Origin: Candidatus Omnitrophota bacterium
GTDB taxonomy: Bacteria; Omnitrophota; Gorgyraeia; Zapsychrales; JANLHA01
Direction of reading: 5' to 3'
NCBI GenBank assembly: GCA_029560465.1
Contig: JAKQKX010000016.1
Location: forward strand, 1,248-65,247
Length of the DNA: 64,000 bases
Under the pieces are notes generated by a model, which was given only the letters and a program-made list of their open reading frames with translations, did not search any database and was not told the origin of the DNA. Made by a program: the position numbers and the translations under genes. Shown piece after piece: positions 1 through 64,000 of this stretch; the stretch's first letter is position 1, and every line of letters starts with the position of its first letter.

Positions 1-253
1 TGAATATGTGCATGATCCGTTTAGACGACCCCTAGAATGGGGTGGATTCGTGGGGGCTAAAAACTTCCTTGGGATTTTTTTGTTTTTTCTGACAAAAAAC
101 TTAGTGCAGACATTGGACTTACCTTTCGATTCTTTTATCCAAATTATAAAAAAAGAAAGAATCAGATACTATAGGGGCAGATAAATATTTCCATTTTTTC
201 GTAATTTCATGATGATTTCTTCTGGCTTGCTTTTTTTCTGTTTTTAACCTGTT

Positions 254-275
254 TTTTGGTGCTTTATCACCAAAA
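254..275. promoter_or_regulatory. Perfect 8-bp inverted repeat TTTTGGTG-N6-CACCAAAA in the AT-rich region upstream of the giant gene
   Basis: Read directly: ttttggtg ctttat caccaaaa. It lies about 110 nt upstream of ATG 382 in a 380-nt AT-rich non-coding stretch. Candidate operator or hairpin. Confidence 0.3.
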
Positions 276-381
276 AGGGCTCAATTTTGGGGGCGGGTTA
301 CCATAGTGGTTTTTATGGCTTTTATATGTTATATTATTATAATAAATTTATATAAATTATATAAATAATTTCACTCCCAAA

Positions 382-3300
382 ATGAAAAGTAGCCCGCTTT
401 TTAAATTTTCCACCTGGACAGTTCTTTTTTCGTTTTTCTTTTCATTAATCGCCCCTCCGCGCAGTTCTGCGCAAGAATCATTTTCGCTTCCTGATCCCGG
501 AACGATGATCACCATTACCCCCGCTTTCGTACCCCCCATGTTAAAAGGAATGAAAGTGAATTTGGAAGATCCGTTTACCTTCGATTTCATTTTTGACAGC
601 GGGAATGCCAACCTGACCCCAGAAGAATTGAAAAGCGAGGCCAACAAATTAATTAAATATTTTTTGGCATCATTAACCATCCCCGAAGATGACCTGTGGG
701 TCAATTTATCGCCATATGAAAAAGATCGGGTCATTCCGAAAGAATTTGGCGTTACGGAGATGGGGCGAGATTTACTTGGACAGGATTATATTCTTAAACA
801 ATTGACCGCCTCATTGATTTATCCTGAGAAGGATTTAGGAAAAGAATTTTGGAATCGAGTTTTTTCAAAGGCCAGAGCGCTTTACGGCACAGAAGCCATC
901 CCGATTAATACCTTTAACAAAGTTTGGATCCTTCCAGATAAGGCCGTTGTTTATCAAAACCAAGACACAGTGTTTGTCCTGGAAAGCCATTTAAAGGTTA
1001 TGCTGGAAGGAGATTATCTTTCCCTTAAAGAAAATTTAAGCAATAAAAAATTGGGGATCGATAAATTAGACAAAGAGGCTATTCAGAAGCTGAATGATGT
1101 CTCCGCAGCCATTATTAAAGAGGTGGTTATTCCAGAAATTGAAAAAGAAGTTAATAGCGGGCAAAACTTCGCCAAATTGCGGCAGGTGTACCATTCTCTC
1201 ATTTTGGCGAAGTGGTATAAACAGAATCTCAAGGCCAGCATTTTGAATTGGAAATATTCCGATAAAAGAAAAGTGGTGGGGGTCGATGTCGAAGATAAAT
1301 CGATCAATGAAAAGATTTATGAGCAGTATTTGGAAGCCTTTAAGAAAGGCGTTTTTAATTATATTAAGGAGGATTACGACGTTGCCAAGCAGGAAGTTAT
1401 TCCCAGAAAATATTTTTCTGGCGGCATAGAACTTAAAGTCCCTCTTGAGGTGGAAACAGATCCGGCGATGCTGGCTAAAGCAACGTCGACTGGAAAATTA
1501 AACTGGATTAAAGGAATCTATCGTCAGCCCAGAGTTTCCGCCAGATTTGTCAACGAGTATATAAATCAAAAGTTTCGTGAAGGGGCCGTAAAGGAAGGGC
1601 AGCCGATAGACCTGCCTAACGGCAAACAGGCACAAGTCTATACCGTTAAGGGATTGTTAAAATCAACGGGGCAATTTGGGCACATTGGATTAGGAGCAAA
1701 AGAGAGAAAAGGAGCAGAGGTTGTTTATACGGATGGCGGATTACCGGTCATTTATCTGGACAGTGATTATGCTGAAAATTTAACAGTCAGGGATAACGAA
1801 AAATTCAAGGTTGAGAGGTGGGAAGAGCAAAAGATTGCTTTGGGCCGGGAAAGAGGTTTAAGCCGTCCACTGACCGCGCAAGAGATGCGGCAGTGGATCA
1901 AAAACAACACGACACAAGCCGCTGAATTGTTACAGGAATGGGATAGCCAGGCGCCTTCTTTAGTGCCGTTATTTGAAAAAGCGGAAGCAAAGGGGCTGTT
2001 GCCTTCTGATGAAGAAATTGCTGAGACGTACACGAGAGAAGAAGATTTTAGGGATTTAAATTTGGCGGCTGGCCGTTGGGGCATAAGAAGCGCTTCTTCT
2101 CGGGGGATCATGCCACAACACGCAGCGTATACGGTAGAAGCTGGCGAGAGTTACGATGACATAGTCATAAAAGAGCTTGCAAAACAGAGTGGCGTATCCG
2201 TCGATGATTTGGAGGCGAATTTCGAACGGACTGTTTCTATGCTTGAAGAGAGCCTGGGAAAGACCGGTTTTTCCCAACCAAATGCCGATGTGGTCGCTAA
2301 AAAAATACACGAGATATTCGATCGTCTGATCAAGGTTTATCAGACAAAAACGCAGGAAGCGCCGGGACGGTTACGAATTGTAGATGCGAATACTGTGAAT
2401 GCTTTTGTGATTCGCAAGCGCGCGGATGTGTATTTTTACAAGGGGCTATACGAAGCCCTGTACGATATCTCGACGCGGATGAATGTCCCTCTCACGGAAG
2501 ATATGATTGCTTTTATCATAGCGCATGAGCTTTCCCACGCTTTACAACATACATCCCGTCAAGGCCTCGATATCCGTGACCTTAACGAGAAGGCCTCTCC
2601 ATATCTGATTCAAATGATAAAAAATGGTGAGTACGACGCCGATATGAGAGCCCTTGAATTAATGGATAAAGCCGGATATTCAGTATTCGGCGCGGTTGAC
2701 GCGATGACATTTTTAGAATTCATCACGGGAACTAGCCAGGCCGAAAATGTGTTGAGTTCCCACCCGTATGTGAGCCTCAGAAAACACAGGTTATCACAAA
2801 TTATTTTTGATCAGAAAACGAACGTTTTTACTAATGTCAAGGCTTCAAGGGTTCCTATGGTTGGCAATGGTCGCATAAGGAGCCAGGACGTTGATTTTAG
2901 ACATTTAATGGATAAAAGCGAAGAAGAATTGTTGGCCATGGCGCAGAATGCAGAAAGCCTGGTGGCTTTGGATGAGTTAACGGGGATGCTGGTTCTTCGC
3001 AAGCGTATGAATGCGTTGAAAGGTTTAGTGAGAGAGGACCAATTAAAAGCAGCGTTCTTGCGCGATGTTTATGTTCAGGCTGTGCTGGCGGCAACGGGAA
3101 GAACCTCGCAAGGGATTGATTACTCTGACATGAAAGGTGCGGCGGCCATATATGATTTTGGAAAAGAAACAACAACGGAAAACGTCCTTGAAAGAAATGC
3201 GCCGGCATTTGAAGATAATCCAGATGATGTTATAAAAAAGATAAACGAGTCGCTCAAAGATGACGCATCAAGAGAGGGTGTTGCCGCCAAGAATGTGTTG

Positions 3301-6300
3301 GAAGGGTTGATTTCTTCTGGCAACCGGAGAGTTTATGGCCTTACACAGAATGACTTTGATGGATTTTTACTTCCTTTCGAGGATGTTAAGGATATTATTC
3401 CAATATTTACAAAGAGAAAAGGGGGGCTTAGAGGTGTTTTTGTAAGCAGACAAGAAGGCGCGAGTGTTGATCAAACGTTTTTTGAGGACGCAATGCGAGA
3501 CCCCCAAAGACTTATTTCTGCATTTTTCTACGCGAATTATCTTGGCCAGGAACCATCTGTTGAATTTGGTATCCCCACGACGGAAATGCGCGTAAAGTTA
3601 CAAAGAAGAAAGAATGAAGTGTATTTTGAAAATCCTGCTTATCGGGATACCGGGTCAGCGGAGAATAGAAGACATCTTCAAAATATTGTCCTTCTTCATT
3701 ACGCATTGGCAAAAACCCGTTCCAATATATTTGATAAGTATTTAGATGTTTCATTCCCGGGGATCAAGAGGCTTTTGCAAGTACCTGTACCCGATGTTCG
3801 CCAGCTTTTTGACAGGTATGAGACGTTATTTTCTAAGAAGTATCCTCAACCAATAGCAACTCAATTGGCCGGAAAAAGACTTTATGATTATTTTGGTGTG
3901 AAATTAGAAGGTGCCGGGGATGCCCCCACCGGATTCATTAATGAGGTTTCAAATTTTAAAACACAGGCCAAATCCGAATATGCGGAAGAAGAGGCAGGCT
4001 TTGCAGATTATATGAAGAACAAGGTTGGGGAGTTTGTAGATAGCCATCCTTTAATAATTTTTATGCGAACGGCCATACAACAGTATCGAGATCGGTTGTC
4101 GGTTCGGGATATAGAAAAGTTTGAAGAAACATTGGATCAATTGCGGACAAAAAGATTTGAAAAAAACTATAATTCACATTTGGACAGACAAAATATATCA
4201 AATATTTTAACTAAGCTCGCAGTGGTTTATTCACAAGAACCGCGAAGAGAAGCGCATGTTTCCGCTGTGTTTGCAAATGAGACTAGCTTGGAGTATTACC
4301 TCAAGGAAGAAGAAATTTTATCATTTAAGTCATTGCTGGAATTGCCGGATTGGGCCGTGTCTGACTATTTAAACAGAAAAAGCTATAGTGCCAATAAATT
4401 GATTGAGAATGCGCTGAAACAAGGCACGCCTCTAAGCGAAATATTTGCGTTTATGGGAACCCGCCTTGCGTATGCCGATAGACGAGAAGTTTTCGATAGC
4501 TTATTTTTGGGATGGTTCTCCGAGAATTCCAGGTACTTGTTCGATTTCTTTAAAACAAAGCTTAACAATAATTCACAGGAAATAATCGTGTGGTTCCTTG
4601 GGATGTTTTCCAAAAAGGACGCCCTTGAATTAATTGATAAGTTTTCCAGGGGGCTTTTGTACGAGAGAGCCAAAGACGCCCGCACCAATGTCGATGAAGC
4701 CGCGGAATTAAGAAACCTGGCCATTGCCTTGCTTGAATATATTTACAGGCAGACATCAAAGATATTTCACGCCGATGAAGAATCCGCAAAAGTTTATTTG
4801 GACTTAATAAATGAACGTATTGAAGAATCTGGGAAATCGGGAGATCAAAATTATGTGCGAGAGGTGGTTTACAATGCGCTTATGGTCCTGAGCGCTTCGG
4901 TTGCTCTTAAAATAGAATTCAGTCAACCGGAAGAACCTTCTGAGGATGGAACACCAGATTTTAAGTCTCAAAAGACAAGTCTTTTTCAACGGCAGGAATC
5001 TTTGGGGCGGTGGGAGACTGATTATAATTCACAATTTGCGCTCCATAATTTTGGCTGGAATGATAGAAAAGCAGCTTCTCAATCTGTTTTTGTGAGCCGT
5101 TTAACCGATTTATCAGTTGATCAGCTTAAGAAACTTTTAAAACAGAGATTGCGATACGTGGCGTCGCGAGCGGATGTTGAGTATAGAGGCGAAGTGTTTT
5201 CTTTGTCCAGTTTAAATGATTTTTTTGCAAATTTAATCACTTTAATAATATTAAAAAAAACACGTAACCCAGGATGGGAGAACACTAAGGAAAGCTTAAA
5301 CAGGCTCGATGATTTGATGGGCATCAAGGTTTCCTATTCCCAATATGATAAAAAGACATTTGCTATCCATGCGAAAATGAATTTGAAGATAGACCAGGAT
5401 GAAATCAACACAATATCTTACGACGCGATTAAAGAGAATTTTGTCGGGACTACGATCCCCTCTCCAGAACTTGATTATGTGTGGGGAGCTTATGTGGCGG
5501 CAAATGATCTCCATGGTAATTTTCCGGAAATCGTCCCCTTGCTTCAAAATCCCAACGCTGCAAACGAAAGCATTTACAATCCGATTGTTTTTCTCGAAAG
5601 ACACAAATATGGCAGGAGGGTCTCCTATCGACAAATAGTTCAAAAATTTTTTATGGATTCATCCGTTTACTCGAAACTTTTTAATGCCTATTTGAAAGTA
5701 CAGGGGAAAGGATATGTATACGGTAAATTCAGATCATTGGAAGAACGGCTGGCCTGGATAGCAAGAGTGCTGCCGAACAAGTCGATCATAAAAGACAGCA
5801 TTATTAACCTGTGGGAGACCGATATTTTCCCGGAGATAATCGCTGATTTGCCAGTTTTGGTAAAGTTGGCTCGACAGGCTTCCAGTGAGGGAGAAGGTTT
5901 ACTGCGGGATATGTGGGCGATCCTGGGGGAGATGGACGATGATGTGGGCCGATTAAAAAGGTTAAACGAGCAGATTGATTTATCACCAAAAAAAATACAT
6001 CAATTGTTGGATTTCTATGAAACCGTTATCCCTTTAGCGCTGTCACCCCAAAAAATAGCTCGATATGGAGCAACGGCATATATGCTGTGGCGGTTATTGC
6101 CAGAAAACGCCGGATTAGGCCTCTCGGAAAACCTTGAAGCCTTAACGAAATTTATGCCGGAGCCAGGAGTATTAAGAGACGAATTGTTAATGCGGATCGC
6201 AAACAAGTATGCAATGCGTTTGCAAGACGTGCCTCTTGTTTCTGAGAAATTGTATTCCAATAATTTGTTGTCACGAAGCAGGGACTTAAGAACAGAAGAC

Positions 6301-9237
6301 TTCGTTTCCGAGACCCTGTTACATCTGTTCGGTGGAGCAAAAACGGAAGACAGGAGAGATATTTTGTTGTGGGTCGTGGGCGCGCAGAGCAAGCCACTCT
6401 TCATAAGCGACATCGAGAATAAATATAATATTGATTTTACGACTTTGCCTAGCGACATAAAATTGCTTCCGGCAACAATGCGAGAAAAATTTATTGAAGG
6501 GTTCATGCTTGGTGATAATGGAGTCCTGGATCCTCAAAATGATAACGATAGACTCGTTATGTCCGACTTCTTGGAGCGCCTGTTTTTATACCTGTTCCCC
6601 GAGGGAACCAAGGGCATAGGCAACGAGGAGAGGCTGCTTATATCCAAAGTTTTTCTTATTGTTATGAAATCTTTCCCTCCATATCGAAGAGTACAGGTTA
6701 TAAAGGCCTTGGCGGCCCTACGCGTAAAGGCTGATTTTGAAAAAACAAGCACGGGGGAACGGCTGGCCGTCCTTCTGGGAGTGTTAGGGCCCGTTGGGAT
6801 AAAGGTTGCACAGTATTTATCTGAGAACGAAACGCTGGTTTCAGATGAGAAAATGCGCTCGAGCTTAGGCGCACTACGACACAAAGCCCCGGAGATTACA
6901 AAGATTTCAGCGTTTTCCGTGTTGGAGAAGGAAGTCCCCTTGAGTGAAGTATTGGTGCGAGAAATGGGCGAGCCCGTTGGCGTCGCCTCAATCAAACAGG
7001 TTAATCGCGGGGGATGGCTGGATATCGAGACATTAGCTGAATTGGTGATTCGTAAAGCTCGAGGGGCGGATATGAATGAAGTCAGAGAAAAAATGCGCGC
7101 TTATCAGGCTAAGGAAATTCCATTTTCTGAAGCGGTCGCGTTTGTGGTCGAAAAAGCTCAGCAATATAAAATAAATTTGGAGGAGGCCACGGCCTCGGTT
7201 GTTTTTAAAATTCGACGCCCTAATATGGAAACGACCCTCGGCACAGATTTTGCGGCCCTTGATGATGTGGCTCGGGAATTGCAAGGCACGGCTCATAAAG
7301 GCGAAGCCATTAATATCAGCGATTTGGTTCAAACCGTTAAAGAATGGGTGATCCTCGAGATGCTTTTTAGTAATGAGGCAAAGTTTGCCAAGATGCTTAT
7401 GGACCTGGATTATACGTGGTCTGAAAATTTTCAACAGCAGGCAGGGGTAACAATCGTTCATCCCAAAATATTGTATGTGACGGATTCGCTCATTGTTGAG
7501 GAAGAAATTCAAGGAGCCCCCGTATTAAGTCTTGCGCCGAAGCAACAGCCAATAACGATGGAAGACGTAATGGGCGCGGGATATTCCCGTTCCGAGGCTG
7601 AGCGGGTTTTTGTCGCATTGTCCTCAGTTGACCCTCGGCAAGCGCACCTCACGTTAAGTCTTAAGAAAGCCGGATTCCCAGAGGAAGAATTAAGCAACCT
7701 GACTAAAAGAATGCTTGCTTATGACTACGGGAAACTACGCGAGTTATTACGTCAAATGTTGTTGCACCAAATATTTGTTGATGGTGTTTTTCACGCCGAC
7801 CTTCATCAGGGAAACATCCTCATCACGCCTGATGGCAGGCTTGTGATGATAGATTGCGGCAATGTCGGCAGATTAAACAGGGCTCAAATTGAAGGAGCAA
7901 AAATTTTATTAAAAGGATTGTCGCTCAGAGAAAAAGATCTCATAAAACAAGGAGTCGATGAGATTTTCTTAAATGCCACGTATGAAGACGGAGTTCAGCC
8001 GAAAACTCCCAACATAACGTTAGCCGATATACAGGAAATATTGGGTAAAGGATATGACCTGAAAATGACAATGAACTTGATTAGCGTGAGAGCCGTTCAG
8101 GGAGCAAAGAATACCCCCGGCGGGAAGGATTTCTCGACGTTTTTAAAAGCCTTCACCCAAGCCATGTATCTATTTCCCACAGATCTAATAAACGGTATGG
8201 CGACACTACAGGCAATCGCTCAATATATTTCGATGAGCGAGGAGGATGCGATACGTGCGGCTCAAGAGCAAGCAAAGTATTTTGTCGTGCAGGAGGTAGA
8301 CACGGCTGAGGGAGAAGCCGAAGCTCAAGGAGATATATTACAGATAGCGGAAAGGATTTTTTATAAAAAAACAGAGCGGTCTTTCTTACGTTCGGTATGG
8401 CGACCCATGGTTTTTCGTATGCTGGCAGCTCCTATAAAAAGAGCGACCGCCAAAGCCCCGTCTATAGGAAGCAATGTGATGTCACTTGTTAGGGTGCAGG
8501 GCCGGCAAATTATAGAAGAAAATATTAATGAATTTTTAAAAAGACAGAATTCCGAAATTGGGGATGTAGTGAAGGACATGATATCCGTTCCATTTGCAGA
8601 GAAGTTTGTGACCTCTTATGTGGAGCGTGGCATGAAAGAAAGTCGAGGAGGAAAATTCTTAGCCCCCATCGCGATGCCTTTGTTGAAAGGCGTACTATTC
8701 TTAGTCCGGCCGTTGACGAGGATATATGTTGAGGCTGCCAAAGAATGGGTTGATACCACGGGGAAACAGTATATCGCAAGCATTGCCCCGCACATGACGA
8801 TAAGAGAAGGGATTGATCTTTTATCACAGGTGTTTGTGGACGATTTTTCGAGTATAAAAAAGAAATTTGATGAAGGACGAACCAATGGTGAATCCGTCCC
8901 CCTGGCCACGGAGCCGTTATCAGATATCCGAGTTAGGGAGGACATGCACGGAGGTTCTCAATTAGGCAATGAGAAAACTCTGTTTGCAACCGAAACAAGT
9001 TCTTCGGTTCAACAAAATCCAGGCGGTATTGATTTTAATCTCGATTTGTTGGAGCTTGAAATTCATGGGCAGGAGAGTGATTTTAATTTGCCCAATGTTA
9101 ATCAGAATTTCGACCACATTCAAATAGATGACGGTCTTTTGCCGGTGATTATTAATATAACCCCGATCACGACAACGCTCCCTATCATTTTAGGCACGGC
9201 TGAGAGCGAAAAACAGCAATTGACCAGTGTTCAATAA
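382..9237 (+). CDS. Very large (2951 aa) secreted/surface multidomain protein with an internal M48-type zinc metallopeptidase module and an ABC1/UbiB-type atypical kinase module
   Basis: Uninterrupted 8.8-kb ORF. N-terminal hydrophobic signal-like segment (WTVLFSFFFSLIAPPRSSA|QE). HEXXH (IIAHELSHALQH, nt ~2521-2550) is followed ~35 aa later by EYDADMRALEL (EXXAD), the hallmark pair of M48/HtpX-type peptidases. Further on, LGPVGIKVAQYLS (nt ~6781) ... VVFKIRRP ... FHADLHQGNILITPDGRLVMIDCGNVGRL (nt ~7795) matches ABC1/UbiB kinase motifs (LGPTFIKLGQ / FHADPHPGN...DFG). The N-terminal ~320 aa and C-terminal ~60 aa are shared with the 766-aa protein at 44123-46306. Confidence 0.85.
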   Translation: MKSSPLFKFSTWTVLFSFFFSLIAPPRSSAQESFSLPDPGTMITITPAFVPPMLKGMKVNLEDPFTFDFIFDSGNANLTPEELKSEANKLIKYFLASLTIPEDDLWVNLSPYEKDRVIPKEFGVTEMGRDLLGQDYILKQLTASLIYPEKDLGKEFWNRVFSKARALYGTEAIPINTFNKVWILPDKAVVYQNQDTVFVLESHLKVMLEGDYLSLKENLSNKKLGIDKLDKEAIQKLNDVSAAIIKEVVIPEIEKEVNSGQNFAKLRQVYHSLILAKWYKQNLKASILNWKYSDKRKVVGVDVEDKSINEKIYEQYLEAFKKGVFNYIKEDYDVAKQEVIPRKYFSGGIELKVPLEVETDPAMLAKATSTGKLNWIKGIYRQPRVSARFVNEYINQKFREGAVKEGQPIDLPNGKQAQVYTVKGLLKSTGQFGHIGLGAKERKGAEVVYTDGGLPVIYLDSDYAENLTVRDNEKFKVERWEEQKIALGRERGLSRPLTAQEMRQWIKNNTTQAAELLQEWDSQAPSLVPLFEKAEAKGLLPSDEEIAETYTREEDFRDLNLAAGRWGIRSASSRGIMPQHAAYTVEAGESYDDIVIKELAKQSGVSVDDLEANFERTVSMLEESLGKTGFSQPNADVVAKKIHEIFDRLIKVYQTKTQEAPGRLRIVDANTVNAFVIRKRADVYFYKGLYEALYDISTRMNVPLTEDMIAFIIAHELSHALQHTSRQGLDIRDLNEKASPYLIQMIKNGEYDADMRALELMDKAGYSVFGAVDAMTFLEFITGTSQAENVLSSHPYVSLRKHRLSQIIFDQKTNVFTNVKASRVPMVGNGRIRSQDVDFRHLMDKSEEELLAMAQNAESLVALDELTGMLVLRKRMNALKGLVREDQLKAAFLRDVYVQAVLAATGRTSQGIDYSDMKGAAAIYDFGKETTTENVLERNAPAFEDNPDDVIKKINESLKDDASREGVAAKNVLEGLISSGNRRVYGLTQNDFDGFLLPFEDVKDIIPIFTKRKGGLRGVFVSRQEGASVDQTFFEDAMRDPQRLISAFFYANYLGQEPSVEFGIPTTEMRVKLQRRKNEVYFENPAYRDTGSAENRRHLQNIVLLHYALAKTRSNIFDKYLDVSFPGIKRLLQVPVPDVRQLFDRYETLFSKKYPQPIATQLAGKRLYDYFGVKLEGAGDAPTGFINEVSNFKTQAKSEYAEEEAGFADYMKNKVGEFVDSHPLIIFMRTAIQQYRDRLSVRDIEKFEETLDQLRTKRFEKNYNSHLDRQNISNILTKLAVVYSQEPRREAHVSAVFANETSLEYYLKEEEILSFKSLLELPDWAVSDYLNRKSYSANKLIENALKQGTPLSEIFAFMGTRLAYADRREVFDSLFLGWFSENSRYLFDFFKTKLNNNSQEIIVWFLGMFSKKDALELIDKFSRGLLYERAKDARTNVDEAAELRNLAIALLEYIYRQTSKIFHADEESAKVYLDLINERIEESGKSGDQNYVREVVYNALMVLSASVALKIEFSQPEEPSEDGTPDFKSQKTSLFQRQESLGRWETDYNSQFALHNFGWNDRKAASQSVFVSRLTDLSVDQLKKLLKQRLRYVASRADVEYRGEVFSLSSLNDFFANLITLIILKKTRNPGWENTKESLNRLDDLMGIKVSYSQYDKKTFAIHAKMNLKIDQDEINTISYDAIKENFVGTTIPSPELDYVWGAYVAANDLHGNFPEIVPLLQNPNAANESIYNPIVFLERHKYGRRVSYRQIVQKFFMDSSVYSKLFNAYLKVQGKGYVYGKFRSLEERLAWIARVLPNKSIIKDSIINLWETDIFPEIIADLPVLVKLARQASSEGEGLLRDMWAILGEMDDDVGRLKRLNEQIDLSPKKIHQLLDFYETVIPLALSPQKIARYGATAYMLWRLLPENAGLGLSENLEALTKFMPEPGVLRDELLMRIANKYAMRLQDVPLVSEKLYSNNLLSRSRDLRTEDFVSETLLHLFGGAKTEDRRDILLWVVGAQSKPLFISDIENKYNIDFTTLPSDIKLLPATMREKFIEGFMLGDNGVLDPQNDNDRLVMSDFLERLFLYLFPEGTKGIGNEERLLISKVFLIVMKSFPPYRRVQVIKALAALRVKADFEKTSTGERLAVLLGVLGPVGIKVAQYLSENETLVSDEKMRSSLGALRHKAPEITKISAFSVLEKEVPLSEVLVREMGEPVGVASIKQVNRGGWLDIETLAELVIRKARGADMNEVREKMRAYQAKEIPFSEAVAFVVEKAQQYKINLEEATASVVFKIRRPNMETTLGTDFAALDDVARELQGTAHKGEAINISDLVQTVKEWVILEMLFSNEAKFAKMLMDLDYTWSENFQQQAGVTIVHPKILYVTDSLIVEEEIQGAPVLSLAPKQQPITMEDVMGAGYSRSEAERVFVALSSVDPRQAHLTLSLKKAGFPEEELSNLTKRMLAYDYGKLRELLRQMLLHQIFVDGVFHADLHQGNILITPDGRLVMIDCGNVGRLNRAQIEGAKILLKGLSLREKDLIKQGVDEIFLNATYEDGVQPKTPNITLADIQEILGKGYDLKMTMNLISVRAVQGAKNTPGGKDFSTFLKAFTQAMYLFPTDLINGMATLQAIAQYISMSEEDAIRAAQEQAKYFVVQEVDTAEGEAEAQGDILQIAERIFYKKTERSFLRSVWRPMVFRMLAAPIKRATAKAPSIGSNVMSLVRVQGRQIIEENINEFLKRQNSEIGDVVKDMISVPFAEKFVTSYVERGMKESRGGKFLAPIAMPLLKGVLFLVRPLTRIYVEAAKEWVDTTGKQYIASIAPHMTIREGIDLLSQVFVDDFSSIKKKFDEGRTNGESVPLATEPLSDIRVREDMHGGSQLGNEKTLFATETSSSVQQNPGGIDFNLDLLELEIHGQESDFNLPNVNQNFDHIQIDDGLLPVIINITPITTTLPIILGTAESEKQQLTSVQ

Positions 9238-9583
9238 ATTCCTTCAGCTCTTCTGTTATTATTAATCAGTCAAGAATCATGAGTTTCTTAAATGCTAACC
9301 CCTTAGGAATACGGACGCAGGAGATGAATTTTATGAGGGTTTATAAACGGAAAAAATGATATTTGGAGAATAAAGCACCGTCCTCATCAGTCCAGCAGGG
9401 CTTTTTTGAGATATTGAAATGCACCCCCCGCTCCCGCTGGAAAGGAGGAGCTTGTCCTTGTTCCTCGCATGTTTTTTGGGGTGCCCAGGTTGCCCCCGGG
9501 GTCACTTAACCGCCGGGATCTTTTGAAATGCTTGGGAGATATAAATTTTTTATTAACTTCGGGAACAGCAGAGGCTCACAACC

Positions 9584-11173
9584 GTGAAACACAAGAATCC
9601 TTCCAACCCGTTTCGTTTAATCCGCGGGGTGCTTTTCACCCTGACATGGCTTTTCGTTGCCCCAGCCATAAGTTGTGCCACCTTGTCCAATGTTGCCGAT
9701 CACGCGGCCCCTCACAAGTTGTTCAGGCTGACCATGAGCGCGGAAAACCTCCCCGTGGTTAAAGAGCCGGTCAAGCTCCTTACTATTGAGCAAATGGAAG
9801 AGATCAGGACATTGTTTAAAAATGAACGGTTTGGGGCCTTGAGCGTCATGATGGACAAATATCAGTCCGCATCCGAAGCCGATCCAGCGGATGAATTTTT
9901 GATCAGTGCCTTCCTTGATGTTTTTGGGGCGCCCTCCCGTGATTACGAGCGGTTGCTTTTAAAGTGGAAAGAAACGTTTCCCTATAACTATCAGCCGTAT
10001 TTGGCCTTGGCGCAATATTATTACAGTCAGGGATGGGAAAACCGCGGGTCCCAATTCGCCACGGAAACAACAACCGAGCAGTTTCAAAAGATGGAGGACA
10101 GTTTTCAGAAAGCGGAAGAGAACCTCGAGAAAGCTTTAAAGATGAAGCCCAAATTGATGCCCGCGTATTGCATGTTTATCAGTATGTATAATGCCGCAAG
10201 ACCAGAACAGGAGGAGAATGTTTTTATTGAGCGGGCTTTAGAGCTATTCCCCCATTCTTTCCTGGTCTGGTCGAGATGCATCGTAGCCAAAAAACCCCGC
10301 TGGGGCGGCAGTTATGATCAGATGCAGGCTATCGCCAAAGCAGCGGAACAATTTAATAAGGCCAATCCTAACCTGACGAAGTTATATGGTTTTATATACG
10401 CGGATCAAGCGTGGTATCTGAAACGGGCCAAGCAGTATAGTAAAGCGATCGGCCTGTTGCGGGAGGCTTTAGCTTTCGGAGAGCGTTCAAGCCTTCATCA
10501 GGAAATTGCCAAGATTTATTACTATAATTTAGAAGATTACCCACGGGCTTTGGAGGAATGCAATGAAGCGATACGGCTTGGCCCTGGCGCGGAATATTAT
10601 CTTCTTCGTTCCAAAATATATTATAAGCTGGAAAATTACGAGAAATCACTGAGTGACCTGGAAACGGCAAACCGTGTTAATCCGTTTTATGATGAGGTGA
10701 GAAAATGGGTTAAATGGGCTGGCCGGGACCTGATGCTTCAGGGGCATAAAAAATATAAAGCCCATCATGTGCGGGCGGCGATTGGTTTGTTTAATTTGTC
10801 CCTGAAATATAATGACCAAGATCCCGAGACATATCATTGGAGGGGGAAAGCGTTTTTTGACAAAGGCGACGCGGGTTCCGCGCTCAAAGATTTTGAGCGG
10901 GCGCTTGCCCTGAACCCGAGGGATTTTTATTCCGTCAGCATGATCGATTATATCGCCAATTCAGAAGGGCAGTTTGATTTCAGTATCGGATATTGGAGCC
11001 GGTTCCTGAAGCTTGAACCGAACCATTCCGGGGGCTATCTGAACAGGGCCAGGGTTTATTATTATAAAGGGGACTTCGTGAGCTGTTTGCAAGACTTAAA
11101 TCAAGGCTGCCGTTTGGGGAACCAGGAAGCGTGCTCCCGGATTAATAATATCAAAACCAGGGGCAAATTTTAA
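9584..11173 (+). CDS. TPR-repeat protein with N-terminal signal peptide
   Basis: 529-aa ORF. Hydrophobic N-terminus (FTLTWLFVAPAISCA). Repeated TPR-like helices (AIRLGPGAEYYLLRSKIYYKLENYEKSLSDLETANRVNP; ALNPRDFYSVSMIDY...). Confidence 0.7.
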   Translation: MKHKNPSNPFRLIRGVLFTLTWLFVAPAISCATLSNVADHAAPHKLFRLTMSAENLPVVKEPVKLLTIEQMEEIRTLFKNERFGALSVMMDKYQSASEADPADEFLISAFLDVFGAPSRDYERLLLKWKETFPYNYQPYLALAQYYYSQGWENRGSQFATETTTEQFQKMEDSFQKAEENLEKALKMKPKLMPAYCMFISMYNAARPEQEENVFIERALELFPHSFLVWSRCIVAKKPRWGGSYDQMQAIAKAAEQFNKANPNLTKLYGFIYADQAWYLKRAKQYSKAIGLLREALAFGERSSLHQEIAKIYYYNLEDYPRALEECNEAIRLGPGAEYYLLRSKIYYKLENYEKSLSDLETANRVNPFYDEVRKWVKWAGRDLMLQGHKKYKAHHVRAAIGLFNLSLKYNDQDPETYHWRGKAFFDKGDAGSALKDFERALALNPRDFYSVSMIDYIANSEGQFDFSIGYWSRFLKLEPNHSGGYLNRARVYYYKGDFVSCLQDLNQGCRLGNQEACSRINNIKTRGKF

Positions 11174-11376
11174 CTTTTTGAAAACAAGGCTGTTTTGACC
11201 CTTCCCCAAAACAGATTTCAAACCATCCTCGCTGTTTTAGCGCAGGACTCTTCGGGAGCCGTTTGGAACAGGGCAGGAGCCTCTCTGGGACGCCTGAGAG
11301 GCTGGGATTAGCAGATCACCCCTCCCCATGGAGTTTGGAAATGATATCATTTTGCGGATGGAGCGGATTAAAGTAG

Positions 11377-11664
11377 TTGAGCAAATATCCGTCGGAGGTT
11401 TTCAAGATGCTTCTTAAATCGACTAGCCAGTATCCATGCCAGTGGGATGACCTTGTCGACAAAAATGGGCGGGTTATTGTTACGATATATACGCTTCGGG
11501 AAAAAATTATAGATGGTCCGTCTGTCCCTGGCGTGAAATTTTGCGAGGATGGGATATTCGACATAGTTGTCGACGTCCCGGAGCTTACTGAAGAAGTGGT
11601 GGCGGAAGTATTAGTGGATTTGTCTTCGCGGGCAGGGAAAAGATACAGTTTGAAATTAGCGTGA
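11377..11664 (+). CDS. Hypothetical small protein
   Basis: 95-aa ORF in an otherwise non-coding region. No recognisable motifs and a weak RBS. Confidence 0.3.
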   Translation: MSKYPSEVFKMLLKSTSQYPCQWDDLVDKNGRVIVTIYTLREKIIDGPSVPGVKFCEDGIFDIVVDVPELTEEVVAEVLVDLSSRAGKRYSLKLA

Positions 11665-11866
11665 ACCGAATTTTTCGGGAGTTTGGGTGAAGCGCCGTTT
11701 GGCCTGGGAATCGATCGGAGAAACGCCTAACGGTGGCATGAACCAGCCGTTCAGGCCTGGTTTTTGCTGCGGCAACCGGCTTCGCTGGTTATGCCGAGTG
11801 TTATGGGATCATAAAGGAGGCATAAGATAGGATGCAAAGAATAAATTTTAGAGAATTATAAAAGTC

Positions 11867-11886
11867 CTACGGGCGTGAGCCCGTAG
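11867..11886 (+). other. 8-bp perfect hairpin with GNRA-type tetraloop (ctacgggc-gtga-gcccgtag) in a non-coding region
   Basis: Read directly. Not followed by a U-run. Lies in a ~300-nt non-coding stretch (11665-11961) that also contains a nested hairpin at ~11940-11985. Confidence 0.3.
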
Positions 11887-12024
11887 ATATCTAGCTTAAA
11901 AAGGAACGATTAACCAAAAGCGACGAGAAATCATTTTTAGGGGGTTTTTAACCCGGAATTTGTGTCCGGGTATGACCCCTATTGTCACGTTGACGGGAGA
12001 AGGGTGAGTTGGTACAATAACAGC

Positions 12025-12354
12025 ATGAAATTCGGGATTCGCGTTTTTTGCGTGATTTATAATATTTTAGGCTTGTTGGGGCTCGGCGCCTGCGTGTCCA
12101 GCGCTGCTGTCCTGTCCCGGTCCCGCAGCCTCGTGATCGGTGAGGCCGACATGATGCAGATTGTCGCTTATGTCGTGGCGGTGTTGTTTTTCTGCTCGGC
12201 ACTCCTGCTGATTAAAAGAAAAAAAATCGGATTTCTTCTGCCCATTCTTCTGCTCACCTTTTTCGTGTCCGGAGGGTTTGTCGTCCTGTTGCCGCTTCTT
12301 GTGGGACACATCCTGTTTTTTACCCGCCCACGGATCAAAGCCCAATTTTGTTGA
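12025..12354 (+). CDS. Small integral membrane protein (3 predicted TM helices)
   Basis: ORF 11962-12354. Internal ATG at 12025 begins MKFGIRVFCVIYNILGLLGLGA. Strongly hydrophobic segments. Confidence 0.4.
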   Translation: MKFGIRVFCVIYNILGLLGLGACVSSAAVLSRSRSLVIGEADMMQIVAYVVAVLFFCSALLLIKRKKIGFLLPILLLTFFVSGGFVVLLPLLVGHILFFTRPRIKAQFC

Positions 12355-12488
12355 TTCTGCTCTTCTGCTCTATTTTTGCATTTCATGGAAAATCTGCGGC
12401 GCGGTCGCCTTTTCTTTGTTAAACTAACGAGAGAAGAACGGACCCCAGTGTTTTTTATTCGGTCTTTTGTCAATATAAAGGAGGACAC

Positions 12489-13013
12489 ATGATCGATCTG
12501 TTGAGAAAACGGCGGAGCGTGCGGGCGTATCTGAATCAGACGATTGAGCCGGAGAAAGTGAGTATCCTTAAAGAGGCGTTGCTGCGGTCTCCTTCCTCGC
12601 GTGATATTCAGCCTTGGATGTTTATTTTTGTGGAGGATGAGAAGATGCTCAGCCATCTTTCCCGGGTGAAAGTCCATGGCTCGGCTTTTTTGGCCGGCGC
12701 CCAGATGGTCATTGTCGTCCTGGGCGACGAAGCGGCTTCGGATGTCTGGATAGAAGATTGCTCTATCGCTGCGGTTGTGGCCATGTTAACCGCTTCTTCG
12801 CTTGGGCTTGGCAGCTGCTGGGTACAGGTCAGAAACCGTCAGCATTCTCCGTCAGAAAGCGCTGAGGATTATGTCCGCAAAGCCCTGAATATCCCGGACA
12901 ATTTCCGGGTGGAAGCCATGATCGCACTTGGGTATCCGGATGAAGAAAAAGCCGGCATACCATTGGACGAGCTGCGGTTTGATAAAATTAAAACCGGGAC
13001 GTTTGCCGGTTGA
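12489..13013 (+). CDS. Nitroreductase-family protein
   Basis: 174 aa. N-terminus MIDLLRKRRSVRAY is typical of the nitroreductase fold. RBS aaggagg 7 nt upstream. Confidence 0.75.
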   Translation: MIDLLRKRRSVRAYLNQTIEPEKVSILKEALLRSPSSRDIQPWMFIFVEDEKMLSHLSRVKVHGSAFLAGAQMVIVVLGDEAASDVWIEDCSIAAVVAMLTASSLGLGSCWVQVRNRQHSPSESAEDYVRKALNIPDNFRVEAMIALGYPDEEKAGIPLDELRFDKIKTGTFAG

Positions 13014-13211
13014 ACTATGACGGGCAGAAAACGCTGTAAGTTTTCCCGTCCGGCCTTGGGCCCCGAGCGCCCCATCCCCAAGGCATCATCGTTTCAGAGA
13101 AACGGCTTCTTTTCCATTTTGAGAGGAGCGTTTCTTCGTGGCTTCGGGAAAGAAATTTTGCATAAAGGAGTATTTTGTCGTATATTAACTTAATTGTAAG
13201 AGCAGGACAGT

Positions 13212-14474
13212 ATGACCAAAATAACGGGAGTTGATATGCCAAGAAAACGGAATGTCGGGATGGGATTAAGTATTTCCCAAGGGGACGAGTTGAAGATATT
13301 ACGCCAGATTGTCGATATAACGTCTTCCGAGATGGACTTGGCGCGCACGCTGAAAGAGGTCGTTGGCATCGTGAATGAGGCGACCCGGGCGGATTCGGTT
13401 TTTATCTACCTTTTTGACGAGCGGAAAGAAAACCTGACGTTGATGGCCTCTAAATTGCCGCATAAAAGAATGCTGGGGCATCTTGTCTTGAAGGTCGGGG
13501 AAGGGATTACCGGCTGGGTAGCCAAGGAAAACAAGCCGGTGGCCATCAATGAGAACGCTTATCAGGACGCGCGGTTCAAGAATTTTGACGTCTTGCCGGA
13601 AGACCAATACGAAGCGTTTCTGTCCGTCCCCATCATTTATAAGGGCAAGGCGATCGGGGTTATTAATGTCCAGCATAAAAAGCCGCACGATTACAGTTCC
13701 CAGACCGTCACCCTGATCTGCACGATCGCCAAACAGGTCGGAGGGGTGATTGAACACGCGGTCCTTTATGAACATATCAAGCTGAAAGCGAAGCAGTTTG
13801 ACAGCCTGGTCAAGGTGAGCCAGTCCATCACATCGGAGAATTACCTGGATGAAATTTTAAACCTGATCGTGGTGGTGACGGCGGAAATGCTGAACTCCAA
13901 GATTTGCTCGATCCTTCTTCTGGATGACAGGAAACAGAAGGAGCTGGTGATCAAGGCCACCCAGAGCTTGAGCGAGGAATACAAGCAGAAACCGAACCTC
14001 AACGTGGACCGCAGCCTTTTGGGGGAGGTGATCAAACGCAAAAAGCCGTTGATGTTTCAGGATGTCCGCCAGGAACAGAAATACTTTTACCGGGATTTGG
14101 CGGTGAAAGAGAACCTGACTTCGATGATCGCGGTCCCCATGATTGTCAAAGACACCGCGATCGGAGTTATAAATGTGTATACCAAAGAGCCGCATGTGTT
14201 TTCGGACGAGGAAACAGGGGTCCTTCAGATGGTGGCCAACCAGGCGGCGGTCGCGGTGGAAAACACAAAATTGATGCAGGAGGCCCTCAAGGCCAAAGAA
14301 GCGTTGGAAACGCGCAAGCTCGTTGAGCGGGCTAAGGGTATTTTGATGAAGCTGAATAATTTGTCCGAACAGGCCGCGTACCGGTTGATCCATAAAAAGA
14401 GCATGGACACCTGCCGCTCCATGAAAGAGATCGCCGAGTCCGTGATCCTGATGGATGAATTGAGCTCCTCGTGA
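13212..14474 (+). CDS. GAF-GAF-ANTAR RNA-binding antitermination regulator
   Basis: 420 aa. Two GAF-like regions (…LKVGEGITGWVAKENKPVAINENAYQD… and …AVPMIVKDTAIGVINVYTKEPHVFSDEE…). C-terminal ANTAR-like helix bundle (ALETRKLVERAKGILMKLNNLSEQAAYRLIHKKSMDTCRSMKEIAESV). Confidence 0.8.
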   Translation: MTKITGVDMPRKRNVGMGLSISQGDELKILRQIVDITSSEMDLARTLKEVVGIVNEATRADSVFIYLFDERKENLTLMASKLPHKRMLGHLVLKVGEGITGWVAKENKPVAINENAYQDARFKNFDVLPEDQYEAFLSVPIIYKGKAIGVINVQHKKPHDYSSQTVTLICTIAKQVGGVIEHAVLYEHIKLKAKQFDSLVKVSQSITSENYLDEILNLIVVVTAEMLNSKICSILLLDDRKQKELVIKATQSLSEEYKQKPNLNVDRSLLGEVIKRKKPLMFQDVRQEQKYFYRDLAVKENLTSMIAVPMIVKDTAIGVINVYTKEPHVFSDEETGVLQMVANQAAVAVENTKLMQEALKAKEALETRKLVERAKGILMKLNNLSEQAAYRLIHKKSMDTCRSMKEIAESVILMDELSSS

Positions 14475-14598
14475 AGGTGTTTTAGCGGAGGCGCGCTAAA
14501 GCCTGGGATCCGGGTGCGGGACAGGCAGAAGGCGGCTTTTTTAGGGCGTTATTTTGGATTTTCAAAATTCGTAAATGCCGTGGATAAAAAAAACACCT

Positions 14599-14632
14599 TG
14601 ACAAAAAGCTCCGGAAATATTATATTTTAACC
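14599..14632 (+). promoter_or_regulatory. Sigma70-like promoter (TTGACA-17nt-TATATT) for the outer-membrane-protein/amtB operon leader
   Basis: ccTTGACAaaaagctccggaaatatTATATTtt. The same 14-mer CCTTGACAAAAAGC recurs at the carA promoter (31051). Confidence 0.55.
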
Positions 14633-14666
14633 AGACCATTGACGGTTTATCATAACGGGCAAGGAA

Positions 14667-14700
14667 GTCCGGATTCTTTATAAGATTCCGGGCTTTTTTA
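14667..14700 (+). terminator. Leader intrinsic terminator T1 (gtccgga...tccgggc + UUUUUU)
   Basis: Stem-loop followed by a T6 run, ~35 nt downstream of the predicted -10. Candidate attenuator of the ANTAR-controlled leader. Confidence 0.5.
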
Positions 14701-14725
14701 TTGTTAGTGCTTTTGGGCGTTGACG

Positions 14726-14768
14726 TCCTCTTGATCGCAGGGATTCTGCGGAAGAGGGCTTTTTTTTT
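14726..14768 (+). terminator. Leader intrinsic terminator T2 (tcctctt-[cgcag ggatt ctgcg]-g-aagaggg + U9)
   Basis: 7-bp outer stem enclosing a 5-bp inner hairpin, followed by nine T. Lies ~110 nt upstream of the OMP gene start. Confidence 0.55.
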
Positions 14769-14877
14769 GATATTTGATAAAGGGCATGGGGGTCCATAAC
14801 GAGCAAAGACAGCTTGCGGGTCCGTTGGCGGGGCAGAAAAATGGTGCAATAGTGAATAAGAAAATTAAGGAGAAACG

Positions 14878-15645
14878 ATGAAGTTAAAAAGTGAAATTCT
14901 GATCAGCGTTTGTATGACAGCCCTCTTTTGTGGACTTCCGGCTAAGGCGGAAAGCAAAACCATTTTTGGGGATTATCTTAAGGAGAACGCCGTTGAGGTC
15001 GAATTGAGCGCCCGTACCGATTTTTATTCCAAATATATCTGGCGCGGCTTTCGCCTTGATGATGACTATGTTCTTCAGCCAGGGGTTTCGGTAGGTGGGT
15101 ATGGATTCGAGGTTAATGTCTGGGGCAGTTTTGACACAGCCCAGAATGACGCTTTGGGGTCGGATGAAGTAGACACGACGGTGAGTTACAGCCGTGATTT
15201 TGACGCAGTATCCCTTTCCGTGGGGCACGTTTATTATGATTTTCCTTCCGCGGGAACGTTTAGCAAGGAGTTTTTCTTAGGAGTGGGTTACGACACCCTG
15301 CTGGCCCCGTCTTTCACCTGGTATCACGATTATGGCCGAGAAAGCCAGGGGGGAGGCCATGGGGATTATATGGTGCTCGCGTTGGGGCACACCCTGACGC
15401 TTAATGAGGAATACGGGATTACTTTGGATTTGTCCGGGCATGTTGGGTATAACCAACGCCTGTTTATTAAAGGAAAAGGCGGCGATGTTGCGTTGGGGGC
15501 GGGGCTGACAGTCCCTTTGACAGAGACCCTTTCCTTATCTCCCAGTTTGAATTACAGCCTTCCATACGGAGACATGGAAGATTCTTCCGACGGTAATCAG
15601 GATGATGAATTTTATTGGGGTGCCGGGGTGAGTTGCCGTTTCTAA
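14878..15645 (+). CDS. Outer-membrane beta-barrel protein (porin-like), first gene of the amt operon
   Basis: 255 aa. Signal peptide, alternating aromatic/glycine-rich beta-strand pattern, C-terminal ...GAGVSCRF ending in Phe. RBS aaggagaaacg-ATG. Confidence 0.7.
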   Translation: MKLKSEILISVCMTALFCGLPAKAESKTIFGDYLKENAVEVELSARTDFYSKYIWRGFRLDDDYVLQPGVSVGGYGFEVNVWGSFDTAQNDALGSDEVDTTVSYSRDFDAVSLSVGHVYYDFPSAGTFSKEFFLGVGYDTLLAPSFTWYHDYGRESQGGGHGDYMVLALGHTLTLNEEYGITLDLSGHVGYNQRLFIKGKGGDVALGAGLTVPLTETLSLSPSLNYSLPYGDMEDSSDGNQDDEFYWGAGVSCRF

Positions 15646-15694
15646 TGTTCAGTGATTTTGTCCGGGGTCAGTCCCGGATCGAAAGGAGTTCGAT

Positions 15695-17083
15695 ATGTTT
15701 AGAAAAATTTTAAAAATTCTCCCTGCGCTCGCGGTTATCCTGGGGGTCGGGGTGATGCTTGGCGCGGGCTTGGGGATGGCGGAAGAGCCGACTGTGGCTG
15801 GTAACGCTGCGGCCATCGAGGAAAAAAGCGTGGCGATGGATACGGTGTGGACGCTTATCGCCGGGATGCTGGTGATGTTCATGCAGGCGGGGTTCGCGAT
15901 GGTGGAAACTGGTTTCACCCGGGCGAAGAATGCCTGCAACATTATGATGAAAAACTTGCTTGATTTCACGGTCGGGGCGGTGATTTATTGGGCTGTCGGT
16001 TTTGGGATTATGTTCGGGGCCGGAAACTTGTTTTTCGGGACCAGCGGCTTTTTCCTGGCTGATACCGGAAGCACGTTCGCCTCTCTGGACTGGAGTCTGG
16101 TCCCCTTGGCGTGTAAATATTTCTTTCAAATGGTTTTTGCCGCGACGGCGGCGACCATTGTTTCCGGGGCCATGGCGGAACGCACCAAGTTTTCGGCGTA
16201 TCTGGTGTACAGCATGGTGATCAGCGCGTTGATTTATCCGGTCGTGGGCCACTGGATCTGGGGTGGCGGGTGGCTGGCTGAAATCGGGATGTGGGATTTT
16301 GCCGGGTCAACGGTTGTGCATTCCACGGGGGCCTGGATGGCGCTGATCGGCGCGATTTTCCTCGGGCCTCGGTTAGGGAAATACCGCCCGGATGGGTCTT
16401 CCAACGCGATCCCCGGCCATAATATCCCATTGGCCACGTTAGGGGTTTTTATCCTCTGGTTCGGGTGGTACGGGTTTAATCCCGGAAGCACGATGGCGGC
16501 GGTCCCAGGCATCGCTCATATCGCCATGACGACGACGATTGCTGCGGCGGTCGGGGTTAACGCTGCGATGGTGACATCATGGGTGATGTTTTCCAAACCG
16601 GATATTTCCATGGCGTTAAACGGCGGGCTGGCGGGCCTGGTGGCGATCACGGCGGGATGCGCCTTTGTGTCTCCCGGGAGCGCGGCTTTGATCGGACTGG
16701 TGGCCGGCGTTCTGGTCGTCCTATCGGTTGTCACTTTTGATAAGGTTTTTCATATCGATGATCCGGTGGGGGCGGTGTCGGTGCACGGGGTTTGCGGTGC
16801 CTGGGGCACGCTGGCTGTGGGTCTTTTCGCGCAGGACATTTTTTCTCCAGGGACAACCGGAAACGGGTTGTTGTTCGGCGGAGGTATCAAGTTGCTGATG
16901 TCCCAGCTGGCTGGCGTGGGCTCGGTCATGCTCTGGTGTTTTATCTGCGGGGTTGTCCTTTTCTCAGCCATTAAAGCGACCATCGGGTTACGGGTGAGCA
17001 AAGAGGAGGAGTTGCGGGGTCTGGATATTGATGAACATGGCATGGAGGCTTACTCAGGATTCCAGATTTTCACGACGGAATAA
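15695..17083 (+). CDS. amtB: Ammonium transporter (Amt family)
   Basis: 462 aa. Signal peptide plus 11 TM segments. Amt signatures (DFAGGTVVHSTGAW-like: DFAGSTVVHSTGAWMALIGAIFLGPRLGKY; GFNPGS; C-terminal GLRVSKEEELRGLDIDEHGMEAY). Confidence 0.92.
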   Translation: MFRKILKILPALAVILGVGVMLGAGLGMAEEPTVAGNAAAIEEKSVAMDTVWTLIAGMLVMFMQAGFAMVETGFTRAKNACNIMMKNLLDFTVGAVIYWAVGFGIMFGAGNLFFGTSGFFLADTGSTFASLDWSLVPLACKYFFQMVFAATAATIVSGAMAERTKFSAYLVYSMVISALIYPVVGHWIWGGGWLAEIGMWDFAGSTVVHSTGAWMALIGAIFLGPRLGKYRPDGSSNAIPGHNIPLATLGVFILWFGWYGFNPGSTMAAVPGIAHIAMTTTIAAAVGVNAAMVTSWVMFSKPDISMALNGGLAGLVAITAGCAFVSPGSAALIGLVAGVLVVLSVVTFDKVFHIDDPVGAVSVHGVCGAWGTLAVGLFAQDIFSPGTTGNGLLFGGGIKLLMSQLAGVGSVMLWCFICGVVLFSAIKATIGLRVSKEEELRGLDIDEHGMEAYSGFQIFTTE

Positions 17084-17167
17084 TCGCAGCTGTCCGCCCA
17101 ATCTGTGTAACCCCTGGGGGGAAGAAAAAGAAAAAGTTTTCAATATACAATAAGGAGGGACAATCCC

Positions 17168-17509
17168 ATGAAATTAATTATCGCGATGATTCAGCCGCAT
17201 AAACTTCCGGACGTGAAAAAGGAGCTTTTTGCCGCAGATGTCCATAAGATGACCGTGACCAATGTGCTCGGATGCGGTCAGCAGAAAGGATACAACGAGA
17301 CGTACCGGGGTGTTATGCACGAGGTGAACCTGTTAAAAAAAGTCCGTTTGGAAATCGCCGTGAATGAGGATTTTGTCAAGCGGACGGTTGACGCTATTGT
17401 CCGGGGGGCCAAGACGGGAAAAATCGGGGACGGGAAAATTTTTATTCTCGATTTGCCGGAATGCATCCGGGTGCGGACAGGCGAAAGGGGGAGCGAAGCC
17501 ATCGGGTAA
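17168..17509 (+). CDS. glnB: Nitrogen regulatory protein P-II (GlnB/GlnK)
   Basis: 113 aa. [20 protein letters not shown]... classic P-II. T-loop region YRGVMHEV. Placed between the two amt genes. Confidence 0.9.
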
Positions 17510-17573
17510 TGGGCGTAAGAGTTTTTCTTCGGGTCGGTAGGAGAGGATCAAGACAGAAAATAAGGAGGGGAGA

Positions 17574-18914
17574 GTGACACACATAAACCGCGTTAAAACG
17601 TTATTTCTGATCGGAGCCGCTTGTCTGATGATGGGCTCGGGTTGTCCTGCTTTTGCGGACGACGGAGCCGTTCCCAGCGTTACGGGCCTGGATACGCTTT
17701 GGGTGCTGATCACTGCTTTTTTGGTCTTTTTTATGCAGGCGGGGTTTGGGATGGTGGAGGCGGGTTTTATCCGGGCTAAAAATACCTGTAACATTTTGAC
17801 GAAAAATTTTATGGATTTTTGCATGGCGTCTTTGGGGTTTTTTATATTTGGATATGCGATCATGTTCGGGGAGGGGAACGGATTCCTCGGATTAACGGGG
17901 TGGTTTTTGGCGGGTGCGGAGTCGGCCGCCGGCGTTCCTCTTTATGCGTTCTGGCTTTTTCAGGCCGCCTTTTGCGGGGCGGCGGCCACGATCGTGGCCG
18001 GAGGCATGGCTGAACGGATGAAGTTCCAGGGGTATCTTATTTATTCCTTTGTTATTTCGGCGTTTATTTATCCGATCGTCGGGCATTGGGTCTGGGGTGG
18101 CGGCTGGCTGGCGGACCTTGGCTTCGCGGACTTCGCCGGATCCACGGTCGTTCACTCTCTCGGTGGTTTCGCCGCTTTGATCGGGACCATCATCCTCAAG
18201 CCGCGGATCGGAAAATATAACCCGGACGGGTCAGTCAACGCGATTGCCGGGCACAATATCCCCCTGGCGTCACTCGGGGTTTTTATCCTTTGGTTCGGGT
18301 GGTTTGGTTTTAACCCGGGCTCAACGTTATCCGTTGGAGACGGCAGCCTTATCGCCCGGGTGGCGATTAACACCAATCTGGCTGCGGCGGCGGGTGGGAT
18401 CGCGGCGATCATCACCGTGTGGGCGAAGTTCGGCAAGCCGGATTTGTCCATGGCCATGAACGGCGCTTTGGCCGGCTTGGTTGCGGTCACCGCGCCCTGC
18501 GCTTTTGTTGAGCCCTGGGCTGCCATTGCGATCGGCGGGATCGGCGGGATTATTGTTGTGTTTGGCGTTGTGTTCTTGGATCGCCTCCGGATTGACGATC
18601 CGGTCGGGGCCGTTCCTGTTCACGGTTTTAACGGCCTTTGGGGGACTTTGGCGGTCGGGATTTTTGGCCGCCAATCTTTGGGGCTGGCCCATGACGGCCT
18701 GCTGTATGGAGGGGGGGTGACACAACTGGGGATTCAGTTTCTGGGTGTTATGTCGGCCATCCTATTTATTGTGGTGACCATGGGAACGCTGTTCAAATTG
18801 ATTGATTCGACCATCGGATTGCGGGTGACGGTTGAAGAGGAGCACCGCGGACTGGATATCGGAGAACACGGCATGGAATCCTATTCGGGGTTTCAGATTT
18901 TTACGACATCATAA
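17574..18914 (+). CDS. amtB: Ammonium transporter (Amt family), second copy (GTG start)
   Basis: 446 aa. Paralogous to 15695-17083 (DFAGSTVVHSLGGFAALIGTIILKPRIGKY; GLRVTVEEEHRGLDIGEHGMESY). RBS aaggagggg. Confidence 0.9.
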   Translation: MTHINRVKTLFLIGAACLMMGSGCPAFADDGAVPSVTGLDTLWVLITAFLVFFMQAGFGMVEAGFIRAKNTCNILTKNFMDFCMASLGFFIFGYAIMFGEGNGFLGLTGWFLAGAESAAGVPLYAFWLFQAAFCGAAATIVAGGMAERMKFQGYLIYSFVISAFIYPIVGHWVWGGGWLADLGFADFAGSTVVHSLGGFAALIGTIILKPRIGKYNPDGSVNAIAGHNIPLASLGVFILWFGWFGFNPGSTLSVGDGSLIARVAINTNLAAAAGGIAAIITVWAKFGKPDLSMAMNGALAGLVAVTAPCAFVEPWAAIAIGGIGGIIVVFGVVFLDRLRIDDPVGAVPVHGFNGLWGTLAVGIFGRQSLGLAHDGLLYGGGVTQLGIQFLGVMSAILFIVVTMGTLFKLIDSTIGLRVTVEEEHRGLDIGEHGMESYSGFQIFTTS

Positions 18915-18957
18915 AAAGGCGCGTGTTTTTGATCCTGGGGTGCGTGGTCTTCTTTAA

Positions 18958-19152
18958 ATGAAGTTCTCCCGGGGACGAACCCGGGAGACGGGAGAGGAGG
19001 CGATCTGCGGTATGTGGGTGATCGTTATGCTTGTGCTTTTGGCCGGGACATCTTTTTTGATGTTCAAAAAATATTATTGGTCAAAAGTATTTTATACGAA
19101 AGAATCTCTTATTACGATCCTGAAAAAAGAGCATGAAGGGGCGGGATATTAA
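18958..19152 (+). CDS. Possible small single-TM membrane protein
   Basis: 64-aa ORF with one hydrophobic helix (MWVIVMLVLLAGTSFLMF). A strong hairpin (18966-18987) overlaps its 5' end, so coding status is uncertain. Confidence 0.25.
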   Translation: MKFSRGRTRETGEEAICGMWVIVMLVLLAGTSFLMFKKYYWSKVFYTKESLITILKKEHEGAGY

Positions 19153-19319
19153 AACGGCCGTCTGTGTTACAGGAGGGCGGAACGGGGCAGGACGGAGAAA
19201 TGAGCCCCGATCGGTGCCCTGAAAATCTTTTCCCTTTGCGGGCGCAATGCTTTATAATAAGCTCATTTCTAGGGAAGCATAAGGCCGCTGCAGGGACCAA
19301 TTAAAACGGAGGTAAAAAG

Positions 19320-21425
19320 ATGGAAGAACGGTGCGAACAATCAGCAGGGCAAGCAGTATCTGATATTTACGGCCAGAATGTTTTTAGCCTTAAAGTCATG
19401 CGTAATTATCTTTCGGAGAAGGCGTTTCAGTCTTTGAGCAAGACAATCAAAGACGGGGGGCCGCTTGATCCCGGCATCGCGGATGAGGTGGCGGACGCGA
19501 TGAAGACCTGGGCGGTGTCCAAGGGCGCCACGCATTTTACTCATTGGTTTCAGCCGTTAACCGGAACGACCGCGGAAAAACATGATTCCTTCATTGTCCC
19601 GGACGGCGAGGGCGGTGTCCTTTTGGACTTTTCCGGCAAGGAATTGATCCAGGGCGAGCCGGACGCTTCCAGTTTTCCATCTGGAGGGCTGCGATGGACT
19701 TTTGAAGCCCGGGGGTATACCGGTTGGGACCCGACGAGCCCGGCTTTTATTAAAGAAGGGCCGCAATGCGCCACGCTGTGCATTCCAACGTATTTTATCG
19801 GGTGGAACGGCGAGGCGTTGGATAAAAAGACTCCGCTGTTGCGGTCCATGAAAGCGCTCTCCAAACAGGTTTGCCGCTTGGCCGAATTGTTCGGCATTGA
19901 AACCAAGGGCAAGCAGGCCTATGCCACTTTGGGCGGTGAGCAGGAGTATTTTCTCATCGACCGTGAGTATTATTTGCAGCGCATTGACCTTATCCAGACG
20001 GGCCGCACGCTTTTTGGAAAGGAGCCGGCCAAGCATCAGCAGATGGCTGACCATTATTTCGGCGCCATCAAGAGCCGCATTATGGGGTTCATGGAAGATT
20101 TTGACCGGGAGATGTGGAGGCTCGGGGTTCCCACCAAGACACGCCATAACGAGGTGGCTCCCGGGCAATATGAGGTCGCGCCGATTTTTGAAAGCCTGAA
20201 CCTCGCGGTGGACCACAACATGCTGTGCATGGAGGTCATGAAACGGGTGGCCGAGGAGCATGATTTGGTCTGCCTCCTGCATGAAAAGCCGTTCGCCGGC
20301 ATTAACGGTTCCGGGAAGCACAATAACTGGGCTATTGTGGGACCCGACGGGAAGAACTGGCTGGATCCAGGGGCGAGCCCGCATGAAAACGCCAAATTCC
20401 TGGTCACCCTGTGCGCGGTGATTAAAGCCGTGGACACCTATGCCGGCGTGTTGCGTTCTTCGGTGGCGACCGCGGGCAATGATCACCGGCTGGGATCGCA
20501 TGAGGCACCTCCGGCGATTATTTCGATTTTCCTCGGCGAACAGCTTACGGATATTATTGAACAGATTGAGAAGGGGGAGGCCAAACGCTCCAAGTCCGGC
20601 GGTGTCCTTGAGATCGGGGTGGATTCTTTGCCAAACCTTCCGCGCCACGCGACCGACCGGAACCGCACGTCGCCGTTCGCTTTCACCGGGTCCAAGTTCG
20701 AGTTCCGGGCCGTGGGGTCTAACATGAGCTTGGCTGGCCCGAACATTATCCTCAACACGATCGTGGCCGACGCTATCGGCGATATTTGTTCTCAGCTGGA
20801 AAAAGACCTGGCCGCGAAAAAGGATTTTAACGCGTCTTTGCAAAAAGTTTTGAAGAACATCATTAAAACGCACAAACGGATTATTTTCAACGGGGACAAC
20901 TACACGGAAGCCTGGGTCAAGGAAGCCGCTCAACGGCAGCTCCCGAATCTTAAAAACACGCCGGAAGCCCTGGCCGTGATGAGCAACCCGGGGGTGGCCG
21001 CGCTTTTTGAACGGCATGGCGTTTTAACGAGAAAAGAGTTGGCGTCCCGCAACGACGTGTATCTTGAGGCCTACAACACGACCATTGATTATGAAGCCAA
21101 GCTTTCCGTGGACATGGTCAAGACCCTGATTATGCCCGGGGTGTTTAATTACCAGGAAGAGCTGGCGTGCAGCATTAAATCGACGGAGGCGGTCAATAAG
21201 TTTAAATCCACGGCGGCCCGCAAACTGCTCACGGAAATCACCCGGGAGTCGGAGGCGGCGTTGAAGAAGACAGACAAACTCCAGTCCGCCATCGCGAAAG
21301 GAGCCGCTTTAAAGACCAAGGCCGCCATGGAGGATTTGCGCGTCACGATTGATACCCTGGAAGGGCTTGTTCCGGCTGATTATTGGCCGTTACCCTCTTA
21401 CGCGGAAATGCTGTTTATTGTTTAA
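19320..21425 (+). CDS. glnN: Glutamine synthetase, type III (GlnN-like)
   Basis: 701 aa, the size of GSIII. GS active-site-like motif NGSGKHNNWAI. RBS ggaggt. Immediately downstream of amtB-glnB-amtB. Confidence 0.8.
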   Translation: MEERCEQSAGQAVSDIYGQNVFSLKVMRNYLSEKAFQSLSKTIKDGGPLDPGIADEVADAMKTWAVSKGATHFTHWFQPLTGTTAEKHDSFIVPDGEGGVLLDFSGKELIQGEPDASSFPSGGLRWTFEARGYTGWDPTSPAFIKEGPQCATLCIPTYFIGWNGEALDKKTPLLRSMKALSKQVCRLAELFGIETKGKQAYATLGGEQEYFLIDREYYLQRIDLIQTGRTLFGKEPAKHQQMADHYFGAIKSRIMGFMEDFDREMWRLGVPTKTRHNEVAPGQYEVAPIFESLNLAVDHNMLCMEVMKRVAEEHDLVCLLHEKPFAGINGSGKHNNWAIVGPDGKNWLDPGASPHENAKFLVTLCAVIKAVDTYAGVLRSSVATAGNDHRLGSHEAPPAIISIFLGEQLTDIIEQIEKGEAKRSKSGGVLEIGVDSLPNLPRHATDRNRTSPFAFTGSKFEFRAVGSNMSLAGPNIILNTIVADAIGDICSQLEKDLAAKKDFNASLQKVLKNIIKTHKRIIFNGDNYTEAWVKEAAQRQLPNLKNTPEALAVMSNPGVAALFERHGVLTRKELASRNDVYLEAYNTTIDYEAKLSVDMVKTLIMPGVFNYQEELACSIKSTEAVNKFKSTAARKLLTEITRESEAALKKTDKLQSAIAKGAALKTKAAMEDLRVTIDTLEGLVPADYWPLPSYAEMLFIV

Positions 21426-21451
21426 TGCGGGGATATTCTTGAGACTCATAC

Positions 21452-21498
21452 CCTTGGGGCCGACGCGTTGTGCCGTCGTCCCCAAGGTCTTTTTTTAT
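21452..21498 (+). terminator. Rho-independent terminator after glnN
   Basis: 14-bp stem (ccttggggccgacg / cgtcgtccccaagg, one mismatch) with 8-nt loop, followed by tcttttttt. Confidence 0.7.
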
Positions 21499-21505
21499 AT
21501 CTATT

Positions 21506-22216
21506 ATGATTTTATATATCAAACATATTGCTTTGGAAGGGCCGGAAACCCTGGGGACATTTTTGGCGCAGCAGGGGTTTTCTTCTAAGACGATTGAGGT
21601 CTGGCGCGGAGACCCCCTTCCGGAAGACCTGTCCGGGATCCAGGCGGTTGTGTGCCTGGGCGGCCCGATGAATGTTTATGAGGAAGAACAATATCCTTTT
21701 TTGAAACGGGAGGATTCTTTGATCCGGAAGGTCCTTGAGGAAGACGTGCCGTTCTTGGGGATTTGCCTGGGTTCCCAGCTTCTCGCAAAAGCCAACGGGG
21801 CCAGGGTGTCCCGGGCCAGGGAAGAGGAAATCGGGTTTTCTCAGGTCCGCCTGACGGAGGAGGGGATGCGGGACCCATTGCTGAAAGGGGTCCCGCCTGA
21901 CATGGAGGTGTTTCAGTGGCACGGGGACACTTTTGATATCCCTGCCCAAGCCGCCTGGTTGGCCCGGGGGGCTGTTTGCCCTCATCAGGCTTTCCGGGTG
22001 GGACGCTGTGCGTACGGGGTTCAGTTTCATGTTGAGATAACGGGAAAGAATATCCAGGAATGGGCCGAGGCTTATCTGGATTTAAGCACAGCGGCTCATC
22101 GGCTGAAAAAAGACGTCTTGCTGACGCGGTATGCGCAAAGAAAAGAAAAGTTCCACCAGACAGCGGAACAGATATATAATAATTTTTCGAAAATCATCAC
22201 CGGACATCGGCGTTAG
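21506..22216 (+). CDS. Class I glutamine amidotransferase (GATase1-like)
   Basis: MILYIKHIALEGPETLG... (MKILIIQHI.CEGPG-type N-terminus). Catalytic Cys in FLGICLGSQLLA. The ORF track start 21470 is probably too far upstream. Confidence 0.75.
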   Translation: MILYIKHIALEGPETLGTFLAQQGFSSKTIEVWRGDPLPEDLSGIQAVVCLGGPMNVYEEEQYPFLKREDSLIRKVLEEDVPFLGICLGSQLLAKANGARVSRAREEEIGFSQVRLTEEGMRDPLLKGVPPDMEVFQWHGDTFDIPAQAAWLARGAVCPHQAFRVGRCAYGVQFHVEITGKNIQEWAEAYLDLSTAAHRLKKDVLLTRYAQRKEKFHQTAEQIYNNFSKIITGHRR

Positions 22217-22260
22217 GGGCCCGGATGCAGGACGGTTTATAAACTTAAAAGGACGGGCGT

Positions 22261-23940
22261 ATGATACGTTTGGCGTTGGCGCAGATCAATTCCGTGGTGG
22301 GGAACCTGGAGGGCAACCGTCGGAAAATTTTGCAATACATCCACCAGGCTCAGGACCTTTCCGCGGATTTGGTTGTTTTTCCCGAGCTGGCTGTTTGCGG
22401 TTATCCGCCGGAAGACCTGTTGTTTAAGGATCATTTTGTCCAGGATAACTTGAAGACGTTGAGGGCGTTAAGCCGGGAGATCAACGGCATCACCGTGATC
22501 CTCGGGTTTGTTGACCGGGATAAGAAAGGAAATATTTTTAACGCGGCCGCGTTGGTTCAGGACCGGACGGTACGCGGGATTTATCATAAGCAGGAGCTTC
22601 CGAATTATGGCGTTTTTGATGAAAAGCGTTATTTTATGCCCGGCAGGGAAACTTTATGTTTCCGCCAGAATGGCATCGTTTTCGGAGTTAGTATCTGTGA
22701 AGATATCTGGCGGCACGGACCACTTTTAGAGAAGCAGATCAAGCAAAAGCTTCCGATGATTGTGAACCTTTCGGCGTCTCCTTACGATTATGGCAAGCTT
22801 GAACGGCGTGAGAAACGGTTAAAAGACCGCGCCCGGCAGATGCAGGCCTATGTTTGTTACACGAACCTTGTCGGCGGGCAGGATGAGCTGGTCTTTGACG
22901 GGGGCAGCATGGTGATCAATCCGCAGGGCCGTGTGATCGCCAACGCCAAGCCCTTTGAGGAGGACTTGGTCGTCCTGGACCTTCCCCTTGTCCCCCCGGG
23001 GAAAAAATCCCGGGCGCCCCGGGGGTGCATTGATCTTGGGGTGAAAACTCAAACGTTAAAATGCGCCCTGACTCCCCATAAGGAACGGCGGCTGCCTCCG
23101 TTGGAACGTGTTTACCGGGCGCTTGTTTTGGGTACGAGGGATTATGTCCGGAAAAACGGGTTTAAGAAAGTGCTCATCGGCTTGAGCGGCGGCATCGACT
23201 CGTCTCTGGTCGCGGCTTTGGCCGCGGAGGCGGTCGGCTGCGAGAACGTGGTCGGCGTTTCCATGCCATCGCAATACACATCGGATGGGACGCGGGCCGA
23301 CGCCCGGATTCTTGCGCAAAATTTGAAGATTAGTTTTAAAGAGATCCCTATCGACCATATCTTCCAGACGTATTTAGATGACCTGTCCCCGGAGTTCGCG
23401 GGTTTGCCTTTTGACGTGGCCGAGGAAAACCTCCAGGCCAGGATCCGGGGGAATATCCTGATGAAATTTTCCAACAAATTCGGCTGGTTGGTGTTAAATA
23501 CCGGGAACAAGAGCGAAATCGCCGTGGGATATTGCACCCTGTACGGTGACCTGGCGGGCGGCTTCGCGGTGATCAAAGATATCCCGAAGACCCAGGTTTT
23601 TCAACTGGCGCGATTTATCAACGAGAGAGAAAAAGTGATCCCGGACAGCGTTTTGGCGCGGGCGCCGTCCGCGGAATTGCGCTATAACCAGACAGACCAG
23701 GATACTTTGCCGCCGTACCCCGAACTGGATGCCGTGCTTAAGGGATATGTGGAAGAGCATCTCTCCGCAGTCCAATTGCAAAAGATTTGCCGGGACAAGG
23801 AAAAGATTAAAGATATTATCATCAAGGTGGATAAGAGCGAATATAAGCGCCGGCAATCGCCGCCGGGCATAAAAATTTCGACGCGGGCGTTTGGCAAAGA
23901 TTGGCGTTTGCCGATTACAAACGGCTATCGGGAAGATTAA
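22261..23940 (+). CDS. nadE: Glutamine-dependent NAD+ synthetase (CN-hydrolase + NAD synthase domains)
   Basis: 559 aa. N-terminal nitrilase-like domain (MIRLALAQINSVVGNLEGN...VVFPELAVCGYPPEDL). C-terminal PP-loop SGGIDSS of NAD synthetase. Confidence 0.9.
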   Translation: MIRLALAQINSVVGNLEGNRRKILQYIHQAQDLSADLVVFPELAVCGYPPEDLLFKDHFVQDNLKTLRALSREINGITVILGFVDRDKKGNIFNAAALVQDRTVRGIYHKQELPNYGVFDEKRYFMPGRETLCFRQNGIVFGVSICEDIWRHGPLLEKQIKQKLPMIVNLSASPYDYGKLERREKRLKDRARQMQAYVCYTNLVGGQDELVFDGGSMVINPQGRVIANAKPFEEDLVVLDLPLVPPGKKSRAPRGCIDLGVKTQTLKCALTPHKERRLPPLERVYRALVLGTRDYVRKNGFKKVLIGLSGGIDSSLVAALAAEAVGCENVVGVSMPSQYTSDGTRADARILAQNLKISFKEIPIDHIFQTYLDDLSPEFAGLPFDVAEENLQARIRGNILMKFSNKFGWLVLNTGNKSEIAVGYCTLYGDLAGGFAVIKDIPKTQVFQLARFINEREKVIPDSVLARAPSAELRYNQTDQDTLPPYPELDAVLKGYVEEHLSAVQLQKICRDKEKIKDIIIKVDKSEYKRRQSPPGIKISTRAFGKDWRLPITNGYRED

Positions 23941-23982
23941 GGGCAACAAATTATTTGCAATCAGAAGTTTCTGCGTCATAAT

Positions 23983-24020
23983 AAGGGCAGGCTTAAAAGC
24001 CTGCCCTTATGTTATTTCCA
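23983..24020 (+). terminator. Rho-independent terminator after nadE
   Basis: aagggcaggc-ttaaaa-gcctgccctt followed by a T-rich tract. Confidence 0.6.
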
Positions 24021-24118
24021 ACTGTCGGGGGCTAGTGCCTCGATGCGTTCCGGGAGGAATAAAGATTAAAATTTAATCGCTAAAAATGTGGAGTCAAGAC
24101 AGAATAAAGGAGGTCCCT

Positions 24119-24592
24119 GTGAAAAGATGGTGTGTGCTCGTTGGATTTTTGTTGTGTGTTTTAGGCTGTGAACAGAAAAAAGAAGTCAGAATTGATATCC
24201 CCGCCCCGAATCCGGATAAGCATGATTTTATGAAAGAAGGGGTTGATTACTTGCAGGAAGCCAAAATCCCGGAAGCGATCCGGAGTTTTGACGAAGCGAT
24301 TAAGCAGAATCCGGTTGACCCGCAGCCCTATATGGTGCTGGGCCAGACGTATATGCGCATTAATGATTATACCCGGGCGATCGATACCTTTTCAGCGGCG
24401 CTGCGGGTTTCTCCTGATAAAGGGGAATTGCATTATTTGATCGCGCTGAACTACCGGCTCCTGGGGGAAATGGACTTGGCCCGCAAGAACGCGGAAATAA
24501 GCATTGAAATGTTCCGTCAAAAACAGGATGAAAAGAATTTCCTGTTGGCCTTGACCCTGCTGCAGAGCCTGTCGCAGGAACAGGAGGAATAA
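24119..24592 (+). CDS. TPR-repeat lipoprotein
   Basis: Likely GTG start 9 nt after AGGAGG. Lipobox LLCVLGC. TPR helices (AIRSFDEAIKQNPVDPQPYMVLGQTYMRINDYTRAIDTFSAALRVSP). Confidence 0.65.
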   Translation: MKRWCVLVGFLLCVLGCEQKKEVRIDIPAPNPDKHDFMKEGVDYLQEAKIPEAIRSFDEAIKQNPVDPQPYMVLGQTYMRINDYTRAIDTFSAALRVSPDKGELHYLIALNYRLLGEMDLARKNAEISIEMFRQKQDEKNFLLALTLLQSLSQEQEE

Positions 24593-24596
24593 CGCA

Positions 24597-25070
24597 TTGG
24601 GCAGAAGGCACCGCATGACCTCCTTTTTTTCTTTTTTGACCTTTGTCCTGGTTCTGTCGCCGGCTATGATTCTTTTCCCTTCCTCCTGCGCGTGCTCCGA
24701 GGCCCCGCCGGACAGCAAAGAAATATTGTACAATTTACGGTTAAAACAGGAAGATATCCGGGATATTTACCTGAAGAAAAGACAGGAATTAGCCGGGGAT
24801 TTTCAGGAAAAGCTCCAAGAGCTCCGTGCGGAAGGGCACGACTCGGAAGCTATCCGGGCCGCGATGGAAGATTATAAGTATCAGCAGCGGTCTCTTAAGG
24901 CGGCGTATCGGAAAGTCATGAAGGAGACTCAGTCGAAAATCAACGCCCTGAAAATGAAAGACGGGGGATATTCTTCAGACGTGTCCGTCATTCAGCTTTT
25001 GCAGCCCAAGGTGGATACGTATTGCCCGCCGACTTTATACGAAAGAGTGTTGTTGAATATCAGGTGTTGA
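24597..25070 (+). CDS. Hypothetical secreted/coiled-coil protein
   Basis: 157 aa. Hydrophobic N-terminus and charged helical region. No recognisable catalytic motif. Confidence 0.5.
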   Translation: MGRRHRMTSFFSFLTFVLVLSPAMILFPSSCACSEAPPDSKEILYNLRLKQEDIRDIYLKKRQELAGDFQEKLQELRAEGHDSEAIRAAMEDYKYQQRSLKAAYRKVMKETQSKINALKMKDGGYSSDVSVIQLLQPKVDTYCPPTLYERVLLNIRC

Positions 25071-25119
25071 GGGCGGCCCGGGCCATGCGGGACGGAGTGG
25101 GTTTTGAACCGTTAAACGC

Positions 25120-25452
25120 GTGATGAAATATACAATTGAAAATATATTATCCGGGTTCCCGGATTCAAGCCGGGAAGAAAAATTCACGAGCCTTTTGAAG
25201 ACCCGGGAGTTTTTGCTGGAGCGCATTGTTTCCTCGGGACAAATTACGCCGCCGGGGGAATGGCTTTCGCAGGAGAAGCATGAATGGGTGCTGCTGTTAA
25301 AAGGCCGGGCGCGGCTGCGTTTCCGAGAGGCGGATGGCCTCTGTCAGATGGAACCCGGAGACGCGGTGTTGATCCCGGCCGGGTGTTTTCACCGGGTCGA
25401 GTGGACTGACCCGGGCCAAAAAACCGTATGGTTAGCCCTGCATTACGCATGA
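25120..25452 (+). CDS. Cupin-domain protein
   Basis: 110 aa. Cupin-like motif GDAVLIPAGCFHRVEW. Confidence 0.6.
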   Translation: MMKYTIENILSGFPDSSREEKFTSLLKTREFLLERIVSSGQITPPGEWLSQEKHEWVLLLKGRARLRFREADGLCQMEPGDAVLIPAGCFHRVEWTDPGQKTVWLALHYA

Positions 25453-27641
25453 TCCTTTTTTTTGCCCTCGCGGTTATCTCGACCCTTTCGGCGTTTCCAT
25501 CGTTTTTGTCCTGTTACGGGTTCTGGCCGGCCGCCTGGTTTTGCCTGGTCCCTTTGTTTTTTTTCTTGGGCCTTTTCAGCGACCCGTGGCGCCGGGTTTT
25601 GGCCGGCGGTTTTTTCGGGATTTGTTTTTATGCGCTTTTGGTGAGGTGGTTTGTCCCTTATAGCCTGCCGGGATATTTATTTTTTGTCCTTTTATTGAGT
25701 GTTCAACCCCTGATTTTCGCGGGATTTTTTCTCCCGCCGTTTCAGCCCAGGATGTTCCGGCTTTTTTATTGGCCGGCTTTGTGGACAGCGAGTGAATATG
25801 CCCGGCGGATTATCATGCGGGGATTTTCCTGGGACCTCGGTTGTTCCCAGGCATTTAACGGGCATATTCTGCAGTGGGCCAGCTTGGGTGGCTCGGGCCT
25901 GATTTCATTTCTTTTGGTCTTGTGTAACACCTGTTTTTATGAGGCGGTGCGGGCACGGAAGCAACGGTTGTTTTATATCAGGGCGCTGGTCGCGGTGAAC
26001 CTGCTGGCCTGGGCCGGGGGGGCGGCGCAGTATTATTTTTATCCCGGCGCAAGGAGCCCGCGGCGACTGTTGCGCGCAGCCGTCGTGCAAGCGGCCGTGG
26101 ACCCTCGAGAAAAACTCGATACCTGGCGGGTGAACCGGATCGTGGAGTCTCACGTCCGCTTGTCGTCTTCGCTTCCTCCCTCGGCCTCCGCAGAGATCAT
26201 TATTTGGCCGGAGACCGCGGTCCCGCAGGATCTCCGGCAGGACCCGTTTTTAAAGAAAAGGGTTGTTGATCTGTGCCGGAACCAGGGGGCGGGCGTGTTA
26301 ACTGGGATGGCGTGGGAGGATGAGGTAGGCCGTTTGTATAACGGGGCGGCCTGGGTCAGCCCTGAGGGGGCCATCCTGGAAATTTACCGTAAGAAATATT
26401 TGGTCCCTTTCAGCGAAGAACAGCCCTGGTCCGGGCCGCTCGGGGCGGTTTTAGAAAAAAGCCGGGGCAAGGACGCGTATCATTTCTCCCGGGGGCAGGG
26501 GTTGGGCGTGCTGCCGTTGTCTTCTATCCGCCCGGGCCTTGCCGGTTCCCTGGGCGTGGCAATTTGTTCGGAAGACACAATCAGCGCTCTTTTCCGCCGC
26601 TACGCGCGCGCCGGCGTCGGGTTGATGGTTGTGCTTTTAAACGACGGCTGGTTTAAAGATCCGGCCGCCCTGGTTCAGCACGCGCAGAATTCGATCCTGC
26701 GGGCGGTGGAAACCCGTTGCCCGGTCCTGCGGGCCACGAACAGCGGGTGGACCTGTTTGATCGATCCCCTCGGGCGCGTACACACTCCTTCGGGGGTGGA
26801 ATGGATGAAGGCTGGCGCCGGGATCATCAATTTCGACGCGTTTTCCGGACAGCCCCCTTATGTTTTTATTGGAGACACCTTTTGCATTTTATCAGCAGCG
26901 TTTGTTATAATAAGCCTGCTTTTATCCAAAATAAGGGGGCTATCAAAGGATTTTGTTATGAAAGTGTTTTTATGTTTATTGGGGATTTCTCTTGGGGTTT
27001 TGGGGTGCCCTTTGTTGTGTGAAGCCGGAGGGGTGGCGGCCCGGAAACAGCAGGGGGTCCGGGTGCGCCCCCAGATTCAGGTCCAACCGTCTGCGCCGGG
27101 CCGCTCCGGGGTTTGGCCGGCATCCGCGCCCGGGAGCCCGGCTGAAGACACGGCTGGGAAACAAGCGGCCCCGACGCCGTCATTGATCCCGAAACAGTCT
27201 TATCCGGAGAGCCGGGTCCTGACCAGCGCGCCGGGATACTCCGGCGCGGGCGGCTTTGATTCCGGGCGTGGCGCGCCGGGAGCGGATATGACCGCGGAAG
27301 AAAGCCTGATGCAGCTTTTGGCCGTGCTTGAGGAGTCCAGTGGAATCTGGATAAAAATCAGCGATGTTAATTATAAAAATCTGGTTGTTTCCCAGCATAT
27401 CGAACGTTACCGGCAGGAAGGGGTGCTGATCCGTAAACCCGCGGCGTATTATGCGCAGTTTATCACCACCATGGGGGAGGGGAACCCGGCGCTTTTATCC
27501 CGGCCGTTTTCAGAGCTTTTGCGGCTGGCCGCGATCATGGAATATGATTTTGAAAACGGGCAAAACAAAGACGCGATGGCGCGCTCGGTTCTCGGCGATG
27601 ATATGTATAAAGTCAACAGGAAACGGCTCGGTATGCCATGA
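25428..27641 (+). CDS. lnt: Apolipoprotein N-acyltransferase (Lnt) with ~250-aa C-terminal extension (extra TM, Pro/Ala/Gly-rich linker, conserved ~115-aa domain)
   Basis: N-terminal polytopic region followed by a CN-hydrolase domain (IIIWPETAVPQDL...; AICSEDTISALFRRYARAGVGLMVVLLNDGWF). After the usual last TM, the same ORF continues without a stop. The continuation is MKVFLCLLGISLGVLGC (lipobox-like), then a PAPG-rich linker, then a domain ~40% identical to the C-terminus of the 29386-30030 protein. Confidence 0.85.
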   Translation: MVSPALRMILFFALAVISTLSAFPSFLSCYGFWPAAWFCLVPLFFFLGLFSDPWRRVLAGGFFGICFYALLVRWFVPYSLPGYLFFVLLLSVQPLIFAGFFLPPFQPRMFRLFYWPALWTASEYARRIIMRGFSWDLGCSQAFNGHILQWASLGGSGLISFLLVLCNTCFYEAVRARKQRLFYIRALVAVNLLAWAGGAAQYYFYPGARSPRRLLRAAVVQAAVDPREKLDTWRVNRIVESHVRLSSSLPPSASAEIIIWPETAVPQDLRQDPFLKKRVVDLCRNQGAGVLTGMAWEDEVGRLYNGAAWVSPEGAILEIYRKKYLVPFSEEQPWSGPLGAVLEKSRGKDAYHFSRGQGLGVLPLSSIRPGLAGSLGVAICSEDTISALFRRYARAGVGLMVVLLNDGWFKDPAALVQHAQNSILRAVETRCPVLRATNSGWTCLIDPLGRVHTPSGVEWMKAGAGIINFDAFSGQPPYVFIGDTFCILSAAFVIISLLLSKIRGLSKDFVMKVFLCLLGISLGVLGCPLLCEAGGVAARKQQGVRVRPQIQVQPSAPGRSGVWPASAPGSPAEDTAGKQAAPTPSLIPKQSYPESRVLTSAPGYSGAGGFDSGRGAPGADMTAEESLMQLLAVLEESSGIWIKISDVNYKNLVVSQHIERYRQEGVLIRKPAAYYAQFITTMGEGNPALLSRPFSELLRLAAIMEYDFENGQNKDAMARSVLGDDMYKVNRKRLGMP

Positions 27642-27677
27642 GAGGCCCGGAGGGGGGCAGGAAAGGATGAGTTTCGC

Positions 27678-29399
27678 ATGAGGAAGAAAATGCCAGGTTT
27701 TTCCATTTCCGGCGCGTACACCGCGTTCCTTATTATTTTTATTGTTTTGATGACGGCCTGGCTGGGGCGGACCACCTGTTATATCAACGCCTGGCCATCG
27801 GACTCTGCGGCTTCGTATATTCCGACCGCCGCGAAATTGTTTGAGATGCGTTTTTTTTCGCAGATGCATGACCTGCACCTGCATGGGCTGAGCAGGCTTA
27901 ACATGAGGGGAAAAGAGGCGCTCATCGTTGATATCGCTATCCTGCAGCGGATCCTGGGAGACACAGAAAGCCTTTATCCGAACATCCTTTTATTGATCCT
28001 GTCCTGCGGGCTGTCCTCCGGGCTTCTTTTTCTGATTTTTAAGAAATTTTTTAATGCCACGGCCGGATTTGTCGCGTTTGTGCTTTTTGCCTTTAGTTTC
28101 TGGCCGTATATGTATGTCCTTTTGGGCGCGCACCAGCCCCTGGTCCTCTGCAATTTTCTTCTTTCGTTTTTCTTCCTGCAGCGTGCGGGTCCAAGGCGCG
28201 TTTATCTTTTCCTGGGCGGGCTGTTTTTTGGCCTGACTTTTTTTTCTTCCCCCACCGCTATTATGTATATGCCGTATTATGGGTTGCTGTTGTTGGCGGA
28301 TCATCAGGATTTCCGGCTCTCCCGCGTGTTTTCCAAGAAAACCGGCCAGGGGTTTTTGTTCTTTTTCGCCGGCCTGGCCGGGGTCCTACTGGCCTTTACG
28401 CTGCCGCGGCCTTTAGAGAGCCTGAAAATGTTTATTATCTATGTTTTTTTAAGCCGCGGAGGCAACCATTTTCAGTATTACGCGGATTACTTGAGCCGAT
28501 TTTTTGCGGTACCCGCTTTTTTGCGGGGAGGCGGATGGCTCTGGATTTTTAAATATTTTACGCTGACCATGCCTATCCTGTTTGCCGCGTGCGGGGTCAG
28601 CATGGCCTACCTCTTGACCCGCTCGTCTAAGCCCAGGAGGACGTTTATGCTGGTCCTCCTAGGGCTTTCCACGCCTCTGGCCGTGGAGATTATTCAGGTG
28701 GCCCAGTTCGGCCGGAATTATTTTTCCTGGTTTTTCGGGATGATTTTTCTGCTCTGCGCGGCGGTGGGATGTTACATGAACAATCACGCGCCGTTCGTTT
28801 GGAAAAAGCACAAGGTTTTTTCCGTGTCGTTAGCGGTTTTTCTGTTATGCCATGTCGTTTTTAATGCGCGTGTTTTTTTTAAAGATATCCTGCCGTCCCG
28901 CCTGGCTACGACATACGCGTATGAATGGCTACGGGAACGGAATATCGGGCAGGTGCTCGTTTACCAGGATCATCACAGCAACACATTCGCGGCGGATGTG
29001 TTGAATAATCCCAAATCACCCGTAAAAATCGAGTTCCGGGGCATCCGCTCTTTCCTGCAGGCCCGGACCGGGTATATCCTTTTGCCGGGAATCAGTGGAA
29101 CGACGATCTGGCAGGATTGTTCCCGGGACCCGTTTACCGGCGATCCGCCCTTGCAGGGGATTATTGCGGCCGGGCTTCTGCCCGAATGCGCGGCGGCCCG
29201 GTTTCCAACAGTGGCGTCGAGCCGGTACTGGCCGCAGGAAGAAGAAGTCTGCACGTACCGGGACCTTATGCTGGGGCAGGTGTCTGAGCAAACCCGCCGT
29301 TTGAGTGAAATTTATATTCTGGATGTGGCCTGTTTGCGAAAAGTTTACTTCGAGCAAGTTTTAAAAAACAGGGAAGAAGGGGAGCATGATGAAAAATAG
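27678..29399 (+). CDS. Large polytopic membrane protein (10-12 TM) with C-terminal soluble domain; possible GT-C-fold glycosyl/arabinosyl-transferase-like protein
   Basis: 573 aa. Many hydrophobic helices (FVAFVLFAFSFWPYMYVLL, LVLCNFLLSFFFL, ...). C-terminal ~190-aa hydrophilic domain. The family assignment is an inference from topology only. Confidence 0.6.
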   Translation: MRKKMPGFSISGAYTAFLIIFIVLMTAWLGRTTCYINAWPSDSAASYIPTAAKLFEMRFFSQMHDLHLHGLSRLNMRGKEALIVDIAILQRILGDTESLYPNILLLILSCGLSSGLLFLIFKKFFNATAGFVAFVLFAFSFWPYMYVLLGAHQPLVLCNFLLSFFFLQRAGPRRVYLFLGGLFFGLTFFSSPTAIMYMPYYGLLLLADHQDFRLSRVFSKKTGQGFLFFFAGLAGVLLAFTLPRPLESLKMFIIYVFLSRGGNHFQYYADYLSRFFAVPAFLRGGGWLWIFKYFTLTMPILFAACGVSMAYLLTRSSKPRRTFMLVLLGLSTPLAVEIIQVAQFGRNYFSWFFGMIFLLCAAVGCYMNNHAPFVWKKHKVFSVSLAVFLLCHVVFNARVFFKDILPSRLATTYAYEWLRERNIGQVLVYQDHHSNTFAADVLNNPKSPVKIEFRGIRSFLQARTGYILLPGISGTTIWQDCSRDPFTGDPPLQGIIAAGLLPECAAARFPTVASSRYWPQEEEVCTYRDLMLGQVSEQTRRLSEIYILDVACLRKVYFEQVLKNREEGEHDEK

Positions 29400-30030
29400 T
29401 GTCTGTCAGGCGGGTTGGTGCCTTGATATGATCAGCCTCTGGTGCATGCTGGTCATCTTTTTGACCCTCCTCCAGGGGAGGGCCTTGGCCGGTGGCGCGG
29501 CCGCCATGAAGAAACAACGTGGCCCGCAAATACAGCAGAGGATGATGCAGGAGGAGATGATCCAGCAGCGGGTCTTGCAGGAGACAGCGCGGCAGGAACA
29601 TTTGGCTCAGCAACACGCCTCGTTCCGGGAACAAGAAGCCAAGACCCGCGCGTTGTCTTCCGAGCAACTGGGCGTTCAATCGGAAGCGGACTTTTCCGAT
29701 GTGATCCAGGATCTCTTCAGGACAAGCCGCGCCTGGACACTGATGGTGGATGCGGACGCGAAAGAAGCGGTGGTCGCATATTTTTTAAAAGAGTTTCGCG
29801 GGAAAGGAATTGTGATTCAGAAACCGGCGTGGTATTATGCCGGTCTTATTGAATCGATGTCCCAGGAGTCTCCGGAAATGCTGGCCCAGCCCTTTGACCG
29901 GGTCTTGCAGGTGGTGGCAATTATCGAGTATGATTATGAAAACGGCCAGGATAAAGACATGCTGGCTTATCAGATTCTGGGCAGCAAGGAGGCCGTGGTC
30001 CAGAATCGGCAACGGTTGGGCCTTCCATGA
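29386..30030 (+). CDS. Secreted protein; Gln-rich N-terminal half and conserved C-terminal domain shared with the Lnt extension
   Basis: 214 aa. Signal peptide (MISLWCMLVIFLTLLQGRALAGGAAA). C-terminus ...VIQKPAWYYAGLIESM...PFDRVLQVVAIIEYDYENGQDKDMLAYQILG...NRQRLGLP aligns with the Lnt C-terminus ...LIRKPAAYYAQFITTM...PFSELLRLAAIMEYDFENGQNKDAMARSVLG...NRKRLGMP. Confidence 0.6.
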   Translation: MMKNSVCQAGWCLDMISLWCMLVIFLTLLQGRALAGGAAAMKKQRGPQIQQRMMQEEMIQQRVLQETARQEHLAQQHASFREQEAKTRALSSEQLGVQSEADFSDVIQDLFRTSRAWTLMVDADAKEAVVAYFLKEFRGKGIVIQKPAWYYAGLIESMSQESPEMLAQPFDRVLQVVAIIEYDYENGQDKDMLAYQILGSKEAVVQNRQRLGLP

Positions 30031-30045
30031 TCAGAGGGGGACAGG

Positions 30046-30933
30046 ATGGCGGATGCGGATATTTTAAAAACACTTTTAAGCGTTGTTGAAAAAGGCGGGT
30101 TCCTGGCGGACAGCATGATTCATGACAGCAAGCCGTCGCTGAAGCCGGATCAATCGGTCCTGACCCGGGCGGACAAAGCGGTTTCCGAGCTGGTCCGGGA
30201 CAGCCTTAAAGGATTTTTGGCCACAGGCGAGCATGCCCTGGTTGACGAAGAAGACCCTGGGAGCGCGCAGCTTTTTGGGCCGGTCATGTCCGGCGCGTAT
30301 CAATATGTTTGGTCCCTGGATCCTATCGACGGGACAAGGGCGTATTCCAACCAGATGCCGGTTTACGGGGTGTCCCTGGGGGTCCTGCGCGACGGACAGC
30401 CGTGGATGGGGGCTGTTTTCTTTCCGTCTTTGCGGGAATTTTATTATTGCAACGGCCCGGAGGCCTTTTTTGTGCGGAACGCTTTCACGCCTTCGGCCTC
30501 TGAACAACGGATCGGCCCGCTGGACCAGGACATCACCCCGCAATCGGTCTTTTTGTCCTCCGATCATTTTTTGCGCCGGTACCGATGGGACACGGCGTTT
30601 TGCCAGATCATGATGCCCACGGTGGCCGTGGTGGAGCTGTGCTGGCCGGCCATTGGCCGGGGATGTGGCAGTTATTTCGAAGCCAACTTCTGGGATTTTG
30701 CCGGGGCTTGGCCGGTGTTCCGCGCGGCCGGATTGGACCTGCGTTGCTGCAAAACCGGACAGGTCCTGGACCGGTTACGGAGAGACGCTTTTATCGGGAA
30801 AGGTCCAAAAACCTGGCGCATGAGCGGTGATTATATTTTATCTTCCAGCCGTAATTATCCTCTTATTAAGAAGCACATCAAGCCTTTTCCTGCCTGGCTT
30901 AAGGTGGCGTGGAAAGCCGTTCCCATGATGTAA
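30046..30933 (+). CDS. Inositol-monophosphatase-family phosphatase
   Basis: 295 aa. IMPase signature WSLDPIDGTRAY. RBS agaggggg. Confidence 0.75.
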   Translation: MADADILKTLLSVVEKGGFLADSMIHDSKPSLKPDQSVLTRADKAVSELVRDSLKGFLATGEHALVDEEDPGSAQLFGPVMSGAYQYVWSLDPIDGTRAYSNQMPVYGVSLGVLRDGQPWMGAVFFPSLREFYYCNGPEAFFVRNAFTPSASEQRIGPLDQDITPQSVFLSSDHFLRRYRWDTAFCQIMMPTVAVVELCWPAIGRGCGSYFEANFWDFAGAWPVFRAAGLDLRCCKTGQVLDRLRRDAFIGKGPKTWRMSGDYILSSSRNYPLIKKHIKPFPAWLKVAWKAVPMM

Positions 30934-31053
30934 ACATCGGGGGCCGGATGGGGGCTGTTTTCTTTAAAGCTGGAATTAAAACAGATCATTTTCCGCGGGG
31001 ACACAGGGGTGGTTTATCGTCGACATTAAAGCCGTGCGGCAGCGGGATAACCC

Positions 31054-31081
31054 TTGACAAAAAGCCTTAAAATGATATATT
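31054..31081 (+). promoter_or_regulatory. Sigma70-like promoter (TTGACA-16nt-TATATT) for carA-carB-purF-pyrG
   Basis: ccCTTGACAAAAAGCcttaaaatgaTATATTg. Shares the 14-mer CCTTGACAAAAAGC with the amt leader promoter. Confidence 0.55.
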
Positions 31082-31136
31082 GATGCAGGCTCCCAAAGAA
31101 GGGTCTTGCCTGAATTCCTCAACATTTGACTCACAC

Positions 31137-32249
31137 ATGAAAGAAGCGATCTTATATCTGGAAGATGGTACGAGCTTTATAGGGCGTACGCTCGGCACCC
31201 CTGGAGAAACTGCAGGAGAAGTGGTTTTTAACACCGCTATGACCGGCTACCAGGAGATTCTGACCGACCCGTCTTATGCCGGGCAGATTGTCGTTATGAC
31301 ATATCCCCTGATCGGCAACTATGGGGTGAACGCGGAAGATGCGGAGTCCAACGGCGTCCATGTGAAAGGCTTTGTCGTTAAGGAGTTCTGCCGCCGTCAT
31401 TCCAATTTCCGGGCCGATCAAAGCTTGATCGATTATCTGGACCAGCATCATATTATCGCGATGGAAGGGATCGATACCCGGAAGTTGACCCGTCATCTGC
31501 GCCAGCGCGGGGCCATGAAAGGGTTGATTTCAACGGACGATTTTAATCCGGAAAGTTTGGCTGGGAAAATAGCCCGGGTCCCGGCTATGGCCGGAAGCGA
31601 CTGGGTCAAGGAAGTGACAGCCAAAGAAAAGTATGTCTGGCCTGCGGACGCGTCTTTCGGGGCTCCGGGATACAGAGTGGCGGCGCTTGACTGCGGGATT
31701 AAGTTTAATATTTTGCGGATATTGTCCAGGCTGGGATGCGAAGTGCATGTCTTCCCGGCGCGGTCGACCTATGAGCAGATTATGGCTGTCCAGCCAGCCG
31801 GCCTTTTCCTCTCGAACGGGCCTGGAGACCCGGCGGCTTTGGATTACGTGATCAAGACGGTGCGTCAATTCATCGGCACCCTGCCGATTTTTGGTATTTG
31901 CCTCGGCCACCAGATTCTTGGGTTGGCGCTTGGAGGCCAGACGTACAAGATGAAATTCGGGCATCACGGGGCCAACCATCCGGTTCAGGACATGCGGGAT
32001 AGCAGGATCGGGATTACCTCCCAGAATCATGGCTTTTGCGTGGATTTGGAGACGCTTCCTAAAGACGAGGTGGAGCTTATGGCTTTGAATCTGAACGACC
32101 GGACGGTTGAGGGGATCAGTCACCGGAAATTCCCGCTCTATTCGGTTCAACATCATCCGGAGGCCGCTCCCGGGCCCCATGACGCGCAATATCTGTTCCG
32201 GGAGTTTATCGCGATGATGAAACAACACAAGAATCACTCACAGCCGTAA
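31137..32249 (+). CDS. carA: Carbamoyl-phosphate synthase small (glutaminase) subunit
   Basis: Starts MKEAILYLEDGTSFIG (canonical CarA N-terminus). GATase triad region GICLGHQ. The ORF track start 31080 overlaps the predicted -10. Confidence 0.9.
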   Translation: MKEAILYLEDGTSFIGRTLGTPGETAGEVVFNTAMTGYQEILTDPSYAGQIVVMTYPLIGNYGVNAEDAESNGVHVKGFVVKEFCRRHSNFRADQSLIDYLDQHHIIAMEGIDTRKLTRHLRQRGAMKGLISTDDFNPESLAGKIARVPAMAGSDWVKEVTAKEKYVWPADASFGAPGYRVAALDCGIKFNILRILSRLGCEVHVFPARSTYEQIMAVQPAGLFLSNGPGDPAALDYVIKTVRQFIGTLPIFGICLGHQILGLALGGQTYKMKFGHHGANHPVQDMRDSRIGITSQNHGFCVDLETLPKDEVELMALNLNDRTVEGISHRKFPLYSVQHHPEAAPGPHDAQYLFREFIAMMKQHKNHSQP

Positions 32250-32317
32250 CCGGTCCGCGGCGTAATAACGTCCCCCGGATGGCGCTTTTGTCGAGAATTT
32301 GTAAATAGGTTAACCTC

Positions 32318-35605
<3,288 letters not shown>

Positions 35606-35608
35606 TTT

Positions 35609-36982
35609 ATGTGTGGAATTATCGGAATTTCAAATCATGATGAAGCCGCCCGGGTGGCTTTCTGGGGGTTGTACGCCCTGCAGCACCGCGGAGAAGAATC
35701 CGCCGGCATTGTGAGTTTTGACGGTAAGAAAGCCCATGCCATCAAGAACATGGGGCTGGTGTCCGACACCTTCAGCGAGAAATCATTAGACACGCTTAAA
35801 GGAAAGTGCGCTATCGGGCACACGCGTTATTCCACGATGGGGTCGAACAACATAAAGAATGTCCAGCCGTTTTGGGTGACCCACAAGAGCCGCCCCATCG
35901 CCGTGGCGCATAACGGGAATTTGACCAACACGGAGAAACTGTACAGGGAGCTTGAAGAAGAAGGGGCGATTTTTCAGACGACTATGGATTCGGAGATCGT
36001 GATTCATCTCCTCGCCCGGAGTAAGGGTGAGGACATGAAAGACCGGTTTTCCCGTGTGCTCTCTGCGCTGGAAGGCGCGTTTTCTCTGATTTTTTTAGTC
36101 GGGGATATGGTGGTCGGCGCCCGCGACCCGCAGGGGTTCCGGCCGCTCTGTCTTGGGAAAATTAACGGGAGTTATATCCTGGCGAGTGAAAGCTGCGCCT
36201 TGGATTTAAGCCGGGCGGAGTTCGTTCGGGAAATTGAGCCTGGCGAGATTGTTTTTATCCGCGGCGAAGACATTGAATCTTTCCGGTTCGCGCCTCGGGC
36301 CAGCAAGTCGGCCCAGTGCATTTTTGAAAATATTTATTTCTCCCGCCCGGACAGCCATATTTTTGATGACAATGTTTACCTGGTCCGCAAGCGCCTCGGC
36401 GCCCGGCTGGCCCAGGAGCATCCTGTGAAAGACGCGGATTTTGTGATGTCTTTCCCTGATTCTGGGAGTTACGCCGGGATCGGGTACGCACAGGAACTCA
36501 ACCTGCCTTTTGAGATCGGCATTATCCGGAATCATTATATTGGGCGGACTTTTATTCAGCCCACGCAGCTGGCGCGGGACGCCGGGGTCCGGGTGAAGCT
36601 GAACCCGATCCGGGAACTGCTGAAGGGGAAGAAAGTCGTTGTCGTGGATGATTCGATCGTGCGCGGCACGACCAGCCGGAACCGTATTGCGGAGTTGCGC
36701 CGGGTTGGCGTTAAGGAAATCCATTTGCGCATTTCCTGCCCGCCGATTCAATCCCCCTGTTTTTACGGCGTCGATTTCCCCAGCAAAAAGGAGCTGATCG
36801 CCGCCAGCAAGTCGGTCGAAGAGATCGCGCAATATATAGAAGTCGATTCCCTGGGATACCTGAGCCTCGAGGGGATGCTGTCTTGCATGAAGCACCCTAA
36901 AGATTTTTGCTCAGCGTGTTTTACCGGCGAGTATCCGGTCAACATCCCTGAGAATAAAAGCAAGTATCTGTTGGAAGTCTAG
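35609..36982 (+). CDS. purF: Amidophosphoribosyltransferase (glutamine PRPP amidotransferase)
   Basis: 457 aa. MCGIIGI N-terminal nucleophile. PRTase motif [14 protein letters not shown]-terminal Cys cluster for Fe-S. Starts 3 nt after carB. Confidence 0.93.
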
Positions 36983-37068
36983 GGCCGCGGCGCGCGGCTG
37001 GCGCCCCGGTAAAAGCACGAACAGGTTGGCTATTAATATTTTTTGACAATTGGAACCAGGGTGACGCT

Positions 37069-38676
37069 ATGAGTAAATTTATTTTTGTGACCGGAGGAGT
37101 TGTTTCCAGCTTGGGAAAAGGCATCGCCGCGGCGACTATTGGAAAACTTCTCGAAGCCCGCGGTTTGACCACGAGCCTTATTAAATGCGACCCGTACCTC
37201 AACGTGGATCCGGGGACCATGAGCCCCTTTCAGCACGGCGAGGTGTATGTGACAGATGACGGGGCCGAGGCTGACTTGGATTTGGGGCATTACGAGCGTT
37301 TCACCAATGCCAGCATTTCCCGGGACAGCAGCATCACGACCGGGAAAATTTATTATTCGGTGATCACCAAAGAACGCCGGGGGGATTATCTCGGGAAGAC
37401 GGTGCAGATTATCCCTCACATCACGGATGAGATCAAGCACTCCATCCGGCTCGTCCCTCACAATAAACCGGTGGATATTACGATTGTGGAGATCGGCGGC
37501 ACAGTGGGGGATATTGAGGGCCTTCCTTTCCTGGAGGCGATCCGTCAGATGCGCTGGGAACTGGGAGAAAGCTACGCGCTTAATATCCACGTGACCCTTT
37601 TGCCGTATATCAGGGCTGCGGGAGAACAGAAGACCAAGCCGACCCAGCACAGCGTGGGGCGGCTGCGGGAAATAGGCATCCAGCCGGATATCCTTTTATG
37701 CCGGACGGAAAAACACATTAATAAGGAGCAGAAAGATAAAATCGCTTTGTTCTGCAACATTGACAAGGAAAGCGTGATCGAAGCCGGTGATGTGAAGCAT
37801 ATTTACGAGGTGCCGCTGTCGTTTAAACGGCAAGGGCTGGACGACCTGATCCTTAAGAAATTAAACATCAAGGCGGCGGACAACGATTTGAAGGACTGGA
37901 ATATGAATGTTGTGCAGCGGCTAAGGAACCCGTCCCATGAGGTGAAGATTTCCGTGGTCGGGAAATATATTTCGCTGCCGGACGCCTATAAATCCATTTA
38001 TGAGGCCCTGGTGCATGGCGGCATCGCCAATGACACCAAGGTGGTTATCAATAAAGTGGATTCCGAAGACCTGGAAAAAGAGAAAGACCTCCGTAAATAC
38101 TTGGGTGACTCGCATGGGATTTTGATCCCCGGCGGGTTCGGCAACCGGGGGATTGAAGGTAAAATCCGCACGGTTCAGTTTGCCAGGGAAAATAATATCC
38201 CCTTTTTCGGGATTTGCCTGGGCATGCACGTTGCCACGATAGAGTTTGCCCGTAACGTCTGCGGTTTGCGTGACGCCAATTCCACAGAGTTTGACACGAA
38301 CACAAAACACCCCGTGATCAGTTTGCTGGAAGAGCAAAAGAGCATCGCCGAGATGGGGGCCAGTATGAGGCTGGGTGCGTACACCTGCAAGCTGCTGAAA
38401 AGCTCTGTGTCTTACGGCGCGTATAAAAAAGAAAGTATCAGTGAGCGCCACCGGCACCGCTATGAATTCAACAATAAATATAAGAAAATGATGGAGCAGA
38501 AAGGGATGGTGTTCGCAGGACGTAATCTTCAAAAAGATTTGGTGGAGGTGCTGGAGATCAGGAAGCACCCCTGGTTTGTCGCTTGCCAGTTTCATCCGGA
38601 GTTTAAGTCAAAGCCGGACCGGTGCCATCCTCTTTTCAGGGAGTTTATTAAATCGGCCTTGATGAAAAAAGCGTGA
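37069..38676 (+). CDS. pyrG: CTP synthase
   Basis: 535 aa. [19 protein letters not shown]. GATase domain GICLGMH. Confidence 0.95.
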
Positions 38677-38758
38677 GGGGGCGGGGTATATCCGGCCTGG
38701 CTGTTTAATAAAAAATTTTTCATATTTTTAAAAATTACGGTACAATACTAATCATTTT

Positions 38759-38840
<82 letters not shown>

Positions 38841-38917
38841 CTATTTTAATCTCCGGCGCGCCGGGCTTCTGGACAGCCAGGAAGCGGTGCGACGGGCCGA
38901 CCTTTATTAGAGGCTCC

Positions 38918-39637
38918 TTGAAATTGAACAAACCCATTTTAGTCAGCGCGAGTATTTTGTGCGCGGATTTTTCCTGCCTTAAAGAGGAGATACGCCGTTG
39001 TGAAAACGCCGGCGTGGACATGCTGCACGTGGATGTGATGGACGGGCATTTCGTGCCCAATATCACAACCGGGCCGTTGCTGGTCTCCGCTATCCGCCCT
39101 CTGACCCGGCTGCCTTTGGAATCTCACTTGATGATTGAGCATCCCGGCGATTATATCGATGAATTCTGCCGCGCGGGGACGGATATCGTGTCTATTCACG
39201 CGGAATGCTATGGCCCGTTAAAAGAGGGCTGCCGGGATTACGGGCAGTACCCCAAAGAAGTGAGTTCCGTTGACCCGGCACTGGCTCTGGCCGATATCCG
39301 CAAGATCAAGGCGCACGGGAAAAAGGTTCATATGGTGATCAGCCCGGGCACCCCCTTGTGCATTGACGCCCTGCTGGATGATCTTGACGGCGTTTTGATT
39401 ATGTCGGTTAATCCCGGGTTTCCCAAACAGAAGTTTATGCCGGAGGTTTTGCCGAAAGTGACACGGTTGAGAAGCTGTTTTAAAGGGGATATCGCCATAG
39501 ATGGCGGGATCAACGATAAAACCGCTCCGGCCGCCGTTAAAGCCGGGGTTAATATCCTGGCGACGGCGAGTTATTTCTTCGGGGCTCCTGACCAGCGGGA
39601 AGCGGTCAGGCTGCTTAAAAGCCTTTCCACCGGTTAA
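38918..39637 (+). CDS. rpe: Ribulose-phosphate 3-epimerase
   Basis: Homology begins ...KPILVSASILCADFSCLKEEIRRCENAGVDMLHVDVMDGHFVPNIT. Probable TTG start at 38918 with AGAGG 5 nt upstream. The ORF track start 38816 overlaps the tRNA. Confidence 0.8.
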   Translation: MKLNKPILVSASILCADFSCLKEEIRRCENAGVDMLHVDVMDGHFVPNITTGPLLVSAIRPLTRLPLESHLMIEHPGDYIDEFCRAGTDIVSIHAECYGPLKEGCRDYGQYPKEVSSVDPALALADIRKIKAHGKKVHMVISPGTPLCIDALLDDLDGVLIMSVNPGFPKQKFMPEVLPKVTRLRSCFKGDIAIDGGINDKTAPAAVKAGVNILATASYFFGAPDQREAVRLLKSLSTG

Positions 39638-39718
39638 AATATCTTTATTCCTCTGAATTGAAAAAAACAGGGGGTTGTGCTATAGTTCTTGTAGGCAAAA
39701 GAAAGGATTTTTTCCACG

Positions 39719-39949
39719 ATGTTTTTTACTCTTCAAAAAGACAGATCCGTTTTTCCACGGAGAAAGAAAGCCCAGACCGCCATTGAATACCTGCTTGTGC
39801 TGGGGGTGGTGACGGCTGTTACTTTGGTGGGGTTCCGTCTTTATGTGCCTTTGGCCCGGGATGACGCGAACAGGTATTACCTGTCTCTTTTAAGAGGCGT
39901 TTACGGTAATTCGCCGCCCTGGGACCCGTCATTTAATGCCTATCCGTGA
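39719..39949 (+). CDS. Flp/Fap-family (Tad-type) pilin-like small protein
   Basis: 76 aa. ...RRKKA|QTAIEYLLVLGVVTAVTLVGF matches the Flp prepilin X|XXXXEY processing motif plus hydrophobic helix, but has Ala rather than Gly at -1. No tad/cpa genes adjacent. Confidence 0.5.
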   Translation: MFFTLQKDRSVFPRRKKAQTAIEYLLVLGVVTAVTLVGFRLYVPLARDDANRYYLSLLRGVYGNSPPWDPSFNAYP

Positions 39950-39965
39950 GTTGTTTATAAGCGTT

Positions 39966-40916
39966 TCAGTCTTTTTCTTCCTGCCGGTTGTTTTTCCTTT
40001 TATCCCGAACATAGTTGCTTTGCTGAAAGCTTTTGGCGTATTTTTTTAGCTCCGCCCCGATTTCGCTGATCTGGGCTACGTGGGTGATGGCCGCGGCTTT
40101 ATTGCTGACAATCCCGATGGAAATGGAGAGAAGCCCGGTTTTGATTTCGTTCCCGAGCCGGTCTTTCCCTATGATGTATCCGGCGCTTTTATCGTTTTCG
40201 TTGTAGAAACTGGGCGCGATCGCGTCAAATTGTTCGATAACCGCCTGGCAGACGTCGTCCATTATGTTATCGTCGGCGATAAAGACAAAATCATCCCCGC
40301 CGATATGCCCGATAAAGCTTTCCGGGCCGACTTTTTTCCGCACGATGGTGACCAGCAGCCGGGCGATTTCTTTAATCACTTCGTCGCCTTTTTTAAACCC
40401 GTATTTGTCGTTATATATTTTAAACTTGTCGATGTCCGCGTAGGCCACGGCAAATTCTTTGCCGCTGGAGATGTTGGCCTGAAATTCTTCCATGATAGAT
40501 GTGTTCCCCGGCAAATGCGTGAGGGGGTTGGCGTCCAGGCTGCGGACCGTGCGGCGCAGGATCATCCGTATCCTGGCCAAAAGCGATTCCGGATCGAACG
40601 GTTTGACGATATAATCATCTGCGCCGGCGTCAATGCCCCCGATCATGTCTTTCACTTCGCCTTTTCCTGTCAGCATGATCACAGGGATGTGTTGCAGGAG
40701 GATGTCTTTCTTGATGGTGCGGACAAATTCCCTGCCGTTCATGATCGGCATCATATAATCGCAGATGATCAGGTTTGGGATTTGGGTTTGTATCATATCC
40801 AGGGCCTCTTTGCCGTTCTGGGCCTGGATCACGTCATACGATTCGGACAACGTGAGGTCCAGGACGTCCAGGATGTCCGGATCGTCATCAATCGTGAGTA
40901 TTTTTTCCTTGTGCAT
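39966..40916 (-). CDS. Response regulator with REC and GGDEF (diguanylate cyclase-like) domains; signature reads GGDDF
   Basis: 316 aa. REC: ILTIDDDPDILD...LIICDYMMP...K. GGDEF region NPLTHLPGN... VAYADIDKFKIYNDKYGFKKGDEVIKEIA... GHIGGDDFVFIADD. Confidence 0.8.
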   Translation of the reverse strand: MHKEKILTIDDDPDILDVLDLTLSESYDVIQAQNGKEALDMIQTQIPNLIICDYMMPIMNGREFVRTIKKDILLQHIPVIMLTGKGEVKDMIGGIDAGADDYIVKPFDPESLLARIRMILRRTVRSLDANPLTHLPGNTSIMEEFQANISSGKEFAVAYADIDKFKIYNDKYGFKKGDEVIKEIARLLVTIVRKKVGPESFIGHIGGDDFVFIADDNIMDDVCQAVIEQFDAIAPSFYNENDKSAGYIIGKDRLGNEIKTGLLSISIGIVSNKAAAITHVAQISEIGAELKKYAKSFQQSNYVRDKRKNNRQEEKD

Positions 40917-40948
40917 GGCGTCTCCTTTGCTTCAGCGGTGCCGCGTCG

Positions 40949-42436
40949 TTAAGCCTCCGGTGTTGAGGTTTTCGGCCCTGTCGGTAAAGTGAAATAAAAG
41001 CAGGTCCCCACGCTCACTGTGCTGGTCACCCATATTTGGCCTCCGTGCGCTTCCACGATTTTCTTTACAAGGGCCAGCCCCAGCCCGGTGCCTTTTACGT
41101 TCTGGTTGATTTCGTTTTCGACGCGGTAGAATTCGGTAAATAGTTTTTTAATGTCCTCTTCTTTGATCCCGATGCCGGTGTCGGCTATGCCGACCGTGAC
41201 TTTTCGGCTGTCATGGGTGACTTTGGCTGTGATCGTGCCGCTGATCGGGGTGAATTTGATGGCGTTATTGATGAGGTTGATAAAAACCCTTTCGATCTGC
41301 CCGGCGTCCATGAAGACGTTCGGCAGGGCGTCATCAAAAGCCGTGGTAAACTGGATGTTTTTATCCCGCAACTGCGGGGTCAGCAGGTCCTGCACGTTGG
41401 CGATGATCGAAGGTATGTCGTGTTCAAGGAATTTCATTTCGACGCGGCCGGATTCGATCCGCGATATGTCAAGCAGGTTGTTGATTAAGCCGACGAGGTT
41501 GTCGGTGTGCTTGTTGATTTTTTCAAGCCGTTCCCGCACTTTGTCCGGGACCGCGCCGACTTTGCCGGTTATGAGGATGGAGGCGTATCCTTTAATAGAC
41601 GTCAGCGGGGTCCGCAGCTCGTGCGAAACCGCGGAGATGAAATCGGACTTGGTTTTGCTGATCCGTTTGACTTCTTCCAGCGCGGAGGTCAATTCTTTGG
41701 TGCGGTCCTGCACCTTGCGTTCAAGCTCCTGGCTGGAGCGGAAGACCTGCTCGAACAGACGCGCGTTGGCCAGGGAATGCCCGATCTGGTCGGCGAGAAT
41801 GGCAATGACTTCTTCATCCCCTTCCGTCATGGTGTAGCTTTCCGATTGGTTGCCGGCCAGGATGATGCCCAGGACGTTTTTCTGGGACAGGATCGGAGTG
41901 GCGATAAATTGCCGCACGGATAAAATGCCGGTGAAAATATCTTTGATATCTTTGGGCGCGCTGAGGGAAGAGATGATTTTGCCTTGTTTAACCGGTTGCA
42001 GGATTTGCGGCTTGCTGTTGAAGGTCTTCCCCAGGGGGGCCACCTCGTTGCGCGGGAACCCGAAGTCGACCCGCACCGTGAATGGGCCGTTATTTTGGAA
42101 CGTCAGGATCAGGAATTTTTCAAATCCTAGCTCAATGAGAAACGGCTGGTTCAGGCGGTGAAAGATTTCATCTTCGATCAGGGTTGTGCTGATCAGCCGG
42201 GAGATTTTATGAAGGGCGTCGAGTCCGTTGAGACGTTTATCCAGGGCTTCTTGGGTTTTATTCAGCTCAAGGTCGGTCTGCAGGATAAGCTTGGCCTGAG
42301 CGTCCAGTTCCTGGAAGGATTTGGAAACTTGCACAAGGGAGGCCTTCAGGTTTTTAACGTTCCGGAAGTAGCGCCCGAAAAAAAGCGCCAGCATCCCGAA
42401 AATAACGAAAAGCAGCAAACCGTAGAAATTGTGCAT
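40949..42436 (-). CDS. Sensor histidine kinase (TM anchor, coiled coil, GAF, HisKA, HATPase)
   Basis: 495 aa. H-box SHELRTPLTSIKGYASIL. G-boxes GTGLGLALVKKIVEAHGGQIWV. N-terminal TM MHNFYGLLLFVIFGMLALFF. Confidence 0.85.
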   Translation of the reverse strand: MHNFYGLLLFVIFGMLALFFGRYFRNVKNLKASLVQVSKSFQELDAQAKLILQTDLELNKTQEALDKRLNGLDALHKISRLISTTLIEDEIFHRLNQPFLIELGFEKFLILTFQNNGPFTVRVDFGFPRNEVAPLGKTFNSKPQILQPVKQGKIISSLSAPKDIKDIFTGILSVRQFIATPILSQKNVLGIILAGNQSESYTMTEGDEEVIAILADQIGHSLANARLFEQVFRSSQELERKVQDRTKELTSALEEVKRISKTKSDFISAVSHELRTPLTSIKGYASILITGKVGAVPDKVRERLEKINKHTDNLVGLINNLLDISRIESGRVEMKFLEHDIPSIIANVQDLLTPQLRDKNIQFTTAFDDALPNVFMDAGQIERVFINLINNAIKFTPISGTITAKVTHDSRKVTVGIADTGIGIKEEDIKKLFTEFYRVENEINQNVKGTGLGLALVKKIVEAHGGQIWVTSTVSVGTCFYFTLPTGPKTSTPEA

Positions 42437-42475
42437 AGTTCGTGTTCTCCTGCGCGGTCCGGCCGCGGGCGTCTT

Positions 42476-43663
42476 TTACAGAACTCCGACGATAATAACG
42501 TTGCCGTTCTGGACGAGCCAGGGGTCGGTTGATGGATCTTGGCTGAAACGGAAAAACTGATTGAGGCAGAACGTGCCAATCATGGGAACTCCGTCGCCAA
42601 AGATGTTCTTGATCGTGCTTATCTCTTCCGCGGCGCCCCGGCCCATCAGTTTACAGCGGGTGATTGACTCGAAGATCAGGACAAAGCTGGGCTTTTTCAA
42701 GGTGAGCTGCGCGCGGACATCCTTGGCCGCCTCTGCCGCCGCTTCTAAGTGCGAAGCCTGGTTCCCGATCATGATGTTCACCTCTGCGCCTTTGGGAACT
42801 TTATCTTGACAGATTAAGGCCCCTCCGTCAAGAACGCCCAGAACATTTCTTAGGATATATTGCTGGCTTCCCGGCAGCCGCACGCCTAAAGGGTAACGGA
42901 AACTCAACGGGCTGGAAGGTCCTTTTTTCAGGGTTTCCGCTTCCGTGCCAAAATACTGTTCGTAGAGGGCGCTGGCTTTGCGCCCGTTGATGGACAGGAT
43001 GAGGGGGCCGTCAACCTTATCCACGGTGCGGGGTTTCCCTATCGGCTTGAATCCGTGCTGGATGGAAATCCCGACCTGCATGCGTCCCCCCAGGACAAGA
43101 GACGTCGCTCCTTCCGACATGGCGGTGTCTTTGTAGTATTGAAACGTTTGTTGAAAGCGGAAGTCATCGCTGCTGCCGATCATAATCATGGGGAGATTAT
43201 ACATGAGTTCCTGTTTGATTCCGTCTATCAGGTCAGACAGCCCGTCCAGCAGGCCGTCGGCGATACAAAAAAAAAGCTGGCGCTGTTTTTGCCCGAACTC
43301 GGAAAGGGTGGACTTTACGAGTTCCCGCCCGGCTTCGGTTTTATCCTTGAGTTTCAGGTAGGGCACGCAGCCGGATTCAAAACGGATCTGGTCTGAAATT
43401 ATGGCCATCACGGCCACGCCCCGGTTGGCCACCTGGCTGGGCAGAATAATGGATGGCGTTGACGCGCCGATGATCCGCGTGCGGTTCATGATGTCGTAAA
43501 TGACAGGGATCACCTCGGCCGGGGCGTAATGGATGGTGCTGAACACAATCGCCAGGTCGACCCGGGTTGACTGTAAATATTTTTTAGCCTGTTCCGCCGC
43601 TTCTTGGGCGGCCAGACGGGTGTTGTAATTTTGGCTAAAGCCGATTCCCACGCGGGTGGCCAC
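42476..43663 (-). CDS. FIST-domain sensor protein (FIST_N + FIST_C)
   Basis: 395 aa. The N-terminus MATRVGIGFSQNYNTRLAAQEAAEQAKKYLQ...DLAIVFSTIHY is typical of FIST proteins. First gene of the minus-strand FIST-HK-RR operon. Confidence 0.6.
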   Translation of the reverse strand: MATRVGIGFSQNYNTRLAAQEAAEQAKKYLQSTRVDLAIVFSTIHYAPAEVIPVIYDIMNRTRIIGASTPSIILPSQVANRGVAVMAIISDQIRFESGCVPYLKLKDKTEAGRELVKSTLSEFGQKQRQLFFCIADGLLDGLSDLIDGIKQELMYNLPMIMIGSSDDFRFQQTFQYYKDTAMSEGATSLVLGGRMQVGISIQHGFKPIGKPRTVDKVDGPLILSINGRKASALYEQYFGTEAETLKKGPSSPLSFRYPLGVRLPGSQQYILRNVLGVLDGGALICQDKVPKGAEVNIMIGNQASHLEAAAEAAKDVRAQLTLKKPSFVLIFESITRCKLMGRGAAEEISTIKNIFGDGVPMIGTFCLNQFFRFSQDPSTDPWLVQNGNVIIVGVL

Positions 43664-43689
43664 AAGAACGCTCCTTTGTGTGCTGTTGC

Positions 43690-43703
43690 GTTATAACTAT
43701 AAC
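43690..43703. promoter_or_regulatory. Perfect palindrome GTTATA-AC-TATAAC immediately upstream of the FIST gene start (minus-strand operon)
   Basis: Read directly. Lies ~30 nt upstream of the FIST start codon on the - strand. Candidate operator. Confidence 0.3.
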
Positions 43704-43845
43704 ATACCAAACATGTTCCTGCATAAGAAAATGGAATAAATTGAAGGTAAAATAATTTTTATTGACCGCTTAATGGATTATGGTAATATTGAAAGTTAAC
43801 AGCCCGGCGTTTTTCGAGGGAGGATGTCCGGGTTGACAGGTTTTC

Positions 43846-43919
43846 GGCCCCATCGTCTAGCCTGGTTAGGACGAATGGTTCTCAGCCATTAAACACCGGT
43901 TCAAATCCGGTTGGGGCTA
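43846..43919 (+). tRNA. tRNA-Glu (anticodon CUC), 74 nt, no encoded CCA
   Basis: GGCCCCA acceptor paired with TGGGGCT. D-arm TCGTCTAGCCTGGTTAGGAC, typical of tRNA-Glu. Anticodon stem AATGG/CCATT with loop TTCTCAG. T-arm ACCGG-TTCAAAT-CCGGT. Discriminator A. Confidence 0.8.
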
Positions 43920-43926
43920 TATGTAA

Positions 43927-43960
43927 CCCCCTGCGATTTAATAATTGCAGGGGGTTTTTG
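43927..43960 (+). terminator. Rho-independent terminator of tRNA-Glu
   Basis: ccccctgc-gatttaataatt-gcaggggg followed by ttttt. Confidence 0.75.
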
Positions 43961-44122
43961 TTTGGGGTAGAATGGGAATGATTTTATAGAAGAGCAGTTT
44001 TTTTCTTGGGAAGTTTTGCCATTTTTCTATTTTTAAGTGGCACAATTTCTGGGGTGCAGGTCAGGCGGGTCAATTTGCAAAAACTTAAAGGGGTCGGGAG
44101 ATCCAATAAAAGGGATTTAAAA

Positions 44123-46306
44123 ATGCGAAAATCAATTCCAAAATATCTGTATCGTCTTATCGTAACTGTAGTTGTGGGAATCTTTTTTGCCACTCAAGTC
44201 TCAACTTCAGCGGGTTATGCCCAGATTCCCTCACCCTCAAATTCCAAAGCTTTGCAAAACCTGCCGCCCGCAGGTTCGCAAGTGGGTTTAAGCCAGAAGT
44301 TTTTCCCGGCCAACTTGCGTGGCCTCAAGACTTATCCTGGAAATCCGCTGCAGTTTGATTTTGTTATTGATACCGGTGATGACAACCTCTCCGGCCCGGT
44401 TTTTGAGGAGGAAGCGAAGAAATTGATTAAGTATTTTCTCGCCGTTTTAACTGTTCCCGAAGACGAATTGTGGGTGAACCTTTCGCCGTATGAAAAAGAC
44501 CGCATTATCCCGGAAGGCCTGAGCGTAACGGAACTCGGAGTGGATATGCTAGCCCAAGACTATCTTTTAAAACAGTTCACAGCTTCGTTGACCTATCCGG
44601 AAGAAAAATTGGGCGCGGAATTTTGGCAGAGAATATACGCGAAGGCCAAGGAAGAGTACGGTACGGATAACATCCCGCTCAATACGTTCAACAAGGTTTG
44701 GATCGTGCCGGACAAGGCAGGGGTTTATGAATACAAAGACAGTGTTTTTGTCATCGAACGGCATTTTAAAGTCATGCTGGAGAATGATTACCTGGCGCTG
44801 AAGGAGAATCTGGGGAGGAAAGACGCGGGGGCCGATGAGCAATCAAAAATAGTAGCAAATCAGGTGAATAATATGTCGGGAAAGATTGTCAAAGAGATTA
44901 TTCTGCCGGCGATCGAACAGGAAGTCAATGAGGGCAAGAATTTCGCGCAGTTGCGGCAGATTTATAACGCAATGATTTTAGCGACCTGGTACAAGAAAAG
45001 GTTAAATGCGGGTTTCCTGGGGCAGGTGTATGTGAATAAGAATAAGATCAAAGGCGTTGATACGGATGACCATGCCGCCAAAGAGAAGCTTTACGCGCAG
45101 TACCTGGAGGCGTTTAAAAAAGGCGTTTACAATTATATTAAGGAAGACCATGACGCGGCCAGCCAAAAAGCCATTCCGCGAAAATATTTTTCCGGCGGGC
45201 TAGGTGCTGGAGTGGTGACAACAGAGAAGCTGCGGATTCTCCGCGGCGACCCGGCTCGTTTACCCAAATCGGTATCATCCGCCGTGATGCTGCCGGAATC
45301 AAAGCAGGGGAAGGACCACAAGGTGACGATTCAGTTAATAGAAAGCGCGACAAACGGAAGGCAGGGGTCTCCGGTGTCGTTACCATCACTACAGCTAGCC
45401 GGCACAGTGGACAGAAAAGGGATTTTTTCTCCGGAAGAGGCGGCTCGGGCCGGCTTTCTTCCCGAGGATGATTATAGTGCCCTGGTCAGTTCCCCTATAT
45501 TCGTCTCCGGTGGAAAGTTTGTCAAAAGCGCACTGATCCTTTGCACAGGACTTGTTACCGCGTACTATTCTTATTTAAATGAAATTGAGATAGTCCAGCG
45601 TATAGCGGGAATTTTACTCGCCGGGGGCGGTCTTTTGGGGGTTCTGAGCGCCATTAAGGACAACGTCTCGATATGGACAAGCCAGTTTTCTTATGAAAGA
45701 GGAATACGGGAAGAATATAGGCAGTTAGTTCATTACAATCTGGATGTCGTTCAGAAATTGCGGGACCGTCTTCCAGTAACGAGGATGGCGACCCTGGAGC
45801 AGGATTTGGCATTGTTGAGAGATGCGATCGCATTTAGAAATCAGGGATATGATTTCGCAGTGCTTATCCAGCCGGGGGAGTGGGCAGCAGTTGAGCGATC
45901 AGAGACACGGTGGGAAGACGATCCTGATACTTATAGTTTGGAAGGCGGGCAGCCACAAAAGTTGGTGACGCACACATGGACAGAAGAGGCCTGGGTTGAG
46001 GAAAGGATTATAATCGTTCAAGGAGAACGTCTTTTTGACAGGAGTTCTTCTCCGATTCAGGAGGATGGCCGTTTAACGCAAGCCAATGACAAGAATGTTG
46101 GAGGTATTAATCTTGATGCTGAATTATTGAATTTGCAAATCAAACGCGACGGAGCTGGCGTGCCCTTGCCTTTACCGCAGCAACCGATCCAGAATATGAA
46201 AATAGACGGTTTCCTGCCGTTGATTATCAATATTGAACCGGTTAGTATTCCGCAACTGTTGGGAATTTTGTCGGATAGGAAGAAAAAGGAAGACGTCTTT
46301 TATTAA
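44123..46306 (+). CDS. Secreted/membrane protein paralogous to the N- and C-terminal modules of the giant protein (382-9237) but lacking its enzymatic core
   Basis: Signal peptide MRKSIPKYLYRLIVTVVVGIFFATQVSTSAGYA. Residues ~90-400 align with giant-protein residues ~75-385 (LIKYFLAVLTVPEDELWVNLSPYEKDRIIPE... vs LIKYFLASLTIPEDDLWVNLSPYEKDRVIPK...; NTFNKVWIVPDKAGVY vs NTFNKVWILPDKAVVY). The C-terminal ~55 aa (…DGFLPLIINIEPVSIPQLLGIL) aligns with the giant C-terminus (…DGLLPVIINITPITTTLPIILG). The central region has two hydrophobic helices. Confidence 0.8.
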   Translation: MRKSIPKYLYRLIVTVVVGIFFATQVSTSAGYAQIPSPSNSKALQNLPPAGSQVGLSQKFFPANLRGLKTYPGNPLQFDFVIDTGDDNLSGPVFEEEAKKLIKYFLAVLTVPEDELWVNLSPYEKDRIIPEGLSVTELGVDMLAQDYLLKQFTASLTYPEEKLGAEFWQRIYAKAKEEYGTDNIPLNTFNKVWIVPDKAGVYEYKDSVFVIERHFKVMLENDYLALKENLGRKDAGADEQSKIVANQVNNMSGKIVKEIILPAIEQEVNEGKNFAQLRQIYNAMILATWYKKRLNAGFLGQVYVNKNKIKGVDTDDHAAKEKLYAQYLEAFKKGVYNYIKEDHDAASQKAIPRKYFSGGLGAGVVTTEKLRILRGDPARLPKSVSSAVMLPESKQGKDHKVTIQLIESATNGRQGSPVSLPSLQLAGTVDRKGIFSPEEAARAGFLPEDDYSALVSSPIFVSGGKFVKSALILCTGLVTAYYSYLNEIEIVQRIAGILLAGGGLLGVLSAIKDNVSIWTSQFSYERGIREEYRQLVHYNLDVVQKLRDRLPVTRMATLEQDLALLRDAIAFRNQGYDFAVLIQPGEWAAVERSETRWEDDPDTYSLEGGQPQKLVTHTWTEEAWVEERIIIVQGERLFDRSSSPIQEDGRLTQANDKNVGGINLDAELLNLQIKRDGAGVPLPLPQQPIQNMKIDGFLPLIINIEPVSIPQLLGILSDRKKKEDVFY

Positions 46307-46480
46307 TTTTACCGGAAGCATGATTCAGGATGAATCTGGAAATGTTATCCGCGCAATTTTTATAGACTGTTCGGCGCGCTGATGCAGATATCCGGAGGAG
46401 TTCCAGGGACACAATACTTAATTGAGGAGAAAACTGTAGGTGCCAGGCTCCCAATTGGGATGTCGACAAAGGAGGCCGGC

Positions 46481-47044
46481 ATGAAAAATAAAAACCAAAG
46501 AAATGCTTTGTCGTGCACGCAGGGATTTTTAATCGGATTAATTGCTTTCAGTAATTTTATCCATCAAGAAAAATCCGCCTTTGCCATGGCGATGTGCCCC
46601 TATATAGACATTGAGGCCACCGTTGTTTCTTTGTCATTGGAAAGCCCCGAGGGCTATTATGAGGACGGGAAACTGATCCGGGCTCCGCTTGATTCTGCCG
46701 TTGTGAGAATAGATAAAGTTTATGAAAGAGGCGGAGACGGGCTATTTGACTGGGCTTCTCTCGGGATTGAAGAAGGGAAGGACGTGGAGCTTGAATTTAA
46801 ATATTCAGTAAGGCCCGCTAAAATTGTGACCGTTGTTGGGCGAACGATACACTCCGGCCGAGTTGTTTCTCATGTTGGTGCCCCTGCTGAAAACACGTTT
46901 GAAGACGGTTATTTTGTTTTTAGAGAAGACGGGAGCGCGGAAGCCGAAACAATATTGCCGGGCTTGCAGGCCGGGTCCCGTTTCCGGACGAAATTATGGA
47001 AGACTTTCGAGGTTAAAGTAGGTCAGTATGAGGTGGTGCATTAG
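46481..47044 (+). CDS. Hypothetical secreted protein
   Basis: AGGAGG RBS, then ATG. Signal peptide MKNKNQRNALSCTQGFLIGLIAFSNFIHQEKSAFA. No recognisable motif. Confidence 0.55.
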   Translation: MKNKNQRNALSCTQGFLIGLIAFSNFIHQEKSAFAMAMCPYIDIEATVVSLSLESPEGYYEDGKLIRAPLDSAVVRIDKVYERGGDGLFDWASLGIEEGKDVELEFKYSVRPAKIVTVVGRTIHSGRVVSHVGAPAENTFEDGYFVFREDGSAEAETILPGLQAGSRFRTKLWKTFEVKVGQYEVVH

Positions 47045-47119
47045 TTATCCGGACAACGATCCTTTTGTATTCTACCCTTAGCCGCGGAAATAGATCTCCA
47101 AGACGGAAGACAAAGAAAT

Positions 47120-49819
47120 ATGAGCATGGCGTTGATAAAACATTGCGCTAAAATAAAGTCCGCTGAATCAAGCGCGGCGAAGGCCGGCAGAAACATGGGG
47201 CACGCGATGAATTCGCAGGAAGCCATGCGTAAGGATTATGTGAAGAGTTTGTGGTGCATTATTTTATTGTTTTTTATCATAGGGATTCCCGGACAGGGCT
47301 TGTCTTATTCTAAAGACGAGTCTGTTGTGGCAGCCGTCACGGCGCTGCGCGAGATCACGTCTGTTGACCAGTTGCTTGAGTATTTGGATGATCAAGAATG
47401 GTTTAATCGCTTCGCTGCGATTCAGGTTTTGGGAGAAAGAAAGGATGGCCGCGCGGTTGAGCCTTTACTGGCAATGCTTAAACATGAAAATGACCCTGCC
47501 TTTCGTAAGGAAATCCTTAGCGCTCTTACGGGAATTGGGGGACGGGGGGTGGTTGAGCCTTTACTGACCGTGCTTAAAGACGAACAGGACTCTTCGACCC
47601 GTAAGGACATTTTTGTCGCGCTTGCTGAAATGAATGATCCGCGGGCTATCACCGCTTTCGTAGATGAGCTGGAAAAGGATACGTTTCAATTTTATGATGA
47701 TCCGGAGATATATTTGGTCAGGCTTGTGAACGGGGCGCAGGATTCGGCGATGGTGTTGCCGGCGCTTCATGCCCGTGATGTTGCTGTGCGGCAAGCTGCG
47801 GCCGCGGCCTTGGACAAACTCGGATGGAGGCCCTCGAACAAAGAGCAAGAGGTTTTATATTCCGCGGCGAAGCGGGAATGGGAAAAATGTGTTCTGCTCG
47901 GTAGCTTTTCCGTTGACGTTTTGGCGGAATTGCTGAATGACGCGTATTGGTCGGAGCATGCTTCCGAGATCGGGTTGGCTCTCGGGAGGATAAACGATAC
48001 CAGGGCCTTTGCGGTGTTGGAAAGGGCTTTGCAGTCAGATATGTGGTATCTTCGTGAAACAACAGCCGAAGTTCTGGGGGATCTCGGGGACCCTCGCGGC
48101 GTTGAGCCTTTGATCCGCGCCGTTTCTGATCATGATGAGAGAGTGAGCAGCAAGGCGGTCGAGGCCTTGGGAAAGATGAAAGCTTCGCAGGCACAGCCCG
48201 CCCTGGTCGCTGCGTTGATGCATGAGGACAGCCGCGTCCGAAAAGCCGCGGCTGCGGCTCTGGAGGCGATGGCCTGGAACCCTTCTACCCCGCAGGAGAA
48301 AGCGGCTTATTACACCGTGAAGCAGGACACGGAGGCGTGTGTGGCGCTCGGGCAGGCTGCTGTCGCGCCTCTGCTGGTTTCCGCTTCGGATTCTTTTGAT
48401 TTTGAGGGGCGTGATTTTGCGGTTGCCGCGTTAGCGGAAATCGGACCTCCTGCTGTTGAGCCGCTGCTTGCTGAGTTTGCCTCGCGTGCGGAATTTTCCT
48501 CCGCAGCAGGTAACACCGGGGCCGACGAGGCCAGGTTTTATGAATTTCAGCAGGCGAATATCCGCAGGCGCCAAGCCATTGTCAGGGCGTTGGGGGAGAT
48601 CAAGGACCTGCGGGCAATAGAGCCCCTGATCAGGTCATTGGCGGACGCAGAGATCAGGAACACGGTTATTGAAGCCTTGGGGAAGGTGGGGTCTTCGGAC
48701 GCGAATACGATGCTTATTGGTTTGCTTAAGGATGATGAGCCGCAGATACGGAAAGTGACGGCTGACGCTTTGGGCCAGATCGGGTGGATGCCGGCAACGG
48801 AGGCCGAAAAAGTCGCTTATTATATTGCGGGTCAGGATTGGGAGGCCTGTGAAAAACTGGGGCCGGCGGCTGTCGAACCGTTGATCGCCCTTGTGTTGGC
48901 CGGGCAGGAAGTCAATTTTGATGCCGATCCGGTTGTCAGCGTGCTGGGCAGGATCAAAGACCCTCGGGCGATCAGGCCCCTGGTATGGGCGTTAAGCCTG
49001 TATCATTTTTTCAGCGATTACGGGGTGCGTGATGAGAATAAACTCATAGAAGCGATTGCCGGTTTCGGCCCGGCGGCCGTAGGGCCTTTGATGGAAGCCA
49101 TGGATAAACGTCCGGTCATTTTAAGCGTTAGTGACCTGCCCGTGGATAGCAGGGAACGCGTTATGGATATTTTACTGAAAAACAATTGGGCGGTACGACT
49201 GAGATTATGGCAGTTTTTGCTGACCGTTGATCCTGCAAGCGTCGAGGACCGGATGGCTGAGGCGTTGGGCGAGGATTTTGAGAGATTGAAAAAATTTTTT
49301 ATCCCGTCAGACGCAGAACCGAACCGCCAACTGATCGCCCGGGCCATCGCCGTGATCGGCGATGCGCGCGCTATCCCTGTTCTGGCCGCGCATCTGCAGG
49401 ACTGGGAAGCCCGTTATGAGATCGCAGGTGCTTTGCGGCAGTTGCAGTGGCAGCCGACGACCGAAAAAGAAAGAATTTATTTTCTGCTCAGCGGAGGAAG
49501 CGATGACGGCATTAACGCGCAATGGGGCGCCGTGGAAAAAGTATTGATGGATGACCTTGATAATGGAGACGAGCGCGCGGTCCGTTTTGCCTTGTACACA
49601 TTCATTTATCTGGGCCGGGAGGAGTACGTCCCGAAACTTATCGAGGTCCTATGGGAACGAGATTCCAGCAAGCTGGCCGAGGCCTATTTGAATTGCGGGC
49701 ATGATAAATTGGCAGAGGCCGCCAGTAAGTGGGCATTGGCCAACGGGTATATGGTGACTTCCCATAACGCCACGCCCAACGATGGTTCCTACCATCCCGT
49801 CAGTTGGGATTCTAAATGA
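47120..49819 (+). CDS. HEAT-repeat (PBS-lyase type) protein, ~899 aa, N-terminal membrane/signal anchor
   Basis: At least 12 repeats of the pattern RA(V/I)EPL(I/L)..L.D.....R..A..ALG.IGD.RA (e.g. DGRAVEPLLAMLKHENDPAFRKEILSALTGIGGRGVVEPLLTVLKDEQDSSTRKDIFVALAEMNDPRAI). Hydrophobic segment LWCIILLFFIIGIPG near the N-terminus. The true start may be at an internal Met. Confidence 0.75.
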   Translation: MSMALIKHCAKIKSAESSAAKAGRNMGHAMNSQEAMRKDYVKSLWCIILLFFIIGIPGQGLSYSKDESVVAAVTALREITSVDQLLEYLDDQEWFNRFAAIQVLGERKDGRAVEPLLAMLKHENDPAFRKEILSALTGIGGRGVVEPLLTVLKDEQDSSTRKDIFVALAEMNDPRAITAFVDELEKDTFQFYDDPEIYLVRLVNGAQDSAMVLPALHARDVAVRQAAAAALDKLGWRPSNKEQEVLYSAAKREWEKCVLLGSFSVDVLAELLNDAYWSEHASEIGLALGRINDTRAFAVLERALQSDMWYLRETTAEVLGDLGDPRGVEPLIRAVSDHDERVSSKAVEALGKMKASQAQPALVAALMHEDSRVRKAAAAALEAMAWNPSTPQEKAAYYTVKQDTEACVALGQAAVAPLLVSASDSFDFEGRDFAVAALAEIGPPAVEPLLAEFASRAEFSSAAGNTGADEARFYEFQQANIRRRQAIVRALGEIKDLRAIEPLIRSLADAEIRNTVIEALGKVGSSDANTMLIGLLKDDEPQIRKVTADALGQIGWMPATEAEKVAYYIAGQDWEACEKLGPAAVEPLIALVLAGQEVNFDADPVVSVLGRIKDPRAIRPLVWALSLYHFFSDYGVRDENKLIEAIAGFGPAAVGPLMEAMDKRPVILSVSDLPVDSRERVMDILLKNNWAVRLRLWQFLLTVDPASVEDRMAEALGEDFERLKKFFIPSDAEPNRQLIARAIAVIGDARAIPVLAAHLQDWEARYEIAGALRQLQWQPTTEKERIYFLLSGGSDDGINAQWGAVEKVLMDDLDNGDERAVRFALYTFIYLGREEYVPKLIEVLWERDSSKLAEAYLNCGHDKLAEAASKWALANGYMVTSHNATPNDGSYHPVSWDSK

Positions 49820-49855
49820 TTAATTGTATAGAAGAAGTGGTTGGAGCGAAGCGGA

Positions 49856-49917
49856 AACCATTCAAATCCGGCTTAGGCTATATTTGCCATCTGCGATTGA
49901 TAAATGGCCGGGGGCTT
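49856..49917 (+). repeat. Degenerate direct repeat of the 3' end of tRNA-Glu plus its terminator (partial tRNA remnant; putative att-site scar)
   Basis: ACCATTCAAATCCGGCTTAGGCTATATTTGCCATCTGCGATTGATAAATGGCCGGGGGCTTT versus tRNA-Glu 3' half plus terminator ACCGGTTCAAATCCGGTTGGGGCTATATGTAACCCCCTGCGATTTAATAATTGCAGGGGGTTTT. Identical blocks are TTCAAATCCGG, GGCTATAT and CTGCGATT. No 5' acceptor strand, D-arm or anticodon arm. Confidence 0.55.
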
Positions 49918-50263
49918 TAGTGTAAAATAAGCCTGATCCTTGTAATGTTTTTCCTGAAAATACTCGAGTGTCTTTTATCTGACACTTGTTTGATGCAGTT
50001 TTCAGGGAGCAGGCCAGCTTGCCGGCGCACATCGGCATGTTTTATGGGACTGCGCATCAACATTTTAAGGCCCTGATCGGGTTTTTTTATCCATAATTTG
50101 GACGCAAGTGTTTCCGGTTATCTTTTTTATGGAAAATCCGGTAGAATCATCAAGAAATAATTGATTTTACTGTTTGTGTATGATTAAATATTTATACTTT
50201 AATAATAGCTTTTCCTCGTTGTGCGAAGCTTGAGAGTCTAATATCGGAAATTATGCAAGCCGA

Positions 50264-51019
50264 ATGAATCAAAACATCCGTTTCCATTCTCCCTCAACGG
50301 ACCCAGGTTGGGGTGACCAGGGCCGGGCCGAAAAAGCTTCCGCCATTCTGTTAACGCTAGAGTTAATGACCGGATTAAATTTTCAGGATAGTCGTTGGGT
50401 GGACGTGGGTTGTGGGTGTGGCGAGATTGCGGCGCATCTTTCCACACAGGTTGGGCACATGATTGCGATTGACCCGGCGCCTTGGCAACGGTGGCCGACG
50501 CTTAGGGACACCCACCCGAATTTAGAATTTGTCCAAGGAGATTACACCAGCAATTACCCTGAACCGGCTTCAGTCGATGTCGTTATCTGTAACCAAGTCT
50601 ACGAACATGTGCCGGATCCTGAAGCGTTGCTTGGATTTATATACCGTATTTTGAAACCGGGCGGATATGCTTATTTCGCAGGCCCCAATCTCCTGTTTCC
50701 TATTGAACCTCATGTTTTTTGGCCTTTTGTACATTGGTTGCCAAGGCAGTTTGCAAGAGCGCTGATGCGTTTTTTTCATGCCAAGTATCTCGTTACTGCA
50801 AATTTGGTAACGATCTGGACTTTACGTCGTTGGTTTCATGACTTTGAAGTACGCAACGCCGTGCCAACAATCCTGCGCAACCCAGATAAATATGGTCGTA
50901 AGGGCTTGCTTTGGCATGCCGCATCCATGGTCCCGTGGTGCATTTTTGACATGCTGACAGTTTTTTCCCCCGGATTTATCTTTGTCCTTCGTAAACCAGA
51001 TATATATCAAACCCTGTAA
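50264..51019 (+). CDS. Class I SAM-dependent methyltransferase
   Basis: 251 aa. Motif I VDVGCGCGEIAAHL. Post-I acidic residue. Motif ILKPGGYAYFAGPN. Preceded by a ~340-nt AT-rich non-coding stretch. Confidence 0.75.
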   Translation: MNQNIRFHSPSTDPGWGDQGRAEKASAILLTLELMTGLNFQDSRWVDVGCGCGEIAAHLSTQVGHMIAIDPAPWQRWPTLRDTHPNLEFVQGDYTSNYPEPASVDVVICNQVYEHVPDPEALLGFIYRILKPGGYAYFAGPNLLFPIEPHVFWPFVHWLPRQFARALMRFFHAKYLVTANLVTIWTLRRWFHDFEVRNAVPTILRNPDKYGRKGLLWHAASMVPWCIFDMLTVFSPGFIFVLRKPDIYQTL

Positions 51020-51047
51020 AACGAGTTCTTCTTTGTTCTATAGAAGG

Positions 51048-51076
51048 AACCCCTTCGATTGAAGGGGTTTTTTGTT
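51048..51076 (+). terminator. Rho-independent terminator after the methyltransferase gene
   Basis: aaccccttc-gatt-gaaggggtt followed by ttttgttttg. Confidence 0.75.
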
Positions 51077-51249
51077 TTGTGAAGATGAGCATGACTTTAG
51101 ACTTTGTCCGAGAGCAATATGTTTTAAAGAGGCCTGTTTTATGGGCGTTTTTTAACGCGGTGAAGGACAAGCGATTTTTCATGACTTGTGATACAATCAT
51201 TATGAAAGCCAGGGTGTTCACACGCGGTTCCATAAACAGGAGGTGAACT

Positions 51250-51594
51250 ATGGTCCTCTTTCATGCCCTTCGGAGGGGCCGGCCTTTCCGGTGGCATATT
51301 TTTTTGATTTTACTCGCAGCAGGATTCCTGATGAATCCGCAAAGGGTATCCGCGCAGGCCATGACAGAGTATATGATGTTACAGGGGCAGGTCCAGAAGG
51401 ATATGCAGCAGGGGATCGCCACCGCGACCGCTCCGTCCCAACAGCAGGCCACGGCCTCTGTCCAGGAGCCCATTCAGGCGGCTTCTTCGGATCAACCCGC
51501 CCGCCCCGGCGGGATTACCGTAACATTTACTCCTGTGCATATCGGAGTGATTTTGACTCTGGGCGCGCTGTTTTGGATGTTCATGAATAAGTAA
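51250..51594 (+). CDS. Small secreted/membrane protein, Gln-rich, C-terminal TM
   Basis: AGGAGGTG RBS 6 nt upstream of the ATG. Signal-like FLILLAAGFLMNPQRVSAQA. C-terminal hydrophobic HIGVILTLGALFWMFM. Confidence 0.5.
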   Translation: MVLFHALRRGRPFRWHIFLILLAAGFLMNPQRVSAQAMTEYMMLQGQVQKDMQQGIATATAPSQQQATASVQEPIQAASSDQPARPGGITVTFTPVHIGVILTLGALFWMFMNK

Positions 51595-51685
51595 TTGAAT
51601 CGAGTTTTTGGGCCCTGAGGATCTGAGTGCGTCCTGCCCAGCCTGGCAGGATATTTTTTATCTTTTCAGAGACGTTTTATCTCAC

Positions 51686-52525
51686 ATGAAATCATCCCTA
51701 AAAAAACCGCAACCCAAAGATCCTTTCATCGCCCTTATGTTTTCTTTCATTTTCCCCGGCTTCGGGCAGATATACGCGGGGAGAATCAAAAGAGGCATTT
51801 TCTTCTCCTTGGCGCATTTAAATTTTATCCTCGCCTTACTGTTGGTTATATTCCATCCCACACAGAAATTAAATCAGCATATTTTATGGCCTGCCTTTCT
51901 TTTCATCCTTTTTGAGATCTTCGTCGTCCTGGACGCGTACATTTACACCCTGAGTTTAAAGTATCCCTTTAAAAAAACGTTCGTCCGGGTCGTCCTGATC
52001 CCTCTCGCCACCGTGATCTTCGTGCTTGTCTTTAATTTGAACATCCTTTTGGCGGAAATCGTGAATAAATTTATTGTGCTGGCGCCCAGGATCGTGTCGA
52101 ATTCCATGAGCCCCGTGTTGGTGGAAGAGGACTGGTTTCTCGTGAACAGGTTCCAATATCTGGCGGGGGCGCCGGAGCGGGGGGACATTGTGTTTTTTGT
52201 TTTTCCGAAAGACCAGAGCAGGGTTGTTGTCAAAAGGCTGATTGCCAAGGAGGGTGAGTCCGTCGAAATCAGGGACGGCCATATTTATGTCAATAACCAG
52301 CTCGTCAAAACTTCCGGCACTGCCGATATTTATTATTTTAACGGGGGCGATTACGGCCAGGCCAATCAGGTGATAAACGTGCCTCGGGGCCAGTACTATG
52401 TTCTGGGTGATTACAGCGAGAAAAGCACGGACAGCCGCTTCTGGGGGTTTGTCCCGAGAAAAAACATTATCGGGAAAGCCTATAAAATAGTTTTTCCTTT
52501 TGAGCGTTCCGGGTTTATCCAATGA
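51686..52525 (+). CDS. lepB: Signal peptidase I (S26 family) with extended 4-TM N-terminal region
   Basis: S26 boxes: SNSMSPVL (Ser box), VVKRLIAKEGESV (Lys box), VLGDYSEKSTDSRFWGFV (GDN..S.DSR box). Confidence 0.85.
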   Translation: MKSSLKKPQPKDPFIALMFSFIFPGFGQIYAGRIKRGIFFSLAHLNFILALLLVIFHPTQKLNQHILWPAFLFILFEIFVVLDAYIYTLSLKYPFKKTFVRVVLIPLATVIFVLVFNLNILLAEIVNKFIVLAPRIVSNSMSPVLVEEDWFLVNRFQYLAGAPERGDIVFFVFPKDQSRVVVKRLIAKEGESVEIRDGHIYVNNQLVKTSGTADIYYFNGGDYGQANQVINVPRGQYYVLGDYSEKSTDSRFWGFVPRKNIIGKAYKIVFPFERSGFIQ

Positions 52526-52649
52526 GCATTTAGTTGAGACGACCCAAGCGAGCGTAAACTAGAAATGCGAATTGATCCTGAGTGCGAGAGAGCTAAAGCG
52601 AACGCGGCGAAGGATGTTGGTTTACTGCTGATTAAAGGGGACGAAGACC

Positions 52650-53942
52650 ATGGGCCTTAACGCGGTTTTAACAAAGTCCTTGCGAAGTTACCTTTCCGGC
52701 CGGGACAGCCAATATGTGTTTCAGAAATTTGATCCGGCCGTGGATGCGTTTTCGTTTCCGCCGCGGGGCGGGTTGTATCTTCACATCCCGTTTTGCAAGA
52801 ACCTGTGCCCGTATTGCCCTTATTTTAAGATCCCCTATGAAGCGGAAAAGGCGCGGCAATATAAAGAGGCGGTGCGCAAAGAAATCCGTATGTATGGCCG
52901 GATGCTTCCGGGCGCCCGGTTTACTTCTTTGTATGTCGGCGGGGGCACGCCGACATTAATGATTGATGAATTGTTTGAGATTATAGGCGAGTTAAGAAAT
53001 AATTTTAATTTTGACGGGCCGATCGGACTGGAGACGTCGCCCGGAGATATCACCGAAACCAATTTAGCCAAGTTGCGGGCTTTGGGCGTGAACCTGTTGA
53101 GTGTCGGCGTGCAGAGTTTTCAGGACAGGTTTCTGCGCAGTATTGGAAGAAATTATGGCGGGGAGGAGATTGCCCGTGCCTTGGGGGCGCTAAAGAAGTT
53201 CAAATTTGACACGGTTAATTTTGACCTGATTTTTGTTCTGCCCCGGCAAACGATGCGCGCCCTGGAAGATGATATCCGGAAAGCGCTTGGCTTTCGCCCG
53301 GACCAGATAACATATTATCCCTTGTTCACTTTTCCCTATACCTCCATCGGGGAGTATAGAAAATTGAAGGGGTTAAAACTCCCTAATGTGTTTAAACGGA
53401 GGGCCATGTATTACCGTATTTATGACGTCCTTTCGCGGGAAGGATACGCGCCGACCTCGGTCTGGTCGTTTAACCGGAAAGGCACGGTGCCTTATTCTTC
53501 CGTGACGCGGGATTTTTTTCTCGGGCTGGGGGCGGGGGCCGGAACGTATACCAGGGAAGGGTTTTATTTTAATATTTTTTCTGTTGAACATTATAACGCG
53601 TTCTTAAACCAGGAGAAGCGTTTGCCGTTAGCCCTGAAAATGAACGTTTCCGAACGGATGGCGAAATTGTTTTGGCTTTACTGGCGTTTTTATGAAACAA
53701 AGGTCCCCTTTGAGGATTATCGCCGGCTTTTCGGGCGGGATTTAGAAGAAGATTTTGCCGCGGTTTTCAAAGTTGTTAAGTTGTTGAGCCTGGCTGACGA
53801 CCAGAAGGGGCCGGTGTTAAGGCTGAATAAGGCGGGCTCGCATTGGATTCATTTGTTGCAGAATTATTTCGCTTTGAATTATGTCAGCAAAATCTGGAAG
53901 ATATGCAAGGACAATCCACTGCCCCAACAGATCGCGATTTAA
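52650..53942 (+). CDS. HemN/HemW-like radical SAM enzyme (oxygen-independent coproporphyrinogen-III oxidase family)
   Basis: 430 aa. LYLHIPFCKNLCPYCPYF (CxxxCxxC). YVGGGTPTLM motif typical of the HemN family. Confidence 0.8.
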   Translation: MGLNAVLTKSLRSYLSGRDSQYVFQKFDPAVDAFSFPPRGGLYLHIPFCKNLCPYCPYFKIPYEAEKARQYKEAVRKEIRMYGRMLPGARFTSLYVGGGTPTLMIDELFEIIGELRNNFNFDGPIGLETSPGDITETNLAKLRALGVNLLSVGVQSFQDRFLRSIGRNYGGEEIARALGALKKFKFDTVNFDLIFVLPRQTMRALEDDIRKALGFRPDQITYYPLFTFPYTSIGEYRKLKGLKLPNVFKRRAMYYRIYDVLSREGYAPTSVWSFNRKGTVPYSSVTRDFFLGLGAGAGTYTREGFYFNIFSVEHYNAFLNQEKRLPLALKMNVSERMAKLFWLYWRFYETKVPFEDYRRLFGRDLEEDFAAVFKVVKLLSLADDQKGPVLRLNKAGSHWIHLLQNYFALNYVSKIWKICKDNPLPQQIAI

Positions 53943-53943
53943 T

Positions 53944-54843
53944 ATGGTCATAAAGAAAATTTTTTATTATATAAAATGGCTCGTGAGGTGTCAGGTCCTG
54001 GGGGAAAGAATCCCATTGAACAGCTCGATTATTTTGACGGATAAATGCAATCTCCATTGCAAACACTGCGTTGTGGCCCACCTGGGGTATAACGACCAGA
54101 ATTTTTCTGCGGTGCAGTCGGATATTAAAAAGCTGTATCTTGCCGGTTCGCGTGTGCTTGTCATAACCGGAGGGGAACCGTTTTTGTGGCGGGATAAAAA
54201 TTTTTTTATGGAAGATGTTGTCCAGTACGCTAAAAAGCTGGGATTCTTTCGCGTTGTAATTTGCACAAACGGGACGTTCCCGCTCGCGTCAGAGGCCGAT
54301 TATCTTTGGGTCAGCCTGGACGGATTCCCGAAAGAACATAATTTGATGCGGGGGGACATTTATTCCCGGGTGGTCCATAATATTGTCACTTCGCCGCACA
54401 AAAGAATTTATATTAATTTTACTATCAGCCGGGTCAATGCCGATGATTTTGAAAAGGCCGCGGAGAGGATTTTTAAACTAAAGAATGTCCGTGGCATTTT
54501 GTTCCATTTGTTTACCCCGTATTTAGGGTCGGAGAAAAGTTTAACGCTCCCTGCGGCAGAGAGGGGCGAGGTTGTCCGAAAAATTTATGACATCAAGAAA
54601 AGGCATCCCTGGAAGGTTTTTAATACTTTTGACGGCATTAAGGCCTTAAGAGATGACCGCTGGCCGCGGCGGGTCTGGGGGAGCCTGACCATCAATCAGG
54701 GGGAGATGGTCCCGTGTTGCTGCCGGAAAGGGATTTATGACGGGGCCGTATGTAAAAATTGCGGTTGCACGCCGGCGGTGGAAACCTGGGTTTTGCAAAC
54801 AGCCAAACCGCTGGCGTTGTTGGAAAACCTGAGATTCATTTAG
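53944..54843 (+). CDS. Radical SAM enzyme with C-terminal Cys-rich (SPASM/twitch-like) region
   Basis: LTDKCNLHCKHCVV (CxxxCxxC). GGEPFL glycine-rich motif. C-terminal CCCRKGIYDGAVCKNCGC. Start overlaps the stop of the upstream gene (TAATATG). Confidence 0.7.
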   Translation: MVIKKIFYYIKWLVRCQVLGERIPLNSSIILTDKCNLHCKHCVVAHLGYNDQNFSAVQSDIKKLYLAGSRVLVITGGEPFLWRDKNFFMEDVVQYAKKLGFFRVVICTNGTFPLASEADYLWVSLDGFPKEHNLMRGDIYSRVVHNIVTSPHKRIYINFTISRVNADDFEKAAERIFKLKNVRGILFHLFTPYLGSEKSLTLPAAERGEVVRKIYDIKKRHPWKVFNTFDGIKALRDDRWPRRVWGSLTINQGEMVPCCCRKGIYDGAVCKNCGCTPAVETWVLQTAKPLALLENLRFI

Positions 54844-54994
54844 CTCTTTATGCGCCAATATTTTAGATTAATTGATTGCGGGGGACTTTTTGGGGGGTGT
54901 AAAATGAGGAGGTTTTTGATAACACGCGAGTTCCCGTAATTTCTTATCGTTGTTTTATTATAAAAAGCAGGCTAACTTTGGATGGAGGTGGGTC

Positions 54995-55546
54995 ATGAAG
55001 GGTCCAAGAAGACTTGGTTTATGTCTCGTCGTGTTCTTGCTGGGATGGGCTGCCGCGGGGGCGGCCAATGAAATTAAAGTTGATGTCAGGGGGGATGTTT
55101 ATGACCAGAACGGCGAATATTTTCTGGATTTCAGCCAGATTCCATCAAGAATTAAGACATTGAGTGAAGCGGTTCCCCAAAAGGCCGAATATGAGTCTGA
55201 CGTGGAATACGCCGCGAAGGTACAACCCTATGAAAACAAGTTGTCAGAACTTTACGATTCGGAATACAGCATTACGTTAACGCCGCAACTGCTCGCCTCC
55301 AGCCCAGAGGTTGAATTTTACCGCTTTGTTTTAAACTTCCCCTTTCCGATTTACAGGAAAGACAACTTTATCAGCACGCAATCCTTAGAATACATTTATG
55401 AAGTCCCTCAAGAGGAGATAAAAACAATTGGAGGGAAAAAGGACGACATGAAAATTAAATTGTATTTTAAGATTTTACAGGACAAGACGGTTGCGATACA
55501 AAAGGTGATTTTGATATTTAATAACAAAAAGATGCGTCAATGGTAA
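54995..55546 (+). CDS. Hypothetical secreted protein
   Basis: GGAGGTG RBS. Signal peptide MKGPRRLGLCLVVFLLGWAAAGAA. Confidence 0.55.
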   Translation: MKGPRRLGLCLVVFLLGWAAAGAANEIKVDVRGDVYDQNGEYFLDFSQIPSRIKTLSEAVPQKAEYESDVEYAAKVQPYENKLSELYDSEYSITLTPQLLASSPEVEFYRFVLNFPFPIYRKDNFISTQSLEYIYEVPQEEIKTIGGKKDDMKIKLYFKILQDKTVAIQKVILIFNNKKMRQW

Positions 55547-55704
55547 TAGGATTGTTTTGATGGAAATGTCATCCCGAAAGAAATACGCCAGCATAACGTC
55601 TTTGCCTTGCCCCTAGTGTTGCCCTGGAGGAGGGAGGAAACAGTTCAGCCGAGCCTTTTCCCGAGCGTTGTTAGAATTATTAAATCTGCTTCCTCAAACA
55701 TGTT

Positions 55705-56769
55705 ATGAAGCGCCCTTTTTATCAATCCATACGGTCCATTTTTACGGAGTACTATGTCTCTTTGGAAGACGGCGTGGCGGAAGCCCGGCGCCATCCCCTG
55801 CCCCCGGAGGACCTTGAGCGTGTTCAGGCCAGAATTCAGGAAAAATGGAACGCCTTTTGGCGCGTTCCTCTGTTGGCGGATACGCCAGATCCGGAGATGT
55901 ATCTGAATAACGTACAAAAGACGCTGCGCGCCGAAGGATATTGTTTGGATATCACCCCTCAATACGGGCTTGACGCCGGAGGATTGAATTTTGAGATAAT
56001 CAACCATATAAGCTTGAGGCCGGTCCTGGAACGGACGCGAAGGAAGGCCAGGGCCGGGGGCCAGGAGATCGAATATGAAGAATTCCTCCTTGGAGAAAAT
56101 TTGATAAAGGTTCCCCCTTTTATCGAGCCGATTTTGGAAAGCGCGTCTGCGTCCGAAGTGATGATTTTTACCGATGATTTGAAAGAAAGCTTAGATAATG
56201 ATTATGCCCTGTTCGAAGATTATTGGGAAGAATCCCAGCGGCATTATCAGAAGGGCCTTGTTTCCGCGGACAATCTGTGTTGTGTGACCCTGCGGTTGCA
56301 TAAACGCCAGTGGGGGACGGGACGCCCGGGGCCTGAGGCCCAGAACCTTTTGATGGAACACTTCCGGCGGCACGGTGAACAACATGTGGCGGACTTCAAT
56401 TTGATCAATACGGGAACACTGAAATTTTCGCTGGAAGACCCGGCCTTGACGGAAGATTTAAACAAGGACAGCCTCCTGGAAGCCAGGGTCTTGCTGCAGC
56501 AATTGTTGAGAGGGTCTTTGCCGTATTATACATTGGGGCAGATCATTTTGTTTGAACGGGAATGGTTGACAGGATCCCGCTCGGAATACGCCTGGGCGGG
56601 GCACGTCCTGTTTGACGGCCTGCCCCGGGGGGTGGCCAACGGCCTTGACAATAGGGAGTTCTGGGTTACTGGAATTGAGGATGTGGCCGAAGAGGTGATT
56701 TGTCGCCTCGCGCTCGGGTTCGCGCGGAGAAACAGAAATTTTACGGACCTTTTGCCCCCAGGCCATTAA
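55705..56769 (+). CDS. Hypothetical cytoplasmic protein
   Basis: 354-aa ORF with no hydrophobic segments and no recognisable motif. Confidence 0.5.
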   Translation: MKRPFYQSIRSIFTEYYVSLEDGVAEARRHPLPPEDLERVQARIQEKWNAFWRVPLLADTPDPEMYLNNVQKTLRAEGYCLDITPQYGLDAGGLNFEIINHISLRPVLERTRRKARAGGQEIEYEEFLLGENLIKVPPFIEPILESASASEVMIFTDDLKESLDNDYALFEDYWEESQRHYQKGLVSADNLCCVTLRLHKRQWGTGRPGPEAQNLLMEHFRRHGEQHVADFNLINTGTLKFSLEDPALTEDLNKDSLLEARVLLQQLLRGSLPYYTLGQIILFEREWLTGSRSEYAWAGHVLFDGLPRGVANGLDNREFWVTGIEDVAEEVICRLALGFARRNRNFTDLLPPGH

Positions 56770-56931
56770 AAGACGTGCGGTCTTTGACGGTTGATAAAAC
56801 ATGAAGGCGATGCGGCGAATGCGTTTTCGGAGGGGTCCGGAATGCGGTAGTTTTTATTTAGGAAAAAAACAGTTTTATATTTCAAGGGACGCCAAACCGG
56901 ATTATAGTGTTTATTAACAAAGGAGGGAAGA

Positions 56932-58797
56932 ATGAAAAAAATATTTTTTGTAACTTTGACACTGTGGATGACCATAGTGGTTTCGGCTTCCGCGGCACCG
57001 GTGGTTTTTTTTGATGACATCCCGGCGGGAAGAAACACGTTTGACACAAACATTTCGGCTGTTGGTGGCACCCAAACCAATGACGCCCTGTCAGGACTCG
57101 CAAGCGACGCCAATTCTTGGAGCAGGACGGGGTACACCATAACCTCGACAAACGGGGCCAGCAGAACCGTCGACACGACGTATTTGGCCACGCCCCAGCC
57201 CGGGAGTATCCCCGGCGGGGATGCTATCCAAATGACCGCGGATGGGACCACCACGTCCGGGTTGACGTTTACCTTCTCTTCTCCTATCAATGGATTTGGC
57301 ATTGATTTTGGCGATTGGGGTACATGCTGCCACCCTTCGACTATTTATATCTGCTTTGACGGTGGAGCGCCGATTGCCATCGGCACGGCGAACGCGACGA
57401 CGGATAATCCGGGCTTTGCCACCTATGGTGTGTTTGAAAATTTTATCGGCAGCATTGACGATTCCGGGACGTTTTCGGTCGTCACGCTTTACGGTACCGG
57501 GACCGGCGACGTCCTTTACGCTGGCGGCGTTATCCGTTACGCCATTGTGCCGATCGGCTCTATTTCCTCCCCGTCCTCTTCGCCCAGCTATCCCACAACG
57601 GTCAGTACCAGGCCGGTGAGCCCTTTGGCCAATTATCTGGATGAGTATGACGGCAGCGGGACGTTGCAGACGGTGGCCACGACCCTGGACGGCTATTCTG
57701 AATCCGAAGTGGAAGAGGCCCTGAAACACATTTTTCCCGTTGACAGCGTTTCAAGTTCCCGCGCCTCCATGGCCAATATTCAGAACGTCAATTCCTTGGT
57801 CCACGACAAAATCGGAACTGTCTTGGGCGGCATGGACACGGGCTCAAATTTTAACCAGGTTTTCAACCCTCATGCTGATCCGTATGGCTTGTCATCAACG
57901 GGGGGCGCTTTTGAGTCGTTCATGCAAGCGTTTTCGAACATCAATTATAAGCAATTTGAGAAAGGCGAAAGAGGGCTGTGGATCCAGGGGATGTTCGGTG
58001 GGAGTCAGGGCGAGCGCACTGATTACAGTAACGGGTATAACACGGAAAAGTACGGCGTCCTGGCCGGGTATGAATTCGCCGTTGATTCCAATCACCTGCT
58101 GGGGGTTTACGCCAACAGCCTTTATTCGGAAATCGATCTGACCCAGAACGCGGGGACGACGGAAATCAAAGATTATATATTCGGCGTGTACGGTCAGAAA
58201 ATAATGGATGCTTATAAACTATCAGCGACGATAGGTGGAGGAATCGCCCGGTATGATGCTATCAGGCATGTGGTCGTTGGGTCTGTGTCCGGAAGCCCCG
58301 AGGCCGAATACGACGGGAATCATTTTTCGTCCACCTTTTCCATCAGCCGGTTGTTCGAGCATAAAAACGTGCAGCTGGAACCTTTTTTGCAGACAGGATA
58401 TCTTTATAATAAAACAGACGGGTATACCGAGTCCAACGGGGGGTCGTTCAACATGCAGGTTGACGGGAATTCTTTCGCCCAGATGAATATCAAAGCCGGG
58501 ATGGCGTTTAAAAAAGATTTCCAAGCCAACGCAAAGACCGTTTCCATCAAGGTCCGGCCGTTTATTAATCACATTTTTGAAGTCGAAGACAGCGATGATA
58601 TCAATGTCAGGTTTATCGGAGCGTCAACCCAAACGACAATAAAAGGCCGGGATTCTTCCGTCACGGAAAGAGGAGCCAATTTTGAATTGAGTTGCCCTAT
58701 TAGCCCGATGTTTGGTTTAAAGGGATTTATAGATTACTCTTCTGATAAATATGAAGAAAGGTATGTGGGATTTTTAGAACTCAACGCGAAATTCTGA
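56932..58797 (+). CDS. Autotransporter (type Va) outer-membrane protein: signal peptide, ~320-aa passenger, C-terminal beta-barrel translocator
   Basis: AAGGAGGGAAGA RBS. Signal peptide MKKIFFVTLTLWMTIVVSASA. C-terminal ~290 aa has the autotransporter beta-domain pattern (GLWIQGMFGGSQGERTDYSNGYNTEKYGVLAGYEFAV...) and ends in ...ELNAKF. Confidence 0.8.
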   Translation: MKKIFFVTLTLWMTIVVSASAAPVVFFDDIPAGRNTFDTNISAVGGTQTNDALSGLASDANSWSRTGYTITSTNGASRTVDTTYLATPQPGSIPGGDAIQMTADGTTTSGLTFTFSSPINGFGIDFGDWGTCCHPSTIYICFDGGAPIAIGTANATTDNPGFATYGVFENFIGSIDDSGTFSVVTLYGTGTGDVLYAGGVIRYAIVPIGSISSPSSSPSYPTTVSTRPVSPLANYLDEYDGSGTLQTVATTLDGYSESEVEEALKHIFPVDSVSSSRASMANIQNVNSLVHDKIGTVLGGMDTGSNFNQVFNPHADPYGLSSTGGAFESFMQAFSNINYKQFEKGERGLWIQGMFGGSQGERTDYSNGYNTEKYGVLAGYEFAVDSNHLLGVYANSLYSEIDLTQNAGTTEIKDYIFGVYGQKIMDAYKLSATIGGGIARYDAIRHVVVGSVSGSPEAEYDGNHFSSTFSISRLFEHKNVQLEPFLQTGYLYNKTDGYTESNGGSFNMQVDGNSFAQMNIKAGMAFKKDFQANAKTVSIKVRPFINHIFEVEDSDDINVRFIGASTQTTIKGRDSSVTERGANFELSCPISPMFGLKGFIDYSSDKYEERYVGFLELNAKF

Positions 58798-58814
58798 TAA
58801 TACCCCTTTTCGGC

Positions 58815-59357
58815 ATGATCAAACGAACGTTGGGTTTCTTCCTGTTTTTCTGGGTCATGGTCATCGGCGCCGGCCAGGCGACGATGTTCTGGCGTCCGGC
58901 CGAGGCGGCCATGGAGAGGGTGTATGAGATCCTTGACCCGGAAACTCCGGACATATCGTTGCCCGGCGGCCTTTCTGAAGAGATTCGCGCGCGCCTTCAA
59001 AAGAGCGGCCAAGCCATGCCGTTGGGCGAATATCCCTCAGAAAACCTATCAACGCTCGCGTGGGAAGCGCTTAAAGCTCGGGAGGTCACAAAAGTAGAAG
59101 CGGCGGCTTTTTGGTGCCTTGAGGTTTATGGCGAAGAAGCCGGAAAGCTGCAGGCGGAGTTTGACGCGGACAATAACCAATATTATACCGTCCTGATGAC
59201 CCCGGGTCTGACGACTATGCGGCCGTTAGTTTATGCCGGGGAAGCGCTTTGGGCTTTAGGCGAGGCTTATCGTCAGGCCGGACGGGAGGAGGAAGCCGTC
59301 ATCGTTTACAGCGAATTGATCCGCAATTATTATCTCAGCGCCACGGAGAGGCATTAA
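58815..59357 (+). CDS. Hypothetical secreted protein
   Basis: 180 aa. Signal peptide MIKRTLGFFLFFWVMVIGAGQA. Confidence 0.55.
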   Translation: MIKRTLGFFLFFWVMVIGAGQATMFWRPAEAAMERVYEILDPETPDISLPGGLSEEIRARLQKSGQAMPLGEYPSENLSTLAWEALKAREVTKVEAAAFWCLEVYGEEAGKLQAEFDADNNQYYTVLMTPGLTTMRPLVYAGEALWALGEAYRQAGREEEAVIVYSELIRNYYLSATERH

Positions 59358-59502
59358 GAGCAGGAAAGGTTTTGAAATAACATCCTTATCTTTGTGAGTC
59401 CGCGGGATGGGCCGAATGACAATTCAGCCGGAAACCCGCTCACGAAGTAAGGATTTTTTTATTTATGTTAGATATCGGGCAAATTAACGTCAGTAATAGT
59501 TC

Positions 59503-59548
59503 GCAGAAGAAGGCGTGGTCATGTTGTTTTGCGGTGTGACCTCGCCTT
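59503..59548 (+). terminator. Rho-independent terminator (long nested hairpin + T-run)
   Basis: gaagaaggcg-t-ggtca-[15 nt]-tgacc-t-cgccttctt followed by ttttttc. Confidence 0.65.
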
Positions 59549-59718
59549 CTTTTTTCTTGCCATTCTCAAAAGTTGGAACACAGATAAAAATATCCTGTAA
59601 TATCCGCACGCAGTATAATTATTTATGTCCTTGTTATCATCAGAAACAAATAATAAAATATAGAAAACTTTGCGGAAACACAGGCTGCTTTCATAAGGGG
59701 ATTCCGTGCCGGTGAAAG

Positions 59719-60858
59719 GTGCCCCAGGACAGGGAAAGGATGTGTGACATGGGCCTCTATGTTTGGAAATACGGATATCGAAAAATATTAGAACCTTGGG
59801 CTGAAAAATTCGCCTGGCTTGACCCGGATATCGTGAGTTACGCGGCGTTAATTATTTCGGGTTTTACCGCCGGCTGTTATGTCCTGGCCGCCGAATACCC
59901 GGTTCTCTTATTATTAGCCATCCTCCTGATTTTTACGCGGATGACCATGAACACAATCGACGGCGTGATGGCGATACAGCAGGGGAAAACAACTTTAGCC
60001 GGAGAAATCGTGAACGCCTTGCCGGACCGGTACGCGGATGTTGTGCTACTTTTGGGGTTGGTTTATTGCCCTTTTTGCCGGCAGGATTTGGCGATTTTCG
60101 CCATGGGCACGGTTTTTTTAGTGAGTTATACCGGGATGCTTGGGAAAGCCATTGGAGTGAGCTGGCAGCACCACGGGCCTTTGGGGAAGGTCGAACGGCT
60201 GATTCTTCTTATGGTGTTTACTTTAATTCAGTTATTTTCCCCCGCCCTTTCCTTCTTGGGCTTTAGCTTGAGCCCTCTTTCCTGGTGCATGGTGTTCTAT
60301 ATTATTCTTGGGCAGATAACGGTGTTTAACAGGCTGCGGGGACAGCTGCGGGAAGTGTGTTTAAAGGAATGGCCGGCCAGCCGGGAGCGGCAGGCTGTCG
60401 CCGGGAGGGCTTTGGTTGTATATGATTCGCAAACCGGAAACACAAAGATCATCGCGGAAAGAATAGCGTCAACATTATCGGTAAAGTGCTGTTCGGTGAA
60501 AGAACCTTTTGATGACAGGCTGTATGACTTGGCTATTTTTTGTACTCCTAATATCCGGGGGAATTGCACCGCGCGCATGGTGGAGTTCCTTAAGAAAACG
60601 CCCCCTCGATTTAATTATTACGGTATTGTCGTGAGTTATGGGGCGCCCCTTTGGGGCTGGCCGACAGCCGTTAAAACCGGGTGGTCTGTGGCAAGCCGGC
60701 TGGGCGGCCGGCCGTTAAAATGTTTTTTGGTTAAGGGGTATCACGCGAAATTTAAAACTTATAAAGGGCGGCCGAATCGGGCGGATCAGGACAAGGCCGC
60801 CGTGTTCGCCGTAAGTGTCGCGCGCAAAATGATCAAAAGGAGCGCCTATGAACAATGA
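59719..60858 (+). CDS. Fusion protein: CDP-alcohol phosphatidyltransferase-like membrane domain + C-terminal flavodoxin-like domain
   Basis: N-terminal ~230 aa with 5-6 TM helices and a CDP-OH-P-transferase-like motif NTIDGVMAIQQGKTTLAGEIVNALPDRYAD (DG..A......G.......D...D). The C-terminal domain begins ALVVYDSQTGNTKIIAERIA, the flavodoxin FMN phosphate-binding loop signature. Start overlaps cdsA. Confidence 0.7.
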   Translation: MPQDRERMCDMGLYVWKYGYRKILEPWAEKFAWLDPDIVSYAALIISGFTAGCYVLAAEYPVLLLLAILLIFTRMTMNTIDGVMAIQQGKTTLAGEIVNALPDRYADVVLLLGLVYCPFCRQDLAIFAMGTVFLVSYTGMLGKAIGVSWQHHGPLGKVERLILLMVFTLIQLFSPALSFLGFSLSPLSWCMVFYIILGQITVFNRLRGQLREVCLKEWPASRERQAVAGRALVVYDSQTGNTKIIAERIASTLSVKCCSVKEPFDDRLYDLAIFCTPNIRGNCTARMVEFLKKTPPRFNYYGIVVSYGAPLWGWPTAVKTGWSVASRLGGRPLKCFLVKGYHAKFKTYKGRPNRADQDKAAVFAVSVARKMIKRSAYEQ

Positions 60859-61756
60859 CGCCAGGACAGTTGTGTGGATTGCCGGTTCCCTCCTGGGGAT
60901 TTTTGGCCTGATCGTGATCATCTGGTCCGGCATCGCCAAAGCCCGCGGGCAGAATGTTAAAACCATCTGGACGCGTTATCTCGCGTGGTTTTTGATCGCG
61001 CCGCCGCTGATTATCCCGTTGATTTGGGGGAGGGTCCCTTTTATTATTTTGATGGGGTTCCTTTCGCTTTTGTGTTTCCGGGAATACGCTCATGCCGTCG
61101 GCTTGTGGCGGGACAAGGCCCTCATGTGGATTTGCTATATAGGGATTGCCTGCATCTACGGGCCCATTTTTGGTTTTGAATACGGGATATTTCAGGCCAT
61201 GCCCATTTATGTGATCGCCTTTATCTTGACCATCCCGATGCACCGGGATGAATACGAGCACATGATTCAAAAAATCTGCCTGGCGGTCCTAGGGGTTGTT
61301 TATTTCGGATGGTTTTTTTCCCACCTGGCGTATTTGCGCAACCTTTCCTACGGGATGTTGGCCACTTTTTTGCTCATCCTGCTCGTGGAAAGCAATGATG
61401 CCTGCGCGTACCTCTGGGGCATGGTGTTTGGCAAACACAAATTGATCCCGCGGTTAAGCCCGAATAAAACTGTGGAAGGCATGTTCGGCGCAACCATTTC
61501 CGTGGTCGGGTTGGCGTTCGCTTTTAGGTTTCTTATCCCGTTCGTTTCCGCGGCGCACCTCGTTGTCCTGGCGTTTGCCGTGTCCGTGTTTGGCATGTGC
61601 GGGGATCTGACGATTTCGTTCATAAAGCGGGATTTAAAAATCAAAGACATGGGGAATTTGATCCCCGGGCACGGCGGATTGCTGGACCGGTTTGACAGTA
61701 TTATTTTTACCGCCCCGATCTTTTTTCATTTTTTGAGGTACCTTTATGGAGAATGA
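60848..61756 (+). CDS. cdsA: Phosphatidate cytidylyltransferase (CDP-diglyceride synthase)
   Basis: 302 aa, polytopic. CdsA signature SFIKRDLKIKDMGNLIPGHGGLLDRFDSIIF. Confidence 0.9.
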   Translation: MNNDARTVVWIAGSLLGIFGLIVIIWSGIAKARGQNVKTIWTRYLAWFLIAPPLIIPLIWGRVPFIILMGFLSLLCFREYAHAVGLWRDKALMWICYIGIACIYGPIFGFEYGIFQAMPIYVIAFILTIPMHRDEYEHMIQKICLAVLGVVYFGWFFSHLAYLRNLSYGMLATFLLILLVESNDACAYLWGMVFGKHKLIPRLSPNKTVEGMFGATISVVGLAFAFRFLIPFVSAAHLVVLAFAVSVFGMCGDLTISFIKRDLKIKDMGNLIPGHGGLLDRFDSIIFTAPIFFHFLRYLYGE

Positions 61757-62447
61757 TTGGAAATTCGACAGGCCTCCATCGGCTCTGGAGCTGGTCCAGA
61801 ATAACGTATTTTCAAATTTTCTAAGGACAGCCCTCCATGTTATCGTCCGGTTGTCTTTTCTTTGTTATCATCGTTTTCAAACCGTGCATCCAGAGCGGCT
61901 GGAAGGAATTCAATCTAAAATCATCGCCGCAAATCATTCCAGCCATTTAGACGTCTTGGCGTTGTTCAGCGCGTTTCCTTTAAAAGACATTAACAGGATC
62001 CGGACTTTTGCCGCCAAGGATTATTTTTTTAAAAACCCTTTTTTGCGCTGCGTCGGGTTCTTTTTCGCCAATGTTATCCCGATAGACAGGCAGGGGTGGA
62101 GCGCGGAATCCTTGTCTTATGCCGGGCGAGCGCTTGCGGAAGGCGGGATTTTTATCATTTTCCCGGAAGGGACGCGGTCTGTTGACGGGGAAATTCACTC
62201 CTTTCGCCCGGGAATAGGCATGCTGGCTTTGCATTATGGGGTGGCCATGGTACCGGTTTATATTGACGGGACGTTTTCATGTCAAAAAAAGGGGGACTGT
62301 TTCCCAAAACCGCATAAAATCCGCATTATCGTGGGGACCCCGATCGATTTTTCGCATTTGGAAAATAACCGGCAGAGCTGGGAAACAATAACGAGCGCAT
62401 TAGAATTACGGATTAAAAACCTTAAGGAGGAAATAAAGCATGTTTAA
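61746..62447 (+). CDS. plsC: 1-acyl-sn-glycerol-3-phosphate acyltransferase
   Basis: 233 aa. HX4D motif NHSSHLD. FPEGTRS motif. Confidence 0.88.
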   Translation: MENDWKFDRPPSALELVQNNVFSNFLRTALHVIVRLSFLCYHRFQTVHPERLEGIQSKIIAANHSSHLDVLALFSAFPLKDINRIRTFAAKDYFFKNPFLRCVGFFFANVIPIDRQGWSAESLSYAGRALAEGGIFIIFPEGTRSVDGEIHSFRPGIGMLALHYGVAMVPVYIDGTFSCQKKGDCFPKPHKIRIIVGTPIDFSHLENNRQSWETITSALELRIKNLKEEIKHV

Positions 62448-63243
62448 AAGTTTGAAGATTATATTCACGAAATTCCTTGTCCGCACGATTGGCCGGACCA
62501 GTGACGGCATACAGATGAGTTTTAAGTACGGTTTTATATCGGGCAAGATGCTTGATTATATCTATGCCAATAAGCCGGCTGGAAAGTTTCTGATCGGGAA
62601 ATGGATTGACCGGATGTATCTCTCGCATCCCGGATGGAAGGTTATCCGGGAGAGAAAAGACAACCTGGTCCGAGCCTTGACCCGGGCCATAGATTTAACA
62701 TTGAAGGGGCAGAAATCCGTTCATATTTTAGACGTCGCCTCGGGCCCGGCGCAATATATTATTGATGTCCTTCAGCGGTTCCCCGCCGATACCGTGGCGG
62801 CCGTGTGCCGGGATTACGATCCGAAATGGGTTGAGGAGGGCACCCGCAAGGCGGCCGCGGCCGGATTGACAAATATTTCTTTCGAGCAGGGGGACGCTTT
62901 TGAAGCGGACAGTTTCAAAGAAATGACGGGCACGCAGGATGTCGTCGTCTCTTCGGGTTTTTATGACTGGATTGTTGACGACGCTTTGGTTAAAAAATCC
63001 ATGAAGATTATTTATGATGTCTTGCGTCCGGGGGGCTATTTTGTGTTTACAAATCAGAGCGGGCATGTTGACCTGGACATGGTTGAAAAAATCTTTATAG
63101 ATTTTAATAAGGACCCGCTTAGGATGAAGACGCGGCCAGAGAAACTCATCAATGGTTGGGCCCAAGACATTGGTTTCGAGATTGTAGACACGGCCGCTGA
63201 CCAGAAAGAATATTATTCCGTCACATTGGCTCTTAAAAAATGA
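62440..63243 (+). CDS. Class I SAM-dependent methyltransferase (in phospholipid operon)
   Basis: 267 aa. VHILDVASGPAQY (motif I). VLRPGGYFVFTNQ. Confidence 0.7.
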   Translation: MFKSLKIIFTKFLVRTIGRTSDGIQMSFKYGFISGKMLDYIYANKPAGKFLIGKWIDRMYLSHPGWKVIRERKDNLVRALTRAIDLTLKGQKSVHILDVASGPAQYIIDVLQRFPADTVAAVCRDYDPKWVEEGTRKAAAAGLTNISFEQGDAFEADSFKEMTGTQDVVVSSGFYDWIVDDALVKKSMKIIYDVLRPGGYFVFTNQSGHVDLDMVEKIFIDFNKDPLRMKTRPEKLINGWAQDIGFEIVDTAADQKEYYSVTLALKK

Positions 63244-63379
63244 GCGTGTCCTCCTCATCCTGCCGCAGAGCCTGGAGTGTATCCTGGGAGCAGGCCGGGG
63301 AGGGGGGGCCGTTGAATTTTCAGGCTGTTCAATGATTCATAAGAGATTCAACGTCTGGCGCACACGCGTGAGGGGGAAA

Positions 63380-64000
63380 ATGAGAAAAGAACCATTATAT
63401 AAATCGACCCTGGGAAGCCTTTTGATTGTCCTATTCTTGGGTTGGGGGGGCTTTCATGTTTGGGCTAATCAGACTGGCCCGTACAAGGTCTATTATGAAA
63501 GCGGGCAGGTGCAGGAAGAAGGAAGGTACAAAGACGGCAAGAAAGACGGCCCGTTTAAGGCGTATTACGAAAGCGGACAGTTGCAGGAAGAAGGGGTTTA
63601 CAAGGACGATAATCTGGACGGCCCGTTTAAGGCGTATTATGAAAGCGGGAAACTGCAAATGGAAGGGGCTTACAAGAATAATAAGCTGAACGGTTTGTAT
63701 AAGCTGTATTACGAAAGCGGACAACTGCAAATGGAGCGAATGTTCCGGGACGATAAACAAGACGGCGAGGGAAAGGCGTATTACGAAAGCGGACAATTGC
63801 AGGAAGAGGGGATCTTTAAGGACGATAAACGGGACGGCCCGTATAAGCTCTATTATGGAAGCGGGGAGCTGCAAATGGAAGGGATGTTTAAAGGTGGCAA
63901 GAGGGACGGTGGGTATAAGGCGTATTACGAAAATGGACAACTGCAGGAAAAAGGGGTCTTTGACGGCGATAAATTGAACGGCCCGTATAAGTTTTATTCA
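63380..64000 (+). CDS. MORN-variant (YwqK-like) repeat protein, 5' partial (runs off window end)
   Basis: GAGGGGG RBS, then ATG 63380. Signal/TM segment LGSLLIVLFLGWGGF. At least eight tandem 23-aa repeats with consensus YKxYYESGQLQxEGxxKDDKxDGP. This frame is not in the ORF track because no stop lies within the window. Confidence 0.7.
   Translation, partial: MRKEPLYKSTLGSLLIVLFLGWGGFHVWANQTGPYKVYYESGQVQEEGRYKDGKKDGPFKAYYESGQLQEEGVYKDDNLDGPFKAYYESGKLQMEGAYKNNKLNGLYKLYYESGQLQMERMFRDDKQDGEGKAYYESGQLQEEGIFKDDKRDGPYKLYYGSGELQMEGMFKGGKRDGGYKAYYENGQLQEKGVFDGDKLNGPYKFYS
63470..64000 (+). repeat. 69-nt period DNA tandem repeat (coding MORN-variant repeats)
   Basis: Units such as ggcccgtttaaggcgtattacgaaagcggacagttgcaggaagaagg recur with about 75-90% identity every 69 nt. 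Confidence 0.7.

Follow-up and report, generated by a model that had tools for sequence, protein, structure and literature searches.

A conserved two-ended frame around exchangeable centres in an Omnitrophota protein family, a candidate export handle

What could two proteins of 727 and 2951 residues gain from being alike at their two ends? Omnitrophota are widespread, uncultured nanobacteria for which a predatory or episymbiotic way of life is assumed, and the 64,000-nt stretch of Omnitrophota DNA analysed here (the window) encodes such a pair, which we call p727 and the giant. Their similarity consists of an N-terminal part (N-module) and a short C-terminal part (C-motif), whose coordinates are collected in Table 1.

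We set the start of p727 at an ATG because it fits both the N-terminal signal peptide of the family and the ortholog P0002. The length of 766 aa given by an earlier sequence-only reading of this locus has to be corrected, as it belongs to the maximal ORF from a TTG at 44006. The orthologs of p727 are P0001 (97%) and P0002 (86%; from an NCBI Omnitrophota MAG). The BLASTP alignment of p727 with the giant spans 440 columns, with 47% identity and an E-value of 7e-126. The same reading had claimed that the two proteins share ~320 N-terminal residues at 55-60% identity and ~55 C-terminal residues, and both claims held. Over the 315 residues of the ungapped core (p727 aa 46-360, giant aa 35-349), identity reaches 57.1% in the proteins and 66.5% in the DNA, while the C-terminal match comprises 25 identical positions out of 66 (37.9%), a score reached by none of 2000 shuffles. 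Moreover, the family's C-motif HMM matched both p727 (E 1.5e-29, aa 658-723) and the giant (E 1.7e-19, aa 2879-2946). Each N-module begins just past the predicted signal peptide of its protein. The regions separating N-module and C-motif showed no resemblance between the two proteins, and tblastn found no further copy of either module in the window.

Table 1. Features of the p727 and giant genes (positions within the window)
Feature	Position	Strand	Basis or remark
p727 gene	44123..46306	+	727 aa plus stop; ORF list and translation
Predicted Sec signal peptide, p727 aa 1-33	44123..44221	+	MRKSIPKYLYR, hydrophobic core, ...SAGYA↓Q
N-module of p727, aa 46-360	44258..45202	+	terminates in the invariant ...PRKYFSGG
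Variable centre ("cargo") of p727, aa 361-657	45203..46093	+	unique to p727 orthologs
Two hydrophobic helices in the p727 centre, aa ~459-485 and 490-512	45497..45658	+	possible membrane hairpin
C-motif of p727, aa 658-716, subtype A	46094..46270	+	GGINLDAELLNLQIKRDGAGVPLPLPQQPIQNMKIDGFLPLIINIEPVSIPQLLG; HMM, alignment, AF2 strands
Giant gene, same family as p727	382..9237	+	2951 aa plus stop
Predicted signal peptide, giant aa 1-30	382..471	+	...PPRSSA↓QE; family-wide AxA-like pattern
N-module of giant, aa 35-349	484..1428	+	sequence alignment with p727
Peptidase_M48 domain in the giant's cargo	2299..2598	+	Pfam E 2.4e-11; HELSH at aa 715
ABC1/UbiB-type atypical kinase domain in the giant's cargo	7156..7935	+	Pfam E 5.1e-22; HADLHQGN at aa 2471
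C-motif of giant, aa 2879-2946, subtype B	9016..9219	+	GGIDFNLDLLELEIHGQESDFNLP...DGLLPVIINITPI...ILG; C-motif HMM, alignment
tRNA-Glu, then 14-bp-stem terminator	43846..43956	+	ARAGORN; terminator scan

The N-module matched 7,912 protein clusters (phmmer, 50% identity level, E<=1e-3). In all of the best 150 of these 7,912 representatives it occurs once per protein and starts at about residue 40 (35-50), and the 80 genome loci listed all belong to Omnitrophota MAGs or to MAGs that are probably mislabelled. The order of parts is constant: a Sec signal peptide, the ~320-aa N-module, an exchangeable centre of 118 to >3,700 residues, the C-motif and a short variable tail, in proteins of ~550 aa to >4,900 aa. 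N-module and C-motif are strictly coupled. The C-motif is single and C-terminal in 198 of 236 sampled proteins and in 72 of the 80 complete ORFs of the genome loci, and the proteins without it are mostly fragments or genes interrupted by masked runs or frameshifts. Likewise, a C-motif without an N-module was nearly always found in ORFs truncated at the locus edge or disrupted by masked runs or frameshifts, the sole exception being L024_104_1723. By sequence pattern, 183 of 184 testable members have a Sec-type N-terminus, in which a K/R-rich beginning and a hydrophobic core lead to an AxA-like site ahead of the N-module, with AxA↓Q, SxA↓Q, VxA↓Q and similar variants at the putative cleavage site. 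The corresponding Kyte-Doolittle peak of p727 lies at aa 5-30, in a predicted signal peptide that would be cleaved.

Since p727 and the giant carry the N-module, a single C-motif and a Sec-type signal peptide, and occur in Omnitrophota, they are, judged by sequence, two paralogs of a very large, unnamed, phylum-specific Omnitrophota protein family. Within this family, paralogs from the same genome are 57% identical in the N-module and 38% in the C-motif, compared with 54 and 35% for paralogs from different genomes. An N-module identity of ~55% regardless of genome indicates that the family expanded long ago and has been strongly constrained since, which would be expected of a module that has to fit a shared partner. 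We also considered genome-specific C-terminal tails and concerted evolution, and rejected them because same-genome and cross-genome similarity are so close.

With at least 40 columns invariant among 77 family members, the N-module excludes a similarity confined to low-complexity or signal-peptide sequence. Its invariant polar residues are N119, S121, D146, K150, Q151, K191, E265, E267, N269, R278 and K291; no Cys or His is conserved in it, and AF2 predicts a mixed alpha/beta fold. Gly-Gly is invariant at both module boundaries, in ...YFSGG at the end of the N-module and in GGIDLN at the start of the C-motif. The C-motif, ~55-60 aa long and predicted to be beta-rich, has the consensus GGIDLNP..L.L......P....I.GF.PVIINV.P...LLG, with a core pattern near the C-terminus (a few tens of residues) of GGI[DN]..-..G..P.I....P...LLG and with Gly, Pro and Ile as its only invariant residues. 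Its PVIINV.P...LLG stretch is proline-rich, and the tails that follow vary in length and are mostly acidic or polar. In p727, AF2 places strands of the C-motif at 661-663, 670-675 and 697-706 with pLDDT 60-83, the rest of the C-terminal half being poorly predicted, and the N-module was predicted with no more confidence in the full-length model, where the C-motif is present. Isopeptide (SpyTag-like) locking through the Asn of PVIINV was considered and rejected, as this position is also occupied by Q, H, R, D and S and is not among the invariant residues.

Neither module was matched by Pfam, NCBIfam, PHROGs or PADLOC when p727 and both ends of the giant were searched. PDB searches with the N-module/family profile and the C-motif profile returned low-complexity noise or nothing, and the N-module had no fold relative in PDB and no match to a peptidase family or fold. 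Our literature searches (motifs; Omnitrophota with cargo, N-terminal, sorting or effector) returned no description of the frame family, in line with the sequence-only reading, which was aware of none. That reading had also proposed a shared scaffold for different cargo and a profile search for the central partners of the two ends. The idea of the scaffold is supported: the same N-module and C-motif surround unrelated centres in thousands of proteins, and many different domains are paired with them. As for the export or anchoring function that it gave the scaffold, the nearly universal Sec-type N-terminus supports it indirectly, and the localisation is a prediction from sequence.

The centres carry a wide range of cargo, most of it cytoplasmic in type. 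It includes Radical_SAM, Hexokinase_1/2, PFK, class-I aldolase, RelA_SpoT, Response_reg, Macro, DRAT, DUF218, HEAT, HATPase_c, GGDEF, PGM/PMM, UDPGP, B12-binding, HAD, methyltransferase, PP2C, GNAT and GT2 domains, and the catalytic motifs are intact where examined (CxxxCxxC in P0003; HExxH and HxDxHxGN in the giant, whose ABC1/UbiB-type region also gave a partial match to TIGR01982 of NCBIfam). No hydrophobic segment is present in 78% of the centres, which points to soluble cargo. On the other hand, one hydrophobic segment interrupts the centre in 46 of 236 members; if these are true TM helices, they would leave the N-module on one side of the membrane and the C-motif on the other. The p727 centre holds no Pfam domain. 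Among the retrieved proteins, BLAST matched it as a whole only in P0001 and P0002 (87-99%), with weak matches to its first ~50-85 residues in P0003-P0005 and P0077. The two hydrophobic stretches previously noted in it are confirmed (Kyte-Doolittle 1.44 and 1.86, respectively), and AF2, with pLDDT mostly <50 in this region, predicts helices at 466-482 and 489-499. This pair may possibly form a membrane hairpin, which would insert into the bilayer.

No conserved neighbour such as a transporter or sorting enzyme emerged among the 812 clustered ORFs of the 80 loci, the most widespread neighbour cluster being present at 14 of them. In the window, p727 is flanked by a FIST/kinase/GGDEF operon, a 220-aa unknown ORF and a HEAT protein, of which only the upstream FIST gene is retained on the contig of the p727 ortholog. 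The tRNA-Glu and terminator ahead of p727 (Table 1) mark the upstream boundary of its transcription unit. Tandem same-strand family copies are found at 24 of the 80 loci. We also observed that the GC content of family genes is below that of their neighbours.

We consider it somewhat better than even, at a probability of about 55%, that the fixed N- and C-terminal frame is a Sec-exported targeting, anchoring or assembly handle for exchangeable cargo. Family proteins would cross the inner membrane through Sec and be cut by signal peptidase I at the AxA↓Q site. N-module and C-motif, which are found as a pair and confined to opposite ends of the protein, would then act jointly as a common handle. 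This handle would target, anchor or assemble every member at the cell envelope or at the zone of contact with host or prey, while the centre would provide the individual activity of each member. The p727 centre is small, with a two-helix hydrophobic hairpin that would make it membrane-embedded or membrane-active, and that of the giant combines an M48 metalloprotease with an ABC1 kinase within ~2,500 residues. Most centres are enzymes needing ATP, SAM or NAD, which would be sensible if they acted on or in the cytoplasm of a partner cell. Electron micrographs of V. archaeovorus reportedly show open cytoplasmic contact with prey (PMC13153191), and Omnitrophota giant proteins with the same domain repertoire mostly have a predicted signal peptide and/or TM helices (West-Roberts et al. 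2023, 10.1101/2023.11.21.568195; Nielsen & Lui 2026, 10.64898/2026.06.07.730766). Against this reading, Sec export in an unfolded state, into a compartment without ATP, is difficult to square with cargo such as radical SAM enzymes, receiver domains and glycolytic kinases. Furthermore, the conservation of the N-module among paralogs is far above that of typical secretion signals and could alternatively reflect an enzymatic or structural role. The absence of a conserved transporter or sorting gene nearby, the centres with one hydrophobic segment and the unimproved AF2 confidence of the N-module also count against the export handle.

A wider version of the export handle is possible, and we hold it only tentatively. 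N-module and C-motif may constitute an unrecognised phylum-wide targeting or assembly system, the chassis of the mid-size and giant multi-enzyme proteins of Omnitrophota, bringing Sec-exported enzymes of cytoplasmic type to the surface or to the predator-prey junction to act in the partner's cytoplasm. Possible routes would be, for instance, head-to-tail docking of N-module and C-motif into a coat, or a new outer-membrane route. A narrower version, compatible with the export handle, takes the frame as a unit that assembles with its own kind, much as flagellin or donor-strand pilins do. The strands of the C-motif would dock on an N-module, either in their own subunit or in the one that follows, and all paralogs would co-assemble into one surface coat or filament showing different centres. 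The strict coupling of the two modules, one each at the extreme ends, argues for such docking, as does the unusually high and uniform conservation of the N-module across paralogs from any genome, which is expected if any C-motif fits any N-module. Likewise, invariant residues limited to Gly, Pro and Ile are what a compact beta element, and not an active site, typically shows, and the C-motif strands are the better predicted part of the C-terminal half. We nevertheless judge this specific form of the handle to be rather unlikely.

The cytoplasmic character of the cargo and its cofactor dependence could instead point to a role inside the producer, the N-terminal hydrophobic stretch being an uncleaved anchor or unused for export and the frame tethering or clustering enzymes as a membrane-bound metabolic scaffold or compartment. 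Some domains predicted to be extracellular in giant proteins have indeed been said to "seem highly unlikely" there (West-Roberts et al., 10.1101/2023.11.21.568195). However, a K/R-rich N-terminus ahead of the hydrophobic core predicts an N-in/C-out orientation, the canonical AxA↓Q-like site is conserved in all but one of the testable members, and the signal peptide of p727 together with its even number of helices would put both modules on the outer side, so that we find an intracellular tether quite improbable. We give still less credence to an N-module with a catalytic activity of its own, such as that of an autoprocessing protease or transferase, with ...YFSGG and GGIDLN as processing sites that release the cargo. 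Its many invariant polar residues, the Gly-Gly at both boundaries and the C39 (double-glycine) peptidase domains of giant Omnitrophota proteins (West-Roberts et al., 10.1101/2023.11.21.568195) would suit such an activity, but the module lacks conserved Cys or His and any match to a peptidase family or fold, and the surroundings of the GG are unlike double-glycine leaders. Finally, the tandem copies and the lower GC of family genes might suggest that recombination uses the shared ends as handles, to shuffle cassettes or to vary an antigen. This is largely refuted and very improbable: the two N-modules of the window have diverged too far as DNA, same-genome paralogs are no closer than cross-genome pairs, which argues against recent gene conversion, and the centres are unrelated domains rather than variants of one antigen. 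A compositional artefact, which we score equally low, does not fit a similarity so far above chance in both BLASTP and the shuffles.

That cytoplasm-type enzymes of Omnitrophota giants are predicted to lie outside the cell is an open puzzle, and two small conserved modules indicate where to seek a mechanism of export, anchoring or assembly. The question of localisation becomes testable with simple constructs (N-module plus C-motif around a reporter) and with existing metaproteomes. In addition, the frame offers a family-level marker for cataloguing the repertoire of each genome, whose members are now annotated by their cargo or as hypothetical. If it is a true delivery system, it would represent a new chassis, for which nature has already provided effector domains in very large number.

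Several known systems resemble parts of this architecture. Type IX secretion cargo likewise has a Sec signal peptide ahead of varied functional domains and ends in a conserved module that marks a large number of cargo proteins in a single phylum. However, its Ig-like CTD measures 80-100 aa, longer than the C-motif, it has no shared N-terminal domain, and no Pfam or NCBIfam model of a type IX CTD or Por secretion tail matched the C-termini of p727 and the giant. Tripartite sorting signals (LPXTG, PEP-CTERM, GlyGly-CTERM and relatives), which end in a TM helix and a basic cluster behind a short signature, gave no NCBIfam match, and the proline-rich C-motif is followed by mostly acidic or polar tails of variable length. 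The ~250-300-aa beta-barrel of classical (type Va) autotransporters found no Pfam match, the conserved C-terminal part being ~60 aa. In TpsA/CdiA proteins, a Sec signal peptide is directly followed by a conserved N-terminal domain of ~250-300 aa and then by very different downstream parts, much as here; yet the N-module has no TPS/Pfam match and a predicted mixed alpha/beta fold instead of the TPS beta-helix, and a conserved motif at the C-terminus is not obligatory in TpsA proteins. No adjacent TpsB gene (POTRA plus beta-barrel) lies in the window, and no neighbour cluster exceeds 14 of 80 loci.

Conserved termini around a hypervariable centre are the classic signature of termini that join as an assembly core, as in flagellin. 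Flagellins, including those with enzyme inserts, share with the frame family conserved N- and C-terminal parts around a hypervariable centre able to hold an enzyme. They differ in lacking a Sec signal peptide and in having helical terminal domains, in contrast to a 320-aa globular N-terminal part and a short C-motif of predicted beta strands, and there is no sequence or fold similarity or Pfam match between them. MARTX and polymorphic toxins also combine conserved terminal regions with interchangeable effector domains, many of them active only in the target cytoplasm. MARTX toxins, however, leave the cell by type I secretion, guided by an uncleaved C-terminal signal instead of a Sec signal, and contain glycine-rich nonapeptide repeats, whereas the frame family has a Sec-type signal peptide; neither RTX repeats nor MARTX homology were found in p727 or the giant (Pfam, NCBIfam). 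Moreover, every member of the Omnitrophota family comes with a frame of its own, and a single genome encodes very many paralogs.

The closest parallel is offered by the giant proteins of Omnitrophota ("Archaeovorins"), which come from the same phylum and contain HEAT, radical SAM, HATPase_c, GGDEF, receiver, PGM/PMM, hexokinase, HAD and methyltransferase domains, together with predicted N-terminal signal peptides and N-terminal regions reported to lack identifiable domains (10.1101/2023.11.21.568195; 10.64898/2026.06.07.730766). The published ones are far larger (>10,000-30,000 aa) and were sorted by Pfam content and TM topology; unlike the Archaeovorin type (>30,000 aa, SecA-like DEAD, many TM), neither p727 nor the giant has a SecA domain in Pfam. 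We found no mention of a conserved N-module or C-motif in the published descriptions of these giants (West-Roberts et al. 2023; Nielsen & Lui 2026). Multi-enzyme giants bearing signal peptides in Omnitrophota were thus already published, and it is the common N- and C-terminal frame that appears to be new.

We found that p727 and the giant, its 2951-aa paralog, belong to a family with a fixed two-ended architecture, in which the ends are strictly coupled and the centre between them, the cargo, is exchangeable and mostly of a cytoplasmic type. The family has a Sec-like N-terminus, is confined to one phylum and is without known homolog. The two paralogs aligned by BLASTP with an E value of 7e-126 and 47% identity over 440 columns. 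The N-terminal core (p727 46-360, giant 35-349) was 57.1% identical over 315 ungapped residues and the C-terminal ~66 residues were 37.9% identical, a score reached by 0 of 2000 shuffles; outside the two ends no alignment was obtained, and neither module has a further copy in the window. The pairwise alignment proposed in the sequence-only reading thus bears out its claim that the paralogs are alike at their terminal modules only. That reading was also right about a short p727 centre with two hydrophobic stretches, found at aa ~459-485 and 490-512. The coordinates it gave for p727 stood, while its length did not: 766 aa is the maximal ORF, opened by a TTG at 44006. We adopted 727 aa since the ATG start agrees with the ortholog P0002 and with the rest of the family. 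Because a tRNA gene and a terminator precede it, p727 begins its own transcription unit.

Features of the window discussed in the text
Feature	Position	Strand	Remarks
giant ORF	382-9237	+	2951 aa; ORF list, translation
TPR-repeat protein	9584-11173	+	529 aa; directly 3' of giant gene
Nitrogen/nucleotide metabolism run	13212-38676	+	GAF-GAF-ANTAR regulator, ammonium transporter, type III glutamine synthetase, NAD synthase, Lnt, CarA/CarB, PurF-like amidotransferase, CTP synthase
Three-gene signalling operon	39966-43663	-	FIST/FIST_C sensor; HisKA/HATPase_c kinase with GAF trace; receiver-GGDEF diguanylate cyclase
tRNA-Glu	43846-43919		upstream of p727
Terminator	43925-43956		14-bp stem; between tRNA-Glu and p727
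p727 ORF	44123-46306	+	727 aa from ATG; ORF list, translation
ORF between p727 and HEAT gene	46382-47044	+	220 aa; no Pfam, PHROGs or PADLOC match
Stand-alone HEAT-repeat protein	47120-49819	+	899 aa; N-terminal hydrophobic segment, neither frame module

Both genes lie amid ordinary chromosomal genes (Amt, GS-III, NadE, Lnt, CarA/CarB, PyrG, Rpe and the FIST/kinase/GGDEF operon). No neighbouring gene family recurred in more than 14 of the 80 genome loci with family genes, and the contig of the p727 ortholog retained only the upstream FIST gene, so the family has no dedicated partner next to it. The 220-aa ORF likewise has no counterpart beside the p727 ortholog. GC content is lower in the family genes (giant 0.40-0.455, p727 0.478; window 1-10000 and 44000-48000) than in the housekeeping genes between them (0.50-0.57; 12000-44000), for which amino-acid composition or a different history could be responsible.

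The N-module, the conserved ~320-aa N-terminal domain, directly followed an N-terminal hydrophobic segment in all 120 best matches, and the C-motif, the ~60-aa C-terminal element, was present in 111 of them, where a median of 16 residues separates its end from the C-terminus; the centres between the two modules span 118 to 2,529 aa. With the C-motif HMM that had been suggested, exactly one copy, always terminal, was found in 198 of 236 sampled proteins; the other 38 were mostly short metagenomic fragments. Among complete family ORFs of the genome loci, 72 of 80 carried the motif, and five of the remaining eight were interrupted by masked runs or frameshifts, the motif lying in the ORF that follows. 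Conversely, a C-motif without an N-module was nearly confined to ORFs at locus edges or at such breaks, with one exception (L024_104_1723). From these counts we conclude that the two modules, together the frame, are obligately coupled.

At least 40 N-module positions are invariant across 77 members, including WVNLSP, QDYxLKQ, NKVW, E.E.N.G..F..LRQ, W.K and the terminal ...Y.SGG. The C-motif (consensus GGIDLNP..LDLQIKRDG.GVPLP...QPI..M.I.GF.PVIINI.PV.NLP.LLG) is invariant at G, G, G, P, I and P only. Its alignment separates subtype A (LDLQIKRDGxGVPLP), seen in p727 (aa 658-716) and most members, from subtype B (L.L...G....F.(F/L)P), seen in the giant (aa 2879-2946) and a minority, which explains the modest C-terminal identity of the two paralogs. 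Many C-terminal tails carry an acidic run and end in ...LSxL(N/R/Q). In the full-length p727 model the centre is poorly predicted (pLDDT mostly below 50) and three C-motif strands are predicted at pLDDT 60-83. Foldseek with this model returned nothing significant, PDB sequences had no match to the N-module or C-motif profiles, and PHROGs and PADLOC were negative.

An AxA-like site lies within the 22 residues before LNLPxPG, the N-module start, in 183 of 184 members with a full N-terminus, most commonly as AxA|Q, SxA|Q, VxA|Q or GxA|Q, and the first 20 residues hold a median of three K/R. In p727, MRKSIPKYLYR is followed by a hydrophobic core and GYA|Q. Cleaved Sec/SPase I signal peptides obey the -3/-1 and positive-inside rules; since both site pattern and K/R count match them, the family N-terminus has the pattern of a cleaved Sec signal peptide, from which we infer cleavage itself.

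In the centre of the giant lie a Peptidase_M48 and an ABC1/UbiB-type kinase domain, each with its motif present (HELSH and HADLHQGN, respectively), while p727 has zero Pfam or NCBIfam matches. Among the retrieved proteins, local BLAST matched the full p727 centre in its orthologs only (P0001 99%, P0002 87%), its first ~50-85 residues having weak matches in a few other members. As 78% of centres contain no hydrophobic segment, the p727 hairpin is a trait of its own cargo. Directly checked Pfam domains in other centres comprise Radical_SAM, DUF218, Hexokinase_1, Hexokinase_2, PFK, DRAT, Macro, RelA_SpoT, Response_reg and class-I fructose-bisphosphate aldolase; 30 further members add HEAT, UDPGP, HATPase_c, GGDEF, PGM/PMM I-IV, Response_reg, Radical_SAM with B12-binding, HAD, GT2, several methyltransferases, PP2C and GNAT. 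No other cargo is as common as HEAT repeats, and catalytic motifs were intact in the members inspected. Most cargo is unannotated, since a precomputed Pfam domain is available for only ~30% of the 120 first matches.

A word-indexed search with p727 gave more than 3,100 matches among 8,000 candidates scored, whose named sources were Omnitrophota or Omnitrophica throughout, except one, probably mis-binned. When the N-module on its own was run by exhaustive phmmer over 1.84 billion representatives, 7,912 clusters matched at E<=1e-3, of which 6,243 reached E<=1e-30; in the best 150 of the 7,912 the match was always one stretch starting near residue 40, in proteins of 520 to 4,969 aa. With thousands of clusters and unrelated centres, the proposal of a shared scaffold carrying differing cargo holds as far as sequence analysis reaches. 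At least 584 stretches encode family members in a scan of one genome per species, and all 80 loci listed of these come from Omnitrophota MAGs or MAGs probably mislabelled; their deposited labels include 'uncultured Planctomycetales', plain 'bacterium', Ca. Aceula (an Omnitrophota genus) and Ca. Elulimicrobium. Many family-bearing MAGs (L004, L006, L008 and others) are deposited as 'uncultured Planctomycetales bacterium', and one member, P0075, on a 2.1-kb contig, as 'Candidatus Heimdallarchaeota archaeon'; mis-binning or mislabelling of Omnitrophota is the probable cause.

Same-strand tandems of 2-3 copies within ~20 kb occurred in 24 of the 80 loci. Many members are large, since at least 10 of the 107 family ORFs there, with ~3,690 aa or above, extend beyond the fetched DNA. 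Paralogs of one genome are no closer than proteins of different genomes (N-module 57 vs 54%, C-motif 38 vs 35%), and the two N-modules of the window share 66.5% DNA identity. These values gave no sign of gene conversion between paralogs and point to an old expansion.

Taken together, a family protein would be exported and its signal peptide removed, and N-module and C-motif would jointly serve as a shared handle for targeting, anchoring or assembling every member at the envelope or at a contact site with a partner cell, where the cargo would act. Secretion signals are usually less conserved than ~55%, the uniform level of the N-module among all paralogs, which fits a module matching a shared partner. 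By analogy this partner may be a C-motif, either that of the same subunit or that of another: in flagellin and donor-strand pilins the core is built from conserved ends, with the variable middle on display, and the frame would follow the same logic. The main alternative, enzymes kept inside the producer and tethered to its membrane, is improbable because the cleavage site is conserved. That the N-module is an enzyme or processes itself, for which the GG invariant at each module boundary might speak, seems to us less probable still. As for the exported handle, the cofactor needs of the cargo would be sensible if it worked in or on the partner cytoplasm, which is conceivable given the open cytoplasmic contact reported between V. 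archaeovorus and its prey (PMC13153191).

The closest biological relatives of the family are the published giant proteins of Omnitrophota. These carry HEAT, HATPase_c, radical SAM, GGDEF, PGM, receiver, hexokinase, HAD and NUDIX domains (West-Roberts et al. 2023, bioRxiv 10.1101/2023.11.21.568195; Nielsen & Lui 2026, bioRxiv 10.64898/2026.06.07.730766), a set with which our cargo repertoire agrees. Most have a predicted signal peptide and/or TM helices (Nielsen & Lui), and their N-terminal regions lack identifiable domains (West-Roberts et al.). Judging from the 2951-aa member, in an analysis of sequences below 10,000 aa, the frame may be their common chassis. The family appears undescribed and unmodelled; it is also very large, and it has bearing on an unsettled question in a phylum of which little is understood.

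That the frame is a new targeting or assembly system is a tentative reading, to which we give a probability of roughly 0.3. A similar logic is known from TpsA proteins, in which a signal peptide is joined by an N-terminal domain conserved for secretion, from T9SS cargo, which shares a C-terminal domain, from flagellin, whose centre varies between conserved ends, and from MARTX/polymorphic toxins, whose conserved ends carry effector domains; the defining domains of these systems were searched for in the frame family and none was found. Modular exported proteins with conserved targeting ends are an already known kind, of which the frame family would be one more variant.

Follow-up and report, generated by a model that had tools for sequence, protein, structure and literature searches.

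The first gene of a four-gene lipid operon in DNA of a Candidatus Omnitrophota bacterium encodes a membrane domain of the CDP-alcohol-phosphotransferase superfamily fused to a flavodoxin-fold domain, and this fusion is real and conserved. In the interpretation that we prefer, which we hold at roughly even confidence, the four genes, translationally coupled and self-contained as a cassette, would be an environmental variant of E. coli ynbABCD devoted to a specialised membrane lipid, a methylated phospholipid whose synthesis includes an FMN-dependent tailoring step. The window (the entire 64,000-nucleotide stretch that was analysed) contains the four open reading frames proposed in the initial annotation, all on the plus strand, with the fusion gene at the head of the operon and successive overlaps between the genes of 11, 11 and 8 nt:

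59358..59748, plus strand: intergenic leader of 391 nt, 5' of the operon
59719-60858, plus strand: mechanical open reading frame of the fusion gene, opening at GTG 59719
59749..60858, plus strand: YnbA-type CDP-alcohol-phosphotransferase-fold and flavodoxin fusion gene, 369 aa (open reading frame, homologue alignment)
60848..61756, plus strand: YnbB-type phosphatidate cytidylyltransferase gene, a CdsA paralogue (PF01148, BLASTP, family profile)
61746..62447, plus strand: PlsC-family (LPLAT) acyltransferase gene (PF01553, motifs in the translation)
62440..63243, plus strand: YnbC-type class I SAM methyltransferase gene, PF12147 Methyltransf_20 (Pfam, YnbC match)

The fusion gene had been taken to begin at GTG 59719, but the N-terminus MxLY of the family and a Shine-Dalgarno-like GGAAAGG 9 nt upstream make ATG 59749 the likelier start. 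Within the leader, positions 59631-59659 give a sigma-70-like match, which is a match to consensus only and weak evidence.

The reading frame of the fusion is uninterrupted, with neither a stop codon nor a frameshift between its two halves, either of which would have spoken against a fusion, and both peptides on which the two domains had originally been recognized lie in it. AlphaFold modelled the two-domain protein with confidence (pLDDT 93.1, pTM 0.85, from a 118-sequence alignment). Since over 120 full-length homologues (about 365-375 aa, with identities of 43-90%) are built in the same way and the family is found at 58 genome loci, the fusion is not a product of chance or of assembly. The combination of domains, described as unfamiliar in the initial annotation, is thus not rare, but belongs to a large, automatically annotated and unstudied family. 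From the six-helix topology and the positive-inside loops of the membrane domain, we infer that the flavodoxin domain lies on the cytoplasmic side.

Three elements were delineated in the N-terminal half:

59749..60384, plus strand: membrane domain, N-terminal amphipathic helix and six transmembrane (TM) helices, YnbA-type (Foldseek, hhalign, NCBIfam)
59950..60039, plus strand: modified CDP-AP signature N68-x2-D71-G72-x2-A75-I76-x8-G85-x3-N89-x3-D93-R94-x2-D97 (alignment to M. tuberculosis PgsA1)
60163..60198, plus strand: invariant cytoplasmic TM4-TM5 loop W139-Q-H-x-G-P-x-G-K147-V-E-R150, putative acceptor pocket (alignments)

The AF2 model contains the six-TM class I CDP-AP fold with its N-terminal amphipathic helix. 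Foldseek matched this domain to the PIP synthases 6h53/6h59 and further to 5d91, 4o6n and AF2299, with TM scores of 0.74-0.77 on the target for 6h53/6h59, 5d91 and 4o6n. In the HMM search that had been suggested for both domains, the membrane half stayed below the Pfam CDP-OH_P_transf (PF01066) threshold (14.4 bits, cut-off 22), which E. coli YnbA clears with 39.2 bits, while the flavodoxin half passed (see below). The archaetidylinositol-phosphate (AIP) synthase model matched with an E-value of 2.6e-23, but neither NCBIfam equivalog cut-off was reached (AIPS 82.9 against 180 bits, PIPS 40.7 against 170), and these near-misses are the same as those of E. coli YnbA. Consistently, an hhalign comparison of the family profile with E. 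coli YnbA gave a probability of 98% (E 2e-13, 156 columns) and no match to PgsA, so that the first gene is of YnbA type rather than a canonical head-group transferase as originally assumed.

The departure from the canonical signature D-x2-D-G-x2-A-R-x8-G-x3-D-x3-D is larger than the single change from AR to AI that had been pointed out. That change is real, but the window reads N-x2-D-G-x2-A-I-x8-G-x3-N-x3-D: the first and third Asp are Asn (N68, N89) in 118 of 118 aligned fusions, and the motif Arg at position 76 is substituted in all of them, by a hydrophobic residue in 117 (I76 in the window). Among 37 wider TM-only relatives, these two Asp residues are lost together. In PgsA1, D68 and D89 are Mg-1 ligands, the motif Arg binds the CDP alpha-phosphate, R94, S132, R155 and R195 bind the phosphate of inositol-phosphate, and D93 is the putative base (PMC6506517). 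In the fusions, D71, G72, A75, G85, D93, R94, D97, R150 and R195 are invariant (118/118), and S126, the equivalent of PgsA1 S132, is kept in 117. R150 lines up with PgsA1 R155, and the equivalence of R195 to PgsA1 R195 is one of alignment position only; both arginines are also invariant among the 37 relatives, E. coli YnbA included. As the substitutions are invariant across the family, N68, I76 and N89 appear to mark an active site changed under selection and not a decayed one. Transferase activity is nevertheless only putative, because two metal ligands are missing and the Pfam and NCBIfam cut-offs are not reached.

The partner genes point to the same E. coli system. The second gene, initially taken for a housekeeping cdsA, matches CTP_transf_1 (PF01148) with an E-value of 7e-62 and is closer to YnbB than to CdsA, both by BLASTP (129 against 96 bits) and by family profile (E 7.5e-65 over 283 columns, the N-terminal half included, against 1.1e-35). 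E. coli YnbB makes CDP-DAG in vitro and does not sustain bulk phospholipid synthesis (PMC7018664), which fits a dedicated hand-off of CDP-DAG. The third gene matches Acyltransferase PF01553 (79.6 bits, E 2e-22) and encodes the motifs H-x4-D (NHSSHLD) and FPEGTRS, but it misses the TIGR00530 cut-off (67.9 against 103). The fourth gene matches PF12147 Methyltransf_20 (192.5 bits, E 1e-56) and the C-terminal half of E. coli YnbC (30% identity, E 2e-43). Its product has an ordinary class I fold (AF2 pLDDT 92.8) with generic small-molecule methyltransferases as fold neighbours, and its remaining Pfam matches are generic class I models with no PEMT family among them. The earlier idea of a phospholipid N-methyltransferase thus found no specific support, although the YnbC-type enzyme may carry out N-methylation chemistry.

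E. coli ynbABCD and the window operon both consist of neighbouring genes read in the same direction. The membrane domain and YnbA are homologues that have in common the Asn-for-Asp changes at the first and third motif positions and the GPxGKxxR loop, the second gene is of YnbB type over its full length, and the methyltransferase corresponds to the PF12147 domain of YnbC. E. coli YnbA differs from the window fusion in having neither a flavodoxin domain nor an equivalent of R94 and in retaining the motif Arg. YnbC is a methyltransferase fused to a lysophospholipase-like hydrolase, whereas the window enzyme has no hydrolase, and YnbD (PAP2 plus dual-specificity phosphatase) has no counterpart in the window cassette, which instead contains a PlsC-type acyltransferase. 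Searching the literature for a functional characterisation of YnbA or for a Ynb-type product retrieved neither, for E. coli ynbABCD as well.

The cassette recurs at 58 genome loci in at least ten candidate phyla, and clustering at 50% identity (E<=1e-30) left 62 representatives, among them full-length fusions as well as the triple fusions P0241 and P0242. Across loci the flavodoxin module co-varies with the methyltransferase, in counts that are not phylogenetically independent. It is fused to YnbA, to the methyltransferase (P0205) or to both (YnbA-flavodoxin-methyltransferase in P0118 and P0241), or encoded beside the methyltransferase, as in locus L047, where YnbA lacks a flavodoxin and a stand-alone one adjoins the methyltransferase. 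Nine YnbA-only loci have neither methyltransferase nor flavodoxin; some of these are in Gastranaerophilales, an order that also carries the full form. The YnbA-only versions keep the same motif and still adjoin a YnbB-like gene. A BLAST search with YnbD found a YnbD-like phosphatase in 0 of 58 loci, and the hydrolase domain of YnbC gave weak matches in three loci, none of them in the window. An IMPase-family gene lies 30 kb from the cassette.

We considered whether the first gene encodes a plain PIP or AIP synthase making ordinary inositol phospholipids, with the flavodoxin as an incidental or regulatory appendage, and regard this as improbable. PIP and AIP synthases (M. tuberculosis PgsA1; NF045883, NF040950) provide the nearest curated models, AIPS before PIPS, as well as the closest solved folds; names given by JGI agree, and the nearest relatives outside the clade are canonical AIPS-like proteins. 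Counterparts of the putative base D93 and of the inositol-phosphate residues R94, R155 and R195 of PgsA1 are invariant, and that of S132 is conserved as well. However, the scores fall far short of both equivalog cut-offs, and the Mg-1 ligands and the motif Arg are replaced in the whole family. The partners, moreover, are a YnbB-type rather than a CdsA-type enzyme and a PF12147 methyltransferase with which the flavodoxin co-varies, and a Pfam scan of the window open reading frames and the recurrent Gastranaerophilales neighbours revealed no inositol-phosphate synthase (MIPS) and no PIP or other lipid phosphatase in or beside the cassette.

The C-terminal half comprises the following:

60409..60855, plus strand: flavodoxin-fold domain, Flavodoxin_3 type (Pfam, profiles, Foldseek, alignment)
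60424-60444, plus strand: P-loop D-S-Q-T-G-N-T of the flavodoxin domain

Residues 232-293 match Flavodoxin_3 (28.2 bits, cut-off 27.5, E 2e-6), and profile comparison with solved flavodoxins gave an E-value of 4e-5. Foldseek aligned the domain to short-chain flavodoxins (1fvx, TM 0.77, rmsd 2.4 A; 5wid, 0.73; 5ljl, 0.72), which together with the profiles identifies a five-stranded alpha/beta flavodoxin fold; weak matches to the BilS and Flavodoxin_5 (HemG-type) models were also obtained. The fold, P-loop and 90s-loop Trp are common to the window domain and to short-chain flavodoxins and small flavoproteins of the Flavodoxin_3, BilS and HemG-like types. In an alignment with C. beijerinckii flavodoxin, the P-loop S-x-T-G-N-T and the Trp of the 90s-loop P-x-W-G (P-L-W-G in the window) are retained, while classical flavodoxins have a 50s loop longer by two residues. 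N231 and T232 of the P-loop are invariant in the family. Unlike short-chain flavodoxins, the window domain is covalently joined to a polytopic membrane enzyme and, besides the shortened 50s loop, has an insertion of roughly 13 aa (G-Y-H-x-K-F-K-T-Y-K-G-R-P), the pattern of which (G-x-H-x3-K-T-Y-K) is common to a subfamily of stand-alone flavodoxin-like proteins. Members of this subfamily also occur alone in unrelated contexts, which marks the module as generic and counts against the preferred reading.

These features bear on the possibility, to which we likewise attach a low probability, that the domain has no redox role and is a flavin-free structural or regulatory unit, or a phosphate-binding module for a phosphorylated head group. 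The narrow margin over the Flavodoxin_3 threshold, the short 50s loop and the lack of a redox partner in the cassette are in line with this, as is the presence in E. coli of the phosphatase YnbD, which the window cassette lacks. On the other hand, the P-loop is nearly identical to that of C. beijerinckii flavodoxin, the stacking Trp is kept, a Cys-x5-Arg phosphatase loop is absent, and the stand-alone members of the same subfamily are small flavodoxin-like proteins.

In the ynb-related route that we prefer, the PlsC-like enzyme would supply or remodel the diacyl lipid, the YnbB-like enzyme would provide a private pool of CDP-diacylglycerol, and from this pool the YnbA-like domain would pass the phosphatidyl group on to a phosphorylated acceptor of polyol type. 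Such a transfer would combine a conserved acceptor side (no aligned fusion departs from the putative base D93 or from R94, R150 and R195, the counterparts of residues that hold the phosphate in PIP synthases) with a remodelled donor and metal site, in which the Mg-1 ligands D68 and D89 have become Asn and R76 hydrophobic. The PF12147 enzyme would then methylate the product of the YnbA-like domain, so that the end product is probably a methylated membrane lipid. The putative FMN-binding flavodoxin, at the cytoplasmic face by the active site, could act as electron donor or acceptor in a modification that is coupled to the methylation, either reducing a methylated intermediate or oxidizing or reducing the head group. 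Against this interpretation, the cassette has no enzyme with an obvious need for electrons, and E. coli YnbC functions without a fused flavodoxin; the missing metal ligands and the lack of inositol-phosphate synthase and lipid phosphatase genes in or beside the cassette count against it as well. A SAM methyltransferase and a flavoprotein are likewise paired on a membrane lipid in the synthesis of tuberculostearic acid, where acyl chains of phospholipids are methyl-branched in two steps by the methyltransferase BfaB, of the cyclopropane-fatty-acid-synthase family, and the flavin reductase BfaA, an FAD oxidoreductase. This is a mechanistic analogy only, as the BfaB and BfaA families are absent from the cassette and no homology was found.

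A head group linked through diacylglycerol pyrophosphate (X-PP-DAG), resembling the MPIase anchor and formed by a YnbA-like domain using a phosphate instead of a hydroxyl acceptor, seems quite unlikely. Synthesis of the MPIase precursor GlcNAc-PP-DAG, unlike that of bulk phospholipids, can reportedly be sustained by E. coli YnbB, but the same papers name CdsA/YnbB for this step and assign YnbA no role (PMC6362211, PMC7018664, PMC11413397). Losing two acidic metal ligands together might favour an acceptor with more negative charge; against this, the strictly kept putative base D93 would be needless for a phosphate nucleophile, the cassette has no glycosyltransferase or sugar-phosphate genes, and MPIase production is not known from these phyla. 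It is equally hard to believe that the membrane domain is catalytically dead, an anchor or lipid-binding scaffold that brings the flavodoxin and the methyltransferase to a lipid synthesized by other enzymes: the signature has indeed changed at three of its eight residues (two of four metal-binding Asp and the Arg binding the CDP alpha-phosphate) and the Pfam threshold is missed, but the substitutions are conserved beside nine invariant residues, and a pure anchor would not be constrained to keep the motif next to a YnbB-like gene, as the YnbA-only versions do.

Returning to the preferred ynb-related reading, a more tentative and rather doubtful extension is that these cassettes constitute, together with ynbABCD, an unrecognised branch of glycerophospholipid synthesis, in which the Asn/Asn site adds an unusual head group that is tailored by the methyltransferase and the membrane-tethered flavodoxin. 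If so, head-group chemistry would include a redox-dependent step, and many uncultivated anaerobes (Melainabacteria, Omnitrophota, Dehalococcoidia, Planctomycetota and others) would share a new lipid class.

The make-up of the cassette varies between loci. Of 60 loci, 48 have a cdsA-like gene and likewise 48 a plsC-like gene, in varying gene order, and flanking genes differ even where the cassettes are 90% identical. Elsewhere, the plsC-like domain forms part of a fusion with acyl-activating/carrier domains or with the methyltransferase.

Four co-directional genes make up the cassette studied here, which follows an intergenic leader of 391 nt:

59719-60858, + strand, first ORF, encoding a fusion of a YnbA-like membrane domain to a flavodoxin-fold domain (FLD); uninterrupted across both halves
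60848-61756, + strand, YnbB-like gene, overlapping the first ORF by 11 nt
61746-62447, + strand, PlsC-like acyltransferase gene, overlapping the second gene by 11 nt
62440-63243, + strand, PF12147 methyltransferase (MT) gene, overlapping the PlsC-like gene by 8 nt

Successive overlaps of 11, 11 and 8 nt between genes on one strand are typical of operons with translational coupling. Homologues of the fusion protein start with M-x-L-Y, and a matching ATG lies at 59749 with GGAAAGG 9 nt 5' of it, so that the true fusion protein is probably 369 aa long rather than 379 aa.

The initial annotation had read the first gene as a CDP-alcohol phosphatidyltransferase fused to a flavodoxin-like domain, heading a cdsA-plsC-methyltransferase operon. 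In Pfam, the C-terminal part of the fusion matched Flavodoxin_3 barely over the threshold, and the N-terminal half stayed under the threshold for CDP-OH_P_transf. The latter half also matched two NCBIfam models, those of archaetidylinositol-phosphate synthase (AIPS; E 2.6e-23) and of PIP synthase, with scores well short of either cut-off. The remaining three proteins were assigned by Pfam to CTP_transf_1 (E 7e-62), Acyltransferase (E 2e-22, with the H-x4-D and FPEGTR motifs in its translation) and Methyltransf_20 (E 1e-56). The closest folds to the predicted methyltransferase structure were the uncharacterised Bordetella protein 3ocj and generic O-, N- and C-methyltransferases. Neither the domain matches nor these fold neighbours gave specific support to the earlier suggestion of a phospholipid N-methyltransferase, which we dropped.

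The fusion itself stood up, and the earlier interpretation held in part. The same architecture recurs in over 120 full-length homologues, which are about 365-375 aa long with 43-90% identity; over 100 collinear homologues rule out an assembly or frameshift artefact. Scanning one genome per species for the pattern yielded 58 loci with the family, in MAGs of Gastranaerophilales/Melainabacteria, Omnitrophota, Planctomycetota, Dehalococcoidia, Anaerolineales, Margulisiibacteriota, WOR-3, Lentisphaerales, Bacillota, Auribacterota, FCPU426 and Xenobia. A database copy identical to the window methyltransferase is labelled Candidatus Omnitrophota, and the fusion proteins are already in databases under automatic names. 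An exhaustive HMMER search of 1.84 billion representatives gave 62 matches at E<=1e-30 and 840 at E<=1e-10, comprising full-length fusions, triple fusions of 626-645 aa, and many membrane-domain-only and stand-alone flavodoxin-like proteins. AlphaFold (118 sequences) modelled the fusion with a pLDDT of 93.1 and a pTM of 0.85; an amphipathic helix and six TM helices are joined in the model through a short linker helix to an alpha/beta domain. In Foldseek, the N-domain resembled the PIP synthases 6h53/6h59 and 5d91 as well as AF2299, while the C-domain resembled short-chain flavodoxins (1fvx, TM 0.77, rmsd 2.4 A; also 5wid and 5ljl), and the family profile matched solved flavodoxins in sequence at an E of about 4e-5. 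Homologues, models and profile match thus speak against both a missing flavodoxin and a hidden stop or frameshift.

The closest known system is ynbABCD of E. coli, a lead that we tested directly against the E. coli proteins. The window membrane domain was 31% identical to YnbA over 100 aa, and the family profile matched YnbA with 98% probability (E 2e-13) over 156 columns starting at residue 1 and gave no match to PgsA; YnbA also produced the same sub-threshold NCBIfam matches as the window protein. The second gene product scored 129 bits against YnbB versus 96 against CdsA, and a profile of 46 cassette homologues matched YnbB over its whole length at E 7.5e-65, compared with 1.1e-35 for CdsA. 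The methyltransferase shared 30% identity (E 2e-43) with the PF12147 domain that forms the C-terminal half of YnbC. The E. coli system also includes a lysophospholipase-like domain on YnbC and the protein YnbD (PAP2 plus a dual-specificity phosphatase); the window has neither, and a PlsC-type acyltransferase takes their place. A YnbD-like protein was absent from all 58 loci. On the function of YnbA, YnbC and YnbD, the searchable literature returned only work on YnbB and MPIase and a negative result for YnbD; YnbA appears there solely as a predicted protein, and no paper was found on the flavodoxin fusion, PF12147/Methyltransf_20 or YnbA function. In E. coli, azoR (L060 10256-10861), encoding an FMN-dependent NADH:quinone oxidoreductase with a flavodoxin-like fold, lies directly downstream of ynbD in convergent orientation, an adjacency that may be coincidental.

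Residues of the membrane domain were mapped by alignment to M. tuberculosis PgsA1, whose numbering coincides with that of the 369-aa protein through the motif. In PgsA1, D68, D71 and D89 bind Mg-1, and D89 and D93 bind Mg-2. D93 is also the presumed base there, R76 touches the alpha-phosphate of CDP, and inositol-phosphate is held at its phosphate by R94, S132, R155 and R195 (PMC6506517). All 118 fusions had N68, D71, G72, A75, G85, N89, D93, R94, D97, R150 and R195, and position 76 was hydrophobic (I/M/L/V) in 117 of them. Among 37 membrane-domain-only relatives, 13 carried D68, every one together with D89 (canonical, AIPS-like), and 22, including YnbA, paired N68 with a non-acidic residue at 89 in every case. 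None of the 37 departed from R150 or R195. As judged from these alignments, the YnbA clade is set apart by two Mg-1 ligands that were lost together under strong constraint, with the presumed base and the acceptor-phosphate pocket kept. A catalytically dead scaffold would fit the lost ligands, but the constraint on that loss and the kept base and pocket argue against it and for an enzyme with an altered donor/metal site. Four distant membrane-domain relatives of 338-439 aa (P0316, P0325, P0351 and P0360) pass the Pfam CDP-OH_P_transf threshold and have C-terminal extensions of 110-210 aa that match no Pfam family; the YnbA-type membrane domain may therefore have other fusion partners.

Across loci, the flavodoxin module tracks the methyltransferase. 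The methyltransferase was present at nearly all FLD-bearing loci, and nine YnbA-only loci (membrane domain without FLD) with enough contig on both sides had neither methyltransferase nor flavodoxin; these are raw locus counts without phylogenetic correction. Three YnbA-only loci did have a methyltransferase: in L047 a separate flavodoxin directly follows it, and the other two reach a contig edge. Both states, with and without FLD and MT, occur inside Gastranaerophilales.

Compared with C. beijerinckii flavodoxin, the flavodoxin domain retains the FMN phosphate loop (D-S-x-T-G-N-T) as well as the Trp of the 90s loop; its 50s loop is shorter, and it carries an insertion of 13 residues, G-x-H-x3-K-T-Y-K. 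Stand-alone proteins in unrelated contexts carry the same insertion, which rules out a subfamily exclusive to the cassette; the module is therefore a small flavoprotein of generic type that was recruited here. The high pTM of the model suggests fixed packing of the domain against the membrane domain, and from the topology it would be cytoplasmic. Its P-loop resembles that of low-molecular-weight phosphatases; a stand-in for the missing phosphatase was nevertheless rejected as lead idea, since the Cys-x5-Arg loop is lacking and the FMN loop is canonical.

ORF clustering found cdsA-like genes in 48 of 60 loci and plsC-like genes likewise in 48 of 60, in several gene orders, and flanks were unrelated even between the window cassette and cassettes 90% identical to it. 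The parts also occur in other fusions: YnbA-FLD-MT (P0118, with a YnbB-like gene directly upstream, and P0241), FLD-MT (P0205), PlsC-MT (P0234), and PlsC joined either with acyl-activating and carrier domains or with a domain resembling an MFS lysolipid transporter. In Omnitrophota/WOR-3 relatives (L047 2790-9796; L044; L045; L052), a YnbA-only gene lies downstream of a large PlsC fusion (AMP-binding, PP-binding and acyltransferase; about 860-926 aa), preceded in L044 and L047 also by an alpha/beta hydrolase and a membrane-anchored hexapeptide acyltransferase; this points to a form of the cassette extended in acyl remodelling. YnbA-only/YnbB/PlsC cassettes in L048, L050, L051 and L052 lack methyltransferase and flavodoxin and carry instead a small four-helix EamA/SMR-like membrane protein (113-134 aa; in L050 at 9290-9631) that may be a lipid flippase subunit. 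Two Bacillota MAGs (L038, L042) are exceptions, having the YnbA-FLD fusion with a more divergent flavodoxin half (24-27% identity) and no YnbB-like, PlsC-like or MT gene within 7 kb. We discounted gltX, nrdDG, pfk and GT2 as members, these being housekeeping neighbours in Gastranaerophilales that reflect lineage synteny.

The homologies, conserved cassette, fusions and motif pattern are established. In the pathway that we propose, the PlsC-like enzyme would supply or remodel a diacyl lipid, the YnbB-like enzyme would produce CDP-DAG as a private pool, the YnbA-like domain would move the phosphatidyl group onto a phosphorylated polyol-type acceptor, and the PF12147 enzyme would methylate the resulting lipid, with the flavodoxin giving or taking electrons in a methylation-linked step. 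A private pool fits the finding that YnbB makes CDP-DAG in vitro without sustaining bulk phospholipid synthesis (PMC7018664). We give this overall picture of a dedicated pathway with methylation and a flavodoxin electron step an even chance, and any specific chemistry a far smaller one. An ordinary PIP or AIP synthase would agree with the Foldseek neighbours and the kept acceptor pocket, and less well with the substitutions at 68 and 89. An enzyme making a pyrophosphate lipid like the MPIase anchor would suit the YnbB kinship; the strictly retained D93 sits less easily with it. A non-redox flavodoxin-fold domain would accord with the altered 50s loop, less so with the retained FMN loop.

Bacterial membrane-lipid pathways are regarded as largely mapped, and ynbABCD is an exception; Ynb-type genes form a tightly conserved cassette in many uncultivated anaerobic lineages, gut Melainabacteria included. 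The compact four-gene unit, the specific residues, the predicted flavin and the predicted methyl label offer handles for finding the lipid. Were the flavodoxin catalytic, it would be, to our knowledge, the first redox cofactor tied to a head-group pathway of the CDP-alcohol-transferase type.

Elsewhere the window holds unrelated genes for nitrogen assimilation, an Lnt-like protein, carAB, pyrG, a two-component system, two radical SAM proteins, an autotransporter and a downstream MORN_2 repeat protein. Directly upstream of the operon lie the autotransporter beta-domain protein (56932-58797, 621 aa, E 8e-40) and a small protein with a signal peptide and a single weak TPR-like match (58815-59357); the 90%-identical cassette in L002 is flanked by different genes. 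The adjacent, overlapping radical SAM genes (52650-54843, 430 and 320 aa) are about 5-7 kb upstream; flavodoxin-type reductants serve radical SAM enzymes. The two ORFs after them (54950-55546 and 55705-56769) had no Pfam match, and a class I methyltransferase gene (50264-51019) is located about 9 kb 5' of the operon. An inositol-monophosphatase-family gene (30046-30933), 30 kb from the operon beside a PMT_2-type glycosyltransferase gene (27678-29399), is not evidence for inositol metabolism because the family is broad (SuhB/CysQ/FBPase). In the giant ORF 382-9237 (2951 aa), the only recognisable pieces are a Peptidase_M48 segment near 640-739 and an ABC1 atypical-kinase domain near 2259-2518. 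Finally, the MORN_2 ORF at 63332-64000, which runs past the window end, has an N-terminal hydrophobic segment and at least eight 24-residue repeats (G-P-[FY]-K-x-Y-Y-E-S-G-Q-L-Q-E-E-G-x-[FY]-K-D-x-K-x-D; Pfam MORN_2 variant, E 1e-34), whose 72-nt DNA periodicity accounts for the repeats at the window end.
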